The position numbers and the translations under genes are program-made. Below the pieces are notes generated by a model. That model ran no database searches. It was given only the letters and a program-made list of their open reading frames with translations, and was not told where the DNA came from. Source: Nitrosopumilus sp. (GTDB taxonomy: Archaea > Thermoproteota > Nitrososphaeria > Nitrososphaerales > Nitrosopumilaceae). Taken from it: a DNA stretch of 64,000 nucleotides. Where the stretch lies: assembly GCA_965206745.1 (NCBI GenBank), contig OZ242220.1, positions 512,001-576,000 of the forward strand, written 5' to 3'. Positions 1 through 64,000 of this stretch are shown here, piece after piece. Position 1 is the first letter of the stretch, and each line of letters begins with the position of its first letter.

Positions 1-1892
1 ATGTAAAGATATGTTGCTGGAGGTGCATCAAAACCTGTCAAAAGTTTGTCAACAACAATTAGCAGTTTCATTTGTTCAGGTTCTTTCACAAATTTTTCTT
101 TGACTTCTCTTTCAAAATCTTTTATCTTTTTACCATCAAGCATTTTTTGATATATTTCATACTTGACAATGTTATCAGTATCTTCATCAAGACTGGTTGT
201 CTCACCTTTGATAGAACTGATATGTGGATTGTAAGAAGTAATAATTGCACATTTTTTTAATTTATTTTTTTGAAATATTTCATAATATTTGCATGCCTCG
301 TAAATACTACCAGCAATCAATAATGCGTTACCTTTTCCTGTTAAAAGTCTAGGTTTTGTTTCTAGATCCAGTATAATGTCTGCCACAATTTTTTCTAGTC
401 TAGACTGTGAACTTAGAATTTTTTGCATTGTTGCCCATTTTTCCTTTAATCTTGTTACTGCGTAATCTGTCAATCCATTTGTCTTTGCTTCAAACCACTT
501 GTCAACTTTGTCTTTTGATGTTACTTTTTGATCAATCTTCCGTGCTTCGATTTTAAGATCAAGAATTACCTTATCCTTTACAGCTTCGTCATACTTGTAT
601 GTGTGAATATATCCGCCAAATACGTCCAGACTACTCTTCTTGTCTTTTTTCAGTAATGGAGTTCCAGTGAATCCCACAAACACTGAATTGGGAATGATTG
701 ATTTCATTGCATCATGCATTTTTCCACTTTGTGTTCTGTGGCATTCATCAACAAAGACGTAAATGTCTCCCTTTACTTTGAAATCTTTTGGAATTTTAGA
801 AAATATCTCAACAAAGTCATCTTCTTGCTCTGATTGGGTATGATCAAACTTGTGAATTAAAGAACAAATTAACCAAGGTTTTGCATTGTCTAGCTTTTTG
901 ATAAGATCTCGTCCACTCTTTGTTCTATATATTGTCTCACCAATTCCATAGAATCTTTGTTCTATTTGATTATCTAGTTCATCACGATCGGTAATTATTA
1001 TCACTCGTGAGTCATTGATGTTTTCTCTAATCCACTTTGCAACCCAGATCATAGCGAGTGTCTTACCGCTACCTTGAGTATGCCATATAATTCCTCCTTC
1101 TCTTTTTTTGAGTTTTTTCTGAGTTTCTTTTACTGCAAAGTATTGATTGTGTCGCGCAATTTTCTTTTGACCTAGATCAAATACAATAAAGTCGTGAATT
1201 AGTTCCAAAAATCTCTCTTTTTTGCATAATACAGATAATCCACCATCAAGCTTATTTCTTATTCTAGTTTTTTCTTTCCAATTGAGATAGTATTTTTCAG
1301 AGGTCTCAATTACCCCGTATCTCAACCCTTCAGAATCATTTCCTGCCATGACAAGTTGAATCGTCCCAAAAAAATTACGAATAAATTCTGGTTTCTGGTT
1401 ATCAAGATTCTGTCTGATTCCCTCTGAAACTGAAACTTTACTTCTTTTTAACTCTAAAACTCCAAGAGCAATTCCATTTACATATAGTACAATATCGGGT
1501 CTCTTTCTGTTTTGACCTGCTACTGTAACTTCTTCAGCAATGTAAAAGTCATTTTTTAGAGGTTCTTTCCAGTTGATTAGTTGAATGGTTTGTTTCTTGT
1601 CTTTGATGTTTTCTTTTACTGAAATACCATATCGCAGAAAACTGTATATTTCTTTGTTGATGTGGTATAGACTTTTATTCTGATTTCTTGAAACCTTTTC
1701 AATATGACTGATTGTTTTTTTGATTAAAAAGTCATCATATTTTCCTTTGAGATATTTTGAAAGATATTCTTTTTCGATATTGGTGTTTTCTTCTCTTTTC
1801 TCCCAATTTCCAAGATATGTATACTTCAATTCTTTTTGAAAAAATTTGATTACTCTATCTTGAGTTTTTCTTTCAATCTGCCCTACTTTCAT
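1..1892 (-). CDS. hsdR: Type I restriction endonuclease subunit R (runs off the left window edge)
   Basis: Read by hand on the minus strand: ATG at 1892 (MKVGQIERKTQ) overlaps the hsdS stop (ATGA). Contains RPDIVLYVNGIALGVLELK, WHTQGSGKT and VDECHR. Confidence 0.93.
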   Translation of the reverse strand, partial: MKVGQIERKTQDRVIKFFQKELKYTYLGNWEKREENTNIEKEYLSKYLKGKYDDFLIKKTISHIEKVSRNQNKSLYHINKEIYSFLRYGISVKENIKDKKQTIQLINWKEPLKNDFYIAEEVTVAGQNRKRPDIVLYVNGIALGVLELKRSKVSVSEGIRQNLDNQKPEFIRNFFGTIQLVMAGNDSEGLRYGVIETSEKYYLNWKEKTRIRNKLDGGLSVLCKKERFLELIHDFIVFDLGQKKIARHNQYFAVKETQKKLKKREGGIIWHTQGSGKTLAMIWVAKWIRENINDSRVIIITDRDELDNQIEQRFYGIGETIYRTKSGRDLIKKLDNAKPWLICSLIHKFDHTQSEQEDDFVEIFSKIPKDFKVKGDIYVFVDECHRTQSGKMHDAMKSIIPNSVFVGFTGTPLLKKDKKSSLDVFGGYIHTYKYDEAVKDKVILDLKIEARKIDQKVTSKDKVDKWFEAKTNGLTDYAVTRLKEKWATMQKILSSQSRLEKIVADIILDLETKPRLLTGKGNALLIAGSIYEACKYYEIFQKNKLKKCAIITSYNPHISSIKGETTSLDEDTDNIVKYEIYQKMLDGKKIKDFEREVKEKFVKEPEQMKLLIVVDKLLTGFDAPPATYLY

Positions 1893-3088
1893 TTCAATCT
1901 AATTTCCCCTGTTAGTAATTTTTGCATCATTCCTTGTTTTATGTTGATGTATTTGTCTCGTTGTTTTTCTAGTTGATTAATTTCTAATTTCATATCAGAA
2001 AAAATTTTCATAATAGAATTTTGTTCATTGATTTTTGGAATTTTTAATTCTAAAAACTGATATTCTGATAACCAGTATCTTTTATGATCTCCTACGACAA
2101 AATCAATTATTTGCATCATTTCAAAAATAAATTCTAAATTTACTTTAGTATTTTTCTTCTTTAATATTTTCATTGCAGAAGATTTGACTTTGAAAGGAAA
2201 AGTTACAAATTTTGTATCCGTAGTAAAATCATCAAAAATTATTACTGGAATATCTTGAAAAATACTACTTTGTTCGTGGGTATATCCCAAAACAAAAGTT
2301 TTTCCTGCGGTTAAAACAGGAATAGAAAAAGCATCATTGTAGTTTGTATCCCTTATCAAATATTTTGTAGGTTGCTCATAATCCAATAATTCTCCAAATT
2401 TTTTAGTGTCCCATTCTCCACTAAACCCTTCTAATCTTTTCCTTCCTGTTAAAAATTCCTGTATTATTCCTTGTTTGATATTTTTTAACTTTGTGATTAG
2501 GCAGTCTAATTGTTTGATTAGTTTATCTGTATCTGATAATGATATTACAATTTTTTTTTGTTCGGTAATATCAGGAATTACAAAAGAAAAATTTACAAAA
2601 TCTTTTTGATAGAGATGAGTTATAGTTGAACCTGCAGTAAGTTTGACTAAAAAATTTTTAAAATAATTTGATAGAAAAAGATAATATAAAAATGAAGATA
2701 AATAACTATTATTTTTAGAATGGATTACAAATATTCCAGTATTTAATGTGGTGGGAAGCGACAAGGAATCTACATAAGCAATTTTTCCAATAGTTCCATC
2801 TTTTGTTACTAGTATATCTCCAATTTTTAGTTGAATATTTCTATCCTGTTCAAATCTTTTTTTGTCAACATAAACACATGTGTCCCAACTAATCTTTCCA
2901 TTTTTAAAATCTGTTCCTGTAACAAGATAGAACTTTCCATGCATTTTATATTCTGCAGTTGTTAGTCCTTGCCATCCTATTCTAGCTTTTAAAGTTGAAT
3001 CATCTAAAATATTTCCTATTTTCCAATCTTCAGGAATTGGTCCAAGTTCTGTTTGTTTGAAACCTTTCTTGATCTTTTGTTCTACCAT
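1889..3088 (-). CDS. hsdS: Type I R-M specificity subunit (two TRDs)
   Basis: GFKQTELGPIPEDW start, EQKKI..IKQG central helix, KQGMMQKLLTGEIRL end; sits between hsdM and hsdR. Confidence 0.95.
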   Translation of the reverse strand: MVEQKIKKGFKQTELGPIPEDWKIGNILDDSTLKARIGWQGLTTAEYKMHGKFYLVTGTDFKNGKISWDTCVYVDKKRFEQDRNIQLKIGDILVTKDGTIGKIAYVDSLSLPTTLNTGIFVIHSKNNSYLSSFLYYLFLSNYFKNFLVKLTAGSTITHLYQKDFVNFSFVIPDITEQKKIVISLSDTDKLIKQLDCLITKLKNIKQGIIQEFLTGRKRLEGFSGEWDTKKFGELLDYEQPTKYLIRDTNYNDAFSIPVLTAGKTFVLGYTHEQSSIFQDIPVIIFDDFTTDTKFVTFPFKVKSSAMKILKKKNTKVNLEFIFEMMQIIDFVVGDHKRYWLSEYQFLELKIPKINEQNSIMKIFSDMKLEINQLEKQRDKYINIKQGMMQKLLTGEIRLK

Positions 3089-5484
3089 CTGAATCCCATC
3101 TGCTCCAAATGCTGATCAACTTTTACTGATAATGTTTTCACATCCTCATTTAATTCAGGTAATCTTATCTCATATCTTTCTGCAAGCTCTTTTATTCTTC
3201 CAATTAATGTATGGGAAATATATTCAATTTCTTCATCGATTGAATGATTTATTGAGGCTAGCCACTTATCCTGAATGATAATTTCCTTTATCTCTGGTTC
3301 GTTTAGTTGTTGATATCTCTCTAGCACATCTTTGTTTAGTTTTGATTCTGCTTCTTTGATATGTTTTTTTAGAATTTTTTCTTGTTCTGTTAGTTTTTGA
3401 TATTCGATTAATATTTTTAATTCATCGAAAAATTCATGATCGTTTTCTATCTCTTTGATTCTTTTTGGAATATCTTTTTTGTTTATTTTTTTATCATTTC
3501 TGACATCAATAAACAGATCCTCTTCACCTTGATTATCATCCATTTCCTGCATTTGTCGTTTAATATCGTTCAATTTTTTCTCTAATTCTTCAATTTGATT
3601 TTTTTCTTTTAGAAAATATTTGTCAATTACAACATCTTTTGGAATTAACTCACTATCCCAGTTTATTACCTTGTCTTTTTTATCTTTGATTTCATATATT
3701 ACAACATTCCACCCATTCATTGAAATAAGATATACATCATCCTGCATAGTTTCTTCCCAATATGTCATTAATTTTTGATAGATATTATACTCGTCAATAA
3801 GATCATCAATTTTTGAGAATTTTTCTAGTATGTCTTCAGAAATTATTGAGATAAACTCTTTTGGTTTGGAGCCTATATCCATCTCAATAAATAGAGAATA
3901 ATTGTTTACCTTCCAAGATTCAAATGATTTTTTGAATATTTCTAAGAATTTCTTAAACTCTGTATGTTCAAAGATTGTTGATTTGATTTCTGACTTGTCA
4001 ATATTGAGTTTTAGATATCCTTTTCTGAGTGTGGAGAAGAGTAATTTTCTAATATTTGGATAGACTTTCCAATATTTCTCAAGATCATCAATATCTTTTC
4101 TTGGGATTCCTCCTTTAAGATGTCCTTCGATATCTTGAATGTCTTCTTTTTCTTCGTTGTCAATATATCTGGGAATATTTAGATTATAATCATTTTTCTC
4201 ATCACAAATTTCAGAAATTGGAACTAGTCTTGAGAATTTTGGAATCTCTAGTTGTTTTGTAAATGCATCAACTATCTTGCGAATATTCTTTGCTTGCAAT
4301 CTGTTTTTATTTCCATCCTTGACAAATCCTTCCTTCGCATTAATCATAAAAATACCTTTTCTGCTCTGGGCATTTTCTTTATCTAAAACTATGATCGATG
4401 CAGGAATGCTAGTTCCATAAAACAGATTAGGCGGTAATCCGATTATTCCTTTGATAAATCCTCGATTGATTATGTTCTTTCTAATTTCTGCCTCCACATT
4501 TCCTCTAAATAATACGCCATGGGGTAGAATGATTGCACCCTTGCCAGTACTCTTTAGAGATTTTAAGACGTGTAATAGAAATGCATAATCTCCATTTTTC
4601 TTTGGAGGAATTCCATATTCAACAAATCTATCAAATTCATCATCAGTTTCGTTTATTCCATTGCTCCAAGATTTAAAAGAGAAAGGAGGATTTGAGACTA
4701 TCAAATTAAAAGTCTTGAGTTTGCTATTTTTTTTGAATAATGGATTTGCTATAGTGTTTCCTTGTTGAATATCTGCATCAATATTATTATGTATCCACAT
4801 GTTCATCATTGCCATTGCTTTTGTTGCAACATCGTTTTCTTGTCCGTAAATTGTAATTCCTTTTGGTGTTTCATGGGCTACTTTGAGAAGTAAAGAACCA
4901 GATCCTGCTGTGGGATCATATACAGTTTGATCTTTTCTTTTTATATTACTTGCACCAATAACTTTGGCAATTATTTGAGATACCTCAGAAGGAGTATAGA
5001 ACTGGCCTTTTGCTTTTCCAGATTCTGTTGCAAATTTTCTCATTAAATATTCATATGCGTCACCAAGCAAGTCATCTCCATCAGCCCTGTTTTTATTAAA
5101 ATTTAATAATTTACTTTGAAAAATAGATATAAGATTTGTAAGCTTGTCTACTTTTTCCTTTCCGGAACCAAGTTTGTCTGAATCATCAAAGTCTGCCTCA
5201 TCAATTATTCCACTTAGATCATTTTCTTCTGCAAGTTTTTTAATAATTTTATTCATTCCTTCACCAATTCCAGGTTTGCCCTTGAGTGCAATCATATCAT
5301 CAAAACCTCCACCTTTCGAAATAGTGATGGCAACATCTTTTTGGTTCTTGTACTTGTCAGAGATATATTTTACAAATAGAATTGATAGAATGTAATCTTT
5401 GTATTGAGAAGGATCCATACCTCCTCTAAATTCATCACAACTCTGCCAAAGTTGACTGTAAATTTCACTTTTTTTGATTGCCAT
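3082..5484 (-). CDS. hsdM: Type I R-M N6-adenine methyltransferase with long C-terminal extension
   Basis: GDAYEYL, GQFYTP, YDPTAGSGSLL (motif I), NPPF (motif IV), YNLNIPRYI. Confidence 0.96.
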   Translation of the reverse strand: MAIKKSEIYSQLWQSCDEFRGGMDPSQYKDYILSILFVKYISDKYKNQKDVAITISKGGGFDDMIALKGKPGIGEGMNKIIKKLAEENDLSGIIDEADFDDSDKLGSGKEKVDKLTNLISIFQSKLLNFNKNRADGDDLLGDAYEYLMRKFATESGKAKGQFYTPSEVSQIIAKVIGASNIKRKDQTVYDPTAGSGSLLLKVAHETPKGITIYGQENDVATKAMAMMNMWIHNNIDADIQQGNTIANPLFKKNSKLKTFNLIVSNPPFSFKSWSNGINETDDEFDRFVEYGIPPKKNGDYAFLLHVLKSLKSTGKGAIILPHGVLFRGNVEAEIRKNIINRGFIKGIIGLPPNLFYGTSIPASIIVLDKENAQSRKGIFMINAKEGFVKDGNKNRLQAKNIRKIVDAFTKQLEIPKFSRLVPISEICDEKNDYNLNIPRYIDNEEKEDIQDIEGHLKGGIPRKDIDDLEKYWKVYPNIRKLLFSTLRKGYLKLNIDKSEIKSTIFEHTEFKKFLEIFKKSFESWKVNNYSLFIEMDIGSKPKEFISIISEDILEKFSKIDDLIDEYNIYQKLMTYWEETMQDDVYLISMNGWNVVIYEIKDKKDKVINWDSELIPKDVVIDKYFLKEKNQIEELEKKLNDIKRQMQEMDDNQGEEDLFIDVRNDKKINKKDIPKRIKEIENDHEFFDELKILIEYQKLTEQEKILKKHIKEAESKLNKDVLERYQQLNEPEIKEIIIQDKWLASINHSIDEEIEYISHTLIGRIKELAERYEIRLPELNEDVKTLSVKVDQHLEQMGFRW

Positions 5485-5489
5485 TTAGA

Positions 5490-6431
5490 TCACTTTTGCT
5501 TTTTACTCTGATATATTTTTTCAATCAAAGGAATTGCTTTTGCAATGTCGTCAAAATTTTTTATTGAAGAGCGAAAATTTCCTATTCCATGATGCCCAAT
5601 GTTTGAAACATCTTTTACAAACTTGGAAGTTTCAAGTAGAGTCATGTCACTTGTGGAATAATTGAGAGTAATTTTGGTTTTCAGTGCTTCTAGTGTACAT
5701 ATTGAAGAACCACCATCTCGTAGATAGTAACCACCATAAATTTTCCTTTGTTTAAACTCTACATCTTCAAATATTTTTTCAATTGTTTTCTTTAACTCAC
5801 CCCACAATTTTTTTATCTCGTCAGTAGGATGCTGATTATGATATTTTCCTGTAAGGTATTCCTCCTCAGTGTATTCTGATAGTCTAATTCTTACTTTAGT
5901 TGATTTTGGAGAATTTGGACTTTGAATTTGAGAATCTCCCATTCGGTTTAGAGTAATTATGTTGTCTTGATATTTTTTTATCTCATAGAGCTCAATAGGC
6001 AGTCCTTGAAAACCACTTGCTCTTTTTTGATATTTTGTGTATTCTTGTGAAATGAAAATTACACGTGTTTCATCCCAGTTGATATCCTTCACATCTGATG
6101 TTTTGTTCATTTTCTTGTTATAGAGCAGAACAAGGTTTTCTTTTCTCTCATGTAGTAATTGATAGTAACTTACCCCTTGATCAATTAGAGAGTAATTTTT
6201 AATTTTTTTGTATTCTATTATGACAAATGATTTTTTTTCAGAATCAAATGCTATAGTGTCAGGTCTTAGATCCTTTATCTGAAATTCAGTCTCAATAAAC
6301 TCTAATTCTGGAAATATTGAATCTAGGTTTTTTTCAACCATGTTCTGAATTATTTCTTCCAAATCAAATGCCTCTTGATGACTTTCTACTAGATTGTTCT
6401 TTTTTGATTGAAAAATTCTCATCAGAATCAA
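5490..6431 (-). CDS. PD-(D/E)XK nuclease-like protein (NucS-like N-terminus, DUF5655-like C-terminus)
   Basis: LEEIIQ..RPDTIAFD..IIEYK..IDQGVSY and a C-terminal DVSNIGHHGIG motif; first gene of the R-M operon. Confidence 0.65.
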   Translation of the reverse strand: MILMRIFQSKKNNLVESHQEAFDLEEIIQNMVEKNLDSIFPELEFIETEFQIKDLRPDTIAFDSEKKSFVIIEYKKIKNYSLIDQGVSYYQLLHERKENLVLLYNKKMNKTSDVKDINWDETRVIFISQEYTKYQKRASGFQGLPIELYEIKKYQDNIITLNRMGDSQIQSPNSPKSTKVRIRLSEYTEEEYLTGKYHNQHPTDEIKKLWGELKKTIEKIFEDVEFKQRKIYGGYYLRDGGSSICTLEALKTKITLNYSTSDMTLLETSKFVKDVSNIGHHGIGNFRSSIKNFDDIAKAIPLIEKIYQSKKQK

Positions 6432-7069
6432 AAAAGATATCTATTGTCTCTTAGATAAAGGATCTTATGAAAATCACAATTGCCAGAAAAATTAATCTCA
6501 GTTTTGATGTTAAATAGTCTAAATATTTCGTATGAGATCGTTACTTAAAAAACTAGACATAAATATTTTCAACAATATTGATTCATCTTAACTAAAAGGG
6601 ATAGGTAACCTCATACAATATTTTGATGGAGAAAAATAATCGTATGCTAAGCAAGTAAGAAAAAGAATATCTCCAGTGTAATCTTGTTCATCAAAAAACT
6701 ATGAACATAAATTTATTTTATCAAAAAGAAGATAAAAACACAAGTAAACTAGATTGACGTCGACGATCTCTGATGAATATCTGACATCTTTCTTTATTAT
6801 ATCTGGATTACATGTGGCTGTAATCATCACAATCATGTGAGGGATACATTGCATACGAGACCCAGAGGTTTCTAGTGATCTCCACATGTATGGCATTTGG
6901 GCTGCAGGAATCATAATAATAGTAGTTGCAGGTTGTCAGATACTTTGTTTTTAGTTTTCTGGGATTAGTGTTAGACACAAATTACCATTAATACAAAACT
7001 TGTCTGTTATTGAAATCTGTAATTTTACAACCAAATCCAGCAATGTTTTTCATGAATGTGAAAAATCAA

Positions 7070-7141
7070 AGGTACCCGAGGGAGTCGAACCCCCTTGTAT
7101 AAGCTTTGCAGGCTCACGCATAACCGTTCTGCCAGAGTACC
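7070..7141 (-). tRNA. tRNA-Cys (GCA)
   Basis: Minus strand reads GGTACTCTGGCAGAACGG..GAGCCTGCAAAGCTT..GGTTCGACTC..GGGTACC-T. Acceptor stem pairs, TTCGA T-loop, anticodon GCA, U discriminator. Confidence 0.93.
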
Positions 7142-7180
7142 GTTTTAAAAAACACAAAATGAACAATTAAACTCTTTAGA

Positions 7181-7402
7181 TTAGAATTTGCTAAATGACT
7201 TTGAGGCCAGCTTTACATCCTCGCCCTTTACCGTCTTTCTGCCGGCATGCGATGTCATATCGACTGCACCCTTGGCAATATTGTCTGCAATCCCCTCTAT
7301 CACCCTTCGTAGTTCCTCTGCTGACTCGTCGCTGACCCTCTCTGCACCTGCCTTTTTTAGAATCCTGTACATTGCAGCATGTCCCAACTCTGATGATCTC
7401 AT
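7181..7402 (-). CDS. Archaeal histone (HMf/CBF-NFY fold)
   Basis: [25 protein letters not shown] histone-fold signature. Confidence 0.92.
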
Positions 7403-7498
7403 GAATCTTGTTTTGATTTTTTCCGAAAAAGGATAAAGAGTGAAAAAATATCACCAAGGGATCGATTTATACAGACTATCTCAACGATTCATAAAGAA

Positions 7499-8248
7499 AT
7501 GACCTGGTATTTTGATTCCCACATCCATCTCTCTGATTCCCAGTATGCCTCTGATATGGAGTTTCTCTTGATGCAGATGAAATGTTTAAAGATCAAGGCC
7601 TGCTGCGTATCAATGGACTATGAGAACTCGCTGCAGACCCTGGAGCTTGCCAAAAAAAGTGATCTGATCCTGCCCTTTATCGGAATCCATCCAGAGTGCT
7701 CCGGTGACGGACTGGAGGATGTCTCAAGGCTGATTGAGGAGAACCATGGTATCATATCTGGAATAGGCGAGATTGGACTGGATCCTACCTATGTGGATAC
7801 GGATCACACAAGGCAGAGTAAAGTGTTTGAGACTATGCTGATGCTGGCTGAAAAGTTTGACAAGCCGGTATCCATCCATTCCAGAAAGAGCCTTGATGAT
7901 GTCTTTGAAACCATGACCTCATATGATACCAAGCACGCGTTGTTACACTGGTTTGATGGAAGCAAAAAGCAGCTGCGAAAAGCAATGGATATGGGATTTT
8001 TTGTATCCTATGGTCCCGTGATGGTCTATGCCAATGACAAGCAGACCCTGCTCTCAAAGACTGACGAGTCTAGGATTCTTGTAGAGACTGATGGGCCTGT
8101 GAGGTTTTCTAGATGCTTTGAGATGAAGTCTGCACAGGTCAGCTTTATTCCAAGTGTGATATTTTGTGCATCAAAGATACTTGGCAAACCATTTGATGAG
8201 ATGGCATCCCTGCTGGAGTCAAATACAAACTCGTTTCTAGGGGTATAG
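7499..8248 (+). CDS. tatD: TatD family DNase
   Basis: DSHIH, GIHP, IGEIGLD, SIHSR, HWF, ETDGP motifs. Confidence 0.93.
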   Translation: MTWYFDSHIHLSDSQYASDMEFLLMQMKCLKIKACCVSMDYENSLQTLELAKKSDLILPFIGIHPECSGDGLEDVSRLIEENHGIISGIGEIGLDPTYVDTDHTRQSKVFETMLMLAEKFDKPVSIHSRKSLDDVFETMTSYDTKHALLHWFDGSKKQLRKAMDMGFFVSYGPVMVYANDKQTLLSKTDESRILVETDGPVRFSRCFEMKSAQVSFIPSVIFCASKILGKPFDEMASLLESNTNSFLGV

Positions 8249-8255
8249 GTTGGAT

Positions 8256-8486
8256 TCATCTGCTATTTTGGATGATCAGCATGTTAAAGTCATGCATGTT
8301 GTCCTGTATTGATAACTCTACTGCCTCTTTCATATTCTCCATGATTTCCCCGTATGTTTGACCCTGTGAGAAAGCATGCAACTCATCGCAACTGCCTATA
8401 AAACCGCCGTCAATCTTATCGGGAGTTATGAGTATGGTGTATGTCTTTTTTTGTACTATTGAATCCATGATGTACCGTTTAATCAC
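8256..8486 (-). CDS. HicB-like antitoxin (RNase H-fold domain only)
   Basis: YTILI..GGFIGSCDEL..FSQGQTYGEIMENMKEAVEL matches the HicB N-terminal consensus. Confidence 0.75.
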   Translation of the reverse strand: MIKRYIMDSIVQKKTYTILITPDKIDGGFIGSCDELHAFSQGQTYGEIMENMKEAVELSIQDNMHDFNMLIIQNSR

Positions 8487-8571
8487 AAGGTGACAAAATA
8501 AAGTTTTATGATATATTTGGAGACCAATACGATAAAATATTCGAGGAACTGCATCAGATATTGATTAATTC

Positions 8572-9195
8572 ATGACTGAGTTTGATATTGATACAACTTT
8601 ACAGTCTCTATCCCAAATTCGCCCAATTTTTCACAATGAAGCAGATTTCCAATTTGCATTTGCATGGGAAATTCAAAAGCAATATTCAGATTACAACATT
8701 AGGTTAGAATACAAAGTCCCTACATTTGGTAATCGCTATACGGACATATGGATAAACGGCAAAAATCCTATTGCAATTGAATTAAAATACAAGCCAGTTT
8801 CAATGAATCTGCAGCATAATAAAGAGACATTTGAATTGAAAAATCAGGGTGCGGAAGATCTTGGCAGATACGATTTTCTAAAGGATGTTCAAAGGTTGGA
8901 AGAAATTATTATGAAATATCCTGAAACTAGCGCATATGCCATCATGATAACAAATGATAGTCTGTATTGGAGAAATCCGTCAAAACTCGATTCTATTGAT
9001 AAAGACTTTAAGATACATCAAGGTCGAAACATTCATGGCACCTTATCGTGGTCACCAAAGGTAGGAAAGGGCACTACAGAGAACAAGGATCCAATACAAA
9101 TTCATGGCAAATACTGCATGAATTGGCAAAGCTATTCTGACATTGATCAAGAATATGAAAAATTCAGAATGTTATGCTTGCAAATTAATTCATAA
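8572..9195 (+). CDS. Hypothetical protein, probable PD-(D/E)XK nuclease
   Basis: NEADFQ..LEY..YTDIW..AIELKY spacing typical of the restriction-endonuclease fold. Confidence 0.6.
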   Translation: MTEFDIDTTLQSLSQIRPIFHNEADFQFAFAWEIQKQYSDYNIRLEYKVPTFGNRYTDIWINGKNPIAIELKYKPVSMNLQHNKETFELKNQGAEDLGRYDFLKDVQRLEEIIMKYPETSAYAIMITNDSLYWRNPSKLDSIDKDFKIHQGRNIHGTLSWSPKVGKGTTENKDPIQIHGKYCMNWQSYSDIDQEYEKFRMLCLQINS

Positions 9196-9334
9196 TTTGA
9201 TACGCCAGTAAAAGCATAATAAAAAACACATATGTAAAAATCAAAAATTACTTGCGTCAATCCTGCAAAAATTTGATTCAATCTTGGCTATGATCCTTTT
9301 GGAAGATTCACTTTCTCAGACTCTAAATTATACA

Positions 9335-10255
9335 TTATGATTTTTCGTCTCTGTTGGACATTGCCACATTAAACTGCTTGAATGTATCTTCTGCCATGTC
9401 TCTGATCTTGTCCTGTAATAGCACGTCTCCGTCTAGAAACTCACTGGGATTCACTTTGATTGATATGACAGGATATTTCACACATCTGTCTCTCCCTGGT
9501 TCTAAAGAGACGTTGCCATGTTGATCTAAAACTACGTAACGCGGGTCACGCCGAGTAGGCATTTTTACTGCATCTTCAAACGCATTTTCTAGTTTTATAA
9601 CCAAGTTGCAATCTTGTTTAAAATAACGGTCATACCGTTTATTTCCATATCCTAAAGGTTCATACAAATTGACTGCAGCTACTCTGATACAATGAATATC
9701 CGAAATACTCCATATTCCATGTTTGGTTACAATATATGAGAGAGGATCAATAAATTGAGATTTTTCAGACATTGGAGCTATGCCTATTCCCTTTTTAGTA
9801 TAACCAAGAATGAATGGTTTGCTGTGTCTTGCTACTAATTGTTGTGTGGTAGAAAACGCATAGTCTAATTGCAATCTTCCTTCTGAGAGAAATCGTAAAG
9901 AACCAAATTCGATTATTCCGTTAACCATGCAATCATATATTCTTGGAACCATTTCATCAATGGTGTAATGTATGTATGCAACATTGTCCCAAAATTCTTT
10001 TTTTAACCTCGTTTCGATCTCTTGATCACTCATTGTGTCCTTCCAATTATCATAGATTTTTTGGGGACTCACCCCACATGCAAAGATATGGTGTGGTCTG
10101 TTTTTGGCCTGTTGTATTATGCAGATATTTCCATCTTCATCTTGGCCTATTTCCAATTTCTGATCCAATTCATTACACATCTTTGATGCATCTTCAAGCA
10201 ACAAACGAAATCTGGCATGATTCCATGATGAATCTATCTTGCCATATGATTTCAT
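9335..10255 (-). CDS. Hypothetical protein
   Basis: 306-aa ORF divergent from TBP paralog 1; no motif recognised. Confidence 0.6.
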   Translation of the reverse strand: MKSYGKIDSSWNHARFRLLLEDASKMCNELDQKLEIGQDEDGNICIIQQAKNRPHHIFACGVSPQKIYDNWKDTMSDQEIETRLKKEFWDNVAYIHYTIDEMVPRIYDCMVNGIIEFGSLRFLSEGRLQLDYAFSTTQQLVARHSKPFILGYTKKGIGIAPMSEKSQFIDPLSYIVTKHGIWSISDIHCIRVAAVNLYEPLGYGNKRYDRYFKQDCNLVIKLENAFEDAVKMPTRRDPRYVVLDQHGNVSLEPGRDRCVKYPVISIKVNPSEFLDGDVLLQDKIRDMAEDTFKQFNVAMSNRDEKS

Positions 10256-10331
10256 ATGATGGTATTTTTTAATATCTTATTAAATTTTTAGTAGAAAAAA
10301 ATCACAATTGAAAAATATGATCAGATAAAGG

Positions 10332-10931
10332 ATGATTCAAACAATGTTGCTTTTTTCAAAGTGTATTAAGGGTATAACATTCAATAAAAGAATGTCACTT
10401 TCAAGTTCAAAACTTAGATCAGAGATAAAAATTCAAAACACTGTAACCACGGCAGATCTCAAGCAGGAGATAAATCTGACATCTTTTAACAAACACAAAC
10501 ATCTTAGCTCAAATCTAGAACTATACAGATGTGGCTATGTTAAAGATGACACCATGACAGGCAGAGTTACCGTCTTTAGAACCGGAAAACTCATCTCAGT
10601 TGGAACAAAAAGTCCAGGGCAGGCAAAAAAAGAGCTAGCCAAAGCATGTAAGATACTACAGAAATACAAGATTGCAAAACCTGTTAAAATTACTCCACAA
10701 ACAAGAAACATTGTATCAAGATTTGACATGAAGAAAAAATTACCAATAGAAAAACTTGCAAGAACACTGCCAAAATCCATGTATGAGCCAGAACAGTTTC
10801 CTGGACTGATTTATAGAATTCAGGGCAGCTGTGTTGCCCTGATATTTGCATCAGGAAAAGGAGTCATTGCAGGAGCAAAGTCAATAGAGGAAACAAATGC
10901 GGCATTCTTTGATGTAAAATCACGGCTCTAG
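10332..10931 (+). CDS. tbp: TATA-box-binding protein paralog 1 (true start probably MSLSS, ~10392)
   Basis: Two TBP repeats: IQNTVTTADL..VFRTGKLISVGTKS and RNIVS..YEPEQFPGLIYR..LIFASGKGVIAGAKS. Confidence 0.88.
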   Translation: MIQTMLLFSKCIKGITFNKRMSLSSSKLRSEIKIQNTVTTADLKQEINLTSFNKHKHLSSNLELYRCGYVKDDTMTGRVTVFRTGKLISVGTKSPGQAKKELAKACKILQKYKIAKPVKITPQTRNIVSRFDMKKKLPIEKLARTLPKSMYEPEQFPGLIYRIQGSCVALIFASGKGVIAGAKSIEETNAAFFDVKSRL

Positions 10932-11011
10932 CATAAAATACAAAAATAAAACAACTAGAACCATATCCTAAAACTATGGCACAAAAATAGAAATTATGCA
11001 ACAAATATCCG

Positions 11012-11935
11012 TTGACTACCTATCCTACATCTAGAGCGACTATCTTGTTTGAGGAGTCAATAAAGTCAAAGTACACCAAAAAGAACTACACGTCACACCT
11101 TAACCAATTCCTGAGATTTGCAGATATGCATTCTGAGAACCAACTGCTGAAAATACCTCATATGGAACTGCAGTACAAGCTAGAAAATTACCTAATAGAG
11201 TTAAAACATACCACAAACCCCAATTCAATATCGTCAAGGTTTCAGGGGATAAAGCACTTTTGTATTATGAACGAGATCAACCTCAACTGGAATATCATAC
11301 ACAAGATGTTCCCGCAAAGACAGAAAACCCAGAGTCTGCGTTCGTACACTTGCAAGGAAATCAGAGAGTTGTTATCTTGTGCAAAAAGTCTGCGTGATAC
11401 AGCCTTGATTCATTTTTTGGCATCGACTGGTGCAAGAATAGGAGTGTTTGATAATGTACTGTCAATGAAACATCTCAGAAAAATATCACACGGTTGCAAT
11501 GCCGTCAAGGTCTATGCAGGACAAGTTGAGGAATATTGGGTTTTTCTTACACCTCAGGCCTCAAGGGCATTGAATGTTTATCACAAATATCGTAAGCAGC
11601 ATGGTGAGATGTTTTGTGAAGACACTCCAATCTTTGCTATAATGAGTGCATCCCATGGACAGCTGGGATGGAGTGGTGCAAGATCTGCAGTATACAGAAC
11701 AGTCTCAAGAAGCAACATAAGACAAGATAAACAAGATAGTAGATATGATGTGCAGGTGGACCACGGATTCAGAAAGAGATTCAACACTATTCTAAAACTG
11801 GATAATTCTGTAAACTATAACATTGCCGAAAAGCTAATGGGACACAAGAATGGACTTGATGGTGTATATCTGACTCCTACTCTAGATGAACTCTTTGTGG
11901 AATTTAGAAAAGTGATGCATAAAATTGAGGTTTAA
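11012..11935 (+). CDS. Tyrosine recombinase/integrase
   Basis: Catalytic residues intact: STGARIG (R), HGFRKRF (HxxR), LMGH, GVY (Tyr nucleophile). Confidence 0.92.
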   Translation: MTTYPTSRATILFEESIKSKYTKKNYTSHLNQFLRFADMHSENQLLKIPHMELQYKLENYLIELKHTTNPNSISSRFQGIKHFCIMNEINLNWNIIHKMFPQRQKTQSLRSYTCKEIRELLSCAKSLRDTALIHFLASTGARIGVFDNVLSMKHLRKISHGCNAVKVYAGQVEEYWVFLTPQASRALNVYHKYRKQHGEMFCEDTPIFAIMSASHGQLGWSGARSAVYRTVSRSNIRQDKQDSRYDVQVDHGFRKRFNTILKLDNSVNYNIAEKLMGHKNGLDGVYLTPTLDELFVEFRKVMHKIEV

Positions 11936-12044
11936 TCTTTTTTCTTTTAATTCAACCATTTATTGATATGGGACTATTTGAATCAAAAGTCCAAATATTC
12001 TTTCTCAAGAAAAGATATAATTTACAGATGAAATTATCTACAAA

Positions 12045-12878
12045 ATGGCAAAACTTATTTGTACTCTAAAAGAATTTACATATTTTATCGATCCAAGAGT
12101 AAGGAATAATGTTGCCACCATGACAAAACGATCAAAAAATCTCCTAGATTACAAATGTCAAAAATGCAATGAAAAAAAAGAATTAGATGCAGCCCATAAA
12201 CATGGGAGCAGCAGACCTGAGATTATTCGTAATGTTTTAAATAATTACAAAACAAATGATGATGAATATGAAATTGATGATTTGCAGAAAATAATCGATG
12301 AAATCAATGTAGCTCACACTCCCATTGAAGATCACTTTATATTTTTATGCAAAACATGTCACCGAGAATACGATTCATGGACACGGAATCTCGTCAACAC
12401 ACAACTTGAAGATGGCAATAGTAAAAAATCCTACAACATACAACCAAATAAATCACAAGAATCAAAGATACTCACAAATCTAGGTGATAATAACAATCCT
12501 GCTGAAATTTTATTCAAGGATGAGACCCGGAGTTGGAAATACAAGCTTGGTTGGACATCAATCCAAAATAGAAAAAATATCGAAGAACTAATTTCTAAAA
12601 TAGAAGCAAATTTTGATTGCTATCCGATTGCCCGCAATTCATGGTATTATTATAAACGAAATGACAACGACAAACAATTCTCAGCAATAAAAACCAACAT
12701 AAATGATTCAGAGATATGTTTTAGAATAGAACCTCTCTCTTTTGACATTAAGGATCCAAGAATAATTCATGGTAAGAGGTGGTTTTTTCCAGAAGGCAAA
12801 GAAAGAAAAATCAAGATCATCCCAGAAAACTATGAATTAATTTTGAAATGTTTGGATTATTCATACAAAATATCTTGA
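12045..12878 (+). CDS. HNH-type endonuclease with uncharacterised C-terminal domain
   Basis: CQKC..LDAAH..LCKTCHREYD is a Zn-binding HNH pattern. Confidence 0.62.
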   Translation: MAKLICTLKEFTYFIDPRVRNNVATMTKRSKNLLDYKCQKCNEKKELDAAHKHGSSRPEIIRNVLNNYKTNDDEYEIDDLQKIIDEINVAHTPIEDHFIFLCKTCHREYDSWTRNLVNTQLEDGNSKKSYNIQPNKSQESKILTNLGDNNNPAEILFKDETRSWKYKLGWTSIQNRKNIEELISKIEANFDCYPIARNSWYYYKRNDNDKQFSAIKTNINDSEICFRIEPLSFDIKDPRIIHGKRWFFPEGKERKIKIIPENYELILKCLDYSYKIS

Positions 12879-13041
12879 TGTATTATTTCAGATAGAATTA
12901 CCCAATTATCAATTTGAATAGAAGATGAGGTATCTAGTGGATAAATTCAGATTTGTAAAAAATCCTCTAAAAACGAAAATATTGATTAATATTTCCATGT
13001 TGTAGTTGGTTTTTGATCCTAATAGAGAATTATGCTTGTAT

Positions 13042-14340
13042 CTATGTCTCTATAACTTGACCGAACTGTAACTTTATAGTTACAGTTAATCTCATGCATA
13101 AAATTATGATGATTATGAATTGTATACAATTTATTGCGTCAACTCCTGACAGGATTGACGCAATTTTTTGTTGTTCTGGTAGATATTTTGGAACGAGTAT
13201 TAACATTTTTTTAATTTCAGTCTTACTAATTTCTAGAAAAGTTGTTCCATATGATAATCGGATTAGGGTATTTTTATTGTTACATAATAAATAAAAAATG
13301 AATAAATTATCAAATTTATTATTACAAATTATATTTTGAAAACCTTGATTGGTAGATATTGGGTTGGCAGTTATTGCACATTCTCCAATAGTTGCTCTAG
13401 AAGTGAGTAAAATTGTACCTTTTGGTAATAATTTAGCTGAACTATCTTTTAATCCTTTTTCTGTAATCTTTCTTTCAGTATTATTAATGTAAGTTGTTTG
13501 TAACTTTGTAATATCTGTTGGAACCGCCCACAATATATTCCCATTCCAGTATTCTTTATTTTTAGAATTTGGTGTGCCACCACTGACTATTTCTCCTATA
13601 TTATCAAGCTTTGTTATTTTCCATTCTTCTGGAATTTCAATCTCTTTTCTAAATAATCCTTTAACTTTCTTAAACTTTGTATGTCTAATTCCTCTAGCCA
13701 ATAATTCTTGCATCAATCCTTTCTTTAATCGTCCAGCTTTATCCACAACTTGTTGTGTATTTTGTATCAATGCGTCAACATTAGAAAGAATTGATGCAAT
13801 TTTTTGTTGTTCGTTGATAAGAGGTAATAAAATTGGCATAATGGAATATTGTTTTGCATTAACATTGGGTTGAACTCCCCATGTTTGTATCGATAATAAC
13901 CATGCCCAATAAAATTTTGAATGTGTTAAATAAAAAAGAAATTTAGAATCAAGATTTTTATTGTCAGGTTTAAAACGAATTAGATATCCTGCAAATGCAC
14001 ATGTTTCATTACTTTCTTGATGAAGATATGTTTTGCCAACTGTTGCGCCAGTTCTTGCAAATAGAATATCTCCTTCATATAAAATATAATCTTGAGCATC
14101 TTCTTCGGATATTGATTTCCATTCTGAATATCTTAATGTTCCATTATCATTTAGATCTGTGATACGTATGTATCGAGGTAATTTTAGATTTTTTTCTATT
14201 GCTGACACAGATACACCATATTCAGCTTTACCAATACAATTTTCAGATAATGTTGTTTTCTTCCATTCTTCTGGAATCTCCATCACTTTTCCAAAAATCC
14301 ATTTTAGTAACTTGTAACCTTGTCTTGGTTTTCTAGCCAT
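13042..14340 (-). CDS. hsdS: Type I specificity subunit HsdS-A, with a non-homologous C-terminus (putative donor allele)
   Basis: Likely start MARKPRQG at 14340; two TRDs. After KIASILSGVDA the sequence runs into INCIQFIIIII.. instead of the conserved ..LKKGLMQKLLTG helix. Confidence 0.9.
   Translation of the reverse strand: MARKPRQGYKLLKWIFGKVMEIPEEWKKTTLSENCIGKAEYGVSVSAIEKNLKLPRYIRITDLNDNGTLRYSEWKSISEEDAQDYILYEGDILFARTGATVGKTYLHQESNETCAFAGYLIRFKPDNKNLDSKFLFYLTHSKFYWAWLLSIQTWGVQPNVNAKQYSIMPILLPLINEQQKIASILSNVDALIQNTQQVVDKAGRLKKGLMQELLARGIRHTKFKKVKGLFRKEIEIPEEWKITKLDNIGEIVSGGTPNSKNKEYWNGNILWAVPTDITKLQTTYINNTERKITEKGLKDSSAKLLPKGTILLTSRATIGECAITANPISTNQGFQNIICNNKFDNLFIFYLLCNNKNTLIRLSYGTTFLEISKTEIKKMLILVPKYLPEQQKIASILSGVDAINCIQFIIIIILCMRLTVTIKLQFGQVIET
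13135..13167 (-). repeat. Distal inverted repeat, left copy (33 bp; partner 24921-24953)
   Basis: Reverse complement AAAATTGCGTCAATCCTGTCAGGAGTTGACGCA matches 24921-24953 at 32/33 positions. Confidence 0.92.
13699..13812 (-). repeat. Central inverted repeat, left copy (114 bp; partner 24288-24401)
   Basis: Base-by-base comparison gives 114/114 identity to the reverse complement of 24288-24401, with mismatches immediately outside. Confidence 0.96.
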
Positions 14341-14347
14341 AATTGAT

Positions 14348-14890
14348 TTATTTAAGCAACCCATTTAATCTTTGAATTATCTCAAAAGAGGCAGTGTTTA
14401 ACTCATTTGCAGATTTTGCACCTATGATTACAATTTTTCCTGATGCAAAAACAAGACAGCTACAACTATCCAATCCTTTTACTATCATACCTGGAAATGT
14501 TTCAGGATCATACACTACACCATCCATCTTTGTTGATATGATGTCAATCGGTATTGCTTTACCTGTTGTAACTGTAGCTACAATATTTCTAATCTTTGTT
14601 GATAATGTTACATTTTTTATCATGTTGTGTTCTAACAGATGGAATTTAGATTGGTTTAACTGCTCTTTTGCCCTTTTAATTGACTTTGCGCCAACTGATA
14701 TCATCTTACCACTTAGAAAAATAGTAACACGACCATCCATTTCAGGTATTTTGACATATCCGCATCTACCACCATATATTGCCTCATCATAAATACAACA
14801 AGGGATTTTTACAAATTTTAATATGTCTACTTTTTGCTTTAAATCTGCAGTACATACAACATTGTGAATTTTGGGTTTTAGATTCAACAA
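14348..14890 (-). CDS. tbp: TATA-box-binding protein paralog 2 (probable TTG start at 14890 or 14887)
   Basis: IHNVVCTADL..IFLSGKMISVGAKS and IRNIVAT..YDPETFPGMIVK..VFASGKIVIIGAKS; ends 7 bp before the hsdS-A start. Confidence 0.88.
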   Translation of the reverse strand: MLNLKPKIHNVVCTADLKQKVDILKFVKIPCCIYDEAIYGGRCGYVKIPEMDGRVTIFLSGKMISVGAKSIKRAKEQLNQSKFHLLEHNMIKNVTLSTKIRNIVATVTTGKAIPIDIISTKMDGVVYDPETFPGMIVKGLDSCSCLVFASGKIVIIGAKSANELNTASFEIIQRLNGLLK

Positions 14891-14954
14891 AACAGAACAC
14901 TTTGCGGCTCTTAAATATCCCTCATTTTTGATAAAATATTTAGATGATGTAAAT
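14891..14954. promoter_or_regulatory. Putative divergent promoter between tbp2-hsdS-A and hsdR
   Basis: 64-bp gap with TATA-like boxes about 25 bp from each start: ATATTTAAG on the minus strand (14910-14918) and TTTGATAAAA on the plus strand (14927-14936). Confidence 0.4.
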
Positions 14955-17900
14955 ATGTCAAAACTATTGGATTTTAATGTAGGTACAGGTGATGAGGCAG
15001 AACAATCAGAGATCCCAGCACTAGAACAGCTAGTCAAAATGGGATATCAATATATTTCAAAAAATGACCTAAAAAGAGAACGAAGAAAAACAACCGAAGT
15101 CTTATTGTATGACAGATTAAATAATGCAATTAAAAGAATCAATCCTCAACTAGATTCAGATGGAATCGATGATGCAGTAAATCAGATCAAAGAAGATACA
15201 TTTCCATTTACATATGATACAATGAATACTAATGAAAAGATTCGAGCTAAATTAATTGGATTGTCTCAAACAGGAGGACTGGAACCAATAACAGTTGATC
15301 AACATGATAAAAACAGGACCATAAAAAAGACTGTAAAACTTTTTGATTTTGATGATATAGATAACAATGATTTTATTGTTACAAATCAATTTGAATTGCA
15401 GGGACTCAAAAATCTAATATATCCCGACATTGTTTTATTTGTAAATGGCATTCCATTAGTTATCATAGAATGCAAATCACCATTTAGAAGAAATTGGTTA
15501 GTTGATGCAGTAGAAAAAGAAAATTTCAATAAATATCGTTCTAGAGGAGCAGGTTATGAAAAACTAATGTTCTACAATCACATTCTAGTTGCAACTTGTG
15601 GCACACAAGCAAGACATGGAACAATATCGTCAGATTTAAATCATTTTCAAAATAGCAGATGGTCAAGCGCATATCCATTAACTGAAAAAGAGATTGAAGA
15701 AAAATTTGGAAAAAACAGAGAACAAGAGATTTTAATTGCAGGAATGCTTGACAAATCCCATCTTTTGGATTTACTAAAAAATTATGTACTTTATCAAACA
15801 GTTAACAACAAGCGAATCAAAATTATTGCAAAACATCAACAATATAGAGCAGTCAGAAAATGTGTTGAAAAAATTAAAACTGCAAACACCAGACAAGGAG
15901 GAATTATCTGGCACACTCAGGGTTCAGGAAAATCCTTTACAATGCTGTGGGTTGCAAGGCAGGCAATAGAATATGATAATTTGCCTCTAGTCATAGTCAC
16001 AGACAGGCGTCAATTAGATAAACAAATCCACACTACTTTTACACAAGTTGGATTCCCAAATCCAATAAAGGCATACAAATCAGCACAACTTGCAGATTTT
16101 ATAAAATCACCAAAGGGTAAAACCATGATGACTACAATTCAAAAATTTGAGGAAATTAGTGAATCTACAGATGAGAAAATTATCGTTCTAGTGGATGAGG
16201 CACATCGGTCACAGTTTGGAATCGATGCAGGTGCAATGGATAAAGCAATTCCAAATGGGATTTACTTTGGGTTTTCTGGAACTCCAATTGATAACAAAGA
16301 TAAATCCGTATATCGAGTATTTGGTGATCTAATAGACAAATATGGATTTGAAGAATCAAAAGCAGATGGTGCTACCATCCCGATAAGATATGTTGGACGA
16401 TTGCCAAATCTCTTTGTCGAAGATGATGAATCTATCGATATCTTATTTGATAGAATTATTGGTTCTGAACCAAACATGACGCCAGAACTAAAAGAACAGC
16501 TAAAAAAAGAATATGTGAATAAAGATAAAATTATACAAGCTCCTCAAAGGATTAAAAAAATTGCATTGGATATTGTAGAGCATTACACTAATAACATTCA
16601 AGATAATGGCTACAAGGCAATGATTGTGGCATCATCACAAGAATCTGCAGTACTATACAAAGAAGAATTAGATCGCCTCAATGCTCCGCCATCAAAAATC
16701 ATCATGGATCAAAGGATTGGCAAGACAGGAAAAGATGGAACAAGTTGGGATGTCCATTATCTAACCGATTCTCAAAAAAGACAAATAGAAGATTCTTTCA
16801 AAAATCCAGATAATGAGATTAAAATTTTGATAGTTGTTGATATGTTGCTAGTTGGATTTGATGCACCGATAGTCAAAGTGATGTATCTTGATAAATCCCT
16901 CAAAGAGCATGCACTACTTCAGGCAATTGCACGTGTAAACAGGTCATATGATGAATGGAAAGAAGAGGGATTGATTGTAGATTATTATGGCATAACTAAG
17001 AATATTCAAAAAGCATTAGAAACTTTTGATCCAAAAGATATCAAAGGAGCTTGGGAATCTGATGACTCGCAACTAGATATACTAAAAATATATCATACAC
17101 AAACAATGAATTATCTCAAAGGATTAGATAAAAACAAACCGGAACAAATCATAGAAGCATTTGAATCCATTGATAAAAGAGAGGCATTTGAGGATTATTT
17201 TAAAAAATTTTCCAAAGTTCTAAATTCACAATTATATAAAACGGAATCATCTCAATACATTTCTGATTTTAAGGAATTGAGTAAGATCAGAGCATTGTTG
17301 AGAAACTGGTATGAGAATCCAAAAAATTCTACTCGAAAATATGCTGTGATGATTCAGAAATTAATTGATGATGCAATAGGAGCAACTGGTGTTTCTGAAC
17401 TTGTAAAACCAATGGAAATAACATATGATAATTTCTTAGCATATGTCTTAAAATTTAAATCTTCAAGAGCTAGAACTGCACTTATTAAAAATAAAGCAGA
17501 GCAAGTGATTATGGAAAATTACTCCCATAATCCAGTATATTATGAAAAATTGCGGGAATTACTTAAACGATTAATCTCAGAAGAAAAACAAAGAAGAGAA
17601 GAGAATGCGGAGTATGTTGATTCAACCATGGAGGAAAAATTCAAGGAAATTTATAATAAAGCATTAGATATAGAAAAAGAAAGAAAAAATCTTGGGTTTG
17701 ATAGAGACATAGAATTTTCAATATATGGATTAATTAAAGAATATAAAAAAGATAAGAATAAATCAATTGAAATTACAAAGAGATTATCTGAAAAAATATT
17801 ACCTGAGACAGAAATTATTGAATGGCATCATAAATTAAGCATCAAACGAAAGATTGAAAAAATCACATATGATATTCTAGATTCATTTGGTATTGTGGAT

Positions 17901-17960
17901 GAAGATATATCAAAATTATCGGAAAAGATTTTAACATTGCTCAATTGTGATAACTTGTGA
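14955..17960 (+). CDS. hsdR: Type I restriction endonuclease subunit R
   Basis: YPDIVLFVNGIPLVIIECK nuclease motif, WHTQGSGKS, DEAH, QAIARVNR. ATG at 14955 preferred because it avoids overlap with tbp2. Confidence 0.96.
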   Translation: MSKLLDFNVGTGDEAEQSEIPALEQLVKMGYQYISKNDLKRERRKTTEVLLYDRLNNAIKRINPQLDSDGIDDAVNQIKEDTFPFTYDTMNTNEKIRAKLIGLSQTGGLEPITVDQHDKNRTIKKTVKLFDFDDIDNNDFIVTNQFELQGLKNLIYPDIVLFVNGIPLVIIECKSPFRRNWLVDAVEKENFNKYRSRGAGYEKLMFYNHILVATCGTQARHGTISSDLNHFQNSRWSSAYPLTEKEIEEKFGKNREQEILIAGMLDKSHLLDLLKNYVLYQTVNNKRIKIIAKHQQYRAVRKCVEKIKTANTRQGGIIWHTQGSGKSFTMLWVARQAIEYDNLPLVIVTDRRQLDKQIHTTFTQVGFPNPIKAYKSAQLADFIKSPKGKTMMTTIQKFEEISESTDEKIIVLVDEAHRSQFGIDAGAMDKAIPNGIYFGFSGTPIDNKDKSVYRVFGDLIDKYGFEESKADGATIPIRYVGRLPNLFVEDDESIDILFDRIIGSEPNMTPELKEQLKKEYVNKDKIIQAPQRIKKIALDIVEHYTNNIQDNGYKAMIVASSQESAVLYKEELDRLNAPPSKIIMDQRIGKTGKDGTSWDVHYLTDSQKRQIEDSFKNPDNEIKILIVVDMLLVGFDAPIVKVMYLDKSLKEHALLQAIARVNRSYDEWKEEGLIVDYYGITKNIQKALETFDPKDIKGAWESDDSQLDILKIYHTQTMNYLKGLDKNKPEQIIEAFESIDKREAFEDYFKKFSKVLNSQLYKTESSQYISDFKELSKIRALLRNWYENPKNSTRKYAVMIQKLIDDAIGATGVSELVKPMEITYDNFLAYVLKFKSSRARTALIKNKAEQVIMENYSHNPVYYEKLRELLKRLISEEKQRREENAEYVDSTMEEKFKEIYNKALDIEKERKNLGFDRDIEFSIYGLIKEYKKDKNKSIEITKRLSEKILPETEIIEWHHKLSIKRKIEKITYDILDSFGIVDEDISKLSEKILTLLNCDNL

Positions 17961-18652
17961 TTAAAAAAATAAAATATCTTGATTCTGTGATAGAATATGA
18001 CTTAATCAAAAGTAAACGTAGAAAGACATCACAAATCACAATTACACCTGATAAAATAACGATAAGAACACCAGATACGAAATCTTCAGCAGATGTAGAA
18101 AAAATTGTACAAAAAAAGGCACAATGGATATTTAAAAAACAATTACATTTTATTGGACAAAAAAAACCAGTTTTTTCATTAAAATCGCTTTTACTAATTT
18201 ACGGCAAAAATTACAAAATCAAGATTATTCCCAACAATACGGAAAAAACATGTCTGAATGGAGATGTTATAGAATTTCACATATCACAAAAGAAATACAA
18301 TACAAAGCAGATCAAAGCACAGTATGATGCATATTTGAGGAAAAAAGCGTACGTATTGTTTCCAAAATGGACCAAAGTATTAGCAGAAAAAATTGATGTG
18401 CATCCAACCAAAATCAACATCAAAGAGCTCCGAGGTAGATGGGGAAGTGCTACTGCTACAGGTGCGATCAATCTTAATTCCAATCTGATAAAGGCTCCAA
18501 AAAAGATCATCAGATATGTTATTTTTCATGAATTATGTCATTTTAAAATCAAAGAACATTCACATCATTTTTGGAATCTAATGGGACAACATATGCCTGA
18601 ATATAAGGAATCAATAAAATGGTTAGAAGCAAATGGAATCAAAATCAGTTAA
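17957..18652 (+). CDS. YgjP/DUF45 (M48-like) zinc metallopeptidase-family protein
   Basis: RWGS, HELCH (HExxH), HSHHFW; GTGA overlap with hsdR. This family commonly follows type I hsdR. Confidence 0.88.
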   Translation: MIKKIKYLDSVIEYDLIKSKRRKTSQITITPDKITIRTPDTKSSADVEKIVQKKAQWIFKKQLHFIGQKKPVFSLKSLLLIYGKNYKIKIIPNNTEKTCLNGDVIEFHISQKKYNTKQIKAQYDAYLRKKAYVLFPKWTKVLAEKIDVHPTKINIKELRGRWGSATATGAINLNSNLIKAPKKIIRYVIFHELCHFKIKEHSHHFWNLMGQHMPEYKESIKWLEANGIKIS

Positions 18653-18679
18653 GATGTATTTTTGATGCTAAAATAGTAT

Positions 18680-19790
18680 GATATCGTCTATTCAAAAACC
18701 AAATACAAAAATGTATTCCACAAAGAAAAAGATAACAAGGTTGTTCAGAAAATGCTTACAATGTACATGGTATTGAAAGAAAAAAATGACATATGAAAAG
18801 ACAGATCATATACTTATGCATTCTTCTGATGGAGTATCCATATGGGTACAAAGAGGATCGTCTTTATGCCTTCGTAGAGGAGAGATCTTCCATGAATTAA
18901 TAGGTCTCCATAGATATCATATACAAAACTTAACAAGATAATGCACCCTAACGAATTTTTGTTCATCAGTTTATCACACATCAAATCTTGACGGAAATAA
19001 ATATGCGTGATTATTTTTACCAGTAATCCAAACACATGTTTTTTAATCATCAGTTAATCATATTGTTAGTTATTGATAATATGAGTTAAAAAAATTACAG
19101 TTCTTTTATTCAATGGCTTCAAGCTACCTGTCAGATTACAAACGATCTTGACCTGCAAATCATATCTCATCACACCACACTACAAAAGACAGCGGCAAGA
19201 ATAAATGAAAAGATACTATACATGGTAATAAAACGATTCATCAATCATGTATATGCAAGAGAAATATTTGGAATTGATATATTTGGAATTGAGACAGGCC
19301 GTGCAATAAAACATTATTCATGGAGGGTTCAAAATCAGATATATATTTATCAAGGCATATCTCTATGTTCTGACATATCAACCCAGATTGTCTGCACTAC
19401 AATTGTAGATAATCACCAGTATCTCATGACGTCAAACATGTTTCTTCATCGCTATCAAAAATACATCCTCACAAATTAGTAAAGCCAATGATACCTGACA
19501 AGGGAATAGGATTCAGAATTAATCCACAAATTGATACTCAGTAACAGCATACATTCTGTAATTCCTGTAAGAAGCAGGACAAACAGGGTCAGCAAGGTAA
19601 AAAAGACATGCAGAAAAGAGATGTATCGAAAATTTGAAAAAGAGACATATTTTCAGAGAAATTAAAAAGAGTTGTCTTTTCGGTAATAAAGAGAATGTTT
19701 GATCAAAGATTCTTTCATGTAATGAATCTTAGATAGTAAAAGAAACACCACATAAAATATTGGTCTATAACTGTCACAGAATATACCTGA
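18680..19790 (+). pseudogene. Degraded IS4/IS5-type DDE transposase
   Basis: Frameshifted fragments: GIDIFGIETGRAIKHYSWR (IDSTG-like), HDVKH, DKG/DSE, IHSVIPVR, YFQRN*..FSVIKRMF. Limits approximate. Confidence 0.65.
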
Positions 19791-19866
19791 TCGTAAATTT
19801 AGAGATGATTTCTATATTGTCGATCTAACTAAATCTATATTACTTGAAGACTATCATAGTTATTAG

Positions 19867-21375
19867 TTGTCAGATAAAATTACCCTTGAAGAATTAAAAT
19901 CTTATCTTTGGAAAGCCACTGATATTTTACGGGGATCTCTTGATCCTCAAGAATATAGACAACCGGTAATGACTGTTCTATTTCTAAAGAGATTAAATGA
20001 TACTTTTGAAGAAAATGTTGAAAAATTAATCAAAGAGGGAAATACACAAAAAAAAGCAGAACAAAAATTTCGACACAAGTTCTATGTTCCAGAATCTGCA
20101 CGATGGCATGTACTATCTGATGCATCATCGAATCTGGGTGAAATAATTGATAATGTCTGTAGAGATATTGAAAACAACGTTTCACAACTAGAAGGAGTTC
20201 TCACCAATACTACATACAATGATAAAAAAAAATATCCTGATGATAAATTACGAAAATTAATTGCACATTTTAATGAACTTACACTAAAGAACCAAAATCT
20301 AGAGAAAGAAGACATCTTTGGAGATGCATACGAGTATTTATTGGAGACATTTGCAGATGAAACAAAAAAGAAAGGTGGTGAATTTTTTACTCCAAGGGAA
20401 ATTGTTCAACTTTTAGTAAACATTACAAAGCCACAGGAAAAAATGAAAATCTCAGATCCGACATGTGGTTCTGGTGGTATGTTGGTTGTGTCTAGAAAAT
20501 ATGTCAAAGATCACAGAGGAAATATCGAAAACATTGTACTTGATGGTCAAGAATCTAATTATGGAAATTTAGGAATGTGTAAGATGAATCTAATGTTGCA
20601 TGGTGTGGAGAATTTTAGAATAGAATATGGTGATACCTTGTCTGATCCTAAACTTATTGACTGTGGAAAATTGAAACAATATGATAGAGTATTGGCAAAT
20701 TTTCCATTTTCCATGGATTGGGATAACTCTACTGCATCAAAAGATCCATACAATAGATTTGGATACGGTATTGCACCAGCCAAAGATAAGGCAGACTATG
20801 CATTTATCTTGCACATACTATCATCTCTAAACGAAAAAGGACAAGCAGCCATTGTCTGTTCACAAGGTGTTTTGTTCAGAGGAGGTGAGGAAGGGAAGAT
20901 TAGAAAGAATATGATAATGGGTAATGGATCAAATAATCTTGCAAATGATGTAATTGAGGCAATAATTGCATTGCCTCAAAAGATGTTCTGGGGAACAAGT
21001 ATTCCTGCTTGTGTAATGATACTAAACAAGAATAAGCCTACAAAAAGAAGAAGAAAAATAATATTCATTTACGGCGCAAAGGATTTTGAGGAGGGAAAGA
21101 ATAGAAACAAACTACGCGATGTAGATATGAAAAAAATTATCTCAGCGTTTGAGAAATTTGAAGATATTGACAAATATTGTCATGTTGCAAATATTGAAGA
21201 GTTGGAGGAAAATGAATTTAATCTCAACGTTCCAAGATATGTTGATATTTCAGAGCCTGAAGAAGATATTGATATTCAGAATGCATGGGATGAACTCATA
21301 GAGATCAACACAGTACAAGAAAAACTGAAAAAACAAGTAAAAACAGATCTCAAGGAATTAGGAATAAAGATCTGA
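19867..21375 (+). CDS. hsdM: Type I R-M methyltransferase
   Basis: FGDAYEYL, GEFFTP, DPTCGSGGML, motif IV variant NFPF, FNLNVPRYV. Confidence 0.95.
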   Translation: MSDKITLEELKSYLWKATDILRGSLDPQEYRQPVMTVLFLKRLNDTFEENVEKLIKEGNTQKKAEQKFRHKFYVPESARWHVLSDASSNLGEIIDNVCRDIENNVSQLEGVLTNTTYNDKKKYPDDKLRKLIAHFNELTLKNQNLEKEDIFGDAYEYLLETFADETKKKGGEFFTPREIVQLLVNITKPQEKMKISDPTCGSGGMLVVSRKYVKDHRGNIENIVLDGQESNYGNLGMCKMNLMLHGVENFRIEYGDTLSDPKLIDCGKLKQYDRVLANFPFSMDWDNSTASKDPYNRFGYGIAPAKDKADYAFILHILSSLNEKGQAAIVCSQGVLFRGGEEGKIRKNMIMGNGSNNLANDVIEAIIALPQKMFWGTSIPACVMILNKNKPTKRRRKIIFIYGAKDFEEGKNRNKLRDVDMKKIISAFEKFEDIDKYCHVANIEELEENEFNLNVPRYVDISEPEEDIDIQNAWDELIEINTVQEKLKKQVKTDLKELGIKI

Positions 21376-21599
21376 TCAATGATATCTGCTCTATAAATTA
21401 GGAAATATTTTGTACAATTTCAGATAAGACATCAAATGATATCTTTGTTGCATGTAATTGTGTAGTTAATCCTACAACGTTTTTCCATAGGATTCATTTG
21501 CAGGTAAATCAGTTGACGTATGTTGTGGTTTGTTACAGGAAAGAATATTGAGCTGTTGTGTTATGTGTCGTATTTCAGTTGTTATAATCCATGCATCCA

Positions 21600-22630
21600 A
21601 AATATTGTAGATCTAGACTTACGATCAAAAATTTATCTCCTGTTGCAATTATCACCCTGTTGAGATATCGGATAACATCCATGTTGTATCGAACTGTTCT
21701 AAAGTGTTCGGAGATTTTATCCCACATATCACTGTTGGATAATATTCAGATATACACAGATCTCATTTTGCCTGATGTCCACATTTCTCCACTGCATCCA
21801 AATGTGGAGATCTTTTTGGTAGGTAGATCATCTTGATGTTCTTGTCTCTTTTGAGCAGCTCTTGGATATTGTTTGTCAGATGTTGAGGTGTCTTATCCTC
21901 TGTTACTACAATTTTACCAAAATGTCTTTGCATGTCAATGATGTATTTTTCAAATATCTTTATATCAATCAATCATATGTCCTAAAGAATTGCTTGTCAT
22001 CAATTGAAAGTGCACCATACACTGCAACTTTTTGATGCAGTCCAATGTATGGAATCATTATAGATTTCCTTTGATAGATCAGTATTTACATCACGGTGTT
22101 GCGTCATGAATAAAGAAAGATTTGTTTTGACTAGAATAATAAATCTCTTGTGTTTTAGGAATCCAATCTTGTTTTGTGTACGGCGTTGCCATCTGTATAC
22201 TGCCTTACTGTCTTCTCTGTTAATGTATATTCTTCTGGCACATTTAGGGATCCTATTGTATATCTGCATCATCTTGTTGAGTGATGTTATATGCAACGTT
22301 GCATTGGTTTTATGGAATATGTGTTGATATAATTTTGACAGAGTGATCTGCAAATTAGATATCTCATTCATTATGCGGCCAATCTTTCTGCGTTGTATTT
22401 TTGAATGCTTACCATTACGAGAAAGATCCCTGAAGACGTTCATGCTGGCCTCGTTGAATCTTGATATTCATTTGCCTACTCATTCTGAACAACACATAGT
22501 ATGTTGGCAATCTCCTCATACATCACCTTTTTTCCAATACCATGTGAACTATAATCATTCATCTACTGATTAGAATATTTTTTTCCTTGTCACATATTTT
22601 TTTAAATTTTTTATGTTTGGGTTATTCATG
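21600..22630 (-). pseudogene. Degraded IS630-family transposase
   Basis: Fragments: EIANILC..DLSRNG (HTH region) and EDKTPQH..YLPKRSPHLDAVE (D-x-A-x-x-H and LP-x-x-SP-x-LN-x-IE consensus), with many stops and frameshifts. Limits approximate. Confidence 0.72.
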
Positions 22631-23178
22631 TCATACATGAACTGAGATGATCCTTATACTCAGAGTTTTACAAAATTTGATACATGAATGAGTTTTTTCT
22701 CGTCAGTCTAGTCTGATTCTGCGAATCACACTAGCAAAAATCTAACATATGATAAGAGGTAATTTTATATGGAAATATTTTTTCTACTCTGCAAACTGTA
22801 AATATATACGGATGACAATGAAGGCATGTTACAAGAATTCCTGAAGTACAAATTATTCATTTACTTGTTAATCAAACACATAACAACACCAACAGAATCA
22901 AGATCATACCAACTATGTCTAGATGATTTGATGGTTTTTTAAATTATCATGCATAGTTTTTTTAGACATCCTGTCTCCTTTCTTCCATTTCATTTGCATT
23001 CTCGCTCGTATTTTCTTGAATAGTCTTTTGATCTCTGGTATTGCGTAAATTCTTTAGATTTCATTGGTATTTTTGAGGCATATCGTTTAAAAGTTTTTTG
23101 ATTTGATGTGCTACTGATCTATAAGCTTTTTGTTATTTTTAGAGGTGAGTTTATGGGCAACATTGATTTCTTCTCATT

Positions 23179-23742
23179 ATGCAAATTTTTATATCTCATG
23201 CCAAAGAAGATAATCCCATAGTCTACCAAATATTGAAAATGCTAGACGATAATCAAATTCGTCATTGGCAGGATCTAACTCGAATAGATGTAAGTAGTTC
23301 TATTAACAAAGAGATAAACGATGCAATTAGTTCTTCTAGTCATTTTTTATTAATATGGTCAAAAAATGCAAATAAATCAACGTTTGTTCAAAAAGAATAT
23401 AATTCAGCTATTACTCCAGATTATGATTATAAATTAAAGAAAATAATTATAAGATTAGATGATACTCGTCTACCTGCATTATTGGCTGATTTACGATATT
23501 ATAGAATTAGTTCTGATGAATTAGAAAAAACTATGCATGAGATAATTTTTGACATTAAGAAACTAGATAATGAAGATGAAAGACAAAAGAAATTTGATGA
23601 TTATCTAGATGAAAAATTTGACAATATTTTTATTGCAGATCACGAATACAGCACATCATATGCATTAAAAAATATAGATAACAAAACATATCATGAAAAC
23701 ATGCTAAGTTGGGAAGATGTTTTAAATGAGGAAGGAAATTGA
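23179..23742 (+). CDS. TIR-domain protein
   Basis: IFISHAKED box 1, EINDAISSSSHFLLIWSKN..STFVQKE (putative catalytic Glu); TTGA overlap with the hsdS-B start. Confidence 0.87.
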   Translation: MQIFISHAKEDNPIVYQILKMLDDNQIRHWQDLTRIDVSSSINKEINDAISSSSHFLLIWSKNANKSTFVQKEYNSAITPDYDYKLKKIIIRLDDTRLPALLADLRYYRISSDELEKTMHEIIFDIKKLDNEDERQKKFDDYLDEKFDNIFIADHEYSTSYALKNIDNKTYHENMLSWEDVLNEEGN

Positions 23743-25052
23743 AAAAAAGAAATAGATACAAGAGAGTAAAAGGATTGTTTGGTGAATATGAAGAAATTCC
23801 AGAAGAATGGGGCTTTTCAATTTTAAATAAACTAACTTTACATAATGATCAGAGTTCCATCCGAATGGGTCCATTTGGAAGTAGTCTAAAAAAACATGAA
23901 TTATTAGATGAAGGAAAAATTAAAACAATCTGGATTGAAAATATTGTAAATAATGAATTTTCATGGGAATATCAGAAATATATCTCTGAAGAAAAATATA
24001 AACAACTTGGAAATTTCACAGTAAAACCAAATGATCTTCTTATTACAATGATGGGAACTTTGGGAAGAGTAGCTATAGTTCCAAAAGACATCGATATTGC
24101 CATAATCTCGTCACATCTTCTAAAAATTACATTAGATAATGACAAAATGATTTCAGAATATTTGTATTATTTCTTAAAATCAAATTTTGCATTTCGACAG
24201 ATTACAAAAGAATCTAGAGGGATGGTAATGGGAGGTTTGAATACAAAAATTATTAAAAATCTATGGATAATTATTCCAACAATTCTAGAACAACAAAAAA
24301 TTGCATCAATTCTTTCTAATGTTGACGCATTGATACAAAATACACAACAAGTTGTGGATAAAGCTGGACGATTAAAGAAAGGATTGATGCAAGAATTATT
24401 GATAAAAGGAATAAAACATGACCAATTTAAGAAAATAAAAGGATTATTTGGTAAAGAGATAGAGATTCCTGAAGATTGGGAGATCAAGAAAATTAATGAA
24501 ATAGGAGAGATAATAACTGGTAATACTCCATCAACAGATAACCAAGAATATTATGGTAATGAATATTTGTGGGTTAGCCCATCAGATATAAATCAACAAA
24601 AATTTATTGATAATACTAATTCAAAATTATCCCGTAAAGGATTCGAAGTTTGTAGAAGTATACCTAAATATGCGGTTTTAATTGTTTGTATTGGTTCGAC
24701 TATAGGAAAAATTGTAATAGCATCCAAACAAATGTCAACTAACCAACAAATTAATTCAATAATTTGTAAGCAATTTGATCCAGAATTTGTGTATTATCAA
24801 ATACTAAAAAATAATAAATTAATCAAAAACATATCTAATCAAGCTGCAGTTCCAATTTTAAACAAAACAGATTTTGGCATAATTAAAATCATTATACCCA
24901 CTAATTATGAAGAACAAACCAAAATTGCATCAATCCTGTCAGGAGTTGACGCATACATTCAAAAAAATCAAGAATACAAGAAACATCTGGAACTTCTAAA
25001 GAAAGGATTAATGCAAAAATTACTAACTGGTAAAATACGTGTAAAAGTATGA
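23739..25052 (+). CDS. hsdS: Type I specificity subunit HsdS-B (complete)
   Basis: Two TRDs and both conserved helices; ends LKKGLMQKLLTGKIRVKV. Confidence 0.95.
   Translation: MKKRNRYKRVKGLFGEYEEIPEEWGFSILNKLTLHNDQSSIRMGPFGSSLKKHELLDEGKIKTIWIENIVNNEFSWEYQKYISEEKYKQLGNFTVKPNDLLITMMGTLGRVAIVPKDIDIAIISSHLLKITLDNDKMISEYLYYFLKSNFAFRQITKESRGMVMGGLNTKIIKNLWIIIPTILEQQKIASILSNVDALIQNTQQVVDKAGRLKKGLMQELLIKGIKHDQFKKIKGLFGKEIEIPEDWEIKKINEIGEIITGNTPSTDNQEYYGNEYLWVSPSDINQQKFIDNTNSKLSRKGFEVCRSIPKYAVLIVCIGSTIGKIVIASKQMSTNQQINSIICKQFDPEFVYYQILKNNKLIKNISNQAAVPILNKTDFGIIKIIIPTNYEEQTKIASILSGVDAYIQKNQEYKKHLELLKKGLMQKLLTGKIRVKV
24288..24401 (+). repeat. Central inverted repeat, right copy (114 bp)
   Basis: Identical to the reverse complement of 13699-13812. 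Confidence 0.96.
24921..24953 (+). repeat. Distal inverted repeat, right copy (33 bp)
   Basis: 32/33 match to the reverse complement of 13135-13167. Confidence 0.92.
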
Positions 25053-25194
25053 CTTTGGGAATGTGCCTAGAATGGAAAGATCATCAAAATTCAGAACAAG
25101 ACTGATTCCTATGCCTAGAATGCCAGTTGTATCCTTGGGGGAGCCACAAAACGGGTATTAGGTATAAAATACCCCTTTCCTCACTTGACGATTA

Positions 25195-25680
25195 GTGGAT
25201 AGAATAAAGCGACTCTCATTTGAGGTTCTAGTAGATCACAAATCCAAGTTTGGCGAGGACTTTGCTGATAACAAAAAGGCACTTGATCTGATATCGATAA
25301 TCCGTTCAAAGGGATTAAAAAATGAGGTTGCAGGATATATTACAAAATTTATCAAAAACGAGATTCGTGAGGAGAAGACCAAGCAGGCAAGAATTGAGGC
25401 GGCAAAATCTGAGCAGCAGTTTGAGGAACCATCTGAGGCAGAACTCGGAAATGATGTACCTCAAGAGGCAGATAAAGTGACAACAGATGATAATACAGAT
25501 CAAGCAGTATCTGACATCCCTGATATTACAGAGCCTGCCACAGCAGACACAGCTCAAACAGTACCTGATATCCCTGAGACTGTAGAACCTGCCACAGCAG
25601 ACACAGCTCAAACAGTATCTGAGACTGCAGAACCTGTCACTGAGAATCCATCCGAACCAGTCAAAGAACCTGAATCATAA
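25195..25680 (+). CDS. rps17e: 30S ribosomal protein S17e with acidic repetitive C-terminal extension
   Basis: KFGEDFADNKKAL..IRSKGLKNEVAGYIT is the S17e signature. Confidence 0.88.
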   Translation: MDRIKRLSFEVLVDHKSKFGEDFADNKKALDLISIIRSKGLKNEVAGYITKFIKNEIREEKTKQARIEAAKSEQQFEEPSEAELGNDVPQEADKVTTDDNTDQAVSDIPDITEPATADTAQTVPDIPETVEPATADTAQTVSETAEPVTENPSEPVKEPES

Positions 25681-25712
25681 ATTAAATATTATTTCCCAAT
25701 CTCAAACTAGAC

Positions 25713-26483
25713 ATGTTTACTGTAAAATTTGTAGGCGGCGCAAAAAAATCATTCCCATCAGAGTATCTAAATATTGATCAGCCAGAGATGACAATACAAG
25801 AATTAATCACACTATTACCGGATCTAAAGCCTGCTGACACTCCCAAGCTTGACACAGATAACATCCTAATTGCAATTAATGGGGCTGACTCGTCTGCGAT
25901 GGATGGCAGGTCCACAAAGATAAGGAAGGACGATATTGTAAGTATCATACCGCTTATTCATGGAGGCGCATCAAAGAGGATTACATTTGAACTCTCAAAA
26001 AAAATCATACAGGCAGTTCAAATCAAAGGTCAAAAATCAACGACCGTAAAATTCATCGATGAGCTGAGACAGAGACACCCCAGAGTCCGACTACAGGCAG
26101 TATCAAGTGACTTTATTCTAAACCGCTATCACCTAAAAAAGATCATCTCCATATCCTTAGAGTCGGAGAAAAATGACATCCTGCTCTCAAAGAAACTTGA
26201 GATTGACATCCTGATGAGGTTTGCCCTGACTGCGCAGATCTCAAGTGCGATAAAGAATGCCGGAATAAAGCCCAAAACAGACTTTATCATAATTGCAATA
26301 GGCAGCAAACGATATCTGGATTCTTTATACCGTGAACTGATGCCCCTCTCTACCATCATGACTCTAAATAATCATGAATCCCTAAAGAGGCACTTCAAAA
26401 TAACAAAAAGACACATTGACTCGGTCCACTCAAAAGATCCGCTAGCCGACATACTAGTCGAAAAGGCAGCCGTACTATTCTGA
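25713..26483 (+). CDS. MoaD/ThiS ubiquitin-like domain fused to KEOPS subunit Cgi121
   Basis: N-terminal beta-grasp ending DIVSIIPLIHGG; C-terminal LEIDILMRFALTAQISSAIKNAGIK resembles Cgi121. Confidence 0.8.
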   Translation: MFTVKFVGGAKKSFPSEYLNIDQPEMTIQELITLLPDLKPADTPKLDTDNILIAINGADSSAMDGRSTKIRKDDIVSIIPLIHGGASKRITFELSKKIIQAVQIKGQKSTTVKFIDELRQRHPRVRLQAVSSDFILNRYHLKKIISISLESEKNDILLSKKLEIDILMRFALTAQISSAIKNAGIKPKTDFIIIAIGSKRYLDSLYRELMPLSTIMTLNNHESLKRHFKITKRHIDSVHSKDPLADILVEKAAVLF

Positions 26484-26996
26484 GATGCTTCGCTTGGTCT
26501 TTTCAGTGCTCAGTATGTCTGATTTTCTCAGAATCGACACCCCCGTCTTGTTGCCTAGAATCTCAACTAGTAGCACCTTGTCTGGAAAGTCCAGGGACAC
26601 CTTGTTCTTTATCTTACCTGCTACCCTTGTGATTATCTCCCTGCTTGATAAATCAGAGTTCCTCTTCTCGACTGATATCTTATACTCCTCACCCTCCAAA
26701 ATCTGACCTGACAGCTCTCCTGCGCTCTCCTCTATCTCCTCGACTTTTGACTCGATGACCCTCTGTATGGGTATGACCCTTTTGCAGTATCTCACACTCC
26801 ACGGCTCATCAAGGAGCATCTCTTTCATCCTCCTTACGACCTCTATCGGGTCAAGGCTTGTCTTGACAGTCAGGATTCCAGACATGCTAGTAATCGTCAC
26901 CTCGGCATCCGGATCCCCAAACTCTCCCAGGATATCCACAAGCTCATCCTCTGTCTCAGGTTCAAGGTGTCTGGGGCAGGTAACTATAAGATTCAT
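26475..26996 (-). CDS. THUMP-domain RNA-binding protein
   Basis: YKISVEKR..KVSLDFPDKVLLVEIL THUMP signature. Confidence 0.85.
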   Translation of the reverse strand: MNLIVTCPRHLEPETEDELVDILGEFGDPDAEVTITSMSGILTVKTSLDPIEVVRRMKEMLLDEPWSVRYCKRVIPIQRVIESKVEEIEESAGELSGQILEGEEYKISVEKRNSDLSSREIITRVAGKIKNKVSLDFPDKVLLVEILGNKTGVSILRKSDILSTEKTKRSISE

Positions 26997-27622
26997 GATT
27001 GTAAAATCTCCTCTTTGGTTAAAGAGCCTTTGCGGATTAGATTGATCCCCCCGTTATCGATCTCAATTATCGTTGATTCCCCCTTGCCTGCAATGGTTCC
27101 GCCATCCACAAAGACATCATAGCTCTGCAGACTCTTTAGGCAATCCTCCGGATTCGTATGTGGCAATCCTCCGGAGACATTTGCGCTGGTCCCGACAAGA
27201 AAGTCACACCTTCTTAACAGTTCTAGCGTGCACCTGTGGTCCGGGATTCTGATTGCTATCTTGTCTGTCAGATTCAGTGATTCCTTGATCTTTTCATCTG
27301 TAACCTTTAGAATTATTGTCAGTGGCCCTGGCCAGAATCTCTCAACGATCCTTTTGGCAAGTTCATTAAACTCTGCTATTCTTTGAGCAGCCTCCACTGA
27401 ATGCGTTAAAACTGGAAGCGGCTTTGATGCATCCCTTGACTTGATCCTGTATACCTTCTCCACTGCCACTCTATTGTATGGGTCGCACCCTATCCCATAG
27501 ACCGTATCTGTTGGAAAGACTGCTACTCCGCCCTGGCTGATTATCTGGGATGCCTTCTCTATTCCCTCCCCATCACAACTTACCTTCAACGCATTGGAAT
27601 GATCCCTTTCTTTAATTACCAT
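26993..27622 (-). CDS. sua5: L-threonylcarbamoyladenylate synthase (Sua5/YrdC)
   Basis: FPTDTVYGIG, KSR..KPL, FWPGPLTII, TSANVSG. Confidence 0.92.
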   Translation of the reverse strand: MVIKERDHSNALKVSCDGEGIEKASQIISQGGVAVFPTDTVYGIGCDPYNRVAVEKVYRIKSRDASKPLPVLTHSVEAAQRIAEFNELAKRIVERFWPGPLTIILKVTDEKIKESLNLTDKIAIRIPDHRCTLELLRRCDFLVGTSANVSGGLPHTNPEDCLKSLQSYDVFVDGGTIAGKGESTIIEIDNGGINLIRKGSLTKEEILQS

Positions 27623-27665
27623 TTACATTTGAAAAAGTTTTTAACAGTTCTGATCATTGAAAGGT

Positions 27666-27734
27666 ATGTCATCTGTAAATTACGAGGATAACGACTTTGA
27701 GGATGACTTTGATGACAATCTAGATGAGGACTAG
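27666..27734 (+). CDS. Putative 22-aa acidic micropeptide
   Basis: MSSVNYEDNDFEDDFDDNLDED*; BRE/TATA-like GAAAAAGTTTTTAA at 27631-27644, about 25 bp upstream of the ATG. Confidence 0.45.
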   Translation: MSSVNYEDNDFEDDFDDNLDED

Positions 27735-28018
27735 ATGTTCAACCCAAAGCTGTCTGCAAAGTTTGTAAACGTATAGTATGCCTGCAGGAACTCCCTGCCG
27801 TTCTCGCTGATCTTGTACTTGTTTGAGCCCTGGGTGTCATTTTTTTCCAAGAGTCCCTGCGACACCAGGGTCTTTAGTATGCTTGAGATTCTAGAATGCG
27901 GAATGTTGGCTTTTCGGATTAGATATGTAACTGATGCCCCGTTCTCGTCTTGAAGGTCATCCCTTGTTGTAGCTAGAATATCCCCAATTATCTTCATGTG
28001 TGTCCTGTATTCGGCCAT
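27731..28018 (-). CDS. Winged-helix DNA-binding protein
   Basis: YRTHMKIIGDIL..LIRKANI..L..QGLL..YKISENGREFL, an archaeal wHTH pattern. Confidence 0.8.
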   Translation of the reverse strand: MAEYRTHMKIIGDILATTRDDLQDENGASVTYLIRKANIPHSRISSILKTLVSQGLLEKNDTQGSNKYKISENGREFLQAYYTFTNFADSFGLNI

Positions 28019-28138
28019 TTGTACTATTGGTAATTACTCTAATTTCTATGATAGCTCATTGATATTTTCCAATATACAAAAAAGATAAAAGAATTTGACT
28101 AGTTCGTGATTTCTTATGGTTTTGAGCCTGACAGGCAG

Positions 28139-28777
28139 TCATCTCATGTCATCATCGAACTTTATCCTCGTTAACGGCACCTTGCTTACGGGGATGAACA
28201 ATGCTACCAGTCCTGCGATCTTGATAATTATTGATGCCGAATACAGGATTGATCCCGGGAATACAAACGAGTACCATCCGACAAATTCACCCAATGCCAA
28301 CAGTCCCAGTCCCACTGCAACTGAGATTGCCCCCCTGTTCCTGTTTTCAAAGTATGAGAGCATCGTCTCAATTGCACCGTATGCCAGCAGGATAAATGAC
28401 ACGGACCGGAAGATGTGTTCGAGCTGGACAGAGGAGACTAAAAACAGTGGAACTATTCCTACTGATCTAAAGTAGCTGGATTTTGGAAAGAATGATTTAA
28501 TGCTGTGTGAAAATGCGATAAAGAAATATCCGACTGTCTGAATTGCGATTCCCAGTGTCTGAATCCCCCTTTGGGTGTTTCCTATCTTTGTAAAATCATC
28601 TATCATATAGCCGGACCATATGACAAAAAAGCCCAAGCTGATTGAAAAGAATGCGATCGTCAGTCTAAACAGTGTCGGACTTCCCGTGTTCCTAAACCCG
28701 ACATATGACATTATGCCTATTGCAAGTCCTACCAGGAACCCCACCATGTTTAGGATGTTCTCTAACCAAAAGTCCAA
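28139..28777 (-). CDS. Multi-pass membrane protein
   Basis: About 6-7 hydrophobic segments; co-oriented with the wHTH gene. Confidence 0.72.
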   Translation of the reverse strand: MDFWLENILNMVGFLVGLAIGIMSYVGFRNTGSPTLFRLTIAFFSISLGFFVIWSGYMIDDFTKIGNTQRGIQTLGIAIQTVGYFFIAFSHSIKSFFPKSSYFRSVGIVPLFLVSSVQLEHIFRSVSFILLAYGAIETMLSYFENRNRGAISVAVGLGLLALGEFVGWYSFVFPGSILYSASIIIKIAGLVALFIPVSKVPLTRIKFDDDMR

Positions 28778-28837
28778 TGATAACTAGAACTGCGTTTAAC
28801 TAATTATTTTAACCTGATGAATCATTACACTATCTTG

Positions 28838-29047
28838 TTAATCCCATTCATCCAGCGAACCTGCAGTTTGGCCTTCAGTACTACTTGCATAGTCCCCCAG
28901 GATATCAGAGTACTTTGCCTCATTGTGGGCAACAAATTTTACGTATTCCCCGTAACTCATGTCAAGGTCGCAAGAGCCGCATTTGACTTCTGAATAGTCC
29001 ATTGCCAGCTCTGCGTTCTCTTTGCATTTTGGGCATTTTATCTTCAT
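28838..29047 (-). CDS. Small zinc-ribbon protein
   Basis: CPKC..CGSC with an acidic tail. Confidence 0.7.
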   Translation of the reverse strand: MKIKCPKCKENAELAMDYSEVKCGSCDLDMSYGEYVKFVAHNEAKYSDILGDYASSTEGQTAGSLDEWD

Positions 29048-29099
29048 GTCTGTATGTCTCTATGATAATTATTATTGTTTTACATTCCAGCGTCGAATT

Positions 29100-29243
29100 T
29101 CCTGCCTTTTGAGGCCTATCTTGTTTTCCCTGCAAGTGAATCAGGTGGGGAATTCCATTTCAGGATATATCGCAAGTCTAAAAAAACATGATAAACCAAT
29201 TCCTCTCCCAATTGATGAGGAAACTGTGGAAATACATGTCTAA
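29100..29243 (+). pseudogene. HicB-like C-terminal remnant
   Basis: ISGYIASLKKHDKPIP..EETVEIHV resembles the end of short HicB proteins; no matching N-terminus. Confidence 0.4.
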
Positions 29244-29302
29244 ACTGTCCATTATTTCGACAAGATCCTTTTTATTATATCTCAGGCCACTGGGATTAGC
29301 GT

Positions 29303-30787
29303 TTGACTAGCTTAACATTTCACGGAGGAGTAAATGACATTGGCGGGAACAAGTTTCTAGTCCAAGACAAGGACACAACCCTGTTTATGGACTTTGGAAT
29401 GTCTTTTACAGAGGAGGGAAGATTCTTTTCACAGTTCATGAGGGCCAGAGGCTCCAACGCCCTAGCTGACATGTTCGAACTTGGAATCCTGCCCAAAATC
29501 AAGGGCATGTATCGCCGAGACTATGCCAAGCACGTGGGATTCGGAGGCGATGAGGAGACGGCAATTGACGGGATTCTGCTTACACACGCGCATGTTGATC
29601 ACTGCGCATACATTCCGTATCTCCGCCCCGACATTCCGATTTACTGCTCTGAGGAGTCAAAACTGATCATGCAAAACTTTGATGATACGGGAATCAACCA
29701 GCAGTACCTTACCCTCAAGGAAAAGTTCAAAGTCTATCAGAACAACAAGGGTGACATCAGCCGAGCAACCGGTGAAAAGGTAATGATTCCTCGAACAATC
29801 AAAACGTTTCAATCTGGAAAAGAATTCTCCATAAATTCAGTCAGGGTGGAACCACTGCCAGTTGATCACTCGATAGCTGGAGTACATGCATTTATCCTGC
29901 ATACCTCTGAGGGCTCCATTGGGAACACTGCCGATCTGAGATTTCACGGCAGACGAAGCAAGGATACAGAAAGGTTTGTTGAGAGATGCGGCGAATCCTC
30001 ACTTGACCTCTTGTTGTGCGAGGGAACCCGGATTAACTTGTCAGATTCCAAGACCGAGTATGACGTGGAGACCATCGTTACTGATATTGTAAACAAGACG
30101 GCAGGACTTGCAATCTGTGGTTATCCAATCAGGGATTTGGACAGACTGTTGTCATTTTACGAGTCAGCAAAGCAGTCCAACCGTGATTTAGTGATAGACC
30201 TAAAGCAGGCGTATCTACTCAAACTGTTTTCTGAATCCGAGAATCTGAGAGGGCACTATCCTGCACCAACTGATGCAAACATCAAGGTGTACATTCCAAG
30301 GGGCTCATGGGGACTGATTGACAAGGACCTGGAAAGATTCTCAGAGAAGCAGTTACAGATAGATTATGCCAAATGGCAGAGAGAGTTTTTGGATTATCCA
30401 AACAGAGTGGATTACAGGGACATCAAGGCAAACCAGAAGAACTTTCTCTTCTTCTGCAGTGACTTTAAGTTGCAGGACCTCATAGACATCAAGCCTGATG
30501 AGGGGGCCACATACATCCGCTCGCTGACTGAGCCCTTTGATGCGGAGATGGAACTAAAAGAGGAGCAGGTAAGAAACTGGTTTGTCCACTTTGGCATCAT
30601 AAAAAGAGACCAGGACTGGCACCAGGTGCATGTTTCAGGTCACGGGGACGGCCCCCAGATCAAGAGGGTCATTGACGGGTCCAATGCCAAAAGACTGGTC
30701 CCAATCCATACCAAGCATGAAGGGTATCATAAAAGGCTGCATGGTAACGTGGTATCTGTGAATCAGCATGACTCCATAAACCTGTGA
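29303..30787 (+). CDS. Metallo-beta-lactamase/beta-CASP nuclease (RNase J-like)
   Basis: GGVNDIGGN, DFG, THAHVDH, VDHS, DLRFHG, EGT, HVSGH, PIHT. Confidence 0.85.
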   Translation: MTSLTFHGGVNDIGGNKFLVQDKDTTLFMDFGMSFTEEGRFFSQFMRARGSNALADMFELGILPKIKGMYRRDYAKHVGFGGDEETAIDGILLTHAHVDHCAYIPYLRPDIPIYCSEESKLIMQNFDDTGINQQYLTLKEKFKVYQNNKGDISRATGEKVMIPRTIKTFQSGKEFSINSVRVEPLPVDHSIAGVHAFILHTSEGSIGNTADLRFHGRRSKDTERFVERCGESSLDLLLCEGTRINLSDSKTEYDVETIVTDIVNKTAGLAICGYPIRDLDRLLSFYESAKQSNRDLVIDLKQAYLLKLFSESENLRGHYPAPTDANIKVYIPRGSWGLIDKDLERFSEKQLQIDYAKWQREFLDYPNRVDYRDIKANQKNFLFFCSDFKLQDLIDIKPDEGATYIRSLTEPFDAEMELKEEQVRNWFVHFGIIKRDQDWHQVHVSGHGDGPQIKRVIDGSNAKRLVPIHTKHEGYHKRLHGNVVSVNQHDSINL

Positions 30788-30821
30788 TTGGAGCAGGCAT
30801 TCAAGAAAAGATAAAAGGAGT

Positions 30822-31121
30822 TTGATATCTCCAGTTTTTATGAGTCGTACCTGTACCAAATGTAAAGGTTCAATCCCTGATAATGAGGAACTGGGAATTG
30901 TTGCAGCAAAGTACCCCACATGCAACAAGTGCTGGGCAGAGTGGAAAGAGTACCAAATCATGGTGATGAATGAGATGAAGCTTGACATGTCCATGATGGA
31001 TCACAGAAAACTGCTAAAAAAGCATGAAAAGATCTTTGTCGGTGTGCTATCCCCGGAAGGCGAGGTTATTGATTATACCGATGAGGATAACAGAAAGCCT
31101 GACGAGCCTGCAGGCCTCTAA
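30822..31121 (+). CDS. YggX-like Fe(II)-trafficking protein
   Basis: MSRTCTKC..CWAEWKEYQIMVMNEMKLDM resembles YggX; start probably at MSRT (30840). Confidence 0.72.
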   Translation: MISPVFMSRTCTKCKGSIPDNEELGIVAAKYPTCNKCWAEWKEYQIMVMNEMKLDMSMMDHRKLLKKHEKIFVGVLSPEGEVIDYTDEDNRKPDEPAGL

Positions 31122-31582
31122 AAATTCAGGTGCGTTTTAGCATTCTCTGGTATAACCATCATCATTCGTCTCTTCAAGTTCTCATCCAGATTGTTTACTA
31201 TCTTTTTAATGGTGCTGGCAAGAATCTCCCGCTCGTCCTTCTCCAACGTGAGAAATATCTCCAAAATGCCATCCACGTGAAAGGTGATCAACTTTTGCGG
31301 GGACTGTGCAACCTGTATGATATATGCCGAGAACAGTCCCTCCCTCTGCTCCTCAGGCAATGTCGTCAGAATTTTCAGCCACGTCTTGAATAGCTTGGCA
31401 AAGTTTGGAAATGGAATTGTCGGACCAGCCTCCAGTGCATTGTTAATCACCTCGGTCTTTTCTGATTCTGATAGCGAAAAGAACTCTATCATTCTTTTTT
31501 TAAGAATCGGGTTTCTCAAAAAGTCCGGCAGATTTGCCAGATTGATAATTATGTTTCCTGCAAAGTTCTTGCTAGCCATCAT
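31118..31582 (-). CDS. Hypothetical protein
   Basis: 154-aa helical ORF convergent with the YggX-like gene. Confidence 0.65.
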   Translation of the reverse strand: MMASKNFAGNIIINLANLPDFLRNPILKKRMIEFFSLSESEKTEVINNALEAGPTIPFPNFAKLFKTWLKILTTLPEEQREGLFSAYIIQVAQSPQKLITFHVDGILEIFLTLEKDEREILASTIKKIVNNLDENLKRRMMMVIPENAKTHLNF

Positions 31583-31621
31583 ATTGGACCTGTCGTCGCT
31601 AAATATAAAATCATAGATAAA

Positions 31622-32165
31622 TTGCTCTTTGATGAATGTAGGATAAATTTATCATTTATTTTAAAAGAATCTTATCTTCATAATGATTCGACACAAGATG
31701 ATGCATTGGAAATTTTTTCTATACTTCTGGATAGTGAAAATCATATTATTCGAGAAAAAATTATCTTTTTCTTACTTGCAACATTAGAAGATGAAACAAG
31801 TTAGATGTAAAGAAATTTACTGATAAGATTAAACTCATTTGGATAAAATATCTAAAGAAATCGATAGAGATGAATGGAATCTTCAAATTATAGCAGAATT
31901 GGTAAAATTTTTAGAAAAAAACTGGATACATATTCTACAAAAATCTGTTGAATATTTAGAAAAAATAGTTAAATCCAATGAAAAATATTTAGAATTTAAT
32001 TCACGGATTGTAGATAGTACGACTGTAATTTTGAATGGATTATTTCGTGATGAGAATTTAAGCATTAAAAATAAACAAATTTGTTTAGATATTCTTGATA
32101 AATTTGCTATGGTTGGTTGGCCTTTGATCCCTGATTTACTTAGTAGCATGGAAAGATCTGATTAA
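31622..32165 (+). pseudogene. Frameshifted remnant of a helical protein
   Basis: Two AT-rich ORF pieces (31622-31804, 31839-32165) in different frames, both with only TTG starts. Confidence 0.45.
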
Positions 32166-32205
32166 TTCGATTAATGATTTTTGATTATATCCGTATCATC
32201 CACAT

Positions 32206-34248
32206 CTAATTATAATAATTTGAATCAGATTCAAGATAGCTCTTTAACTCACGTCTAGTACCTGCGAAAATTCGATCATTTTCTATGTTACTTTTAAAAT
32301 CTTGATGTACTCTAATTCCTTCTTTTTCTAATTGATCTTTTTTATCTTTAGTAATTGTTGTATAAAGTATCAAGTTTGCATTTATTTTTTTAGTATACCT
32401 TTCTTTGATTTTAGATTGTTTTCTCTTTATCTGTTTGATTGTTTCTTGAATCTTATGTAACTGCATTTTACACTCAAAATGTTCAATTTTATCATTTGAT
32501 TCACAAAAACAATCAATTTGTTCACCATTAACTATGTGATCACATAGCACTGTTTCAAATTCCTCTTTATCGAGTATCCATTTGTATACGAGATATTCTA
32601 AGAGTTTTCCTCTCATTTTCATCAAAGATTTATTCATTTTCTCATATATTTTGCGACTTTGTTCATGATCCATGGGAATTCCTTTATCTGCAAGAAATTT
32701 TGCAAATATTTCATTTTCAAAAATATGTTCTTCTGTTTCTATTGCATTTTTTTCTTTGTGATATTTTATCTCCTTCATGCACATTTGGTGATGATGCCCA
32801 CCATTTCCAGAATAGTCTGTAGCACAATCGTAGAATATTAACCAACCCGATCCATCTGACATAGCTCCATATGCTTCAACTTTAATCCCAAAACTGTAAT
32901 TATGACCATTTTTTATTCTACCTGCGGGATGTTTAAAAATTTTCACTGTGATTTTACTATCTTTATCTTCTTCTCTTGTTCTATCAACTAGCCCTCTTAA
33001 CATGGAGACAAATGAAAATGCTCCATTGAAACTAAATATTCGTCCAGCATTTAGTACACTAATTGGATACCATGTTAATTCACTATCAATTCTTTCTTTC
33101 ATTGATTCTTCATCTGTTTTTGTCATGTAAGGTGCGTCTTCTACTTCATCTGTTATGAGATTTTGGAATAATTTTTTATCAAATCCTTCTAATTTTAAAA
33201 ATCCTTCGTCTAGTACTCCTATTCTACCAATTTTTGCTTCCAATGGATGAATTATTTCAGAACGCACTTTGAAAAAAAATTGATCTATAGTTCTCCATTT
33301 ATCGTGAATTTTATTCAATTCCTCTCTTAGAATTATTTCTTTTTTTGATTTTTGATGTTCTTCAATATCTGATTCTTCAATATCTGATTCTTCAATATCT
33401 GATTCTTCAATATCTGATTCTTCAATATCTGATTCTTCAATATCTGATTCTTCAATATCTGATTCTTCAATATCTGATTCTTCAATATCTGATTCTTCAA
33501 TATCTGATTCTTCAATATCTGATTCTTCATAATTATTAATGTTGATTGTTTTATTTTCAAAACAGACTTTATCTGATCTGTGTAAATCTTTAACACATGA
33601 ATCTTGAAACTTTGTTGGACCAAGTAAACAAAACCATAGATATTCTAATGCGTATCTATATCCGTTAAACACCGTATTTAGATATTCGGGGCTTTTATCT
33701 GGTTCAAAAATTGATGCAAGTTTAGCCGCACGTGGTATGCCAAAGTTTGTATCAATTAAAAACAGATATGCATTGAATTGAGTCACAGATGAAATTGACT
33801 CTTCTTTTGAAATTGTTTTATTTGGTTTTAGATTCTGTTCACGTAAAATTTCATATATCTGTATGAGTTCAGATGGTTTTTGATTTTTGATTTCTTCAAA
33901 AGTTTTTGCTTCTCTAATCTTTCTGCTTTGCTTCCAAATATTTTTCAACACAATAGTTTTTTCACAACTATTTGGAATATTGTTTATTGCCATGCCTAGA
34001 AAATCTGCACGTACTAATTTTTCATCATCTTTTAATGAAAATGGATCATCTGGTATTAGTTGAGCAATGAAATATCTAAGAGATACTGTAAGTATGTATT
34101 TATATCCTTCCAGAAATTCTTGCTGTTCGTTAATTTTATGGTGAGTAGAAAGCCATCTTTGAAAATTTTCTGTTTTTGATAAAATTCTTAATATTTCCAA
34201 AAAAGCAAACACATGATCATTATCTGATTTAGTATATTTATTCTCCAT
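32206..34248 (-). CDS. Hypothetical protein with (EESDI)11 linker and C-terminal PD-(D/E)XK-like domain
   Basis: 680-aa ORF with C-terminal GKLLEYLV..EQIDCF..FECK. Confidence 0.7.
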   Translation of the reverse strand: MENKYTKSDNDHVFAFLEILRILSKTENFQRWLSTHHKINEQQEFLEGYKYILTVSLRYFIAQLIPDDPFSLKDDEKLVRADFLGMAINNIPNSCEKTIVLKNIWKQSRKIREAKTFEEIKNQKPSELIQIYEILREQNLKPNKTISKEESISSVTQFNAYLFLIDTNFGIPRAAKLASIFEPDKSPEYLNTVFNGYRYALEYLWFCLLGPTKFQDSCVKDLHRSDKVCFENKTININNYEESDIEESDIEESDIEESDIEESDIEESDIEESDIEESDIEESDIEESDIEESDIEEHQKSKKEIILREELNKIHDKWRTIDQFFFKVRSEIIHPLEAKIGRIGVLDEGFLKLEGFDKKLFQNLITDEVEDAPYMTKTDEESMKERIDSELTWYPISVLNAGRIFSFNGAFSFVSMLRGLVDRTREEDKDSKITVKIFKHPAGRIKNGHNYSFGIKVEAYGAMSDGSGWLIFYDCATDYSGNGGHHHQMCMKEIKYHKEKNAIETEEHIFENEIFAKFLADKGIPMDHEQSRKIYEKMNKSLMKMRGKLLEYLVYKWILDKEEFETVLCDHIVNGEQIDCFCESNDKIEHFECKMQLHKIQETIKQIKRKQSKIKERYTKKINANLILYTTITKDKKDQLEKEGIRVHQDFKSNIENDRIFAGTRRELKSYLESDSNYYN
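33358..33529. repeat. Perfect 15-bp tandem repeat, ~11.5 copies
   Basis: (TTCAATATCTGATTC) x11 at 33361-33525 plus partial units, with no mismatch seen. Confidence 0.97.
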
Positions 34249-34812
34249 TTTAATTCTCCATCAAACTTTTATTTCACTAGCTATACACAGCAATATATTA
34301 TTATCGGTAATTTCAAGATGGATTGTATGAAATTCTTATAATTTTCTATCTAGTCCGTCCTTCACATGATTGAGTTTTTTAGAAAATCTAAATTTATGCT
34401 TGAATTTTTTACTGTGAGTGTATATCTTTTTTGCATTAAGAAATTCTTTTATGATTACAGTATAATGCATGCTTGTGAGATTCCTATTCAAATTCTCTAT
34501 GTTATCCAAATATTCTCTTATAGTGACAAACAAAAGTTCATGGGATCAGATCTAATTGTTTACCTTAAGCAAAGGTAGTAATGACAAGGACAAACTTTTG
34601 ATTATGACTATGGGTATAATTAACATAATAATTTCATACAAATTTTTGTAGCTAAAAAAGCAAACCTGTCAATATCTCTGTAAAGATAAATTTGTATTCA
34701 TACCTCATCAAATCCTGATTATACAACATGATATCTTATCACAATCTTGATGATGTGTCAAAAAATCATGGAAAATCTACAGCTTAAATAAACGAGATGG
34801 AGACTCACCAAC

Positions 34813-35814
34813 ATGACATCCACTGTGGTCGTTGGCGGATTCTTTGGGGATGAGGGAAAGGGAAAGATCATCTCATACCTGGCAGTCAAGGACAACCCGG
34901 AGATAATCGTACGCGGCGGTGCAGGTCCGAATGCCGGCCACACGATAAGGGATGGGGACAGGGTATACAAGGTAAGGATGCTACCAAGCGGATTCCTAAA
35001 CAAGAATGCAAGGGTGATGATTGGACCAGGAGTCGTAGTGAATCCTGATGTACTGAATAAAGAGATTAAAGATTTTGAGGTTACTGGCCGCTCATTTATT
35101 GACAAGCACTGCGGAATTATTGAAGAGTCCCATCTGAGCAGGGATTCAAAGGGGGATCTAAAAGAAAAGATTGGCAGCACCGGCTCTGGCACGGGTCCTG
35201 CAAATGCAGACCGCGCAATGAGGGTGTTAAAGCTGGCAAAGGACTTTGATTCACTATCTGACTTGATCGTCGATGTACCATTGGAGGTCAACTCTACACT
35301 TGATGCAGGCAAGAATGTCCTGATAGAGGGCACACAAGGAACCTTTCTCTCCCTATGGCACGGGACGTATCCGTTTGTAACCTCAAAGGATGTTACGGCA
35401 TCCGGAATATGTGCCGATGTCGGCCTCGGACCTACAAAGGTTGACGAGGTGATAGTAGTCTTCAAGTCATATGTGACGCGTGTAGGCACAGGACCACTTG
35501 AGAAGGAGCTCTCACTTGAGGATGCAAAAAAGAGGGGATGGTCCGAGTTTGGTACAGTTACTGGCAGGCAGAGAAGGGCTGCAGACTTTGACTTTGATCT
35601 GGCCAGGCGTGCAATCATGCTCAATGGCGCAACTCAGATCTCAATAACAAAACTCGATGTGCTGTTTGCTGACTGCGCAGGCAAGACATCCTATGAAGAA
35701 CTCTCTGATGAGGCAAAGGCATTTGTCGCAAACATCGAGAGGGAATTAAACACGCCTGTCACCATTATTGGAACGGGCCCTGCAGTCAATGATGTCATTG
35801 ATAGAAGACGCTAG
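34813..35814 (+). CDS. purA: Adenylosuccinate synthetase
   Basis: GDEGKGK, GPNAGHT, EGTQG, GTVTGRQRR. Confidence 0.96.
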   Translation: MTSTVVVGGFFGDEGKGKIISYLAVKDNPEIIVRGGAGPNAGHTIRDGDRVYKVRMLPSGFLNKNARVMIGPGVVVNPDVLNKEIKDFEVTGRSFIDKHCGIIEESHLSRDSKGDLKEKIGSTGSGTGPANADRAMRVLKLAKDFDSLSDLIVDVPLEVNSTLDAGKNVLIEGTQGTFLSLWHGTYPFVTSKDVTASGICADVGLGPTKVDEVIVVFKSYVTRVGTGPLEKELSLEDAKKRGWSEFGTVTGRQRRAADFDFDLARRAIMLNGATQISITKLDVLFADCAGKTSYEELSDEAKAFVANIERELNTPVTIIGTGPAVNDVIDRRR

Positions 35815-35863
35815 GCTCGTCTGTCTTGGATAAGTTTAATTTGATATCCTGTATCTAATCCCT

Positions 35864-36544
35864 GTGGACAAGCTACAAATCACTGACAAACTACCGCGCT
35901 ACGTTCAGGTCAGTTCCACCTTGGAGTTTACCAGGCTTGTCTGCGCACTAGAGCGCGCCCCGCGCGTATCATTTCTGCATGATTACAACGGAAAAAAGAT
36001 TCTATCTGTACAGATGGACATACTAAAAGAGAAACCAATTGTATATTACACACCACTTGAGAATCACGGCCACTATCTCTGCTATGGACTAAAGGGAGGA
36101 AAGGAGGAATCAGAGATTGTAAACACCACCTCTGATGCCAGTAAATTGTACTCGCCCATAGTCAGAATAAAGTCACTTCCAAAGACACTTCAACCAGGCA
36201 ACGGCACCGTTGATAGGTACCAGCCAATCGAGTTGGAGGACATGTCAAGTCTTACAAAGCTCACCTGGGGTCTTGAGGAGATTCCGTTTCCACTGTTTCT
36301 GTTCCCGCGCGGTGACAAGTGGTTGATTGGCGTCTTTATGACCTTTAACGACGAGGGAACGTCCTACTTTTGCCATGTGGTGTTAAATTCGGATCCGCAA
36401 AAGCCATTTTTAAAATTCTCAACTGCAAACGGAACCCAGCCGACATTTGTCGGGAATCCGTCTGAACACGGCTATTCTTATATCAAAATAATAAAATTAA
36501 AAGAGACCCATCCGCTAGTAGATTATGGCCACCTTCAAAACTAG
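35864..36544 (+). CDS. Hypothetical protein
   Basis: 226-aa ORF in operon context, overlapping pyrF. Confidence 0.65.
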   Translation: MDKLQITDKLPRYVQVSSTLEFTRLVCALERAPRVSFLHDYNGKKILSVQMDILKEKPIVYYTPLENHGHYLCYGLKGGKEESEIVNTTSDASKLYSPIVRIKSLPKTLQPGNGTVDRYQPIELEDMSSLTKLTWGLEEIPFPLFLFPRGDKWLIGVFMTFNDEGTSYFCHVVLNSDPQKPFLKFSTANGTQPTFVGNPSEHGYSYIKIIKLKETHPLVDYGHLQN

Positions 36545-37265
36545 ACTCTCCAAGATATCAAAGGCAAATGGCAGGGTCATCCTTGCCAACGATTACGACT
36601 CGTCTGTAAAAAACCTCGAATCAAAGACGATCCAAAATATCGTACTATTACATCCGTACCTCTGTGGCATCAAGCTGAACTTTCACCTGCTACTGCCACT
36701 TGGTAGAGAAGAGATCCGAAAAATCAACAAAACCGCACACAGGTACGGCCTGCAGACGATTGCAGACATCAAGCTAAACGACATTGGAAATACAAACAGG
36801 GTGACTGCTGAACACCTGTGGGATCTGGGATTTGATGCAGTCATTGCAAATCCGATCATGGGACTTGAAAGTCTGAAAAATCTGACAAAATCTGCACACA
36901 AAAATAGCAAGGGCGTGATCACCCTGTGCCACATGAGCGCACCAGAAGCCAAACTATCCTATGACATGCAGGTTGTGATGGGCAAAAGGCAGCATCTGTA
37001 CCAGCTGTTCCTTGACTGGGCCCTGACTGCCAAGGTCGATGGGATCGTCGTGGGCGCGACATTTCCGGAAATCATACGGTACTGCTCTAAAAAGGCAGGC
37101 AAAAGCTTGGGCATCTTCTCGCCGGGAGTCGGCACGCAGGGCGGTAGTGCAAGTGAGGTGATATCATCTGGGACAAATTATCTGATAGTTGGCAGAACGA
37201 TACTGCACTCCAAAGACCCGGCAGATACTGCCAGAGAACTGCAGTTACAGAGTCTTGCCAAGTAG
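36525..37265 (+). CDS. pyrF: Orotidine 5'-phosphate decarboxylase
   Basis: DIKLNDIGNT, VVGAT, PGVGTQGG, IVGR. Confidence 0.93.
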   Translation: MATFKTRLSKISKANGRVILANDYDSSVKNLESKTIQNIVLLHPYLCGIKLNFHLLLPLGREEIRKINKTAHRYGLQTIADIKLNDIGNTNRVTAEHLWDLGFDAVIANPIMGLESLKNLTKSAHKNSKGVITLCHMSAPEAKLSYDMQVVMGKRQHLYQLFLDWALTAKVDGIVVGATFPEIIRYCSKKAGKSLGIFSPGVGTQGGSASEVISSGTNYLIVGRTILHSKDPADTARELQLQSLAK

Positions 37266-37664
37266 TGCATGTGCCTTTCTCAGAATCCTCTTTGCGTTAT
37301 CAAACGTGGTCCTCTCCATCGCAGTGTCATAGTCTGCCCATGCATAGTCTAGGTGTTCATCTGAGATCTTTACATTTTTGGTATTTGTCTGGGCCAGAAA
37401 GAATACCACCTTCTTGTGAATCAACTCCCCCTGGTGTTGAAAATCATACTTTATCCACTCTTCAAACCCTTCTTCAAACGTGACATCCGTAATTCCTGTC
37501 TCCTCTCCTGTCTCCCTTACTGCCGTCTGATGGAATGTCTCGCCCTTTTCCATCTTGCCCTTTACAAAGTCCCAGTGTCCTGAAGGATAGTGCAAAAGCA
37601 GAAACAGATTTTTTGCACCCTCTCTTCTAAACAGTATGATTCCTGCAGATGTCTCCCTGATCAT
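37245..37664 (-). CDS. NUDIX hydrolase (Ap4A hydrolase-like)
   Basis: HWDFVKG..E..AVRETGEETG Nudix box. Confidence 0.88.
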   Translation of the reverse strand: MIRETSAGIILFRREGAKNLFLLLHYPSGHWDFVKGKMEKGETFHQTAVRETGEETGITDVTFEEGFEEWIKYDFQHQGELIHKKVVFFLAQTNTKNVKISDEHLDYAWADYDTAMERTTFDNAKRILRKAHALLGKTL

Positions 37665-38452
37665 TTTCCCAGTCTCCTCTTTCTTTCCTGGTATGTCCTG
37701 ATTGCCCTCATTAAATCTATTTTTCTAAACTCGGGCCAAAAGATATCCATAAAGACCAGCTCGCTGTAGGCACTCTGCCACATCAGAAACCCACTCAACC
37801 TCTTCTCCCCTGAAGTCCTCAGTACCATGTCCGGTGATGACTGCGGCAGGTGTGAGGTGTACAGGTTTGACTCTATCTCCTTCTTGCTTATATCTTTGAC
37901 ATCAAGTGATCCGTCCTTTATCTTCTGGCCAATCTTCTTTACTGCATCAACTAGCTCGTTCTGTCCGCCATATGCCAGTGCAATGTTTAGAAAGTGATTG
38001 TCGTAGTCCTTTGTTGCATCATCTAACTTTTTCAAGATTTGCTTGATTGACTCTGGGAGCAGCTCTATCCTTCCAATCCCCTTTACCCTCATCTTGCTTC
38101 TGTGTATTCTGGGGTCTGTAAACAATTTCTCCAGCCTCATCTGGATCAGCTCGTATAGCTGTCCGAGCTCCTCATTGTCTCGATTGAGATTCTCTGCTGA
38201 AAGCGCATACAGGGTGACAATCTTGATGTCAAACTCCTCGCACCAGTCAAGAAGATTCTCTACTGCATCTGCCCCCTTCCAGTGCCCGCTCTTTGGCACT
38301 GAGAGCTGCCTCTTTGCCCACCTCCTGTTGCCGTCTAGAATCAGGGCAACATGGTTTGGAATATCGCCGTTTTTAATCTCATTTTCGAGCCTCTTGCCGT
38401 ATATCTTGTAGAGGCCTGAGAGCTGAAAGGCCAGATCCTTAAACTTGCCCAA
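37661..38452 (-). CDS. uppS: cis-Prenyltransferase (UppS family)
   Basis: ILDGNRRWA, SAEN, RTSGEKRLSGFLMWQ. Confidence 0.94.
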   Translation of the reverse strand: MGKFKDLAFQLSGLYKIYGKRLENEIKNGDIPNHVALILDGNRRWAKRQLSVPKSGHWKGADAVENLLDWCEEFDIKIVTLYALSAENLNRDNEELGQLYELIQMRLEKLFTDPRIHRSKMRVKGIGRIELLPESIKQILKKLDDATKDYDNHFLNIALAYGGQNELVDAVKKIGQKIKDGSLDVKDISKKEIESNLYTSHLPQSSPDMVLRTSGEKRLSGFLMWQSAYSELVFMDIFWPEFRKIDLMRAIRTYQERKRRLGK

Positions 38453-38517
38453 CTGCCTGCCTCTGAATCATACCTGTAAGAGATATCTGTTTTTTATAAA
38501 TCCGATTCATCTTCAGA

Positions 38518-39663
38518 CTAGTCAGAAATCATCTCTTGATCCTTGCCCTTTCTGTATTTTTTAAAGAGGATGGTAGCTGATACCAGGGTCACTGCCAGTC
38601 CTCCCAACAGCGGAGGAATAAGGGTAAGGGAGGTCTCGTCATGAATCATTATGTTGGTAAACTGCTGTACTGTCGGGTATAGTGCAGCAAGGACGATTAT
38701 CCTCAGGATATCGCTGATCTGCCTTGGGATTCCGCCCATCCAGTTGCTCAGCAGTGTTCCTGCAAATATTGCGCCAAGGCCAATCCACAGAATCGGCAGC
38801 ACGCCGGATATGAACTGTCCAACAATCATCTTGTCTGTAATTATTGCGACAAGCTCTGGGTTTGATCCTACCAGTTCGGGATTCACCGCACTAATGCCGG
38901 CAGGAATTGATGAGAGGACAATTAGTACACCTGCAACCATCGTAAACATTCTGATAAAGCCCATCGGCGTCGGCTTTGACCAGCTTGACCATGCCCTATC
39001 TATGTCAAATGCCCTGATCAAAAATGCGCCACCCAGGATACTTACAAGCACTGCAAATATCTCTGCAGTATATCCAAACACGGTTGCCACCCCGCCAATC
39101 AGCAAAAGAATTCCTGGAACGCCTAAAAAGAACTTTGAATACTTTGAATCATATGCCAGCATCTTGAGATATTTCCCAAAGACTGCGTAAGAGTACTCTA
39201 CACTGCGACTCACCTTCATTACCACGCGCTGTACTGATACGACGGGAAGCACGTTTTGAATTACCGGAATGACACTCTCGTCATCCTCACCATCAGATAC
39301 AATGACTGCACCGTTTGCAGAAAATCCCTCCAGAACCTTTCTTGTCTCTGCTAGAATCTTCTCGTCTGCCTGAACACCCCTGTCCTTGACACCTGCAACT
39401 GTTACGACCTCAACCTGATATCCCTTGCTGATAAGGTCCTCATACGTCTTGATTGCAGCAAAGATGGAATTTGAATCTGCATCCTCGGGATCCTCTAGAG
39501 CCAGCCTCTGGGCCGCCTCGATGCATGCGTCCCTGCCGACAACTGGCGTGACTATGCCTGCCTTGTCCCCGACGTCGTTGTCCCTGTCAATACATATTAC
39601 AAGCAGCTTGCTGGCAGCTGATGCGTTGACATCCTTTTCTACCTTGCCGGTTCTCTGAGACAT
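38518..39663 (-). CDS. DUF373 family membrane protein
   Basis: CIDRDNDVG..DPEDADSN..SDGEDDE followed by TM helices. Confidence 0.82.
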   Translation of the reverse strand: MSQRTGKVEKDVNASAASKLLVICIDRDNDVGDKAGIVTPVVGRDACIEAAQRLALEDPEDADSNSIFAAIKTYEDLISKGYQVEVVTVAGVKDRGVQADEKILAETRKVLEGFSANGAVIVSDGEDDESVIPVIQNVLPVVSVQRVVMKVSRSVEYSYAVFGKYLKMLAYDSKYSKFFLGVPGILLLIGGVATVFGYTAEIFAVLVSILGGAFLIRAFDIDRAWSSWSKPTPMGFIRMFTMVAGVLIVLSSIPAGISAVNPELVGSNPELVAIITDKMIVGQFISGVLPILWIGLGAIFAGTLLSNWMGGIPRQISDILRIIVLAALYPTVQQFTNIMIHDETSLTLIPPLLGGLAVTLVSATILFKKYRKGKDQEMISD

Positions 39664-39735
39664 TGTAGTTTCTTTTGCATGAATTGCTTTTTAATGATTT
39701 CCAACTAGTATGAATAGTAAAACTCGGTTTTGAGG

Positions 39736-40233
39736 CTAGCCCGGTCTTGACTCGTCTGAATTCCTGGCATGCTCTGCGGACTCTGACTTTAGCATCTCTA
39801 TCTTTTGTATAGTCTCATCCATCTTTTCTGTATCCCCGCCCTCAATCATGTTGGCTAAAACCTTGGTCTCTATGATGTACGAGTTGAACGTTCTCATGGC
39901 ATCCATGTAGCTGATATAGCTTGGCTGCCATTGCTCAGACGGCTTTGATGTCACAAACTCGCCTATCTGCGCAGTCATCTGGCCTGTTGTGATTTCAGTT
40001 ATTTCAATATAGTCTTGCGGTGAGATGGTACCTGCCCTCAGACTGTCATATTCGATCTCAATTGACTCCTCTAGGACCTCGTGGATATTTTTTACGCCAT
40101 CCAGATAATTCTCATAGTCAGATACGACAAAGGTCGTCTGGACATTCTGGGGAACTATCCACAGCACAAAGCTTGCACCTGTGATTGCAGCCAAGATTAT
40201 TGCAGTCACTGCTATGCCTCTCTTTGATGCCAT
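39736..40233 (-). CDS. Membrane-anchored hypothetical protein
   Basis: N-terminal TM helix and an acidic helical body. Confidence 0.68.
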   Translation of the reverse strand: MASKRGIAVTAIILAAITGASFVLWIVPQNVQTTFVVSDYENYLDGVKNIHEVLEESIEIEYDSLRAGTISPQDYIEITEITTGQMTAQIGEFVTSKPSEQWQPSYISYMDAMRTFNSYIIETKVLANMIEGGDTEKMDETIQKIEMLKSESAEHARNSDESRPG

Positions 40234-40484
40234 TTTGTAATTTTACTGACAGGGTGTTTATAACTGATAATAATCGGTCAAATTCTGATTTTTTCAAGAA
40301 ATATCGTAAAAAACATGATTTCTTATAATACTGTGCATGTTTTTTTAAAAAATATTGGATTTTTTTTGTAAATATTCATTTAATGGATATTCTGGTGCCT
40401 GAAAAAATTTACGCACATCTAGCCTATAGTGAAATATTTTTTACAGCCTCTGCCTAAATACCACAAAGTTTGACAAATTTTGTA

Positions 40485-40631
40485 ATGGTTCAAGCATATT
40501 GCGTAAAATGTAGAGAAAAACGGGATATTAAAGATCCTCAAGAAACTACGCTAAAGAACGGACGCCCTGCAGTAAAAGGCACGTGTCCAACATGTGGTAC
40601 TAACGTCTTCCGTATCGGAAAGATAGACTAG
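40485..40631 (+). CDS. Small zinc-ribbon protein (DUF5679-like), absent from the ORF track
   Basis: MVQAYCVKCREKRDIKDPQETTLKNGRPAVKGTCPTCGTNVFRIGKID*. Confidence 0.82.
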   Translation: MVQAYCVKCREKRDIKDPQETTLKNGRPAVKGTCPTCGTNVFRIGKID

Positions 40632-40701
40632 TCTTGCACAAGGCCCACACGATTTCTCTTTTTCAAAAACCAATATAGGGTCTGTCATGCACCGTTTTTT
40701 G

Positions 40702-41124
40702 ATGACTAAATCCGATTATCAGTTCCTTCTCAAACGCATACAGGACAAGCTTGGCGATACTGGCACAAAGTCCCAGACCCGGTTTGAACTGCCAATAGTG
40801 GATGTCATGTGGGAGGGCCAAAAGACATTTTTAAGAAATTTCTCAGAGTTTCCCAAGATTTTACGCAGGGATCCCGACAAGGTCTTGCAGTACCTCTCAA
40901 AAGAGTTTGCAGTTCCGGCAGAACGGCTAGGTGACAAGGCAATGTTTGTCGGCAGGCGAGCCCCTGATGACTTTACACGCCTGTTTCAGATTTACGTAAA
41001 GGACTATCTGGAGTGTACGACATGCAAAAGTCCGGACACAAAGATCTTCAAGGAGAACCGGATCTCATTTCTGGTCTGTGAGGCCTGCGGTGCAAAGTCC
41101 ACTTTGAAGGGTAAATATGCGTGA
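40702..41124 (+). CDS. eif2b: Translation initiation factor aIF-2 beta
   Basis: T..NF..RRDP..KE; CTTCKSPDT..CEACGA zinc ribbon. Confidence 0.92.
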   Translation: MTKSDYQFLLKRIQDKLGDTGTKSQTRFELPIVDVMWEGQKTFLRNFSEFPKILRRDPDKVLQYLSKEFAVPAERLGDKAMFVGRRAPDDFTRLFQIYVKDYLECTTCKSPDTKIFKENRISFLVCEACGAKSTLKGKYA

Positions 41125-41420
41125 TGCCCTTTTCAGTGCGAACTTCCAGCTATCAAAACGAGTCAATGCTGAACATATGTGATGCTGATCTGTTGGGCAA
41201 GAAGATCACGCAAGGAGAGTTAACCATGCACATCAGCGAGGGCTATTACGGCCAGAGGTTTGTAGAAGAAGACGAGGCCGAGATGCTCCTAAAGAACTCG
41301 TCTATAATCAACATTGCAGGGGAGAAGGCCGTCTCCCTGTCACTAAAGCTGGGACTAGGTTCCAAGGATGCCATAAAGACTGTCTCTGGCGTTCCGTTTC
41401 TGATAATCTTTAACGCATAG
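41121..41420 (+). CDS. DUF424 family protein
   Basis: ICDADLLGK..YYG..NIAGEKAV..GVP. Confidence 0.8.
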   Translation: MMPFSVRTSSYQNESMLNICDADLLGKKITQGELTMHISEGYYGQRFVEEDEAEMLLKNSSIINIAGEKAVSLSLKLGLGSKDAIKTVSGVPFLIIFNA

Positions 41421-41492
41421 TCTGACTATCATGAATGCTCTTTTGAATTCCGACTCCAAGCCCTTTTATCTGACAGAGGAGCATCTCCTCTA

Positions 41493-42272
41493 TTGACTGA
41501 CATAATCAGTAAAAAATTGGAATCCAAGCTAGATGACAAGCTAGACTCAAAACGGAGACGCTCCCCACTAGAGGACGGATTCAAGAAGGGCAAAGTAGTC
41601 AACGAGGTTCTAGACAAGCCAACTGTCATGACACTTTACAAGATGATCACAGATCACGTTATAGCTTATGTCAACGGTTCTGTAAGTGCGGGAAAGGAGT
41701 CGGTTCTTTTCTGGGGCGTTGATGGTGATGATGCCAGTGTCGCCTTGAAGATTTACCTGGTAAGCACTGCAAATTTCAAAAAACGTGAGCCCTACATCAC
41801 CGGGGATCCAAGATTCTCCCACCTCAAAAAGGGCACAAAGAATCTTGTCTACCTGTGGGCAAAAAAGGAGTATCGAAACTTGACCCAGTGCTATGAGGCA
41901 GGAATCCCTGTTCCAAGGCCGCTTTATGTCACAAACAACGTGCTTGCCATGGAGTTTATCGGTGACGGCGGAGCCCCTGCAAGATCACTGTTAACCTCGG
42001 AGGTCGATGAGGATGACTATCTTCAGGCCATATCCATTTTACAAGACATGTACAAAAAGGCAAAGCTGGTCCATGGTGACTATTCCGAATATAACATCTT
42101 CAAGACGGAAAAAGGACTGGTCGTCTTTGATCTGGGTTCCGGAGTTGATATCAGACATCCAAACGCACAAGAGTTTCTCAAACGTGATATTAATAATATC
42201 GGAAGGTTCTTCAATAAAAGAGGAGTTGCTGTTGAAGATTCAGAGAAGATACTTGGAGACATTGTAAGATGA
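41493..42272 (+). CDS. rio1: RIO1 family kinase
   Basis: SAGKESV, ALKIY, WAKKEYRNL, LVHGDYSEYNI. Confidence 0.92.
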   Translation: MTDIISKKLESKLDDKLDSKRRRSPLEDGFKKGKVVNEVLDKPTVMTLYKMITDHVIAYVNGSVSAGKESVLFWGVDGDDASVALKIYLVSTANFKKREPYITGDPRFSHLKKGTKNLVYLWAKKEYRNLTQCYEAGIPVPRPLYVTNNVLAMEFIGDGGAPARSLLTSEVDEDDYLQAISILQDMYKKAKLVHGDYSEYNIFKTEKGLVVFDLGSGVDIRHPNAQEFLKRDINNIGRFFNKRGVAVEDSEKILGDIVR

Positions 42273-42841
42273 GCTTTGAGAAGCTGCTCCGCATCCCAAA
42301 TGATCGGATTGCCGTGTTAATTGGCAAGTCCGGAATTATAAAGTCCGATATTGAACAGGCATGTCACGTCTCCCTGGAGATCGACGGCGATACAGGCGAG
42401 GTCATTATCCGGACACAGGGGGACGTTGAAAAGATACAGCCGTTCAAAGCCATGGAGATTGTCACTGCAATAGGGCGAGGATTCTCCCCTGAGAATGCCA
42501 TGACCCTGCTAAAGGGCCAGAACGCATTGCATGTGATAGATCTTCGGGAGTTTGCAGGAAAGTCAAATGCCAATGTTGAAAGGATAAAAGGGAGGATTAT
42601 TGGAGAGGGTGGTAGGGCAAGACGAAACATGGAAAATCTTAGTGGTACTCATATCTCAGTTTATGGAAAGACCGTATCAGTTATTGGCGACTCAAGCAAG
42701 CTGCGTCTGGCAGTGGATGCCATCTCCTCGATCTCAAGTGGAAGCATGCACGGTGCAGTTTATACAAAGTTGGAGGCAGCCAACCGCAAGGTAAAGCAGG
42801 AAAAGATGCAATTATGGGAAGATCAAGATGTCTTCTATTAA
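42269..42841 (+). CDS. KH-domain pre-rRNA processing protein (Pno1/Dim2)
   Basis: LIGKSG, AIGRGFSPE, KGRIIGEGG. Confidence 0.9.
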   Translation: MSFEKLLRIPNDRIAVLIGKSGIIKSDIEQACHVSLEIDGDTGEVIIRTQGDVEKIQPFKAMEIVTAIGRGFSPENAMTLLKGQNALHVIDLREFAGKSNANVERIKGRIIGEGGRARRNMENLSGTHISVYGKTVSVIGDSSKLRLAVDAISSISSGSMHGAVYTKLEAANRKVKQEKMQLWEDQDVFY

Positions 42842-44756
42842 TGAAAAATTCAACCAGATCTCACCAAGTGAATTCTTTTACAGCAATCGTGACTTGGCAG
42901 GATTCAGCAATCCAACAAGATCCCTTTACACTGCAGTCAGGGAGTTTGTCGAAAATGCCCTTGATGCATGTGACCAGAAGGGAATTCTCCCAAGCGTCCA
43001 CCTGATCATCGAGGCAGTCGACCCTGAAAAGCCGGATCCCAAGCCGTACATACTGACTGTAAGGGATAATGGTCCGGGAATAGATGCCGAGCACATTCCG
43101 CTTGCATTTGGAACCGTGCTTTATGGTTCCAAGTTCGGACTCAAGCAGGCAAGGGGGATGTTCGGACTCGGGGCAACCATGGCAATCCTTTATGGACAGA
43201 TCACCATCAACAAGCCTGTAACGGTAAAGAGTTCAGTTGACGGCATCACGCAAGACACCTTTGAGCTACTACTTGACATTCAAAAGAACAAGCCTGTAAT
43301 TGTAAAGCACACAACCAAGGACGTCTCAAGGAAGGGACTCAGTGTAAGCATCTATCTGCAGGGAGACTATTCAAAGGCGGGAAACAAGATAAGGGACTAT
43401 GTCTATGAGACATCGCTGATCACCCCGTATGCCTCAATTACCTTTGATGATCCAAAGGGGCAGAAATTCAGCCATCCAAGGTTTGTAAAGGATATTCCTC
43501 CGCCACCTACCATCATCCGCCCGCATCCGCACGGGATAGACGTGGAGCGAATCCGAAGGATGATAGTGGAATCGCAGTTTGAGATTCCAAACATCGATGA
43601 TGCAATGATTGAAAAGGTCCGAAAGGATCTGGGACTGTCGGCAAAGAATCTTGGCTTTAATGCAATCATGGATAAGGCAAAGAAAAAGTGGAAGACGCTT
43701 CCGCGACAGGTAAGGGTGGTGATTGCACTGATGTCGTTTTTGAAGATGGATTTTGAAAAGCTAAACAAGATAAAGATTGAGGATATCGACATGACAAACA
43801 AGAAACTCTTCTACTGGGACTTTGGCGACTCGCAGTCAAAGTCTGTCGACATGGATCCGGAAAGCCAGTACTACAAGCAGCTAACAAACACCGTACAGGG
43901 TGAGCCACTGACAACGTTTCTCACAAAGAGATTCCAGAGGATTGGGCCTACCACTGCAGTAAAGTTTGCAAATTTTGCAGGATTCAAGCCAGAAAAGAGA
44001 ATGGGAACCCTCTCAAACCAGGAACTGGTCAACCTCAGTGACTCTCTTCAGAGATTCGAAGATTTCATGGCACCTGATTCCACATGTCTTGCCCCATTAG
44101 GCGAGGTGCCGCTGGAGAAGGGAATCAAAAAGTTCTTCAATCCCGACTTTACTGCCGTAGTCCAGCGTCCTGCATCGGCATATTCTGGATTCCCGTTCAT
44201 CATTGAGATGGGCATCGCATATGGCGGGGATATAAAGTCCGGAGGTCCGCATGTCTACAGGTATGCCAACAGGATTCCGCTACTATACGATGAGGGAAGT
44301 GACGTCGTACTCAAGGTAGTCAATGAGACTGACTGGGGACGGTACAAGGTAAAGGGGGATCCTCCGTTTATCATAGTGTCACACATCTGCTCCACTAGGA
44401 TCCCGTACAAGACTGCAGGAAAGGAGAATGTTGCAGACAGGCCGGAAATTGAGCGGGAGCTCAGATTGGGACTGCAGTTTTTGTCTCGAAAGCTGGCAGC
44501 ATACATGTCAAAGCGTGGCCAGGCCGATATGGCAAAAAAGAGGGCAAACCTTTATGCAAAGTATATACCGCTGATTGCAGAGTTTTGCACAGAGCTTGCC
44601 GGAAAAAAGAAACAGCCTAATTACAAAAAGATTCTTGAAGACAATGCAGTTGAGCCAAAACCGACAGATAGTACCGTTGAACCAAAGCCCGCAGATGGTA
44701 CCGTTGAACAAAAACCCGCAGAGGGCAGTACCGGAGAACCAGTAGGGGAGAACTAG
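42828..44756 (+). CDS. top6B: DNA topoisomerase VI subunit B
   Basis: EFVENALDA, DNGPG, GSKF..RGMFGLG, RYANRIPLLYD. Confidence 0.96.
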   Translation: MSSINEKFNQISPSEFFYSNRDLAGFSNPTRSLYTAVREFVENALDACDQKGILPSVHLIIEAVDPEKPDPKPYILTVRDNGPGIDAEHIPLAFGTVLYGSKFGLKQARGMFGLGATMAILYGQITINKPVTVKSSVDGITQDTFELLLDIQKNKPVIVKHTTKDVSRKGLSVSIYLQGDYSKAGNKIRDYVYETSLITPYASITFDDPKGQKFSHPRFVKDIPPPPTIIRPHPHGIDVERIRRMIVESQFEIPNIDDAMIEKVRKDLGLSAKNLGFNAIMDKAKKKWKTLPRQVRVVIALMSFLKMDFEKLNKIKIEDIDMTNKKLFYWDFGDSQSKSVDMDPESQYYKQLTNTVQGEPLTTFLTKRFQRIGPTTAVKFANFAGFKPEKRMGTLSNQELVNLSDSLQRFEDFMAPDSTCLAPLGEVPLEKGIKKFFNPDFTAVVQRPASAYSGFPFIIEMGIAYGGDIKSGGPHVYRYANRIPLLYDEGSDVVLKVVNETDWGRYKVKGDPPFIIVSHICSTRIPYKTAGKENVADRPEIERELRLGLQFLSRKLAAYMSKRGQADMAKKRANLYAKYIPLIAEFCTELAGKKKQPNYKKILEDNAVEPKPTDSTVEPKPADGTVEQKPAEGSTGEPVGEN

Positions 44757-44757
44757 A

Positions 44758-45879
44758 TTGACTGCAACCAAGAAAGAGCAAACCAGAATCAAGGAGCGAA
44801 GCAAAAAGGCTGATCTGAAACAAAAGAACATCCTTGAGATGCTCAAAAGCCACGGCGCAAAGATATATGACGAACTAGACAACGGACAGTTTCCAAAATT
44901 CTCCATTCCAAGCAGATCCGTAAACAATATTGTCTATGACAAAAAGCTCAGGCAGTACATTCTTGGGAGCAATGCCGCAATCAGAAGCTCGAGAAACTCT
45001 GCACAACTGAGATCCTTTACCCAGCTGATGTGGCTGGCATTCTTTGCAAACAGGCTGACACATGAGAAGAAATCATCCACTCTGAGGGATGTCTACTATT
45101 CATCGCAGGCATTTGCAATCGAGTTTGAAGACCAGTCAGAGTCTGACAATATCATTGTAGACTTGGAGGCTGTAACCTCCAAACCAAGGGAGGACTTTCA
45201 CATATTTCCTGAAGAGCGAAGCTCCATCTTTGGGGATTTGAACATAGAGTATACCATACCCGGATATGAGGGAAAGACCATGAACCTCTCAAACCATCCT
45301 GACGGGTATTCCATAGGTCCGAGTCTGACTACTGCCGAACTAGTTGATACCAGTGCGGAGATTGTTATTGCAATTGAAAAGGGCGGCCTATTCACCAGGT
45401 TTGTAGAGGAACAGATTGACAAGAAATTCAAGTCCATCATTATCAATACGGGGGGACAGGCACCGCGTTCAACTAGAACCCTGCTAAAGAGGCTGCACGA
45501 GGAGATGAAGCTGCCTGTGATAGTTCTGACTGACGGGGATGTGTACGGGGAGCACATTGCGATGGTCATAAAGTCCGGCTCTGCCAATGCTGCGCACCTG
45601 CGGGAACTGACAGTCCCTGATGCAAAGTGGGTGGGCGTGTGGGCTACAGACATTGAAAAATACAAGCTGCCAACGATCCCAATGACCGAGTCTGACATCA
45701 AGCGATGCCATGATCTGAAAAAGGATCCCAGGTATCAGGATGGAATTTGGAAGAAGGAGCTTGACGTGTTTCTGAGATTAAAGAGAAAGGCAGAGCTTGA
45801 GGCCTTTTCAAAATACGGCCTGACTAACATCACTGACAAGTATCTGCCACAAAAGCTAGAGTTGGCAAAGAGTCTCTGA
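44758..45879 (+). CDS. top6A: DNA topoisomerase VI subunit A
   Basis: TLRDVYY, IEK, TDGDVYG, KAELEA. Confidence 0.96.
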   Translation: MTATKKEQTRIKERSKKADLKQKNILEMLKSHGAKIYDELDNGQFPKFSIPSRSVNNIVYDKKLRQYILGSNAAIRSSRNSAQLRSFTQLMWLAFFANRLTHEKKSSTLRDVYYSSQAFAIEFEDQSESDNIIVDLEAVTSKPREDFHIFPEERSSIFGDLNIEYTIPGYEGKTMNLSNHPDGYSIGPSLTTAELVDTSAEIVIAIEKGGLFTRFVEEQIDKKFKSIIINTGGQAPRSTRTLLKRLHEEMKLPVIVLTDGDVYGEHIAMVIKSGSANAAHLRELTVPDAKWVGVWATDIEKYKLPTIPMTESDIKRCHDLKKDPRYQDGIWKKELDVFLRLKRKAELEAFSKYGLTNITDKYLPQKLELAKSL

Positions 45880-46362
45880 TTATTTTATCCTCAGCGTCAA
45901 TACGCCGTTTCTATATTTGAAATCAAATATCTGCATCTCATTGGAGCCGGCTATTGGAATCTCCTTTGAAAATCCGGACGTGCCACGAATGTATAATATT
46001 CCGTCTATCAGCCTGACTGCAATCTTGTCCTCAGGACCTGGAACCTCTGCGACAAAAACAAACTCTTCCTCCCCCTTGATTAAATCATAGACCCAGTTCT
46101 TTGTCTCCTGTTCCCTGGATTTGGTGTATGTTGGTTTTTGATCCTTTGCCATCTTTTTTAGGATTCTGACCCAGTAAAACATTGTAAGTGCTGCTGCGCC
46201 AATCAGGATAAAACTGACAAATCCTGTATCTGCCCTGTCGGTCATGATGTAGATTATTCCCAAGAACAAGATGACGGCTATGGGAATTACAAAATTTAAT
46301 GACTGCTCATTTGAGTATGCTCCCTTGTAACTAGCCAAACAGTAAATATTACTGCCTGCCAA
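45880..46362 (-). CDS. Membrane-anchored Hsp20/alpha-crystallin-like protein
   Basis: Two TM helices, then VAEVPG..YRNGVLTLRI. Confidence 0.75.
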   Translation of the reverse strand: MAGSNIYCLASYKGAYSNEQSLNFVIPIAVILFLGIIYIMTDRADTGFVSFILIGAAALTMFYWVRILKKMAKDQKPTYTKSREQETKNWVYDLIKGEEEFVFVAEVPGPEDKIAVRLIDGILYIRGTSGFSKEIPIAGSNEMQIFDFKYRNGVLTLRIK

Positions 46363-46443
46363 ATATAAAGCCTCTTTGGTATTGCAGAAATTATCCTCAC
46401 TTTTGGTTTAATTATCCAAATAGCTGCCAGATGTTTTAGATTC

Positions 46444-47529
46444 CTATCCTTCCAGATTATCCACTATTTCCTCTAGCTGTGCCTTGATCTCCTTCTCAGT
46501 CTTCTTTGCAATCTCTTCGATATCTTCCGTGGATTTGTTGATGTTGGTACACTGTCTCTTGATTTTACGCAAATCTTCAATCTTTTGTCGAATCTCTGAT
46601 GTCTTTGCAAGGATCAATTCAGCATCAAGCTTCTTCTCCTTGGTGCTCTCTGATCGTAATTTTGCCCTGGCCCATTTGTAAGCAATGTGGATTATCTCCC
46701 CATCCATTATCTCCTCTTCGTCATTTTCAACGGCACAAACTAGATGATTTCCATCATATTCATTGAACCATCCAACGGTATCTGGAAGTGAATTTTTATT
46801 TTTTGCCACAAAAATGGCATAATCTGCCCCTCTGTTCTCCATGGAATCTTTTAGCTCCCTGTGGATGTCCTTCTCTGAAATTCTGTTCATGTTTTTCATT
46901 TCAAAGACAATCTTCTTTCCGATATCGCCTAGTGTCAAAACAAAATCCCCCTTTTTTGAGCCAGTTATCTTGCCTGGAATAGTACCTGTTTCCTCTAATC
47001 TGTCTGAATGAACTCTTGCAATCCATTGCAGTTTCTCTGCACACTGCTCTTCAAAGACTAGTCCTTTCTTCGTGCCCCGCTCTTCTGCTTCTTTGACTGC
47101 TTCGTTTATTCCAATCTTTTCTCTAATTTTATCCAGGTTTTCATCCAGATCCTTTCTGAGAATGTATAGCGGGCTTCCCTCACGATTAGGATTGAACAGT
47201 TCTTTGATGACCTTTCCGTCTTCTCCAAAATGATCTCTTACAACTTGAGAAAACTGTCCTCTTTCCCCAAATACCCCATCTAATTTTTTGGAAAAGTCTG
47301 AATCCAAGTTATCAAATGCCTTTTCAACATAATCTATGTTTTCAGACGCCCCGATTGACCTTGTTACAGATATTCCAACCTTTAGCAGATTCAACAATTT
47401 TTCTTCTAGATCTTCTGACTCGTTCAAATTTTGAAAATATGACACAATATCGCTGTCATGAATCTGAAAGTCTTTGAGGTATAACCCGTCCTCAGTTGAT
47501 CTGATTTTGTCTTGTTGTTCAGAGGTCAC
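46444..47529 (-). CDS. Coiled-coil PD-(D/E)XK protein (RmuC/DUF2130-like)
   Basis: KGLVFEE..KGDFVL..VFEMKN flanked by coiled coils. Confidence 0.6.
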   Translation of the reverse strand: MTSEQQDKIRSTEDGLYLKDFQIHDSDIVSYFQNLNESEDLEEKLLNLLKVGISVTRSIGASENIDYVEKAFDNLDSDFSKKLDGVFGERGQFSQVVRDHFGEDGKVIKELFNPNREGSPLYILRKDLDENLDKIREKIGINEAVKEAEERGTKKGLVFEEQCAEKLQWIARVHSDRLEETGTIPGKITGSKKGDFVLTLGDIGKKIVFEMKNMNRISEKDIHRELKDSMENRGADYAIFVAKNKNSLPDTVGWFNEYDGNHLVCAVENDEEEIMDGEIIHIAYKWARAKLRSESTKEKKLDAELILAKTSEIRQKIEDLRKIKRQCTNINKSTEDIEEIAKKTEKEIKAQLEEIVDNLEG

Positions 47530-47624
47530 TAGTGTAACAGATTTTTGATATCCTCTATTTATAGGATCTTTGGATTATCAAAATGAAAATACCTCCTCAT
47601 GGAAATCCCCTTGCTAATTTGATA

Positions 47625-48560
47625 CTATGGGAAATAATCTTCATCTATCTTTTTTAATTCCATTTTGGACTCTGGGGAAAAACCCACATTATATTCAAAC
47701 ATTAATTCTGCCAATTTTTTTCCATTAATTAGGATGATTCTGCTAGATGTCTCTTGAACGAATTTCTTCGTTTCCTGAGAAAAATCTGATGTCGTCAGGA
47801 AGATTCCTTTTTTAGATTTTTTGGCATCTAAAGAACCTGCAAAATCTCGAATCGCACTACCTGGTACGGTTCCTTGGTATCTTTTTGCTTGAAGTAAAAT
47901 TTGTTCTAATCCTAGTTTATCTCCATAAATCACTCCATCAATACCCTCGTCTCCGCTTTTTCCAGTAACTGTACCGCTTCCATAGCCCATTTTTTGAATC
48001 AAGTTAACAACCAATTGTTCAAAAAAATCAAATGTGTTTTCTTTTACTTTATCTAAAATTTCTGATTCTACTTCCTGTCTATATTTCTTATAACCCAAAC
48101 TCAATAAATCTTCTGGAGATGCATCTTCATCTGATATTAAAGAGATTACATCATCTTTACTATCTTCTTTCATTTTGTTAAAAAATTCAGAATATTTTGG
48201 AATTCCCATCAAATATTTCCTGTCCATCTGTTCTGGATTCTTTTCTAAAATTTCTTTTCCACTAGAGGTAATTTTGATTGTTTTATCTGCAAGTTTTTCA
48301 ATCAAATCAGCTTTCTTCAAGTCAAATATGGCCCATCCTATTCTACTATCTATGATGGTTTGACTGCCACTTGGTTTGAGTAATTTTCTTTCTTCTTCAG
48401 TTAATTTGAAGTGTTGATATACTATCTCTTTAATCTCTTTCATTGGTTTTGGTGTTTTATCTTTTAGAGTTTGAAGAATTGGTAATGTTATCTCATGATA
48501 TTTTGGAAGAATCAAATATTTTACTGTCTCCTCTGCATCACAAATTGATACATAATCCAA
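47625..48560 (-). CDS. mrr: Mrr-family restriction endonuclease
   Basis: Mrr_N (LPKYHE..LKPSG..SRIGWA), FFEQLV, DEGIDG, QAKRY, GIFLTTSDFS. Confidence 0.92.
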   Translation of the reverse strand: MDYVSICDAEETVKYLILPKYHEITLPILQTLKDKTPKPMKEIKEIVYQHFKLTEEERKLLKPSGSQTIIDSRIGWAIFDLKKADLIEKLADKTIKITSSGKEILEKNPEQMDRKYLMGIPKYSEFFNKMKEDSKDDVISLISDEDASPEDLLSLGYKKYRQEVESEILDKVKENTFDFFEQLVVNLIQKMGYGSGTVTGKSGDEGIDGVIYGDKLGLEQILLQAKRYQGTVPGSAIRDFAGSLDAKKSKKGIFLTTSDFSQETKKFVQETSSRIILINGKKLAELMFEYNVGFSPESKMELKKIDEDYFP

Positions 48561-48742
48561 TCTGGAACGTTTTTGATATTCTGGTTCTGCACCAATTCCT
48601 CATTAAACATTGACTCTTTTGATATTTCATCCATTACTTATCTATTTTGTAATCGTAAATATGGAATACCTGAACCTGACTGTACCTCGGGGCCTGACCA
48701 ACGTCAAATGTAGAACCTGATCTTTGGTTTTTATTACCATTT

Positions 48743-48976
48743 TTGAAATTCCCGATATTGTCTGATGACAAGCAATCAAAACTCTCAATCCGTGAAATTG
48801 CACTAAGGGGAACCCTCATTGCTGCAATCATTACCATTCCATCTGTCATAGCGTTTGTCTCTGCCTGGCTGATACTGGAGAATCTGGTCTATGCTGCAGT
48901 ATTGGGGGCAATAGTTCATTTTATTGCCATGGGATTCTCCCTGAGAATCTCCAGAAAAATCCTGGTCAAAAAATAG
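48743..48976 (+). CDS. Small two-TM membrane protein
   Basis: Two hydrophobic helices with a basic tail. Confidence 0.6.
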   Translation: MKFPILSDDKQSKLSIREIALRGTLIAAIITIPSVIAFVSAWLILENLVYAAVLGAIVHFIAMGFSLRISRKILVKK

Positions 48977-48986
48977 CACATAGATC

Positions 48987-49373
48987 ATGTTTTATGTTGT
49001 ACAGTCCAGTTCAAAACTAATGTCCTACTTGGGAATTGAGCACGATCTCGTCTCTGAAATCCGCCTGAACTCCCTTCAGGCCAAGGTCTTTCTGCTGGTG
49101 ACATGTTCTGGCAGAATGTCCCCTGAAAAAATTGCCGAGAAACTGGGGATCCCAGTTGATGATGCAAGGGAGACATCAAGGGACCTCATGGCACTTGGCG
49201 CATTTATTGACATCACAGCAGAAGAGTTTGAGGCCATGCATCCCAGGTTCACTGCGGTAAACATGTACAGGAAGATGTGTGAGCGGGAGAATGTTGAATT
49301 TAAGCAGAACAAGGCAGTCGATAACATTGGGGTGGTCTTGGAAAAACCCTACGATGATGCAAGGACTAAATAA
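48987..49373 (+). CDS. TrmB-like HTH protein
   Basis: LNSLQAKVFL..MSPEKIAEKLGI..FEAMHP. Confidence 0.65.
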   Translation: MFYVVQSSSKLMSYLGIEHDLVSEIRLNSLQAKVFLLVTCSGRMSPEKIAEKLGIPVDDARETSRDLMALGAFIDITAEEFEAMHPRFTAVNMYRKMCERENVEFKQNKAVDNIGVVLEKPYDDARTK

Positions 49374-49794
49374 TGCTAAAACTCGGCAAAGAGCATTGAG
49401 CATTGATACTGAGACATGCAAGCATCAGCCAGTATATTTTGGCGTGGTAAACATCAACGTTGATGAGAGGACCATCGGGTCAGTTGACGTATGGCGATGC
49501 GGGGCCTGCAAGAAAAAATTCTGCGAGGAAAAGCAGCTTGGAATCGAGGAGATTGCAGAGACAGTAGGGATGCCAAAGATTGATGCAGATGCAAAATGGG
49601 CAGTAACTGTGTGCAGACTGCAGCAGGGAAAATACAAATGGAAACTGGTGAAAATAAAGGAGACAGGGGAGATAAAGCACGAGTGTCTTGAAGAAAAAGT
49701 GGTTCCCCTTGTGATTAACGATTTTAAGGTAAAAGATGACCAGCATTGGAGCTTTTTAATTGATGAGAATGTCAACAGGGCCGTAGAAATCTAG
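49279..49794 (+). CDS. Cys-containing hypothetical protein (true start probably ~49396)
   Basis: CKH..WRCGAC motifs; the annotated 5' part overlaps the previous gene. Confidence 0.6.
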   Translation: MSGRMLNLSRTRQSITLGWSWKNPTMMQGLNNAKTRQRALSIDTETCKHQPVYFGVVNINVDERTIGSVDVWRCGACKKKFCEEKQLGIEEIAETVGMPKIDADAKWAVTVCRLQQGKYKWKLVKIKETGEIKHECLEEKVVPLVINDFKVKDDQHWSFLIDENVNRAVEI

Positions 49795-49802
49795 TCTTTG
49801 AA

Positions 49803-50087
49803 ATGGAACTCCAAGTTCACATCAACAATATTCGTGGAAGCCAGATGGCAGCCAAGATAACTGGCAATTTCACAATTGACGGAAACGACTTTCGCTTTAC
49901 GGCCATTGCCTTTGGCAGGATAGGCGGGCAGAACATCGGGGCAAAACTATCCCAGACCACTGAGGAGGAGCTGGCAAAGCTAGGCTATGATGTTGACAAG
50001 GTCATAGATATGCTTCAGAGGAACCTGCTTGAAGGGGACTTGACGCTTCCAGAGGGACTTGACAAAGAGTCCTTTGTAGATGACTAG
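49803..50087 (+). CDS. Hypothetical protein
   Basis: 94-aa ORF in operon context. Confidence 0.62.
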
Positions 50088-50875
50088 AATTCTGCCTCTT
50101 CTAGTGCCTTTGCACACGAACAGCCTCTAGTTTTGGGAATCATATCTATTAACTCTGCAAGCATTCTCTTTGTCTTCTCCACGTTCCTTGAAAGTGTCCC
50201 AATTACCTCCTTGGCTGTCACCGGCTTTTCTGCCCATACATCATAGTCTGTCACTGTGGATACTGATGCATAGCACATCTGTGCCTCCCTTGCCAGCTGG
50301 CATTCTGGGACTAGTGTCATTCCGATGATATCAGCCCCAGTGGTCTTGTAGAATTTTGACTCGGCCTTTGTAGAGAACCGCGGACCCTCTATGCACACAT
50401 ATGTGCAGTCCCTGTGAATGTGCAAATCCTGCTTTTGAGCTGTCTGGAGAATTGATGACTGTAACTCTGGACAGAACGGTTCTGCCACTGAGATGTGTAT
50501 GACTCTGCCCTCCTCTGAAAATGTTCCGTCTCGGGACTTTGTAAAGTCTATGAACTGTGTGGGTAATGCAAAGTGTCCTGGTTCCAGCTCTTCTTTTAGG
50601 CTTCCCACTGCTGATGGGGCGATGATTCTTGTAACTCCCAACTCTTTGAATGCCCAGATGTTTGCCCTGAAGTTAATCTTGTGCGGTGGTATCGTGTGCT
50701 TTTTTCCGTGTCTGGCAAGAAATGCAATCTTTCTTCCCTTGAAGGTACCGACTGTGATGGTATCAGAAGGCTTCCCATAGGGGGTATCAACGTCAATCTC
50801 TTGGGCATTCTCAAGCAGACCTGAATCATAAATTCCGGTTCCGCCAAAAATCCCTATCTCGATATCCTTTTCCAT
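50084..50875 (-). CDS. mtnP: 5'-methylthioadenosine phosphorylase
   Basis: [32 protein letters not shown]. Confidence 0.94.
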
Positions 50876-51387
50876 CAGTACTTTACCAGTGATTTACACT
50901 TGTATTTGGCCAGCCCCTTGATTCCTTTCAGATCGGCCAGTTCTATTATAAATGCAAATCCCGTGATCTCTCCTCCCACCTTCTCAACTAGTTTTGCAGA
51001 TGCCTTTGCCGTACCTCCCGTGGCAAGCAGGTCATCACAAATTAGCACCTTTTCTCCCTCCTTGATGCTGTCTTTTTGGATCTCTATGGTGTCCTTTCCA
51101 TACTCTATGGTATATGCCAGTTTTGCAGTCTTTCCGGGCAATTTGCCTGCCTTCCTTATCATCACCATGCCCTTGTTGTACCTTGAGGCTAGAACAGAGG
51201 CTAGGATGAATCCCCTTGACTCGATTCCGGCAAAGACATCGATGTCATTTGGATGAAAGTATTTTGAGAACTCGTCGGCAACATATGACAATGCCGACGG
51301 ATCCCTTAGAATCGGGCCAAAGTCTCTAAATAAGATTCCTTTTTTGGGGAAATTCGGATGATCTGCTATCTTGTTTTTTAGGTTCAT
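50875..51387 (-). CDS. apt: Adenine phosphoribosyltransferase
   Basis: [33 protein letters not shown]. Confidence 0.95.
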
Positions 51388-51426
51388 GATGTCTTCCCCA
51401 ACTAGGTAAGATAAAATTGTTTGATA

Positions 51427-53610
51427 TTATGTGATCTCAAATGTCGTCTCTGCCGAACTCGACGAATCGGCAGTCTTGATGGTATATGTTCCCGGACTGA
51501 TATCCTTTGGAATCTTCCATGGCAGCTCAATTACACCCTCCTTTGATGCTTGGAATGCAAGTTCCTCTATGACCTTTCCATCTACTGCCACGATCTCAAT
51601 CTGGACTGTGTTTGCAGCCCCTATAACATGAATGGTGATAAAGTCGCTGACCTTGTCGAGTTTTGGCTTGTATATTGCTGAGACTGTCATTCCGTCTGAT
51701 ACTGTGCTGCCTAGTACCTCTATCTTTACATTGTCAAAGGTTGATCCGCTCTTTGCGTTGATCGTCCATATTCCTGGGGTCGCCTCTGATGGAATCCTGA
51801 ATGTGTCCTCAGAGATCTTTTTATTTTTATCTGAGAATGTCTCTTTAACCTTGATGACATTTCCATTAGGATCAGTCATGGTTATTGTGATCAGGACGTT
51901 GGGTCCGGTTTCACCCAAAATCAATACCTGGTCTCCTGGACGGTATTCTATCTTTGTCGTATTGATGTCAATCTCGCGTGAACCTGCCCCTAGACCTACC
52001 GTGAAGATCTCTCTGCTTTGGGCACTGCCTTTGTTGACTATTACATGGTATATCCCTGATCCATATCCTGTCAGATCTATGGAATGTGAAGCGCGGCCAT
52101 TAAGTTGCAGCGTGATTGATGTCGCATTGGCAACTGGCTTGTCAGAAGGATTCAAAATTAACAGGCTGACAATCTCTGATGGCTCCCCTGACAGGCTTAC
52201 TATTGCCGTCTCCCCTCCCTTGTAATTCAACTTGTCTAATTCCACGCCGACAGGAATTACTGGTAATTGTCCGAGTCCCACGTAAATGACCTCCTTTAGG
52301 TCTCCCTGTGTCGCAGTTAGCTTGTATGTTCCTTCTGGCATGTTGTGAGTTATTGGGAATTCAAATGTTACATGGCCTAAATCATCTGTCTTTTTGATAT
52401 CTGATGCCGCCTCGTTTCCAAGCGGATCCTCTAGTGCTATCTCAATTGATTTGTTTGGCAATGCCGTACCGTTAAACCTCATGGTTTCTCCCGGATCAAA
52501 TCTTATTGTAGTCGAGGATATGGTGATCATTTTATCTGTTCCAACGGTCCAGCCAACTTGTATGCTTTCCCTGCCGTCAGAAATCACTGCACTGTATGTG
52601 CCAAATGGCGTATCTGGTGCCACTAGTATCGGCTCATCCACTTTCCAATCGCCTTTGTTGTTTATCTCAGCTGGCCTTGTATTGATCACCTCTCCATCCG
52701 GGGTGGTGATATCTACAGTTATCGCACCATTTGGATTTCCGGTTCCTGATACCTCCAAGTATGACCCTCTGTAAACCATATCTGGAATTCCTTTAACCGT
52801 TAGTGGGATGCTATCAGACGATGGAATTCTGTTAACATTTTCTCCTATTCTGATGCTCATCTTCTTCTCTTCTCCGTCTGATGCCCTGATCTTTAAATCT
52901 GCTCTGTCTGCCTTTTGATCATCTGGAATCTCAACTGTTTCCATAAAGTGGCCATTCTCATCTGTCTCAAAGGTGTCTATTTTTTTTGAATCAATGTAAA
53001 ACTCCAACTCTTGCAATGGCCCAAAGTTGCTTCCTGTCACCCTGATTGACGAGCCTACATTTGGTTTCTCTGGAACTATTCTAAATACCGATTCATTAGT
53101 CATGCTGTTTTCAGGATCCATTGGTGTTGGATCCGGTTTTGGGTCTGGCTTTGGATCAGGTTTTGGATCCGGCTGTTGATTTTTACCTGTTGATGATAAC
53201 TCTTTTGCAATAGCTGTTCCGGTACCGACCAGTGCATCTTTGCTGTCAAGTGCCTTCCAATTGATTTGGGCATTTGACTTGTCTGTCTTTACTCCAAACT
53301 TTACTGATTCCCCGGGCTTGATGGATTCTGATGCTGTAAAGACAACGACACCTAGGGGATTCTTCTCACCTGTCCATCCTTTTTCAGTTTTAAATGATTC
53401 TATATTAAAATCGGATCCGACCCAGATTCTTAAAGTATTGACTTGTCCTGTTGAATCGTTTGATAACTCCAATATTGACGTCTCCTCTAGGGAGATGCTT
53501 GAAATTGATGCTTCCTGACCATAAACATTTGATGTAAGTAAGGCAATCGAGAACAATAATGCGACTGAAAGGAAAATTCCTCTCATAGAGGATCTATTCA
53601 TGTAACTCAA
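51427..53610 (-). CDS. Secreted/surface protein with repeated beta-sandwich domains
   Basis: Signal peptide, (PDPK)n linker at ~53128-53172, repeated GTY/GIY/GIW strands. Confidence 0.75.
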   Translation of the reverse strand: MSYMNRSSMRGIFLSVALLFSIALLTSNVYGQEASISSISLEETSILELSNDSTGQVNTLRIWVGSDFNIESFKTEKGWTGEKNPLGVVVFTASESIKPGESVKFGVKTDKSNAQINWKALDSKDALVGTGTAIAKELSSTGKNQQPDPKPDPKPDPKPDPTPMDPENSMTNESVFRIVPEKPNVGSSIRVTGSNFGPLQELEFYIDSKKIDTFETDENGHFMETVEIPDDQKADRADLKIRASDGEEKKMSIRIGENVNRIPSSDSIPLTVKGIPDMVYRGSYLEVSGTGNPNGAITVDITTPDGEVINTRPAEINNKGDWKVDEPILVAPDTPFGTYSAVISDGRESIQVGWTVGTDKMITISSTTIRFDPGETMRFNGTALPNKSIEIALEDPLGNEAASDIKKTDDLGHVTFEFPITHNMPEGTYKLTATQGDLKEVIYVGLGQLPVIPVGVELDKLNYKGGETAIVSLSGEPSEIVSLLILNPSDKPVANATSITLQLNGRASHSIDLTGYGSGIYHVIVNKGSAQSREIFTVGLGAGSREIDINTTKIEYRPGDQVLILGETGPNVLITITMTDPNGNVIKVKETFSDKNKKISEDTFRIPSEATPGIWTINAKSGSTFDNVKIEVLGSTVSDGMTVSAIYKPKLDKVSDFITIHVIGAANTVQIEIVAVDGKVIEELAFQASKEGVIELPWKIPKDISPGTYTIKTADSSSSAETTFEIT

Positions 53611-53690
53611 TCTTCATCTCTCTCACTTAAAGTATTCTTCACTTTTCTATTTCTCAATTTAGTATCCATCATGGGTAAAGTTATTAAATC

Positions 53691-55784
53691 TCAAGGCTTG
53701 GCCCTTTGAAATTTGTCCAAGTCTGATTTTGCAACTGCATTTTGATATTGTCTGATCCGCTCGGCAATTAGCCTATATAGTGACCTGAATTGATCCTTTG
53801 TTTTGTCTGATAGGAAATCTGTCTCCTCAAGGGTTATCTTCTCACAGATGTACCTGGTTATCTCCTCATTGTCAAACTCTTCCCAGTCCTCCTCCCTGTG
53901 TTCCTGCCATATCTTTCTTAGCTTCTCCAAAATCCCCTTTCCCTCCTTTGATGTGACCTCTTGGGGTGTGATGTTTGAAAAACCCTCATGCCTTAACTTT
54001 ATCTCATAAGTCTGATTTACCGGATACAGATAATCCTCGAGATCTATATAGTCCTCAATTGATTCGAGCTTTTTCCCTTCATGTTCAAAGAATATGGTCT
54101 GAATGGATGAAAATTCATTTGACTCTAGCTGAGATGAGATCTGTTTTGACTCCTCAGAGTTATCTAGCAGAACAAATGTTCTATACCCGTGGTTCCTGTA
54201 AAAGATTGCCAAAGGCAGAACTGAATTTTTGTTATAGGCTGCAACCACGTTAAGTGGGTTCATTGAGATGTTTGGATCTTGCAGGAATTTGTCAAAGGCA
54301 TTAAGATACATGGAATCAGACATTGTCTCGACTATGATGATTGGTCTGGAGTTTGTACCTATCTCCCTATCCACGATTGATTCTACCTGACCTCTACACA
54401 GGCCATACAGGATTGGCGTTAATGTTTTGTCATCTGCATTCCAATAATCATAAAAGATCCTGCTGAGATGTTTTCTCTTGTCTAGTTCTACAACCAGCAG
54501 GTTGCCTGGTGTATAGTCAAATATCATAAATGGTGAGTGTGTCGCATACAATACCTGGTTTGATCCTGCCAAATTTTTCAACAAATCCGAGATTCCCATC
54601 TGCTGTGTCGGATGCAGGTTTCTTGCCGGTTCGTCCAAAAGCAATATTGCCTCTTTCAACTCTGCCCTCTGTGTCTCTGCTGCAAAGTTTACGATAAATG
54701 AAAATGTCCACTTGAAGCCTTCTGCCCTTCTGTTTAGCAGGCCCGTGTTTGTGATGGTTCCGTCTCTGTGCACATCAGAAATTATCACACTCATTATGTT
54801 TCCTGGGTTGTACCTCAGGTCAACGTGAATCGGATCCCCCTTCCAAGCTGGATTTAGTTTTTTAGTTAGTCTGTTGCTTGCCGCATTGAGAAGCTTGATG
54901 CATTTGGAAGGACTTTTTTTTACCTCGTCTAGTTCTTTAATGTCCAGTTCTGCCAAGTAGAACAGGTTTCTTACTGTCTCGGCCTTGTCAAACTCTTCTA
55001 CAAACTCGATTGAATCTGGACGTTCGCCTCTCTCCTCTCTTAGGTATTCGTTGAGATTGATGTTGCCGTAGATTTTTTTATAATCTGAAAAGTATACGAA
55101 TCTTGGATGTAATTCTGCTGCAATAAAGTTCTGCAGTGCGGTTTTATCACTCTCACCCCTTAGAAGATTTGAAAATTGGTTTTCAGGACTTTTATAGATC
55201 TTGCCCCACTCTTCTATCACCTTTGGTTCTTGTATGGCTATTACGTGAAATTGATTGCTAAACTCTGCCATCTGAGCATCAAAAGTTTCCTGATTCTTGG
55301 GGGCATCTTCTTCAAAGATTTTTGTATCCACTTGTATCCTTAGATGGTTTGGTATGGTGTCCAAAAATCCAAATATTCTCCTTGAAAAGTTTTCCCATGA
55401 ATTAAGGCCCTTGTTCTCGTTCTCACTAAGTTCGATGTTTTCAAACTCATACTGCACTCTGGGATTTTGGTTCGTTCTAAACAACTTGATCTTTTTAATC
55501 TCCGGCAGTCCTGGAAACTTCTCCTTGATGATGCCGACCTCGTTTTCACTCAGGTCAAAATCCCCCTCTGCCAGCCTCATCTCCTCTTTTAGTTCCTCAT
55601 TCATCTCATCACAGAGATCCAACTCTGAAACTTGCTCGTCCCTGTTTAGCAGGGTCAGTGCTTGAAGGATCGTAGTCTTTCCGCTCTCGTTTCTACCTAC
55701 AAACGCTGCCAAATCTCCAACCGTAATTTCTCCAGAGTCATGAATGCAACGATATGCCCTGACTCTGAATTTTCTAAGTCGCAT
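53691..55784 (-). CDS. OLD-like ABC/AAA ATPase
   Basis: GRNESGKTT, LLLDEP..LHP..Q, ATHSPF; C-terminal TOPRIM-like IIVETMSD. Confidence 0.82.
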   Translation of the reverse strand: MRLRKFRVRAYRCIHDSGEITVGDLAAFVGRNESGKTTILQALTLLNRDEQVSELDLCDEMNEELKEEMRLAEGDFDLSENEVGIIKEKFPGLPEIKKIKLFRTNQNPRVQYEFENIELSENENKGLNSWENFSRRIFGFLDTIPNHLRIQVDTKIFEEDAPKNQETFDAQMAEFSNQFHVIAIQEPKVIEEWGKIYKSPENQFSNLLRGESDKTALQNFIAAELHPRFVYFSDYKKIYGNINLNEYLREERGERPDSIEFVEEFDKAETVRNLFYLAELDIKELDEVKKSPSKCIKLLNAASNRLTKKLNPAWKGDPIHVDLRYNPGNIMSVIISDVHRDGTITNTGLLNRRAEGFKWTFSFIVNFAAETQRAELKEAILLLDEPARNLHPTQQMGISDLLKNLAGSNQVLYATHSPFMIFDYTPGNLLVVELDKRKHLSRIFYDYWNADDKTLTPILYGLCRGQVESIVDREIGTNSRPIIIVETMSDSMYLNAFDKFLQDPNISMNPLNVVAAYNKNSVLPLAIFYRNHGYRTFVLLDNSEESKQISSQLESNEFSSIQTIFFEHEGKKLESIEDYIDLEDYLYPVNQTYEIKLRHEGFSNITPQEVTSKEGKGILEKLRKIWQEHREEDWEEFDNEEITRYICEKITLEETDFLSDKTKDQFRSLYRLIAERIRQYQNAVAKSDLDKFQRAKP

Positions 55785-55888
55785 CTAGCGATATTTAGTC
55801 GGCTACGATTTAACTCATTCGTCAAAACAATTTTCACCTTTGAAATCCTGCTAAATAGATATAAGGGAATTGTGGATTTTAAAACAAA

Positions 55889-56353
55889 ATGGCTACTAAG
55901 CAAGTTTTGATTGTATTTGTTTTGCCTGTAATTATATCAGTAATATTTGGTTCAGCAGTATTCTCTGATATTCTTCAAAACCCTGATAGGGAATTAAAGC
56001 CCTGGTCAATATCGTCTCCTCAGGCAGCTCCTGCTAGTAGCACTTTGATTGAGATTATGGGACTATCTGCACAATATTCCACCTCTGAACCCGTCGAAAT
56101 TCAAGTAAAAATCTCTGATTCGTCATTTGACTGTGGGGACTTGTACATTACGATATATTCTTTGCCAGACAAGACTCCCGTCACACAAGGCGGATTCTTT
56201 GAACAGTGTCTAGAGTCCGGAAATAAAGTTATTCCTATTGGGGATGAATTCTCCAAACTAGTTGATATTCCCGGCTCATATGAAATAACTGCTGAAATGA
56301 TCTCAAAACAGTTAACGAATATCTCTACCAAAGGAACATTTACTGTTAAATAG
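55889..56353 (+). CDS. Membrane-anchored hypothetical protein
   Basis: N-terminal TM helix and a beta-rich domain. Confidence 0.65.
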   Translation: MATKQVLIVFVLPVIISVIFGSAVFSDILQNPDRELKPWSISSPQAAPASSTLIEIMGLSAQYSTSEPVEIQVKISDSSFDCGDLYITIYSLPDKTPVTQGGFFEQCLESGNKVIPIGDEFSKLVDIPGSYEITAEMISKQLTNISTKGTFTVK

Positions 56354-56404
56354 GAATGAAATGTTGTTGATAGATAAGGTATTGAATTTAAAAAGCAAGG
56401 TGAT

Positions 56405-57373
56405 TTGATGACAAATAAAAAAGATGCTCTAATTGAAGCAGATAAAATCAAGGCAGAGCTCAATAAATTAAAAAAGAAAGTTTCTGCTTTATCAACTACA
56501 AAAAAGAGTACGAAAAAATCAGATGCAAAGTCTGTCAAAAAGACTGTAAAAAAATCCGATGAAAAACCTACAAAAAAGAGTACGAAAAAATCAGATGCAA
56601 AGTCTGTCAAAAAGACTGTAAAAAAATCCGATGATAAAACTATAAAGAAGACTCTGAAAAAATCTGATGCAAAAACTACAAAGAAATCCGATACAAAGCC
56701 TGCAAAAAAATCTAATGAGAAACCTACAAAAAAGAGTACGAAAAAATCAGACGCAAAGTCTACAAAAAAGCCTGCAAAGAAATCAGATGCAAAGTCTACA
56801 AAGAAGGGCACAAAGAAAACAGATGCAAAGCCTGCAAAGAAGCCTGTAAAAAAAGCTGTGAAAAAGGTCGTTGTAAAGCCAGTCAAAGTAAAAAAATTAA
56901 CTAAAAAAGAATTAGAGGAGATTAAAAGAATAGAGGAATTAACCCTTGAGGAGGAATTAGAAGAACAACTATCTGATGAGGAAATTGAAAATTTCCAAAT
57001 AGAAAAAGTTGACATGGAAAGACTGACAAACAAAGTCTGCGATATTTTAGCCGAGAAGGAGTCCGATGGAATGCTTCAGGGCGAGCTGTGGAAGAAACTC
57101 AAACTTACAAACCAGATTGGTTCTCGTTTGGCCTTAAAACTTGAAAGAATGGGTACGATTACTAGGGAGAAACTTCTTGAGAATAATCGCTGGACTTACA
57201 AATTAATTTTAAAGAAAACCCCAATCAGTACACAATCAATTGAACGTGCGCCATGTCTGGTTTGTCCTGTGGAACAGAAATGTTCCCTTGACGGTGAGAT
57301 CAGTCCTACCACTTGCCAACTAATTGAGGATTGGGTAATTGCCGAGATGAAAAAACCTGTGAAGGCCAAATGA
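56405..57373 (+). CDS. RPC34/TFE-beta homolog with Lys-rich N-terminal extension
   Basis: wHTH (GMLQGELWKKLKL..LERMGTITRE) plus CLVCPVEQKC..ISPTTC..EDW, the four-Cys Fe-S motif of C34/TFE-beta. Confidence 0.72.
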   Translation: MMTNKKDALIEADKIKAELNKLKKKVSALSTTKKSTKKSDAKSVKKTVKKSDEKPTKKSTKKSDAKSVKKTVKKSDDKTIKKTLKKSDAKTTKKSDTKPAKKSNEKPTKKSTKKSDAKSTKKPAKKSDAKSTKKGTKKTDAKPAKKPVKKAVKKVVVKPVKVKKLTKKELEEIKRIEELTLEEELEEQLSDEEIENFQIEKVDMERLTNKVCDILAEKESDGMLQGELWKKLKLTNQIGSRLALKLERMGTITREKLLENNRWTYKLILKKTPISTQSIERAPCLVCPVEQKCSLDGEISPTTCQLIEDWVIAEMKKPVKAK

Positions 57374-57963
57374 AACTAGCAGATGCGCGCAAGGATCACT
57401 ATCGTAGACTGGCTCATGAACAAGGGTTTCGAAGCAGGGCCGCATTCAAACTACAAGAGTTAAACAAATCATACAGACTCATAGGTCCCGGTTTTAACGT
57501 ACTGGATCTCGGATGTGCACCGGGAGGCTGGTCCCAGATGGCTATGAAGTTGGTTGGAAATCAGGGCAAGGTAATGGGGGTTGACTTGGCCTATGTTGAA
57601 GAAATTTCCGGGGTCCACATCATTAGGGAGAACATTGAAGACGAGCATGTCGTTGATGAGGTGATGTCCTATTTCGGGCGCAAAGTCAACGCCGTAATCT
57701 GTGATTTGTCCCCTCAGGTAAGCGGAAATTGGTCCGTTGATCACGCCAAGCAGATTTCATTAAATTACGACTGTACAAAAATTCTAGAGAAGGTCCTAGC
57801 GCATAAAGGCAATGCCGTCTTTAAGCTTTTTGATGGTGAATTCTCTATGGAATTTAGGGACTATATCAAGAAGAAATTCGTAAGGGTCAACCTTACAAAA
57901 CCTGATGCAAGCAGGAAACAAAGCAGTGAGTTGTACCTTGTCTGCCTGGGTTTTATTGGATAG
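57370..57963 (+). CDS. rlmE: 23S rRNA Um2552 methyltransferase (RlmE/FtsJ)
   Basis: FRSRAAFKL, DLGCAPGGWSQ, KP..SR..SSELY; ATG at 57370. Confidence 0.94.
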   Translation: MKLADARKDHYRRLAHEQGFRSRAAFKLQELNKSYRLIGPGFNVLDLGCAPGGWSQMAMKLVGNQGKVMGVDLAYVEEISGVHIIRENIEDEHVVDEVMSYFGRKVNAVICDLSPQVSGNWSVDHAKQISLNYDCTKILEKVLAHKGNAVFKLFDGEFSMEFRDYIKKKFVRVNLTKPDASRKQSSELYLVCLGFIG

Positions 57964-59101
57964 TCCCAAAGATCTCTATTATCTCTGCGATGTTGGCATT
58001 GGTTCTAAAGCCTGTCGGATCAAATGCCGTGACGCTGGCCAAAAAGTTGTTTTCCCGCAGGCTTGCAATTGCTTTTTCTAACTTTGGCGGCGATGATTTC
58101 ATTGTCGATGCAACCTCATCTACTGTAAAATACATTGCTGGCATCTCTGACTCTTCCAGACATTTGCAGAGTATCTTCTCGCATGATTTGTCTGTCTCCA
58201 ATCTGGAATTCTCCTCTGACATGTTTTCTACAAACTCCCTGTCAAAAATTCTCCCTATCCACAGTGGTCCGCCCACGCTTACTGCTGATCTGCACAGTTC
58301 GCATTCCTGCTCCTGTTCTAATGCAGTCTTTCTGTGACCGCACTCTTTGCAATGTAATATGTATCCAATATTCTCCTTTTGATCTGGCCTGTTCCTGACC
58401 TTGACGTATGTTCTATAGTAGTGCATCTCGCTTTCAACAAACATTGGAACTATCTCTACTCCTAGCCTTGCAGCTACCGCTCTTAGGGAACCTAGAATCA
58501 ATCTGATTGCAATCTCATCCCCGTACTCTGTCCTCACTGGGACTCCCCCGTATCTTCTCCTGCATGCGCCCTGAAAGAGGCCATTTAGAACCTGAAGATC
58601 CGTGGCTGCAGTTGAGAGTATCCCTCCATGCATCGTTGCCCTGATCCCGCAGTCAAAGAATGCTGCAGGTGAGCCAAACGGATCAATGTCCACAATCGAT
58701 CCCCGTTCTCCTTTCTTTGAATGATCACTGAAAAACCTGCATGCCTCTTTTTCGGAAAACTCGATATTTTTTATTCCGTTGAGTCCCGCTGAGTGCTGCG
58801 CCATTTTGAGGGCAGACGGGTTTAGATCGTTTATCCTGATTTTGTCGATTCCTAGCTCATTTGCAACCCGCAATCCTCTAGCACCAATGCCAGAAAGACC
58901 CTCCAGGAAAATTTTTGGACCTTCAAATTTGCCAAGAAATGCAGCGTATGCAATTATCGAAAAATCCCTATTCATTTTTGCCCTTGGATTGAAAAATGCC
59001 GGCTTCTTTGGAGGCACTTTCTCCGTGATTGATTTTTTTGGAACAACAAGTTTTGTACTGCCTTCAATTATTTCTTGAAAAATTTCACCCGTAAATTCCA
59101 A
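57953..59101 (-). CDS. trm1: tRNA (guanine26-N2)-dimethyltransferase
   Basis: FFNP..NRD, GARGLR, ND, DIDPFGSP, TATD, GPLW. Confidence 0.93.
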   Translation of the reverse strand: MEFTGEIFQEIIEGSTKLVVPKKSITEKVPPKKPAFFNPRAKMNRDFSIIAYAAFLGKFEGPKIFLEGLSGIGARGLRVANELGIDKIRINDLNPSALKMAQHSAGLNGIKNIEFSEKEACRFFSDHSKKGERGSIVDIDPFGSPAAFFDCGIRATMHGGILSTAATDLQVLNGLFQGACRRRYGGVPVRTEYGDEIAIRLILGSLRAVAARLGVEIVPMFVESEMHYYRTYVKVRNRPDQKENIGYILHCKECGHRKTALEQEQECELCRSAVSVGGPLWIGRIFDREFVENMSEENSRLETDKSCEKILCKCLEESEMPAMYFTVDEVASTMKSSPPKLEKAIASLRENNFLASVTAFDPTGFRTNANIAEIIEIFGTIQ

Positions 59102-59161
59102 CTGTTTTTCAATCTTTCTTAACGTATAACGGTTTAATACTTGTGTTTTTAGACAAAACTC

Positions 59162-59776
59162 GTGCAGGTTTGCGGTATTGATGATGCTGGGCGTGGTCCC
59201 ATGCTGGGTCCCTTGGTGATAGCTGGGGTATTACTGGAGAAAAAAAACATAAAAAAATTAAACGCCTTGGGCGTAAAGGACTCAAAAAGACTTACTCCTA
59301 GATCACGCGAGGATCTATACAAAAAGATTATTGAAATCGTGGATGATTACCATATTGCAAAAATCCCTCCCAGATCAATTGATGCTAGTGTAAAGAAGCA
59401 CCGTCTAAATGATTTGGAGGCAAAATACATGGCAAAGGTCGTCTCAAAACTGAATCCTGATGTCTCCTATGTTGACTCGTGCGATGTCAATCCGGCCAGA
59501 TTTGGAAGGACAATCTCTGAACTCTCTGAGAATCACAAGATCAGGTCATACCATCGTGCAGATAGCAGATTCGTCGTGGTGTCTGCAGCGTCTATTCTTG
59601 CTAAAGTGACTAGGGATAGGGTAATTATGAAGTTAAGGAAGGATCATAATTTGGGCAGCGGATATCCGTCTGATTCCACAACTGTGAAATTCGTCACGAA
59701 ATATTACAAAAAGAACCGTGAGATGCCTAAATTTGTGCGTAAAAGTTGGAAGCCTGTACAGAGAATAATGGCGTAA
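59162..59776 (+). CDS. rnhB: Ribonuclease HII
   Basis: GIDDAGRGPMLGP, DSKRL, SAASILAKVTRD, GSGYPSD. Confidence 0.94.
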   Translation: MQVCGIDDAGRGPMLGPLVIAGVLLEKKNIKKLNALGVKDSKRLTPRSREDLYKKIIEIVDDYHIAKIPPRSIDASVKKHRLNDLEAKYMAKVVSKLNPDVSYVDSCDVNPARFGRTISELSENHKIRSYHRADSRFVVVSAASILAKVTRDRVIMKLRKDHNLGSGYPSDSTTVKFVTKYYKKNREMPKFVRKSWKPVQRIMA

Positions 59777-60451
59777 CTAGTCTTTGAATTTTGCAATCAC
59801 CATTGCATGGTCTTTGTCATAGGGGTGAAGATCTATGATTTGCAATACATCAAACTTTGGTTTTAGCTTCTCCACTTCTCCATCAACAATTCTTTTTGGC
59901 GCTTTTGTGACATCGATACTTCTAGTTTTAATGACTAGAAAAAAGTAACCGCTTTTTTTTAGATACATTTGGCAGTTGTCTATGGCAATCTTTGTTTGAT
60001 CTGGCTGCGCAATGTCGACATAGACGACATCTACCTTTCCAAATACCGAAAAGTATTCCTTTGGCCTTCTTGCATCTTGCAGAATCGGTATGATGTTTTT
60101 TCTGTACGATACGACTCTGTCTAGGAAATCCCTTGCAACTCTGCTTGCATGTTCCACTCCAAAAACTATTCCATTGGGTCCTACAATATCTGATATGTGG
60201 CTGACTGTGGTTCCAGTAGATGCCCCCAAGTACAAAATCTTACTTTTGTTTTCAAAAGGAAAATAGTCCAATCCGTTTATTATTGATGCCGCTAACTTAC
60301 TTCTGAATGGATCCCATAGCCTGTATTCAATTCCTTTCTTGATGATTAATTTTTCCTTGTAAACTTCATTTCCTGGAACCATGTTTTCTGTAGCTAGTTT
60401 TTTCTGCCCTTCAGACTTGATCCAAAAAAATGATTGATTATCTTCTTCCAA
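59777..60451 (-). CDS. flpA: Fibrillarin (box C/D 2'-O-methyltransferase); probable TTG start at 60451
   Basis: YRLWDPFRSKLAA, LYLGASTGTTVSHISD, DIAQPDQ. Confidence 0.94.
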   Translation of the reverse strand: MEEDNQSFFWIKSEGQKKLATENMVPGNEVYKEKLIIKKGIEYRLWDPFRSKLAASIINGLDYFPFENKSKILYLGASTGTTVSHISDIVGPNGIVFGVEHASRVARDFLDRVVSYRKNIIPILQDARRPKEYFSVFGKVDVVYVDIAQPDQTKIAIDNCQMYLKKSGYFFLVIKTRSIDVTKAPKRIVDGEVEKLKPKFDVLQIIDLHPYDKDHAMVIAKFKD

Positions 60452-62057
60452 ATTTGCTTCTCTTTTTATTTGAATCTCTTCTTTGACTGCCACCTTCTCT
60501 TCTCCTGTCTCCACCATCTCTCCTTCTATTTCCATCATCTCTTCCTTGACTGCCAAAACCACCATCTCTCCTTCTATCTCCACTATCTCTTCTCCTGTCT
60601 CCCTCATCTCTTCTTTGACCACCAAAACCACCTTCTCTCCTTCTGTCTCCGCCATCTCTTCCTTGATTACCACCATCTCTCCTTCTGTCTCCGCCATCTC
60701 TTCCTTGACCACCAAAACTACCTTCTCTTCTTTGACTGCCACCTTCTCTCCTTCTGTCTCCGCCATCTCTTCTTTGACCACTGCCAAAACCACCATCTCT
60801 CCTTCTGTCTCCACCTTCTCTTCTCCTATTCCTGCCATCTCTTCTTTGACTACTATCCCTTCTCCTGTCTCCACCATCCCTTCCTTGACCACCAAAACTG
60901 CCTTCCCTTCTAAATGATGGGGGTGGTCTGATGTCCTTCTCTGTGGGATTTTCATATTTTTTGCCTATTTCGTCGACTCTGATGTTGAGCTTTTCAAGCA
61001 GAGTCCGGTTTAGTCCCTCGCCATAAACATCGACTCTTGCGGCAATGACTGCCTTTGCAGCTACTGCGCGAGCAATCTTTCCCCTCTGCCATCTCGGCGC
61101 TGCATGAACCAGTGCATGCTGGAATAGCAATCCGTGTTTTGGCGGTTGCGAACCCGTCTTGATTGCTCTGAACAATGCTTTTTCAGCTCCCAGAACTTGT
61201 ATCGTGCTGGCAGGAAGCGATGCCATTTTTTTGAGACTTCCCGCCCTTCCCAACACCCTTGCACCCACTGCCGTACCAAGTATTGCCGAGGTATTTGGCG
61301 CAATCTCCTGCATTTGGGCCTCAACGTGCTCCTCTAGCTTTTTGCGTAATTCATGGAAATCCAAAACTTGTTTTGCAATTGATTGCACTATTGACAAATT
61401 AATATCCGATATGTCCCCGCCCCTGCTTTTTGATGAAATCAATGACAGCATCTCTACCTTTGATTCTGGAAAGCCTGCTTCTTCAAAGTCTTGTTTGGTT
61501 AGCGAGTCCCGTTTTCCTGCAACCACTATCTGTGCATATCCGTTGATGCTGTCAATTATGTTCTCCAACTCTGGGAAATGCAACCCGTACCATTCCCTCA
61601 GCCTTGAACTCAGTCCGTTTGCAATCTTGTCAATCTCATCTAGCGAACTGATCGCCTGAATGATGTGAAGATCCGGACTTTCTGAGGTCTCTGTAACTTT
61701 GGATGATGACAGTCCCAGTGCAAACTCTCTTAATTTTCCAAGCGTGTCCTGCAGGTTTGAGGCAAAACCCGAATCCACGATAATCTGCGGTTTGTTTGTT
61801 TGAATTGCATCTGATTCGGACTCTTCCATCAGATGGCAGTCAATGGAGTATTTTTTCAGAATTGAAAGCAATGATTCGTCACTGACAGAAAACCCCCTCT
61901 GAGTTGAGGCCAGATAGTTTACAAGTTCGTTTAATTTTGACTCTTTATTTTTAACTAGGAGATACTCCTTTACCGGGTTTGAGAAAGAAAATGCCTTGTC
62001 CAGCTTTCCATCATTGAAAACTGAGATCCCCAGCTCTGTTAAAACTACAGAATACAT
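60438..62057 (-). CDS. nop5: Nop5 (Nop56/58) with Arg/Gly/Asp-rich tail
   Basis: REWYGLHFPEL, APN, PASTIQVLGAEKALF, PKHG, RGKIAR. Confidence 0.94.
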   Translation of the reverse strand: MYSVVLTELGISVFNDGKLDKAFSFSNPVKEYLLVKNKESKLNELVNYLASTQRGFSVSDESLLSILKKYSIDCHLMEESESDAIQTNKPQIIVDSGFASNLQDTLGKLREFALGLSSSKVTETSESPDLHIIQAISSLDEIDKIANGLSSRLREWYGLHFPELENIIDSINGYAQIVVAGKRDSLTKQDFEEAGFPESKVEMLSLISSKSRGGDISDINLSIVQSIAKQVLDFHELRKKLEEHVEAQMQEIAPNTSAILGTAVGARVLGRAGSLKKMASLPASTIQVLGAEKALFRAIKTGSQPPKHGLLFQHALVHAAPRWQRGKIARAVAAKAVIAARVDVYGEGLNRTLLEKLNIRVDEIGKKYENPTEKDIRPPPSFRREGSFGGQGRDGGDRRRDSSQRRDGRNRRREGGDRRRDGGFGSGQRRDGGDRRREGGSQRREGSFGGQGRDGGDRRRDGGNQGRDGGDRRREGGFGGQRRDEGDRRRDSGDRRRDGGFGSQGRDDGNRRRDGGDRRREGGSQRRDSNKKRSKFGRR

Positions 62058-62142
62058 GAATAGTTGAATCTAAATCACCTTTAAAAAAGGTACCAGAGCC
62101 GAGAATCAACTATTATATCCCAAATCAAGATGGTTAATCAAC

Positions 62143-63054
62143 GTGGAACCTAGCATTGCAACTTCCATAGGTCCGATTCGGTTAGATGGTCCTGTAATGC
62201 TGGCCTCTGGAATTTTGGGCATATCCTTGGATGTGTTTAACCGACTTTATGCATCAGGTGCCGGTGCAGTCGTTACAAAGTCCCTCAGTACTACTCCCTG
62301 GGAGGGATATCCAAACCCCACCATCTTCAGTGTGAAGGGCGGGGGGTGGATAAATGCAGTCGGACTATCAAATCCCGGTGCGGCAAATTTTGCCAAGATG
62401 ATTGAGCCAAACCAGGACGTCCCAATCGTGGTGAGCTTGGTGGGCTCTGTACCTGAAGACTTTGAGATCATGACAAAGCAGTTTGAGAACTGCAAAGTCA
62501 CAGCATACGAGTTGAACCTGTCTTGCCCCCATGTTGCCAAGGTCGGCCTGGAGGTCGGCGATGATCCCGGACTGGTCAAAGCAATTGTATCTGCCGTAAA
62601 AAGCACCACAAGCGTTCCTGTAATTGCCAAGGTCGGCCTGGGAACCAGCAACTATCTCAATACAGTCAGCACCGCAATAGATTCCGGAATCGATGCCATC
62701 ACTGCGATTAATACAGTTCGCGCAATGGCAATTGACGCTGAAGTTCAGCGACCCATACTCAGCAACAAGTTTGGGGGGCTGTCTGGTACCCCGATTAAAC
62801 CGATTGCACTAAGATGTGTCTATGAAATTTCCTCACAACATGATATTCCGATTATTGGATGCGGCGGAATCTCCACGTGGGAGGACGCAGTCGAATTTTT
62901 CCTGGCAGGAGCTTCGGCAGTCCAGCTTGGCAGTGCGATAGGTGACAACTGGGTCGGCGTCTTCGATGAGATTAACAAAGGAATATCACATTACATGGAA
63001 CGAAAAGGTCACTCTACGATAAGGGAGATGGTGGGGCTTGCAAAGAGATCCTAA
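62143..63054 (+). CDS. pyrD: Dihydroorotate dehydrogenase, catalytic subunit
   Basis: ASG, TKS, NAVGLSNPG, ELNLSCPH, INT, GGLSG. Confidence 0.95.
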   Translation: MEPSIATSIGPIRLDGPVMLASGILGISLDVFNRLYASGAGAVVTKSLSTTPWEGYPNPTIFSVKGGGWINAVGLSNPGAANFAKMIEPNQDVPIVVSLVGSVPEDFEIMTKQFENCKVTAYELNLSCPHVAKVGLEVGDDPGLVKAIVSAVKSTTSVPVIAKVGLGTSNYLNTVSTAIDSGIDAITAINTVRAMAIDAEVQRPILSNKFGGLSGTPIKPIALRCVYEISSQHDIPIIGCGGISTWEDAVEFFLAGASAVQLGSAIGDNWVGVFDEINKGISHYMERKGHSTIREMVGLAKRS

Positions 63055-63850
63055 CCATCCCAAGATTGTCACAATTGAAAAGGTAATAGATGAGACGCCC
63101 ACTGTTAGAACGCTGGTCTTCTCTGATGATGTAATGTCTGGTGTTCTTCCCGGACAGTTTGCAATGGTGTGGATACCCGGTGTCAATGAGTTGCCAATGA
63201 GTGTTATGGTCTCAAGGGAGACAGGAAAAGCCGCATTCACTGTTAGAAAACACGGGCCTTCATCCACTGGACTGTTCAATGTTCCAATCGGCGGACAGAT
63301 AGGAATCCGAGGTCCCTATGGAAACTCTTTTGATCTCAGGGAGGGAAGACTGTTGCTGGTCGGGGGAGGAACCGGACTTGTTCCAATGATGAGGCTGCTC
63401 ACATTTGTAAAACCCACTGATGATGTAACCGTACTAATGGGTGCAAAATCCAAGGACGAGGTGTTCTTTGAGGATCTGGCAAACGATCTCTTGGCAGACA
63501 ATGCCCACCGCGTGGTCGTATCAACTGACGATGGAAGTTATGGCCAAAGGGGCTTTGTTACAGACGCGGTTGAGAAATTAGTTGAGCAGACCGGCTTTGA
63601 TGCCGTGTATGTCTGCGGTCCTGAGATCATGATGTACAAAACCGTCCAGTCTGCACACTCTAGGGGCATCTTCGTCCAGGCAAGTCTTGAGAGGATGATG
63701 AAATGCGGCGTGGGAATCTGTGGAAGCTGCTGTGTGGGTGAGGATCTTGCCTGCCGGGACGGGACCGTATTTGATGGGGAACACCTCTCTGCAAACAAGG
63801 AATTTGGCCATTTGCATAGAAACAAGGCTGGAATTTTGGAAAACTACTGA
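63038..63850 (+). CDS. pyrK: Dihydroorotate dehydrogenase, electron transfer subunit
   Basis: PGQF, RGPYG, GGGTG, CGP, MKCGVGICGSC. Confidence 0.93.
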   Translation: MQRDPNHPKIVTIEKVIDETPTVRTLVFSDDVMSGVLPGQFAMVWIPGVNELPMSVMVSRETGKAAFTVRKHGPSSTGLFNVPIGGQIGIRGPYGNSFDLREGRLLLVGGGTGLVPMMRLLTFVKPTDDVTVLMGAKSKDEVFFEDLANDLLADNAHRVVVSTDDGSYGQRGFVTDAVEKLVEQTGFDAVYVCGPEIMMYKTVQSAHSRGIFVQASLERMMKCGVGICGSCCVGEDLACRDGTVFDGEHLSANKEFGHLHRNKAGILENY

Positions 63851-63901
63851 TTTTGACTAGCAAGGTTTAAACTAAATCATAAAATTGTTTTCATAAAGGT
63901 C

Positions 63902-64000
63902 ATGGGCACTCCGAAAATAGTTTTAACAGCTGACAGAACTCTAATGTCTCCTTACAGGGGATTGTCCCTTGCAACCTTCTTTGGATGCGCCCCGGCACTG
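63902..64000 (+). CDS. 5' end of a gene, possibly a radical SAM protein (runs off the right edge)
   Basis: MGTPKIVLTADRTLMSPYRG..; the IVLTADRTLMS start is seen in archaeal radical SAM proteins. Only 33 codons are visible. Confidence 0.5.
   Translation, partial: MGTPKIVLTADRTLMSPYRGLSLATFFGCAPAL

Follow-up and report, generated by a model that had tools for sequence, protein, structure and literature searches.

Variant TBP genes carried with restriction-modification and other defence cassettes in Nitrosopumilus and its relatives: candidate cassette-borne transcription factors

Multiple TBP and TFB paralogs are present in haloarchaea, where they are alternative general factors with a presumed role in promoter selection and represent chromosomal or megaplasmid regulators of physiology. 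To our knowledge, no TBP paralog with a remodelled lobe 1 is known from the haloarchaea and none has been described as linked to restriction-modification (R-M) or defence cassettes. TFIIB homologs are found next to ParB on thaumarchaeal integrative-conjugative elements (Krupovic et al. 2019, PMC6563490); neither "TBP" nor "TATA" occurs in the main text of that paper. TBP-domain proteins of the bacterial TOTE/TALON conflict systems are proposed to be sensing or bending parts, as related in PMC12458937, citing Aravind et al. 2022. The TBP-like N-domain of RNase HIII is reported to bind DNA-RNA hybrids (PMC3710099). Regulators described from bacterial defence cassettes include the R-M controller (C) proteins (PMC6765115), BrxR/WYL (PMC9122601) and RptR (PMC12255303), and phase-variable type I R-M systems termed "epigenetic invertons" are also described from bacteria (PMC7672463).

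The window is a stretch of 64,000 nt from Nitrosopumilus sp. (contig OZ242220.1, positions 512,001 to 576,000). Its R-M island carries two TBP genes, TBP1 and TBP2, in the following setting:

8256..8486, minus strand: orf76, a small PHD/HicB-like gene (Pfam PHD_like 0.0026, a weak match)
10392..10931, plus strand: TBP1, asymmetric TBP paralog of TBP1 type, 179 aa (Pfam TBP; ORF open from ATG 10332)
11012..11935, plus strand: tyrosine recombinase, Int (Pfam Phage_integrase 1e-05 and NCBIfam XerA-like 1.2e-15, both below cut-off)
13042..14340, minus strand: hsdS-A, specificity subunit (Pfam Methylase_S 3.8e-45)
13699..13812, no strand: left arm of a perfect inverted repeat of 114 bp, within the conserved centre of hsdS-A (longest exact inverted match, by script)
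14348..14890, minus strand: TBP2, asymmetric TBP paralog of TBP2 type, 180 aa, TTG start (Pfam TBP)
14891..14954, no strand: divergent intergenic region between TBP2 and hsdR, 64 nt, with AT-rich TATA-like stretches (read from the sequence)
14955..17960, plus strand: hsdR, type I restriction subunit (Pfam SWI2_SNF2 2e-65, HSDR_N 5e-31, T1R_D3-like)
17957..18652, plus strand: YgjP-like metallopeptidase gene (Pfam YgjP-like 3.6e-49)
19867..21375, plus strand: hsdM, type I methyltransferase subunit (Pfam N6_Mtase 8.5e-103, HsdM_N 1e-25)
23179..23742, plus strand: TIR-domain gene, its end overlapping the hsdS-B start (Pfam TIR_2 2.3e-18; PADLOC PDC-S66 2.4e-10 and ThsB-like matches)
23739..25052, plus strand: hsdS-B, complete specificity subunit, inverted relative to hsdS-A (Pfam Methylase_S 4.8e-42)
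24288..24401, no strand: right arm of the inverted repeat of 114 bp, within the conserved centre of hsdS-B (longest exact inverted match, by script)

Both TBP genes are located where the original prediction placed them, and Pfam and BLASTP agree on their identity. Each protein matches the TBP family (PF00352) in two stretches (2.5e-35 for TBP1, 1.8e-30 for TBP2), and the two are 43% identical over 169 residues (BLASTP, E 4e-43). The start of TBP1 had been set at 10332. ATG 10392 is more likely, because most of the listed homologs are 179–181 aa in length and the printed homologs start in register with 10392. The database copy of TBP2 is also 180 aa. The predicted spacings are confirmed: TBP1 is on the same strand as the recombinase, with 80 nt between its stop at 10931 and the recombinase ORF start at 11012; and 7 nt separate the TBP2 stop at 14348 from the hsdS-A ATG at 14340. 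The TBP2 TTG at 14890 faces the hsdR ATG at 14955, the two genes being divergent across 64 nt. This intergenic region is a putative promoter region. The part adjoining TBP2 is conserved at a locus of a relative (L184), where the upstream stretch ATGAGGGATATTTAAGAGCC is common to both sequences and blastn homology extends to 14926.

The 114-bp repeat brackets TBP2, hsdR, the YgjP-like gene, hsdM and the TIR gene. This supports the placing of TBP2 in a potentially invertible segment, and no inversion of the segment was seen among the contigs compared. The C-terminal conserved region is complete in hsdS-B; hsdS-A has unrelated residues after ASILSGVDA in place of the C-terminal conserved helix. 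The YgjP-like gene travels with this hsdR family and follows hsdR in L185, L186, L209 and L210.

Structure models have high pLDDT values (AF2, 94.6 for TBP1 and 95.0 for TBP2). By Foldseek, TBP1 and TBP2 align to the solved archaeal TBP 1mp9_A with TM 0.88 and 0.89, respectively, and the values for the other listed solved TBPs are below these. The two-lobe saddle is that of canonical archaeal TBPs (TM 0.80–0.89 to 1mp9, 1ais and 2z8u), as is the length of ~180 aa. The models and the Pfam matches together indicate that TBP1 and TBP2 are full two-lobe TBPs. Neither reaches the curated cut-off of any of the 10 NCBIfam TBP models; the best scores are 115.6 bits for TBP1 and 94.5 bits for TBP2, where the cut-off is 181. 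The same genome has three canonical TBPs, all located elsewhere. A sixth TBP-like gene of the genome is degenerate and sits in an integrative-conjugative-type element.

The predicted asymmetry of the paralogs is measurable. TBP1 is 24–26% identical to the canonical TBPs of its own genome in lobe 1 and 42–45% in lobe 2; the values for TBP2 are 31–34% and 31–32%. Within a protein, the two lobes share 23% identity in TBP1 and 32% in TBP2, compared to 37–47% in the genome's own canonical TBPs. Residue counts were made over 120 TBP1-type and 115 TBP2-type sequences and 80 canonical TBPs. The canonical lobe-1 motif F-P-G-L-x-F-R is replaced by a shared invariant motif, Y-x-C-G-Y-[VI]-K...M-x-G, and lobe 1 also has a two-residue insert and a T to V change in strand S5. 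Y45, C47 and Y49 are present in 100% and G48 and K51 in 98–99% of the TBP1- and TBP2-type sequences, where the equivalent columns of the canonical TBPs have F (100%), V/I, F/L/Y, R (100%) and K/R/Q. The motif had been predicted as RCGYVK; the CGY.K part holds (98–100%), but the R is not conserved, being found in 59% of TBP1-type sequences (A in 30%) and 81% of the TBP2 type. On the DNA side three of the four saddle Phe remain (F62, F136 and F152), N16, N106, V18 and V108 are mostly kept, the S1 Asn of both lobes included, and Y45, C47, Y49 and V70 are fixed changes. The invariant lobe-1 Arg of canonical TBPs aligns with a Tyr, and so does the first lobe-1 Phe. DNA binding by lobe 1 could be weakened instead of retargeted.

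Lobe 2 retains the canonical second repeat, as predicted, in the form Y-[ED]-P-[ED]-x-F-P-G (YEPEQFPG in TBP1, YDPETFPG in TBP2). The canonical stirrup Y-E-P-E-Q-F-P-G has two acidic TFB contacts, and the two glutamates, at positions 132 and 134 here, are described as TFIIB/TFB contacts (Ravarani et al., PMC7221094). At position 132, 99% of TBP1-type sequences have E, and those of the TBP2 type have D (45%) or E (40%). Position 134 is E in 88% or D in 11% of the TBP1 type, and E in 77% or D in 13% of the TBP2 type.

A phylogeny and a neighbourhood survey had been named beforehand as the test that could refute the proposed distinct, defence-linked subfamily. In the tree, 80 asymmetric sequences, TBP1 and TBP2 in one clan, separate from 80 canonical ones with an SH-aLRT of 99 and a stem of 1.02 changes per site. 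The family is accessory and not core: it is present in 2 of 60 other genomes in the sample of the family, in 11 of the 150 other species examined from the genus, in 17 of 400 further genomes from the class and, with a lobe-1 query, in 3 of 400 further genomes from the phylum. The neighbourhood survey covered 32 loci of relatives (given here by L numbers), the window excluded. R-M genes are present in 23 of these and represent type I, type II, an Eco57I/MmeI-type methylase with a PLD-SNF2 helicase, Type ISP, and a lone methylase. Besides these, two loci have the window-type recombinase (Int clade) only, one has a Cas6-Cas7-Cas5-Cas3-Cas4-Cas1 operon and one a PDC-S18 homolog. The scan of neighbours revealed no defence gene at three loci: L190, with a triosephosphate isomerase gene on one side and a family-B DNA polymerase gene on the other; L182, with an EVE-domain neighbour only; and L188, a fragment adjoining a D5-type primase. 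In a tblastn comparison with the window's Int, hsdS, hsdM and hsdR as queries (E<=1e-6, identical for both sets), 20 of 30 asymmetric-TBP loci were positive and none of 152 canonical-TBP loci (1.70 Mb), counts that are not independent since modules are common to related genomes through inheritance or transfer. About 4.3% of positions in the window's own genome lie within 10 kb of a match to these queries. The separate clan, the accessory distribution and the strong enrichment beside R-M and other defence genes favour the proposed subfamily over a grouping with ordinary secondary TBPs of core loci. The linkage suggests that defence cassettes may carry their own transcription factor.

Some TBP copies are translationally coupled to their neighbours within hsd operons. 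The order in L209 is hsdM-hsdS-TBP-hsdR-YgjP, and the TBP stop and hsdR start share an ATGA overlap. In L215 (hsdR-hsdS-hsdM-TBP) the TBP start overlaps the hsdM end, and in L185 there are 24 nt from TBP to hsdS. Such tight coupling would suit a structural subunit equally with a regulator. An orthologous R-M cassette in L194 has no TBP, hsdS being followed 125 nt away by hsdR on the other strand; this argues that the TBP is an add-on, as regulators are. The first R-M system of the window (3–5484) also lacks a TBP by gene content.

The explanation that best fits these observations, and quite possibly the correct one, though it is put forward tentatively, is a cassette-borne variant TBP that would control transcription of defence genes, functionally like the bacterial C or BrxR regulators. 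TBP1 and TBP2 would belong to an accessory, horizontally moving archaeal TBP subfamily that travels with R-M and other defence cassettes. With the whole saddle and the TFB-recruiting lobe-2 stirrup kept, such a TBP should still nucleate a pre-initiation complex with host TFB and RNA polymerase. The remodelled lobe-1 strand and stirrup should alter the DNA accepted by the downstream half of the saddle, so that the cassette would supply its own promoter-recognition factor. This factor may set how strongly, when or in which direction adjacent defence genes are transcribed, with hsdS and hsdR as candidate targets of TBP2 and the recombinase of TBP1. A dedicated TFB partner is not evident, as there are no TFIIB-family Pfam matches among the scanned neighbours of these loci and the six TFB genes listed for the genome are all elsewhere. 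Points against the regulator are also the NCBIfam scores below cut-off, the Tyr residues of lobe 1, the three loci without a defence gene and the fact that no conserved target motif turned up in the cassettes.

The transcription factor was one of two roles originally proposed for these TBPs. It fits better than the other, a cofactor of recombination, because the lobe-2 TFB-contact acids are kept and the genes are in or divergent from R-M operons with or without a recombinase. An architectural cofactor would bend DNA for the tyrosine recombinase at hsdS recombination or attachment sites. TBP bends DNA sharply, and IHF, HU and Fis are DNA-bending cofactors of bacterial recombinases. TBP1-type genes are directly upstream of Int and co-oriented in the window, L172, L173 and L212 (TBP-hsdS-Int in L178), DNA homology between the window and L172 is unbroken from TBP1 through Int, and TBP2-type genes flank hsdS at invertible loci (window, L185, L186). 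The recombinase association is partial, however. The Int clade (identities of 58–82%) occurs in only 10 of the 30 tblastn-tested TBP loci, within the stretch fetched, and at 18 other loci it is found without an asymmetric TBP, 11 of them with adjoining hsdS or hsdM genes; these counts weaken the cofactor role. At type II, IIG, ISP and Cas loci there is no hsdS shufflon that a recombinase could invert. A helper of a more usual type is orf76, whose homologs are just upstream of the Int clade in 9 of the 18 TBP-free loci as well as in L184 and L185. Conserved TFB-contact residues would also be needless for a cofactor, which is an improbable role overall.

A working part of the defence systems, i.e., a subunit that senses or bends DNA or DNA-RNA hybrids with R-M or other effectors, is a credible but unlikely alternative to the regulator. 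It would account for the coupling within hsd operons (L209, L215 and the 7 nt in the window), the association with several unrelated defence types and the invariant new surface of lobe 1, and it has precedents in the TBP proteins of TOTE/TALON systems and the hybrid-binding domain of RNase HIII, as far as these are described in PMC12458937 and PMC3710099. The cassettes that are complete without a TBP (L194 and window 3–5484, by gene content) speak against it, and partners that vary by locus (type I, II, IIG, ISP, Cas) argue against one fixed interface. A pure sensor would not need the lobe-2 TFB contacts, the TPR-CSD/OB partners of TOTE were not seen among the scanned neighbours, and neither TBP1 nor TBP2 matches a PADLOC model. 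It is rather doubtful that the proteins are decoys or inhibitors, which would form dead-end or mis-oriented complexes on TATA boxes or TFB and block viral (or host) transcription, either for defence or as an addiction function of a selfish cassette. A kept TFB stirrup beside a lobe 1 without the canonical stirrup and invariant Arg would suit a decoy, as would the defence-island location, and a conserved target motif specific to cassette promoters was not found in the cassettes. In lobe 1 the changes are fixed rather than degenerate (all 235 sequences have Y45, C47 and Y49), which fits a gained contact better than a loss, and a general inhibitor would be costly if constitutively co-transcribed with hsdS or hsdR. 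That these are hitch-hiking or decaying duplicates with no present role is very improbable. There are fragments or interrupted copies (L187, L188, L180), 53-aa pieces (L176, L177) and a copy with a stop (L214), but the majority of copies are intact and uniform in length (179–185 aa), the models fold, linkage to defence is seen repeatedly in different families and classes, and the 235 sequences are ~40% identical overall yet retain the invariant motif residues.

The proposed cassette-borne regulator can be compared with the known systems. It differs from canonical TBPs in being below all NCBIfam TBP cut-offs, accessory, and located in defence cassettes. Like the haloarchaeal paralogs, it is an extra TBP alongside housekeeping copies. 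The TFIIB homologs on integrative-conjugative elements are likewise a general initiation factor on mobile DNA in the same archaeal group, but as described that case is a TFB on conjugative elements and here it is a TBP. TOTE/TALON systems share a TBP-fold protein that recurs in anti-invader gene clusters; as reported, those proteins are bacterial and have TPR-CSD/OB proteins, YprA helicases and RNase H-like effectors as partners. Bacteria have no TFB. In the present case the host is archaeal, the TFB contacts are kept and R-M, Cas or PDC-S18 genes are the partners. The window resembles epigenetic invertons in its two inverted hsdS genes, perfect repeat and nearby tyrosine recombinase, but none of the bacterial invertons of PMC7672463 is known to have a TBP gene inside the invertible segment. 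The C, BrxR and RptR regulators, as described, are alike in being small optional genes that lie within R-M or defence operons of many different systems, or divergent from them. A C gene can overlap the R gene, an arrangement that the ATGA overlap of TBP and hsdR in L209 resembles. Those regulators are helix-turn-helix or WYL repressors or activators acting on sigma-factor promoters, whereas the candidate regulator here would have a similar role but derive from a general transcription factor, being a paralog of the very protein responsible for basal promoter recognition.

TBP1 and TBP2 of the window are members of the TATA-binding protein (TBP) family. They score 120.6 bits and 105 bits, respectively, with Pfam PF00352 (cut-off 22.9), have two tandem repeats each and are 43% identical to one another. 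AlphaFold (AF2) models made from family alignments display the two-lobe alpha/beta saddle, with pLDDT values of 94.6 (TBP1) and 95.0 (TBP2). The top Foldseek match for both models is the solved archaeal TBP 1mp9_A (TM 0.88 for TBP1 and 0.89 for TBP2), and other solved TBPs are listed next. The NCBIfam PRK00394 housekeeping TBP models have a cut-off of 181 bits, and the best scores are 115.6 for TBP1 and 94.5 for TBP2; both proteins fall under the cut-offs of all 10 NCBIfam TBP models. The start of TBP1 is most likely at position 10392, since most listed homologs are 179–181 aa and the printed ones are in register with that ATG.

A MAFFT alignment of 120 TBP1-type sequences, 115 TBP2-type sequences (the relatives of each protein) and 80 canonical sequences, i.e., ordinary archaeal TBPs, shows where the asymmetric types differ. 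Residues Y45, C47 and Y49 are present at 100% in both asymmetric types, and G48, K51 and G57 at 96–100%; M55 is invariant among TBP1-type sequences (100%) and reaches 95% among TBP2-type ones. In canonical TBPs the positions aligned with Y45, C47, G48 and Y49 are occupied by F (100%), V/I, F/L/Y and R (100%), respectively. A two-residue insert in lobe 1 of the asymmetric TBPs is absent from canonical TBPs, and where the latter have an invariant S5 Thr, the asymmetric types have Val or Ile. The original prediction had proposed a first-repeat motif around RCGYVK shared by the two proteins, together with a canonical second repeat. The motif is real and stricter than first noticed, except that its R varies; lobe 2 has indeed been retained as Y-[ED]-P-[ED]-x-F-P-G. 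Database homologs of TBP1 and TBP2 are of the asymmetric kind in 240 of 240 cases. Identity to the three canonical TBPs of the same genome is 24–26% in lobe 1 and 42–45% in lobe 2 for TBP1, and 31–34% and 31–32% for TBP2.

Structures of yeast and plant TBP bound to DNA have two DNA-kinking Phe residues per lobe and a conserved strand-S3 Arg. Three of the four saddle Phe (F62, F136 and F152) are kept at 100% in the asymmetric TBPs. The first lobe-1 Phe and the lobe-1 Arg both align with Tyr (100% each), around a two-residue gap that is aligned by MAFFT only, and the lobe-2 counterpart of the strand-S3 Arg is R or K. Both S1 Asn-x-Val pairs are kept. Two acidic positions of the lobe-2 stirrup (C.L3.2 and C.L3.4) are given as TFB/TFIIB contacts by Ravarani et al. 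(PMC7221094). These positions are E132 and E134 in TBP1, D and E in TBP2, and E or D in nearly all members.

The kept saddle, the lobe-2 stirrup, the acidic pair, the three Phe and the S1 pairs point to a DNA-seated, TFB-recruiting protein, i.e., an asymmetric TBP would keep sitting on DNA and would keep recruiting TFB. Residues Y45, C47 and Y49 alternate along strand S3 (DSSP strand 47–50 in the AF2 model) and should face the DNA on the canonical pattern of TBP-DNA structures. Together with the S5 change from T to V, they suggest that the downstream half of the box is bound with an altered sequence preference, not that binding is lost.

Contigs of three sequencing runs match TBP1 only over 33 nt (positions 10779–10811, coding for MYEPEQFPGLI), and their loose ends beyond this match carry letters that, read by eye, resemble canonical TBP coding sequence. 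On this reading, TBP1 and a canonical TBP gene would have almost the same DNA sequence at the lobe-2 stirrup.

The 80 asymmetric proteins in a 161-row tree group as one clan (SH-aLRT 99) with a stem of 1.02 changes per site, and the TBP1 type is a sub-clan within it (support 96). The clan is separate from the canonical TBPs, in agreement with the original view of the two proteins as one distinct subfamily. The genome carrying the window is 1.86 Mb. Its three canonical TBP genes are outside the window, one of them adjoining a TFB gene, and it has a sixth, degenerate TBP-like gene:

Locus L011 of the same genome, 6827–7330 (C1:384826–385329): sixth TBP-like gene, 167 aa, Pfam TBP 2e-12

This gene has a TraG/VirB4-like ATPase gene on one side and a TrbL/VirB6-like gene on the other, which places it inside a conjugative-element-like region. 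It has a very long branch (3.43) in the tree. When rooted on crenarchaeal TBPs, the asymmetric clan is on a long stem and is joined to the sixth gene with weak support (51).

Asymmetric TBPs are patchily distributed. They are found in 2 of 60 other genomes of a family sample (27 genera), in 11 of 150 other species of a genus sample, and in 17 of 400 other genomes of a class sample (8 of 81 genera, own genome counted). Within the genus, 10 of the 11 assemblies that hold one are 1.9–2.8 Mb; the other is incomplete, at 1.2 Mb. A housekeeping TBP would be near-universal and located in conserved core loci; the flanks here are mostly defence or mobile genes. Many close database homologs had hinted that TBP1 could be a conserved core gene, and this is ruled out by the patchy genome-search results. 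The closest named relatives of TBP1, among the matches listed, are 'Nitrosopumilus sp.' MAGs.

Searched with a profile, a set of 1.84 billion representatives yielded 270 clusters (E<=1e-30), canonical TBPs included. C-G-Y is present in only 32 of 146 newly listed representatives. In a printed sample of those without it (proteins P0251–P0337), lobe 1 is mostly Y-GGR[VA]AY-K and lobe 2 is canonical. This related lobe 1 indicates that the window pair belongs to a wider asymmetric-TBP family, which a lobe-1 query, run on a phylum-wide sample of 400 other genomes, located in 3. Two genome-placed Y-GGR[VA]AY-K members come from other families of the phylum: one (L215, 2024–2551) is in an hsdR-hsdS-hsdM-TBP operon, and the other (L216, 9924–10454) is beside an Eco57I-type methylase with a PLD-SNF2 helicase. 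Pattern scans of genome and metagenome contigs were dominated by canonical TBPs through the shared MYEPEQFP pattern; close relatives among the matches listed were at least 3 (genome contigs) and at least 5 (metagenome contigs). Single-protein pattern scans of viral contigs with TBP1 and TBP2 found no relative.

The window has a G+C of 0.27–0.36 in bases 1 to ~25,100 versus 0.39–0.48 over most of the remainder, and the low-G+C stretch is dense in defence genes. After the PDC-S18 homolog, the order is tRNA-Cys, a histone gene, a TatD gene, orf76, orf207, orf306, TBP1, the tyrosine recombinase (Int), orf277, hsdS-A, TBP2, hsdR, a YgjP-like gene, hsdM, a TIR gene and hsdS-B. The located features are:

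3–5484: first type I restriction-modification (R-M) system (hsdR, hsdS, hsdM)
5490–6431, minus strand: PDC-S18 homolog, 313 aa (PADLOC candidate defence family PDC-S18, 1e-76), adjoining the first R-M system
8256–8486, minus strand: orf76, a 76-aa PHD/HicB-like protein
10392–10931, plus strand: TBP1
11012–11935, plus strand: Int
13042–14340, minus strand: hsdS-A, a specificity subunit gene
14348–14890, minus strand: TBP2
23179–23742, plus strand: TIR-domain gene (TIR_2 2.3e-18; PDC-S66 and ThsB-like matches)
23739–25052, plus strand: hsdS-B, a second specificity subunit gene

The spacings read from the sequence originally are exact. TBP1 is 80 nt upstream of Int (stop-to-ORF gap), the TBP2 stop is 7 nt before the hsdS-A ATG at 14340, and TBP2 is divergent from hsdR, its TTG at 14890 being separated by 64 nt from the ATG of hsdR at 14955. 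The TIR-domain gene ends 4 nt inside the start of hsdS-B, within the potentially invertible segment; another TIR gene is in L213. Homologs of PDC-S18 are beside an asymmetric TBP in L189 and near asymmetric TBPs in L094 and L185. In one relative (L208), orf212, a Sua5-like gene, orf173, orf256 and orf161 are on one flank and the TatD and histone genes on the other. The island between the flanks that it has in common with the window (8249–25194) is shorter, with an interrupted Int, one hsdS and no TBP. The same flanks around a different island point to this site as a hot spot for exchangeable defence cassettes.

Neighbourhoods of asymmetric TBPs were mapped in 32 loci besides the window by tblastn of window proteins and Pfam (L215 and L216 from Pfam only). 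R-M genes are present in 23 of the 32, counts that include kin sharing modules: L176 and L177 are from one genome and are near-copies by appearance, and three loci with maps identical to L172, L177 and L188 were counted once.

Context of asymmetric TBP genes in 32 loci of relatives
L092, L094, L095, L173, L175–L179, L183–L186, L209–L211, L213, L215: type I R-M
L212: D12 methylase with EcoRV-like nuclease
L174, and L216 from another family: Eco57I/MmeI-type methylase with PLD-SNF2 helicase
L187: Type ISP enzyme
L181: lone N6_N4 methylase
L172, L180: Int clade only
L214: TBP 476 nt upstream of a Cas6-Cas7-Cas5-Cas3-Cas4-Cas1 operon
L189: TBP beside a PDC-S18 homolog, among ribosomal-protein genes
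L182: EVE-domain neighbour (contig 7.9 kb)
L188: TBP fragment beside a D5-type primase
L190: TBP between a triosephosphate isomerase gene and a family-B DNA polymerase gene
L093 (2.4 kb), L096 (1.2 kb): too short for context to be judged

A linkage of such TBPs to integrase or defence genes had been proposed for survey. With tblastn of the window Int, hsdS, hsdM and hsdR (E<=1e-6, the same for both TBP kinds), defence genes are enriched beside asymmetric TBPs: 20 of 30 loci are positive (15/24 and 5/6), against 0 of 152 canonical-TBP loci (1.70 Mb total; 78 loci >=10 kb). In the window's own genome, about 4.3% of positions are within 10 kb of such a match.

The asymmetric TBP is often the direct neighbour of an hsd gene, in all orientations:

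Tandem: window TBP2 to hsdS-A (7 nt); L185 (24 nt); L178 (TBP-hsdS-Int); L176 (hsdS-TBP)
Divergent: window TBP2/hsdR; L173; L210
Convergent: L092, L094, L095, L186, L211

In the L209 operon, hsdM-hsdS-TBP-hsdR-YgjP, the TBP gene is 11 nt after hsdS, and its stop overlaps the hsdR start as ATGA; in L215 the overlap is between the hsdM end and the TBP start. An orthologous cassette in L194 has no TBP, with hsdS and hsdR back to back and 125 nt apart, so the asymmetric TBP gene is an optional add-on. No PADLOC model matches TBP1 or TBP2. Homology between loci at the DNA level is found in coding regions only, except for TBP1-Int in L172 and 36 nt upstream of TBP2 in L184. By eye, the 110 nt upstream of 22 TBP genes contain ordinary TATA-like boxes ~25–35 nt before the starts, and no family-wide special promoter motif is apparent there; a 20-nt upstream stretch is common to window TBP2 and L184. 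No RNA run was listed for window positions 10300–15000, which is evidence neither for nor against expression. In L187, the two halves of a TBP1-type gene (6663–6926, query residues 5–87, and 13139–13380, residues 88–170), each with stops, flank the gene for a 1376-aa Type ISP R-M enzyme and a Type_ISP_C fragment. It looks as if this TBP gene was split between its lobes by insertion of the Type ISP cassette.

The Int clade, i.e., recombinases 58–82% identical to the window Int, is found in about 27 places in the genus. Of the 30 TBP loci tested by tblastn, 10 have it (L172, L173, L176–L178, L180, L184–L186 and L212), and 18 Int loci are without an asymmetric TBP; co-occurrence is not obligate. 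Of these 18 loci, 11 contain hsdS or hsdM genes, which indicates that Int is an hsdS-linked recombinase with or without a TBP, and in 9 an orf76 homolog is next to Int. The orf76 gene recurs directly beside the Int clade (L184, L185, L191, L194, L195, L199–L203 and L207), in the TBP-free loci mostly upstream and co-oriented, and may be the usual helper or regulator of this recombinase.

The repeats found in hsdS-A and hsdS-B are:

13699–13812 and 24288–24401: perfect 114-bp inverted repeat, the central conserved regions of hsdS-A and hsdS-B
13135–13158 and 24930–24953: 24-bp exact repeat linking hsdS-A and hsdS-B
13135–13177, 13771–13812, 24287–24329 and 24911–24953: repeated 43-nt hsdS stretch, starting with palindromic arms TGCGTCAA...TTGACGCA

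The conserved C-terminus is lost in hsdS-A exactly at the 24-bp repeat. At the level of sequence, the hsdS repeats and the nearby tyrosine recombinase have the anatomy of a phase-variable type I R-M system in an archaeon. The 43-nt stretches may be recombinase core sites; L185 and L186 have them with 87–94% conservation. The fifth copy, at 9242–9282 between orf207 and orf306 and outside any hsdS, is weaker (73% complementary).

The repeats that join hsdS-A and hsdS-B place TBP2 inside a segment that could invert. Contigs of four sequencing runs were aligned to window positions 9000–25500. Those of runs X1 and X2 stop at the hsdS repeats (~13135–13179, 13728–13811, 14119 and 24317–24372). X4 covers 9000 to ~11900 (TBP1 and Int) with many differences, has a loose end at 12835, and has little or no depth across most of the R-M segment. 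The location of TBP2 in a potentially invertible segment, in line with the original proposal, is supported by the bracketing repeats; no strand-changing joint was reported in the run contigs over 9000–25500, including those of the two runs that hold the locus. Inversion of the hsdS-bracketed segment is plausible.

The asymmetric TBP gene has its own ordinary TATA-like box and occurs with unrelated defence types. Because it is also an optional gene and is located in their operons or divergent from them, we tentatively favour a cassette-borne transcription factor that would control defence genes. The operon coupling would suit a subunit that senses or bends DNA as a working part of the defence machinery. 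TOTE/TALON is a precedent (PMC12458937) in favour of this possible, minor alternative. A transcription decoy or inhibitor is unlikely. A role as recombinase cofactor, suggested in the original prediction, is weakened by the TBP/Int co-occurrence counts and is improbable. The invariant residues and intact length argue against a functionless passenger, which is hardly credible.

Beyond a transcription factor in general, a more elaborate and doubtful proposal is a TBP private to the defence cassette. Its lobe 1 would read a non-canonical, possibly methylation-sensitive promoter half-site. The resulting orthogonal transcription channel would delay or gate the restriction genes in a new host and could bias divergent promoters, as an archaeal counterpart of the C-protein switch made from basal machinery. 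If true, the Y-GGR[VA]AY-K family of metagenome representatives would be a general class of archaeal defence-island TBPs.

Almost nothing is known of how anti-virus systems are controlled in archaea, or of the way in which a mobile R-M cassette spares the archaeal host that it newly enters. A TBP subfamily linked to defence would provide a concrete regulator that can be tested. It would be the first case found in which a basal promoter-recognition factor is specialised for defence genes and moves with them. The subfamily would also represent a natural experiment in TBP asymmetry, with TFB contacts kept on one lobe and a new invariant surface on the other, which bears on the evolution of promoter polarity and specificity. 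In ammonia-oxidising archaea, the lobe-1 motif C-G-Y-[VI]-K is a simple sequence marker with which defence islands can be found.

The existence of extra TBP paralogs is not new in itself. TFIIB genes on thaumarchaeal conjugative elements are described in PMC6563490, whose main text has no occurrence of 'TBP' or 'TATA'; the main text of a recent archaeal immune-system survey (PMC12988326) has no TBP, TATA or 'transcription factor'. The literature search gave only bacterial TOTE/TALON TBPs and these TFIIB genes; Aravind et al. 2022 and supplementary tables, outside its scope, may hold related observations. With supplementary files and Aravind et al. 2022 aside, we found no earlier account of archaeal TBPs that form a subfamily, have a remodelled lobe 1 and travel with defence genes, R-M and Cas among them.

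TOTE/TALON systems combine a TBP gene with a TPR-CSD/OB protein and an effector or YprA helicase. This combination was not found in Pfam scans of asymmetric-TBP neighbours, and the TPR proteins encoded in L188 and L190 do not neighbour the TBP. Controller (C) proteins of R-M systems are small, have a helix-turn-helix fold and bind a C-box that precedes their own gene and the R gene. The likeness of the asymmetric TBP to C proteins is in gene position only, the fold being that of TBP here versus helix-turn-helix in C, and no C-box-like motif was identified for asymmetric TBPs. Bacterial conflict systems also contain TBP-fold proteins (PMC12458937). As a regulator, the asymmetric TBP would have its bacterial functional counterparts in C proteins, BrxR/WYL and RptR, the latter two as described in PMC9122601 and PMC12255303, respectively.

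What the first reader, a model, noticed from the sequence alone, without database searches (positions are those of the whole stretch)
11012..25052. Candidate archaeal phase-variable type I R-M shufflon with two nested invertible segments
Seen: hsdS-A (-) and hsdS-B (+) point outward around hsdR-ygjP-hsdM-TIR. Their four TRDs differ, yet they share a perfect 114-bp inverted repeat between TRD1 and TRD2 (13699-13812 / 24288-24401) and a 32/33-bp inverted repeat after TRD2 (13135-13167 / 24921-24953). An intact tyrosine recombinase lies ~1.1 kb outside. Established: inverted hsdS pairs shuffled by tyrosine recombinases give phase-variable specificity in bacteria (Mycoplasma pulmonis hsd loci with HvsR; pneumococcal SpnD39III/ivr). 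Inference: flipping the ~10.5 kb or ~11.8 kb segment would place TRD1A or TRD1B with TRD2A or TRD2B in front of the single complete C-terminus. That gives four methylation/restriction specificities. I am not aware of such a switch characterised in archaea, but I could not search to confirm this.
Basis: partly seen in the sequence, partly recalled or inferred. Interest (0 to 1): 0.92.

Follow-up and report, generated by a model that had tools for sequence, protein, structure and literature searches.

The report
Candidate invertible restriction-specificity switch, ammonia-oxidising archaeon
An ammonia-oxidising archaeon carries a DNA-restriction system built like the bacterial switches that change their DNA target by flipping gene segments, and relatives share the design and its own recombinase, but flipping itself is not yet shown.

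Summary
Two full-length hsdS genes (13042-14364 minus, 23739-25052 plus) face outward around TBP2-hsdR-ygjP-hsdM-TIR. They share a 114/114 inverted repeat at the central conserved region and a 32/33 repeat at the distal one. Only hsdS-B keeps the C-terminal helix.

New evidence comes from relatives.
- The recombinase 1.1 kb away belongs to a short (~300 aa) clade. I found it only in the window's own family, labelled Nitrosopumilaceae.
- 25 of 37 orthologue loci have hsdS within 1.5 kb, against 0 of 12 loci of more distant integrases.
- 16 of 37 have inverted hsdS pairs with repeats at the same positions.
- One complete and one tail-less hsdS recur in two other loci.

Inversion itself is not shown. 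k=31 contigs cannot resolve the 114-bp repeat. In one low-depth run, two contig ends fall exactly where a mixture with the distal-repeat recombinant predicts. That is suggestive only.

Verdict: a probable hsdS shufflon, a new member of a known kind. Invertase-linked hsdS loci are already tabulated for Euryarchaeota (PMC7672463). This scan noted archaeal hsdS shufflons before on other DNA.

The parts
10332..10931 (+). TBP paralogue 1, directly upstream of the recombinase
   Evidence: Pfam TBP E 2.5e-35. 90% identical copy beside a Rec orthologue in L055. A role in the system is inferred only.
11012..11935 (+). Short tyrosine recombinase (Rec, 307 aa), candidate invertase
   Evidence: NCBIfam XerA_Arch 57.8 bits, below its cut-off of 220. 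Pfam Phage_integrase 25.9 bits, below 27.1. R142, H251-x-x-R254, H278 and Y286 are invariant in 16 of 16 aligned sequences. The best listed fold matches are tyrosine recombinases; 51 matches reach E<=0.001. hsdS lies within 1.5 kb in 25 of 37 orthologue loci.
12045..12878 (+). ORF277, unknown, between Rec and hsdS-A; membership not shown
   Evidence: No Pfam or NCBIfam hit. Only weak partial tblastn hits, in 2 of 49 loci.
13042..14364 (-). hsdS-A: TRD1A - central conserved region - TRD2A - start of the distal conserved region, then a non-homologous tail (13042-13134)
   Evidence: Methylase_S x2. The tail lacks the conserved helix.
13135..13167 (.). Distal repeat, left arm (IR2-L), with dyad TGCGTCAA-N12-TTGACGCA
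13699..13812 (.). Central repeat, left arm (IR1-L), 114 bp
14348..15037 (-). TBP paralogue 2, upstream of and tightly coupled to hsdS-A
   Evidence: Pfam TBP E 1.8e-30. TBP lies next to hsdS or Rec in 11 of 37 orthologue loci.
14871..17960 (+). hsdR (longest ORF; the true start is probably further downstream)
   Evidence: HSDR_N, SWI2_SNF2 and T1R_D3-like domains.
17957..18652 (+). YgjP-like metallopeptidase gene
   Evidence: Pfam YgjP-like E 3.6e-49. Follows hsdR in relatives too.
19867..21375 (+). hsdM
   Evidence: N6_Mtase E 8.5e-103 and HsdM_N.
22000..22443 (-). ORF147, unknown, inside the invertible segment
   Evidence: No family hit. A weak relative (26% identity) lies between hsdS pieces in L059.
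23179..23742 (+). TIR-domain gene, overlapping the hsdS-B start by 4 nt
   Evidence: Pfam TIR_2 E 2.3e-18. Not found in any of the related loci.
23739..25052 (+). hsdS-B: TRD1B - central conserved region - TRD2B - complete distal helix (24954-25052)
   Evidence: Methylase_S x2. The complete tail is shared with L069, L070 and L090.
24288..24401 (.). Central repeat, right arm (IR1-R)
24921..24953 (.). Distal repeat, right arm (IR2-R)

Best explanation
This is a complete type I restriction-modification locus arranged as an hsdS shufflon. It lies in a low-GC insertion between tatD and the S17e gene of a Nitrosopumilaceae archaeon.

Two outward-facing hsdS genes carry four different target-recognition domains. 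They share two nested inverted-repeat pairs. One pair sits at the start of the central conserved helix (114 bp, perfect). The other sits at the start of the distal helix (33 bp, one mismatch). Only the right-hand position ends in a complete distal helix.

Recombination between the central pair would flip about 10.5 kb. Recombination between the distal pair would flip about 11.8 kb. Either flip would place TRD1A or TRD1B with TRD2A or TRD2B in front of that single complete tail, giving up to four specificities. The left position would store a tail-less allele.

The adjacent short tyrosine recombinase is the likely catalyst. Each repeat holds an 8-bp dyad around a 12-bp spacer, and the spacer is the same within a pair and different between pairs. 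That would restrict exchange to matching pairs.

Shown: the anatomy, the recombinase features, and the recurrence of the design in relatives. Inferred: that inversion happens, that Rec catalyses it, and that each allele changes the methylation target.
For: Anatomy. 114/114 and 32/33 inverted repeats lie at the two conserved-region starts, in frame. The dyad occurs only at these 4 sites in the genome.

Tail asymmetry. hsdS-A loses homology right after the distal repeat, while hsdS-B has the helix ...IQKNQEYKKHLELLKKGLMQKLLTGKIRVKV. One complete and one tail-less or degenerate partner recur in L069 and L090.

Recombinase. The catalytic residues R, H-x-x-R, H and Y are invariant in 16 of 16 sequences. 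The fold matches XerA, Cre and IntI.

Linkage. hsdS lies within 1.5 kb of Rec in 25 of 37 orthologue loci (>=54% identity), against 0 of 12 loci of 37-48% relatives. An earlier, overlapping sample gave 10 of 13 against 0 of 17, or 0 of 15 without two unpublished genomes.

Repeats in relatives. 16 of 37 orthologue loci have inverted hsdS pairs with repeats between them. Examples are 204 nt at 97.5% plus 62 nt at 96.8% in L080, and 283 nt at 99.3% plus 55 nt at 100% in L074.

Same layout elsewhere. L070 has Rec, then hsdS(-), hsdM-ygjP-hsdR, then hsdS(+), and its central conserved regions are also 114/114 identical.

Concerted evolution. The central regions are more alike within a locus (100, 100 and 91% in the window, L070 and L089) than the 69% mean over 281 comparisons between loci; that pool mixes central and distal regions.

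Reads. In run X2, contigs 13135-13811 and 24930-25563 start exactly where a k=31 simulation of reference plus distal-repeat recombinant predicts. The reference alone predicts no break there.
Against: No read or contig showing an inverted junction was seen. Read laying listed no strand-changing joint.

Run X1 (depth about 440) shows the reference-only contig 24372-25563 across the right distal repeat. Any distal recombinant there is rare or absent.

X2 is shallow and uneven (depth 5-58), and Logan contig ends are not pure unitig ends. The two coincidences are therefore not proof. They would also arise from gene conversion or from a second strain.

12 of 37 Rec orthologue loci have no hsdS within 9 kb, 4 of them on contigs shorter than 4.5 kb. 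Rec sits beside tatD in several genomes. It may therefore have another role or an additional one.

The dyad is written in codons of a conserved HsdS peptide (IASILSxVDA). A related core appears in a second hsdS family. Its conservation is not independent evidence of a recombinase site.

No near-identical locus in another orientation was found in 61 related genomes, or in metagenome contigs with a 62-nt piece of the repeat (0 hits).
Confidence: 0.6

Rival explanations
1. The locus is static. Two hsdS genes arose by duplication or acquisition. The perfect 114 bp is a recent one-off gene conversion. Rec is the integrase, or a remnant, of the island inserted between tatD and the S17e gene. hsdS-A is a decaying pseudogene or a second, independently used specificity subunit.
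For: GC is 0.29-0.36 over 8-26 kb, against 0.40-0.47 further on and 0.41 genome-wide. tatD and S17e are adjacent in a relative (L057), so 8.3-25.2 kb is an insertion. Rec lies next to tatD without any hsdS in L064 and L092. XerC/D integrases and type I S subunits are both among the commonest genes of thaumarchaeal integrated elements (PMC6563490, Table 1 passage). No inverted junction was seen.
Against: No direct repeats flank the insertion. Rec is short (~300 aa) and two-domain like Xer and Cre, whereas its 37-48% relatives sit in open frames of 350-450 aa. hsdS is adjacent in 25 of 37 orthologue loci against 0 of 12, and in many loci Rec lies between the inverted hsdS copies. A one-off conversion does not explain why the same two repeat positions and the tail asymmetry recur in other genera.
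Confidence: 0.2
2. Inversion does occur, but through general homologous recombination (RadA) across the 114-bp identity. Rec is not needed for it, or acts only on the short distal pair.
For: 114 bp of perfect identity is ample for homologous exchange (established knowledge, not tested here). Huang et al. note that some invertons may invert spontaneously without a dedicated invertase (PMC7672463, passage). Some relatives have repeats of 200-860 nt (L065, L074, L084, L112), longer than any site-specific core needs.
Against: The 33-bp distal pair, and the 29-62-nt pairs in relatives, are short for homologous exchange, yet they are kept at 92-100% identity. Rec is specifically linked to such loci.
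Confidence: 0.15
3. Assembly artefact: the 114-bp identity, or one of the hsdS copies, comes from a collapse or mis-join.
For: None found.
Against: In X1 the repeat contig has depth 850. All four flanking contigs are present at 404-478 with 0 differences. This matches the reference-only k-mer simulation at IR1.
Confidence: 0.02

Closest known systems
Streptococcus pneumoniae SpnD39III / cod (ivr) locus with the tyrosine recombinase PsrA/CreX
   Same: One expressed hsdS plus partial hsdS copies in inverted orientation. Repeats lie at the TRD boundaries. A locus-encoded tyrosine recombinase is present, and TRD reassortment gives several specificities (PMC4190663 and PMC4948785, abstracts in search listings; PMC7672463, passages).
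   Different: There the fixed part is the 5' end behind hsdM, and only hsdS pieces flip. Here the fixed part is the 3' helix, and the whole hsdR-hsdM operon lies in the flipping segment. The recombinase was not compared by sequence, because no PsrA sequence was available to me. Inversion is proven there and not here.
Mycoplasma pulmonis hsd1/hsd2 loci with HvsR
   Same: Two hsdS genes in opposite orientation flank hsdR and hsdM, so the enzyme genes flip with the segment. This layout is recalled from Dybvig et al. 1998, which is not held. The invertase lies outside the inverting segment. [quoted passage not shown]
   Different: HvsR acts from a distant place on three loci, whereas here Rec is 1.1 kb away. 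The host is an archaeon. No sequence comparison was made.
Bacteroides fragilis phase-variable type I R-M (BfiA clade)
   Same: The invertase gene lies outside the invertons but in the same locus (PMC7672463 passage; PMC7641763 abstract in a search listing).
   Different: It is a bacterial, host-associated system with a different invertase clade, and it is shown by experiment.
Invertase-positive multi-hsdS loci tabulated for Euryarchaeota
   Same: Archaeal type I loci with opposed hsdS genes and an invertase homologue. They were predicted by computation only: Table 1 lists 4 of 827 loci and Table 2 lists 11 of 1140 (PMC7672463, passages).
   Different: Those carry clade 2 (TvrR-like) or clade 5 invertases and lie in Euryarchaeota. 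This one is in Nitrososphaerota, with a recombinase clade not found outside its family in 0 of 344 other genomes of the phylum.

Membership tests
hsdS inversion shufflon ('epigenetic inverton' of a type I R-M system) | At least two hsdS genes in opposite orientation in one type I locus | tested here: met
   hsdS-A (-) and hsdS-B (+), both with Methylase_S x2, together with hsdR and hsdM.
hsdS inversion shufflon ('epigenetic inverton' of a type I R-M system) | Inverted repeat pairs at TRD boundaries, so that exchange keeps the reading frame | tested here: met
   114/114 at the central conserved region and 32/33 at the distal one. Both encode the same residues in both genes.
hsdS inversion shufflon ('epigenetic inverton' of a type I R-M system) | Recombinase gene in or beside the locus (within 2 kb of an R-M gene in Huang et al. 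2020) | tested here: met
   Rec ends 1,106 nt from hsdS-A. Its clade is linked to hsdS in 25 of 37 loci.
hsdS inversion shufflon ('epigenetic inverton' of a type I R-M system) | Both orientations or recombinant junctions observed in a population | tested here: inconclusive
   k=31 contigs cannot resolve the 114-bp repeat. Two X2 contig ends fit a distal-repeat recombinant, and X1 shows the reference only.
hsdS inversion shufflon ('epigenetic inverton' of a type I R-M system) | Each allele gives a different methylation motif | not testable with these tools
   Needs SMRT or nanopore methylome data.
Tyrosine recombinase superfamily | Curated family score | tested here: not met
   Pfam PF00589 25.9 bits against a cut-off of 27.1. 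NCBIfam XerA_Arch 57.8 against 220. phmmer against the PDB gave 0 hits.
Tyrosine recombinase superfamily | Catalytic R...H-x-x-R...H/W...Y residues and a two-domain fold | tested here: met
   R142, H251, R254, H278 and Y286 are invariant in 16 of 16 sequences. The model has pLDDT 75.4. Top fold matches are XerA, Cre, IntI, XerH and lambda Int, with 51 matches at E<=0.001.
Type I restriction-modification system | hsdR, hsdM and hsdS all present and open | tested here: met
   (HSDR_N/SWI2_SNF2, N6_Mtase/HsdM_N, Methylase_S).
Integrated mobile element with its own integrase | Direct att repeats at both ends, often in a tRNA gene | tested here: not met
   No direct repeat pair spans 8.2-25.2 kb. 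tRNA-Cys (7070-7141) lies about 1.1 kb outside the left edge. The insertion itself (tatD|S17e adjacency in L057) and the low GC are real.

The most novel reading that the evidence does not exclude
The locus is one member of a Nitrosopumilaceae-wide family of active archaeal hsdS shufflons. They are run by a recombinase clade of their own, and a TBP paralogue is often wired to one hsdS copy. On this reading, largely free-living ammonia oxidisers would switch restriction and methylation specificity by programmed inversion. That would be a first for Nitrososphaerota, and it runs against the reported enrichment of such switches in host-associated bacteria. The switch might also be coupled to an alternative transcription-initiation factor.
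Probability: 0.3. Interest if true: 0.7.

Novelty: new member of a known kind. Interest (0 to 1): 0.5.

Why it matters
Programmed hsdS inversion is well studied in bacteria as a source of changing phage defence and of epigenetic phase variation. One survey found it mostly in host-associated species: 216 of 235 (PMC7672463, passage). Systematic scans left archaea out (PMC9881135, Discussion passages) or had very few archaeal data sets. One scan had 42, with 12 invertons, none described as hsdS in the passages I read (PMC10028968). Another had 6, with no inversion (PMC5903667).

If active, this locus and its roughly two dozen relatives would show that abundant marine and soil ammonia oxidisers use the same bet-hedging device. 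They would do so with a recombinase clade of their own. The locus also gives a concrete target: four repeat sites, one enzyme, and a testable set of four methylation motifs.

Tried and rejected
Reads. Read laying on X1-X4 gave no verdict on the 114-bp repeat, because inversion there creates no new 31-mer (simulation). X3 (raw reads, about 1 in 100 read) gave only 17 partial, spurious matches. X4 covers only the S17e side. Most loose ends in X1 and X2 (8 of 9 looked up) match nothing in the genome and come from other organisms.

Extra contig. The 2,066-nt contig C2 of the assembly could have been an alternative junction. It has no similarity to C1.

Near-identical copies elsewhere. The metagenome scan with 62 nt of the repeat gave 0 hits. 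The scan with the degenerate distal dyad gave 1 contig of 1,028 nt, which I did not analyse. The search of 61 related genomes found no near-identical locus. The hsdS protein searches found no relative above 80% identity over half the length. I therefore could not compare flipped states between strains.

L112 as a flipped haplotig of L067 (same isolate label). Rejected: the pieces are only 92-96% alike, and the middle differs.

L065 against L074. The 99.3% identical hsdR-hsdM core with a shared TRD at different positions shows TRD movement on an evolutionary scale. It is not a simple inversion.

Dyad as independent proof of a recombinase site. Rejected as independent evidence, because it is encoded by a conserved peptide and a related core occurs in a second hsdS family.

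Other negative results. There are no att-like direct repeats around the insertion. The recombinase alone gave no hit against the PDB by phmmer, and the profile gave only XerA at E 0.004.

Literature. Searches found no paper describing an hsdS inversion switch in Nitrososphaerota, and no experimentally shown one in any archaeon. The main text of Atack et al. 2020 (PMC7394358) has no occurrence of 'archaea'. Two archaeal R-M reviews mention no inversion. Supplementary tables of PMC7672463, PMC7394358 and PMC10028968 were closed and may list archaeal loci.

Full report
THE OBSERVATION

The ORF list and Pfam scan give the following order.
- TBP paralogue 1: 10332-10931 (+).
- A tyrosine-recombinase-like gene, Rec: 11012-11935 (+).
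- ORF277, unknown: 12045-12878 (+).
- hsdS-A: 13042-14364 (-).
- TBP paralogue 2: 14348-15037 (-).
- hsdR: 14871-17960 (+).
- ygjP: 17957-18652 (+).
- hsdM: 19867-21375 (+).
- ORF147, unknown: 22000-22443 (-).
- A TIR-domain gene: 23179-23742 (+).
- hsdS-B: 23739-25052 (+).
- The S17e and Cgi121 genes follow.

The central repeat 13699-13812 / 24288-24401 is identical at 114 of 114 positions. The distal repeat 13135-13167 / 24921-24953 has a single mismatch, at 13159/24929. Similarity runs on past the central repeat into the start of TRD2 (227 nt at 88%). The proteins are 39% identical overall, and their TRD1s are unrelated.

After the distal repeat, hsdS-B continues with a conserved helix. hsdS-A continues with 30 unrelated, hydrophobic residues.

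WHERE IT SITS

The genome has 1.86 Mb in 2 contigs and 41% GC. Named relatives of its proteins and loci are Nitrosopumilus, Nitrosopumilaceae and Cenarchaeum.

GC is 0.29-0.36 across 8-26 kb and 0.40-0.47 beyond. tatD and the S17e gene are neighbours in a relative (L057). So about 8.3-25.2 kb is an insertion between them. No direct repeats bound it.

A second, unrelated type I system lies at 3-6431.

THE RECOMBINASE

Curated models score it below their cut-offs. Against that:
- In an alignment of 16 relatives, R142, H251-x-x-R254, H278 and Y286 are invariant.
- An AlphaFold model (pLDDT 75.4) matches XerA, Cre, IntI, XerH and lambda Int, with 51 matches at E<=0.001.
- It is short (307 aa).

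In 301 genomes of its family, a clade of 54-73% identity and about 300 aa stands apart from relatives of 47% identity or less that sit in longer open frames. At E<=1e-70 the clade was found in 9 of 56 other genomes of the family. It was found in 0 of 344 genomes of 60 other families of the phylum. The protein database holds more than 120 unnamed clusters at 58% identity or more.

LINKAGE TO hsdS

This is the main new evidence. A scan of one genome per species returned 49 loci with up to 9 kb on each side. I split them by identity to Rec alone: 37 at 54% or more, and 12 at 37-48%. One search then gave these counts.
- hsdS lies within 1.5 kb of Rec in 25 of 37 orthologue loci, against 0 of 12 in the distant class.
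- Of the 12 orthologue loci without hsdS, 4 are contigs shorter than 4.5 kb.
- 16 of 37 hold two or more hsdS pieces in opposite orientation with inverted repeats between them.
- Examples: L080, 204 nt at 97.5% and 62 nt at 96.8%, nested around Rec. L074, 283 nt at 99.3% and 55 nt at 100%. L094, 130 nt at 95%, 41 nt at 93% and 31 nt at 100%. L090, three nested pairs.

An earlier, overlapping sample with 1.5-kb flanks gave 10 of 13 against 0 of 17. Two of the 17 are from unpublished genomes; without them the count is 0 of 15.

G019 (L061) has two hsdS genes around hsdM but no Rec, no repeat and no dyad.

THE SAME LAYOUT ELSEWHERE

L070 has Rec, hsdS(-), hsdM-ygjP-hsdR and hsdS(+). Its two central conserved regions are also 114/114 identical.

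L069 has an outward-facing pair around ygjP-hsdR | hsdM, with TBP and Rec outside.

The alignment shows that one partner ends in the helix ...IQKNQEYKKKLExLKKGLMQKLLTGKIRVKV in the window, L069, L070 and L090. The other partner stops being HsdS just after SILSGVDA in the window and L090. In L069 its tail is degenerate. The L070 partner is cut by the end of the locus.

Central regions are more alike within a locus (100, 100, 91, 82 and 73%) than the 69% mean of the 281 between-locus comparisons, a pool that mixes central and distal regions. This fits repeated exchange between the copies.

THE SITES

Each of the four repeats holds TGCRTCAA-N12-TTGAYGCA. This pattern occurs nowhere else in the genome. 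The spacer is the same within a pair and differs between pairs. For a tyrosine recombinase, that would restrict exchange to matching pairs; this step is inference.

The dyad also occurs in hsdS genes of L050, L051, L053, L054, L058, L059 and L060. However, it is written in codons of the conserved peptide IASILSxVDA. A related core (TGAATCAA-N12-TTGAYGCA) occurs in a second hsdS family that also sits beside Rec orthologues. I therefore do not count it as independent evidence.

READS

Two runs of one study hold the locus, X1 with a 0.99 share of words and X2 with 0.92. Both are kept only as k=31 contigs.

In X1 the repeat is a single contig at depth 850. Its four flanks are at 404-478 with no differences. 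This rules out an assembly collapse but cannot tell orientation. My simulation shows that inversion at the 114-bp repeat creates no new 31-mer.

For the distal repeat, the simulation predicts the following.
- The reference alone gives one contig, 24372-25563. This is what X1 shows.
- A mixture of the reference with the recombinant gives contigs starting at 13135 and at 24930.

X2 has contigs 13135-13811 and 24930-25563. That fits exchange between the two distal arms in part of the X2 population, whether by crossover or by conversion.

I treat it as a pointer only, for these reasons.
- X2 is shallow and uneven (depth 5-58).
- Logan contig ends deviate from pure unitig ends elsewhere (13790 and 13811 in X1).
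- X1 has an unexplained break at 13149/13150.
- No junction-bearing contig was listed.

WHAT IT MOST LIKELY IS

It is most likely a type I R-M shufflon with one complete 3' end. Flipping between the central pair or the distal pair brings TRD1A or TRD1B together with TRD2A or TRD2B in front of that end. The flips cover 10,475 and about 11,750 nt between the arms.

Because the N-terminal halves move together with their upstream genes, the complete allele is read either from the hsdR-ygjP-hsdM-TIR side or from the TBP2 side.

I put this at 0.6. The rivals are:
- a static locus with a one-off conversion and an island integrase, 0.2;
- inversion by general homologous recombination without Rec, 0.15;
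- an artefact, 0.02.

COMPARISON WITH WHAT IS KNOWN

The design is that of bacterial hsdS invertons: the S. pneumoniae cod/ivr locus with PsrA, and B. fragilis with an invertase outside the inverton. With the enzyme genes inside the flipping segment, it also resembles the M. pulmonis hsd loci. That layout is recalled, because the paper is not held.

Huang et al. tabulate invertase-positive multi-hsdS loci in Euryarchaeota: 4 of 827 and 11 of 1140 (passages). They also report that 216 of 235 inverton-bearing species are host-associated.

Coverage of archaea in other scans was thin.
- Milman et al. scanned bacteria only and say so.
- Chanin et al. had 42 archaeal long-read sets.
- Sekulovic et al. 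had 6, with no inversion.

My searches found no description for Nitrososphaerota and no experimental case in archaea. Supplementary tables were closed.

Notes of this scan report archaeal hsdS shufflons on other DNA. These are Methanobrevibacter and Methanosphaera, with flipped forms said to be found in metagenomes, plus first-reader notes on other genomes with look-alike recombinases and sites. I did not check those notes.

VERDICT

It is a new member of a known kind, with a recombinase clade that I found only in Nitrosopumilaceae. Interest 0.5.

Noticed in passing
window 10332-10931 and 14348-15037; L067, L069, L077, L078, L079, L081, L082, L086, L088, L109, L112: TBP (TATA-binding protein) paralogues travel with the Rec/hsdS module. 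The window has two. One is directly upstream of hsdS-A, and one is upstream of Rec. A TBP hit lies in 11 of 37 Rec-orthologue loci and in 0 of 12 distant-integrase loci. The TBP beside Rec in L055 is 90% identical to TBP1.
   Followed up: partly
window 8249-25194: The whole module is an insertion between tatD and the S17e gene, which are adjacent in L057. Rec also lies beside tatD in L064, L091 and L092. This may be a preferred or an ancestral site.
   Followed up: partly
window 25495-25656: The S17e gene has a C-terminal extension of 54-nt tandem repeats. X1 and X2 each hold a contig that skips one unit, with the loose end at 25568 continuing at 25623.
   Followed up: partly
window 3-6431 (-): A second type I R-M system: hsdR running off the window, hsdS 1889-3088, an 800-aa hsdM 3082-5484 and an unknown 313-aa ORF. 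It has no repeats shared with the shufflon and no dyad.
   Followed up: partly
window 23179-23742: A TIR-domain gene overlaps the hsdS-B start by 4 nt, so a possible NADase-type defence protein is co-transcribed with the specificity subunit. It was not found in any related locus.
   Followed up: partly
L065 and L074: Two genomes share a 4,322-nt hsdR-hsdM core at 99.3%. Their Rec genes are only 73% alike. One TRD (97.9% alike) sits at the TRD1 position in one genome and at the TRD2 position in the other. This points to recent transfer of the core and movement of domains.
   Followed up: partly
window 18706-18823, 21767-21925, 22343-22560: Short intergenic stretches inside the R-M locus are 73-85% like a place elsewhere in the genome (C1:1036806-1037256), in both orientations. 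Their nature is unknown.
   Followed up: no
L086: A 3,086-nt contig filed under a Hyphomicrobiaceae bacterium MAG carries TBP, a Rec orthologue (61%) and hsdS. It is probably a mis-binned archaeal contig.
   Followed up: no
window 24954-25052 and L069 607-750: The complete distal helix region is 90% identical in DNA between the window and L069. That is far more conserved between genomes than the central conserved region.
   Followed up: no
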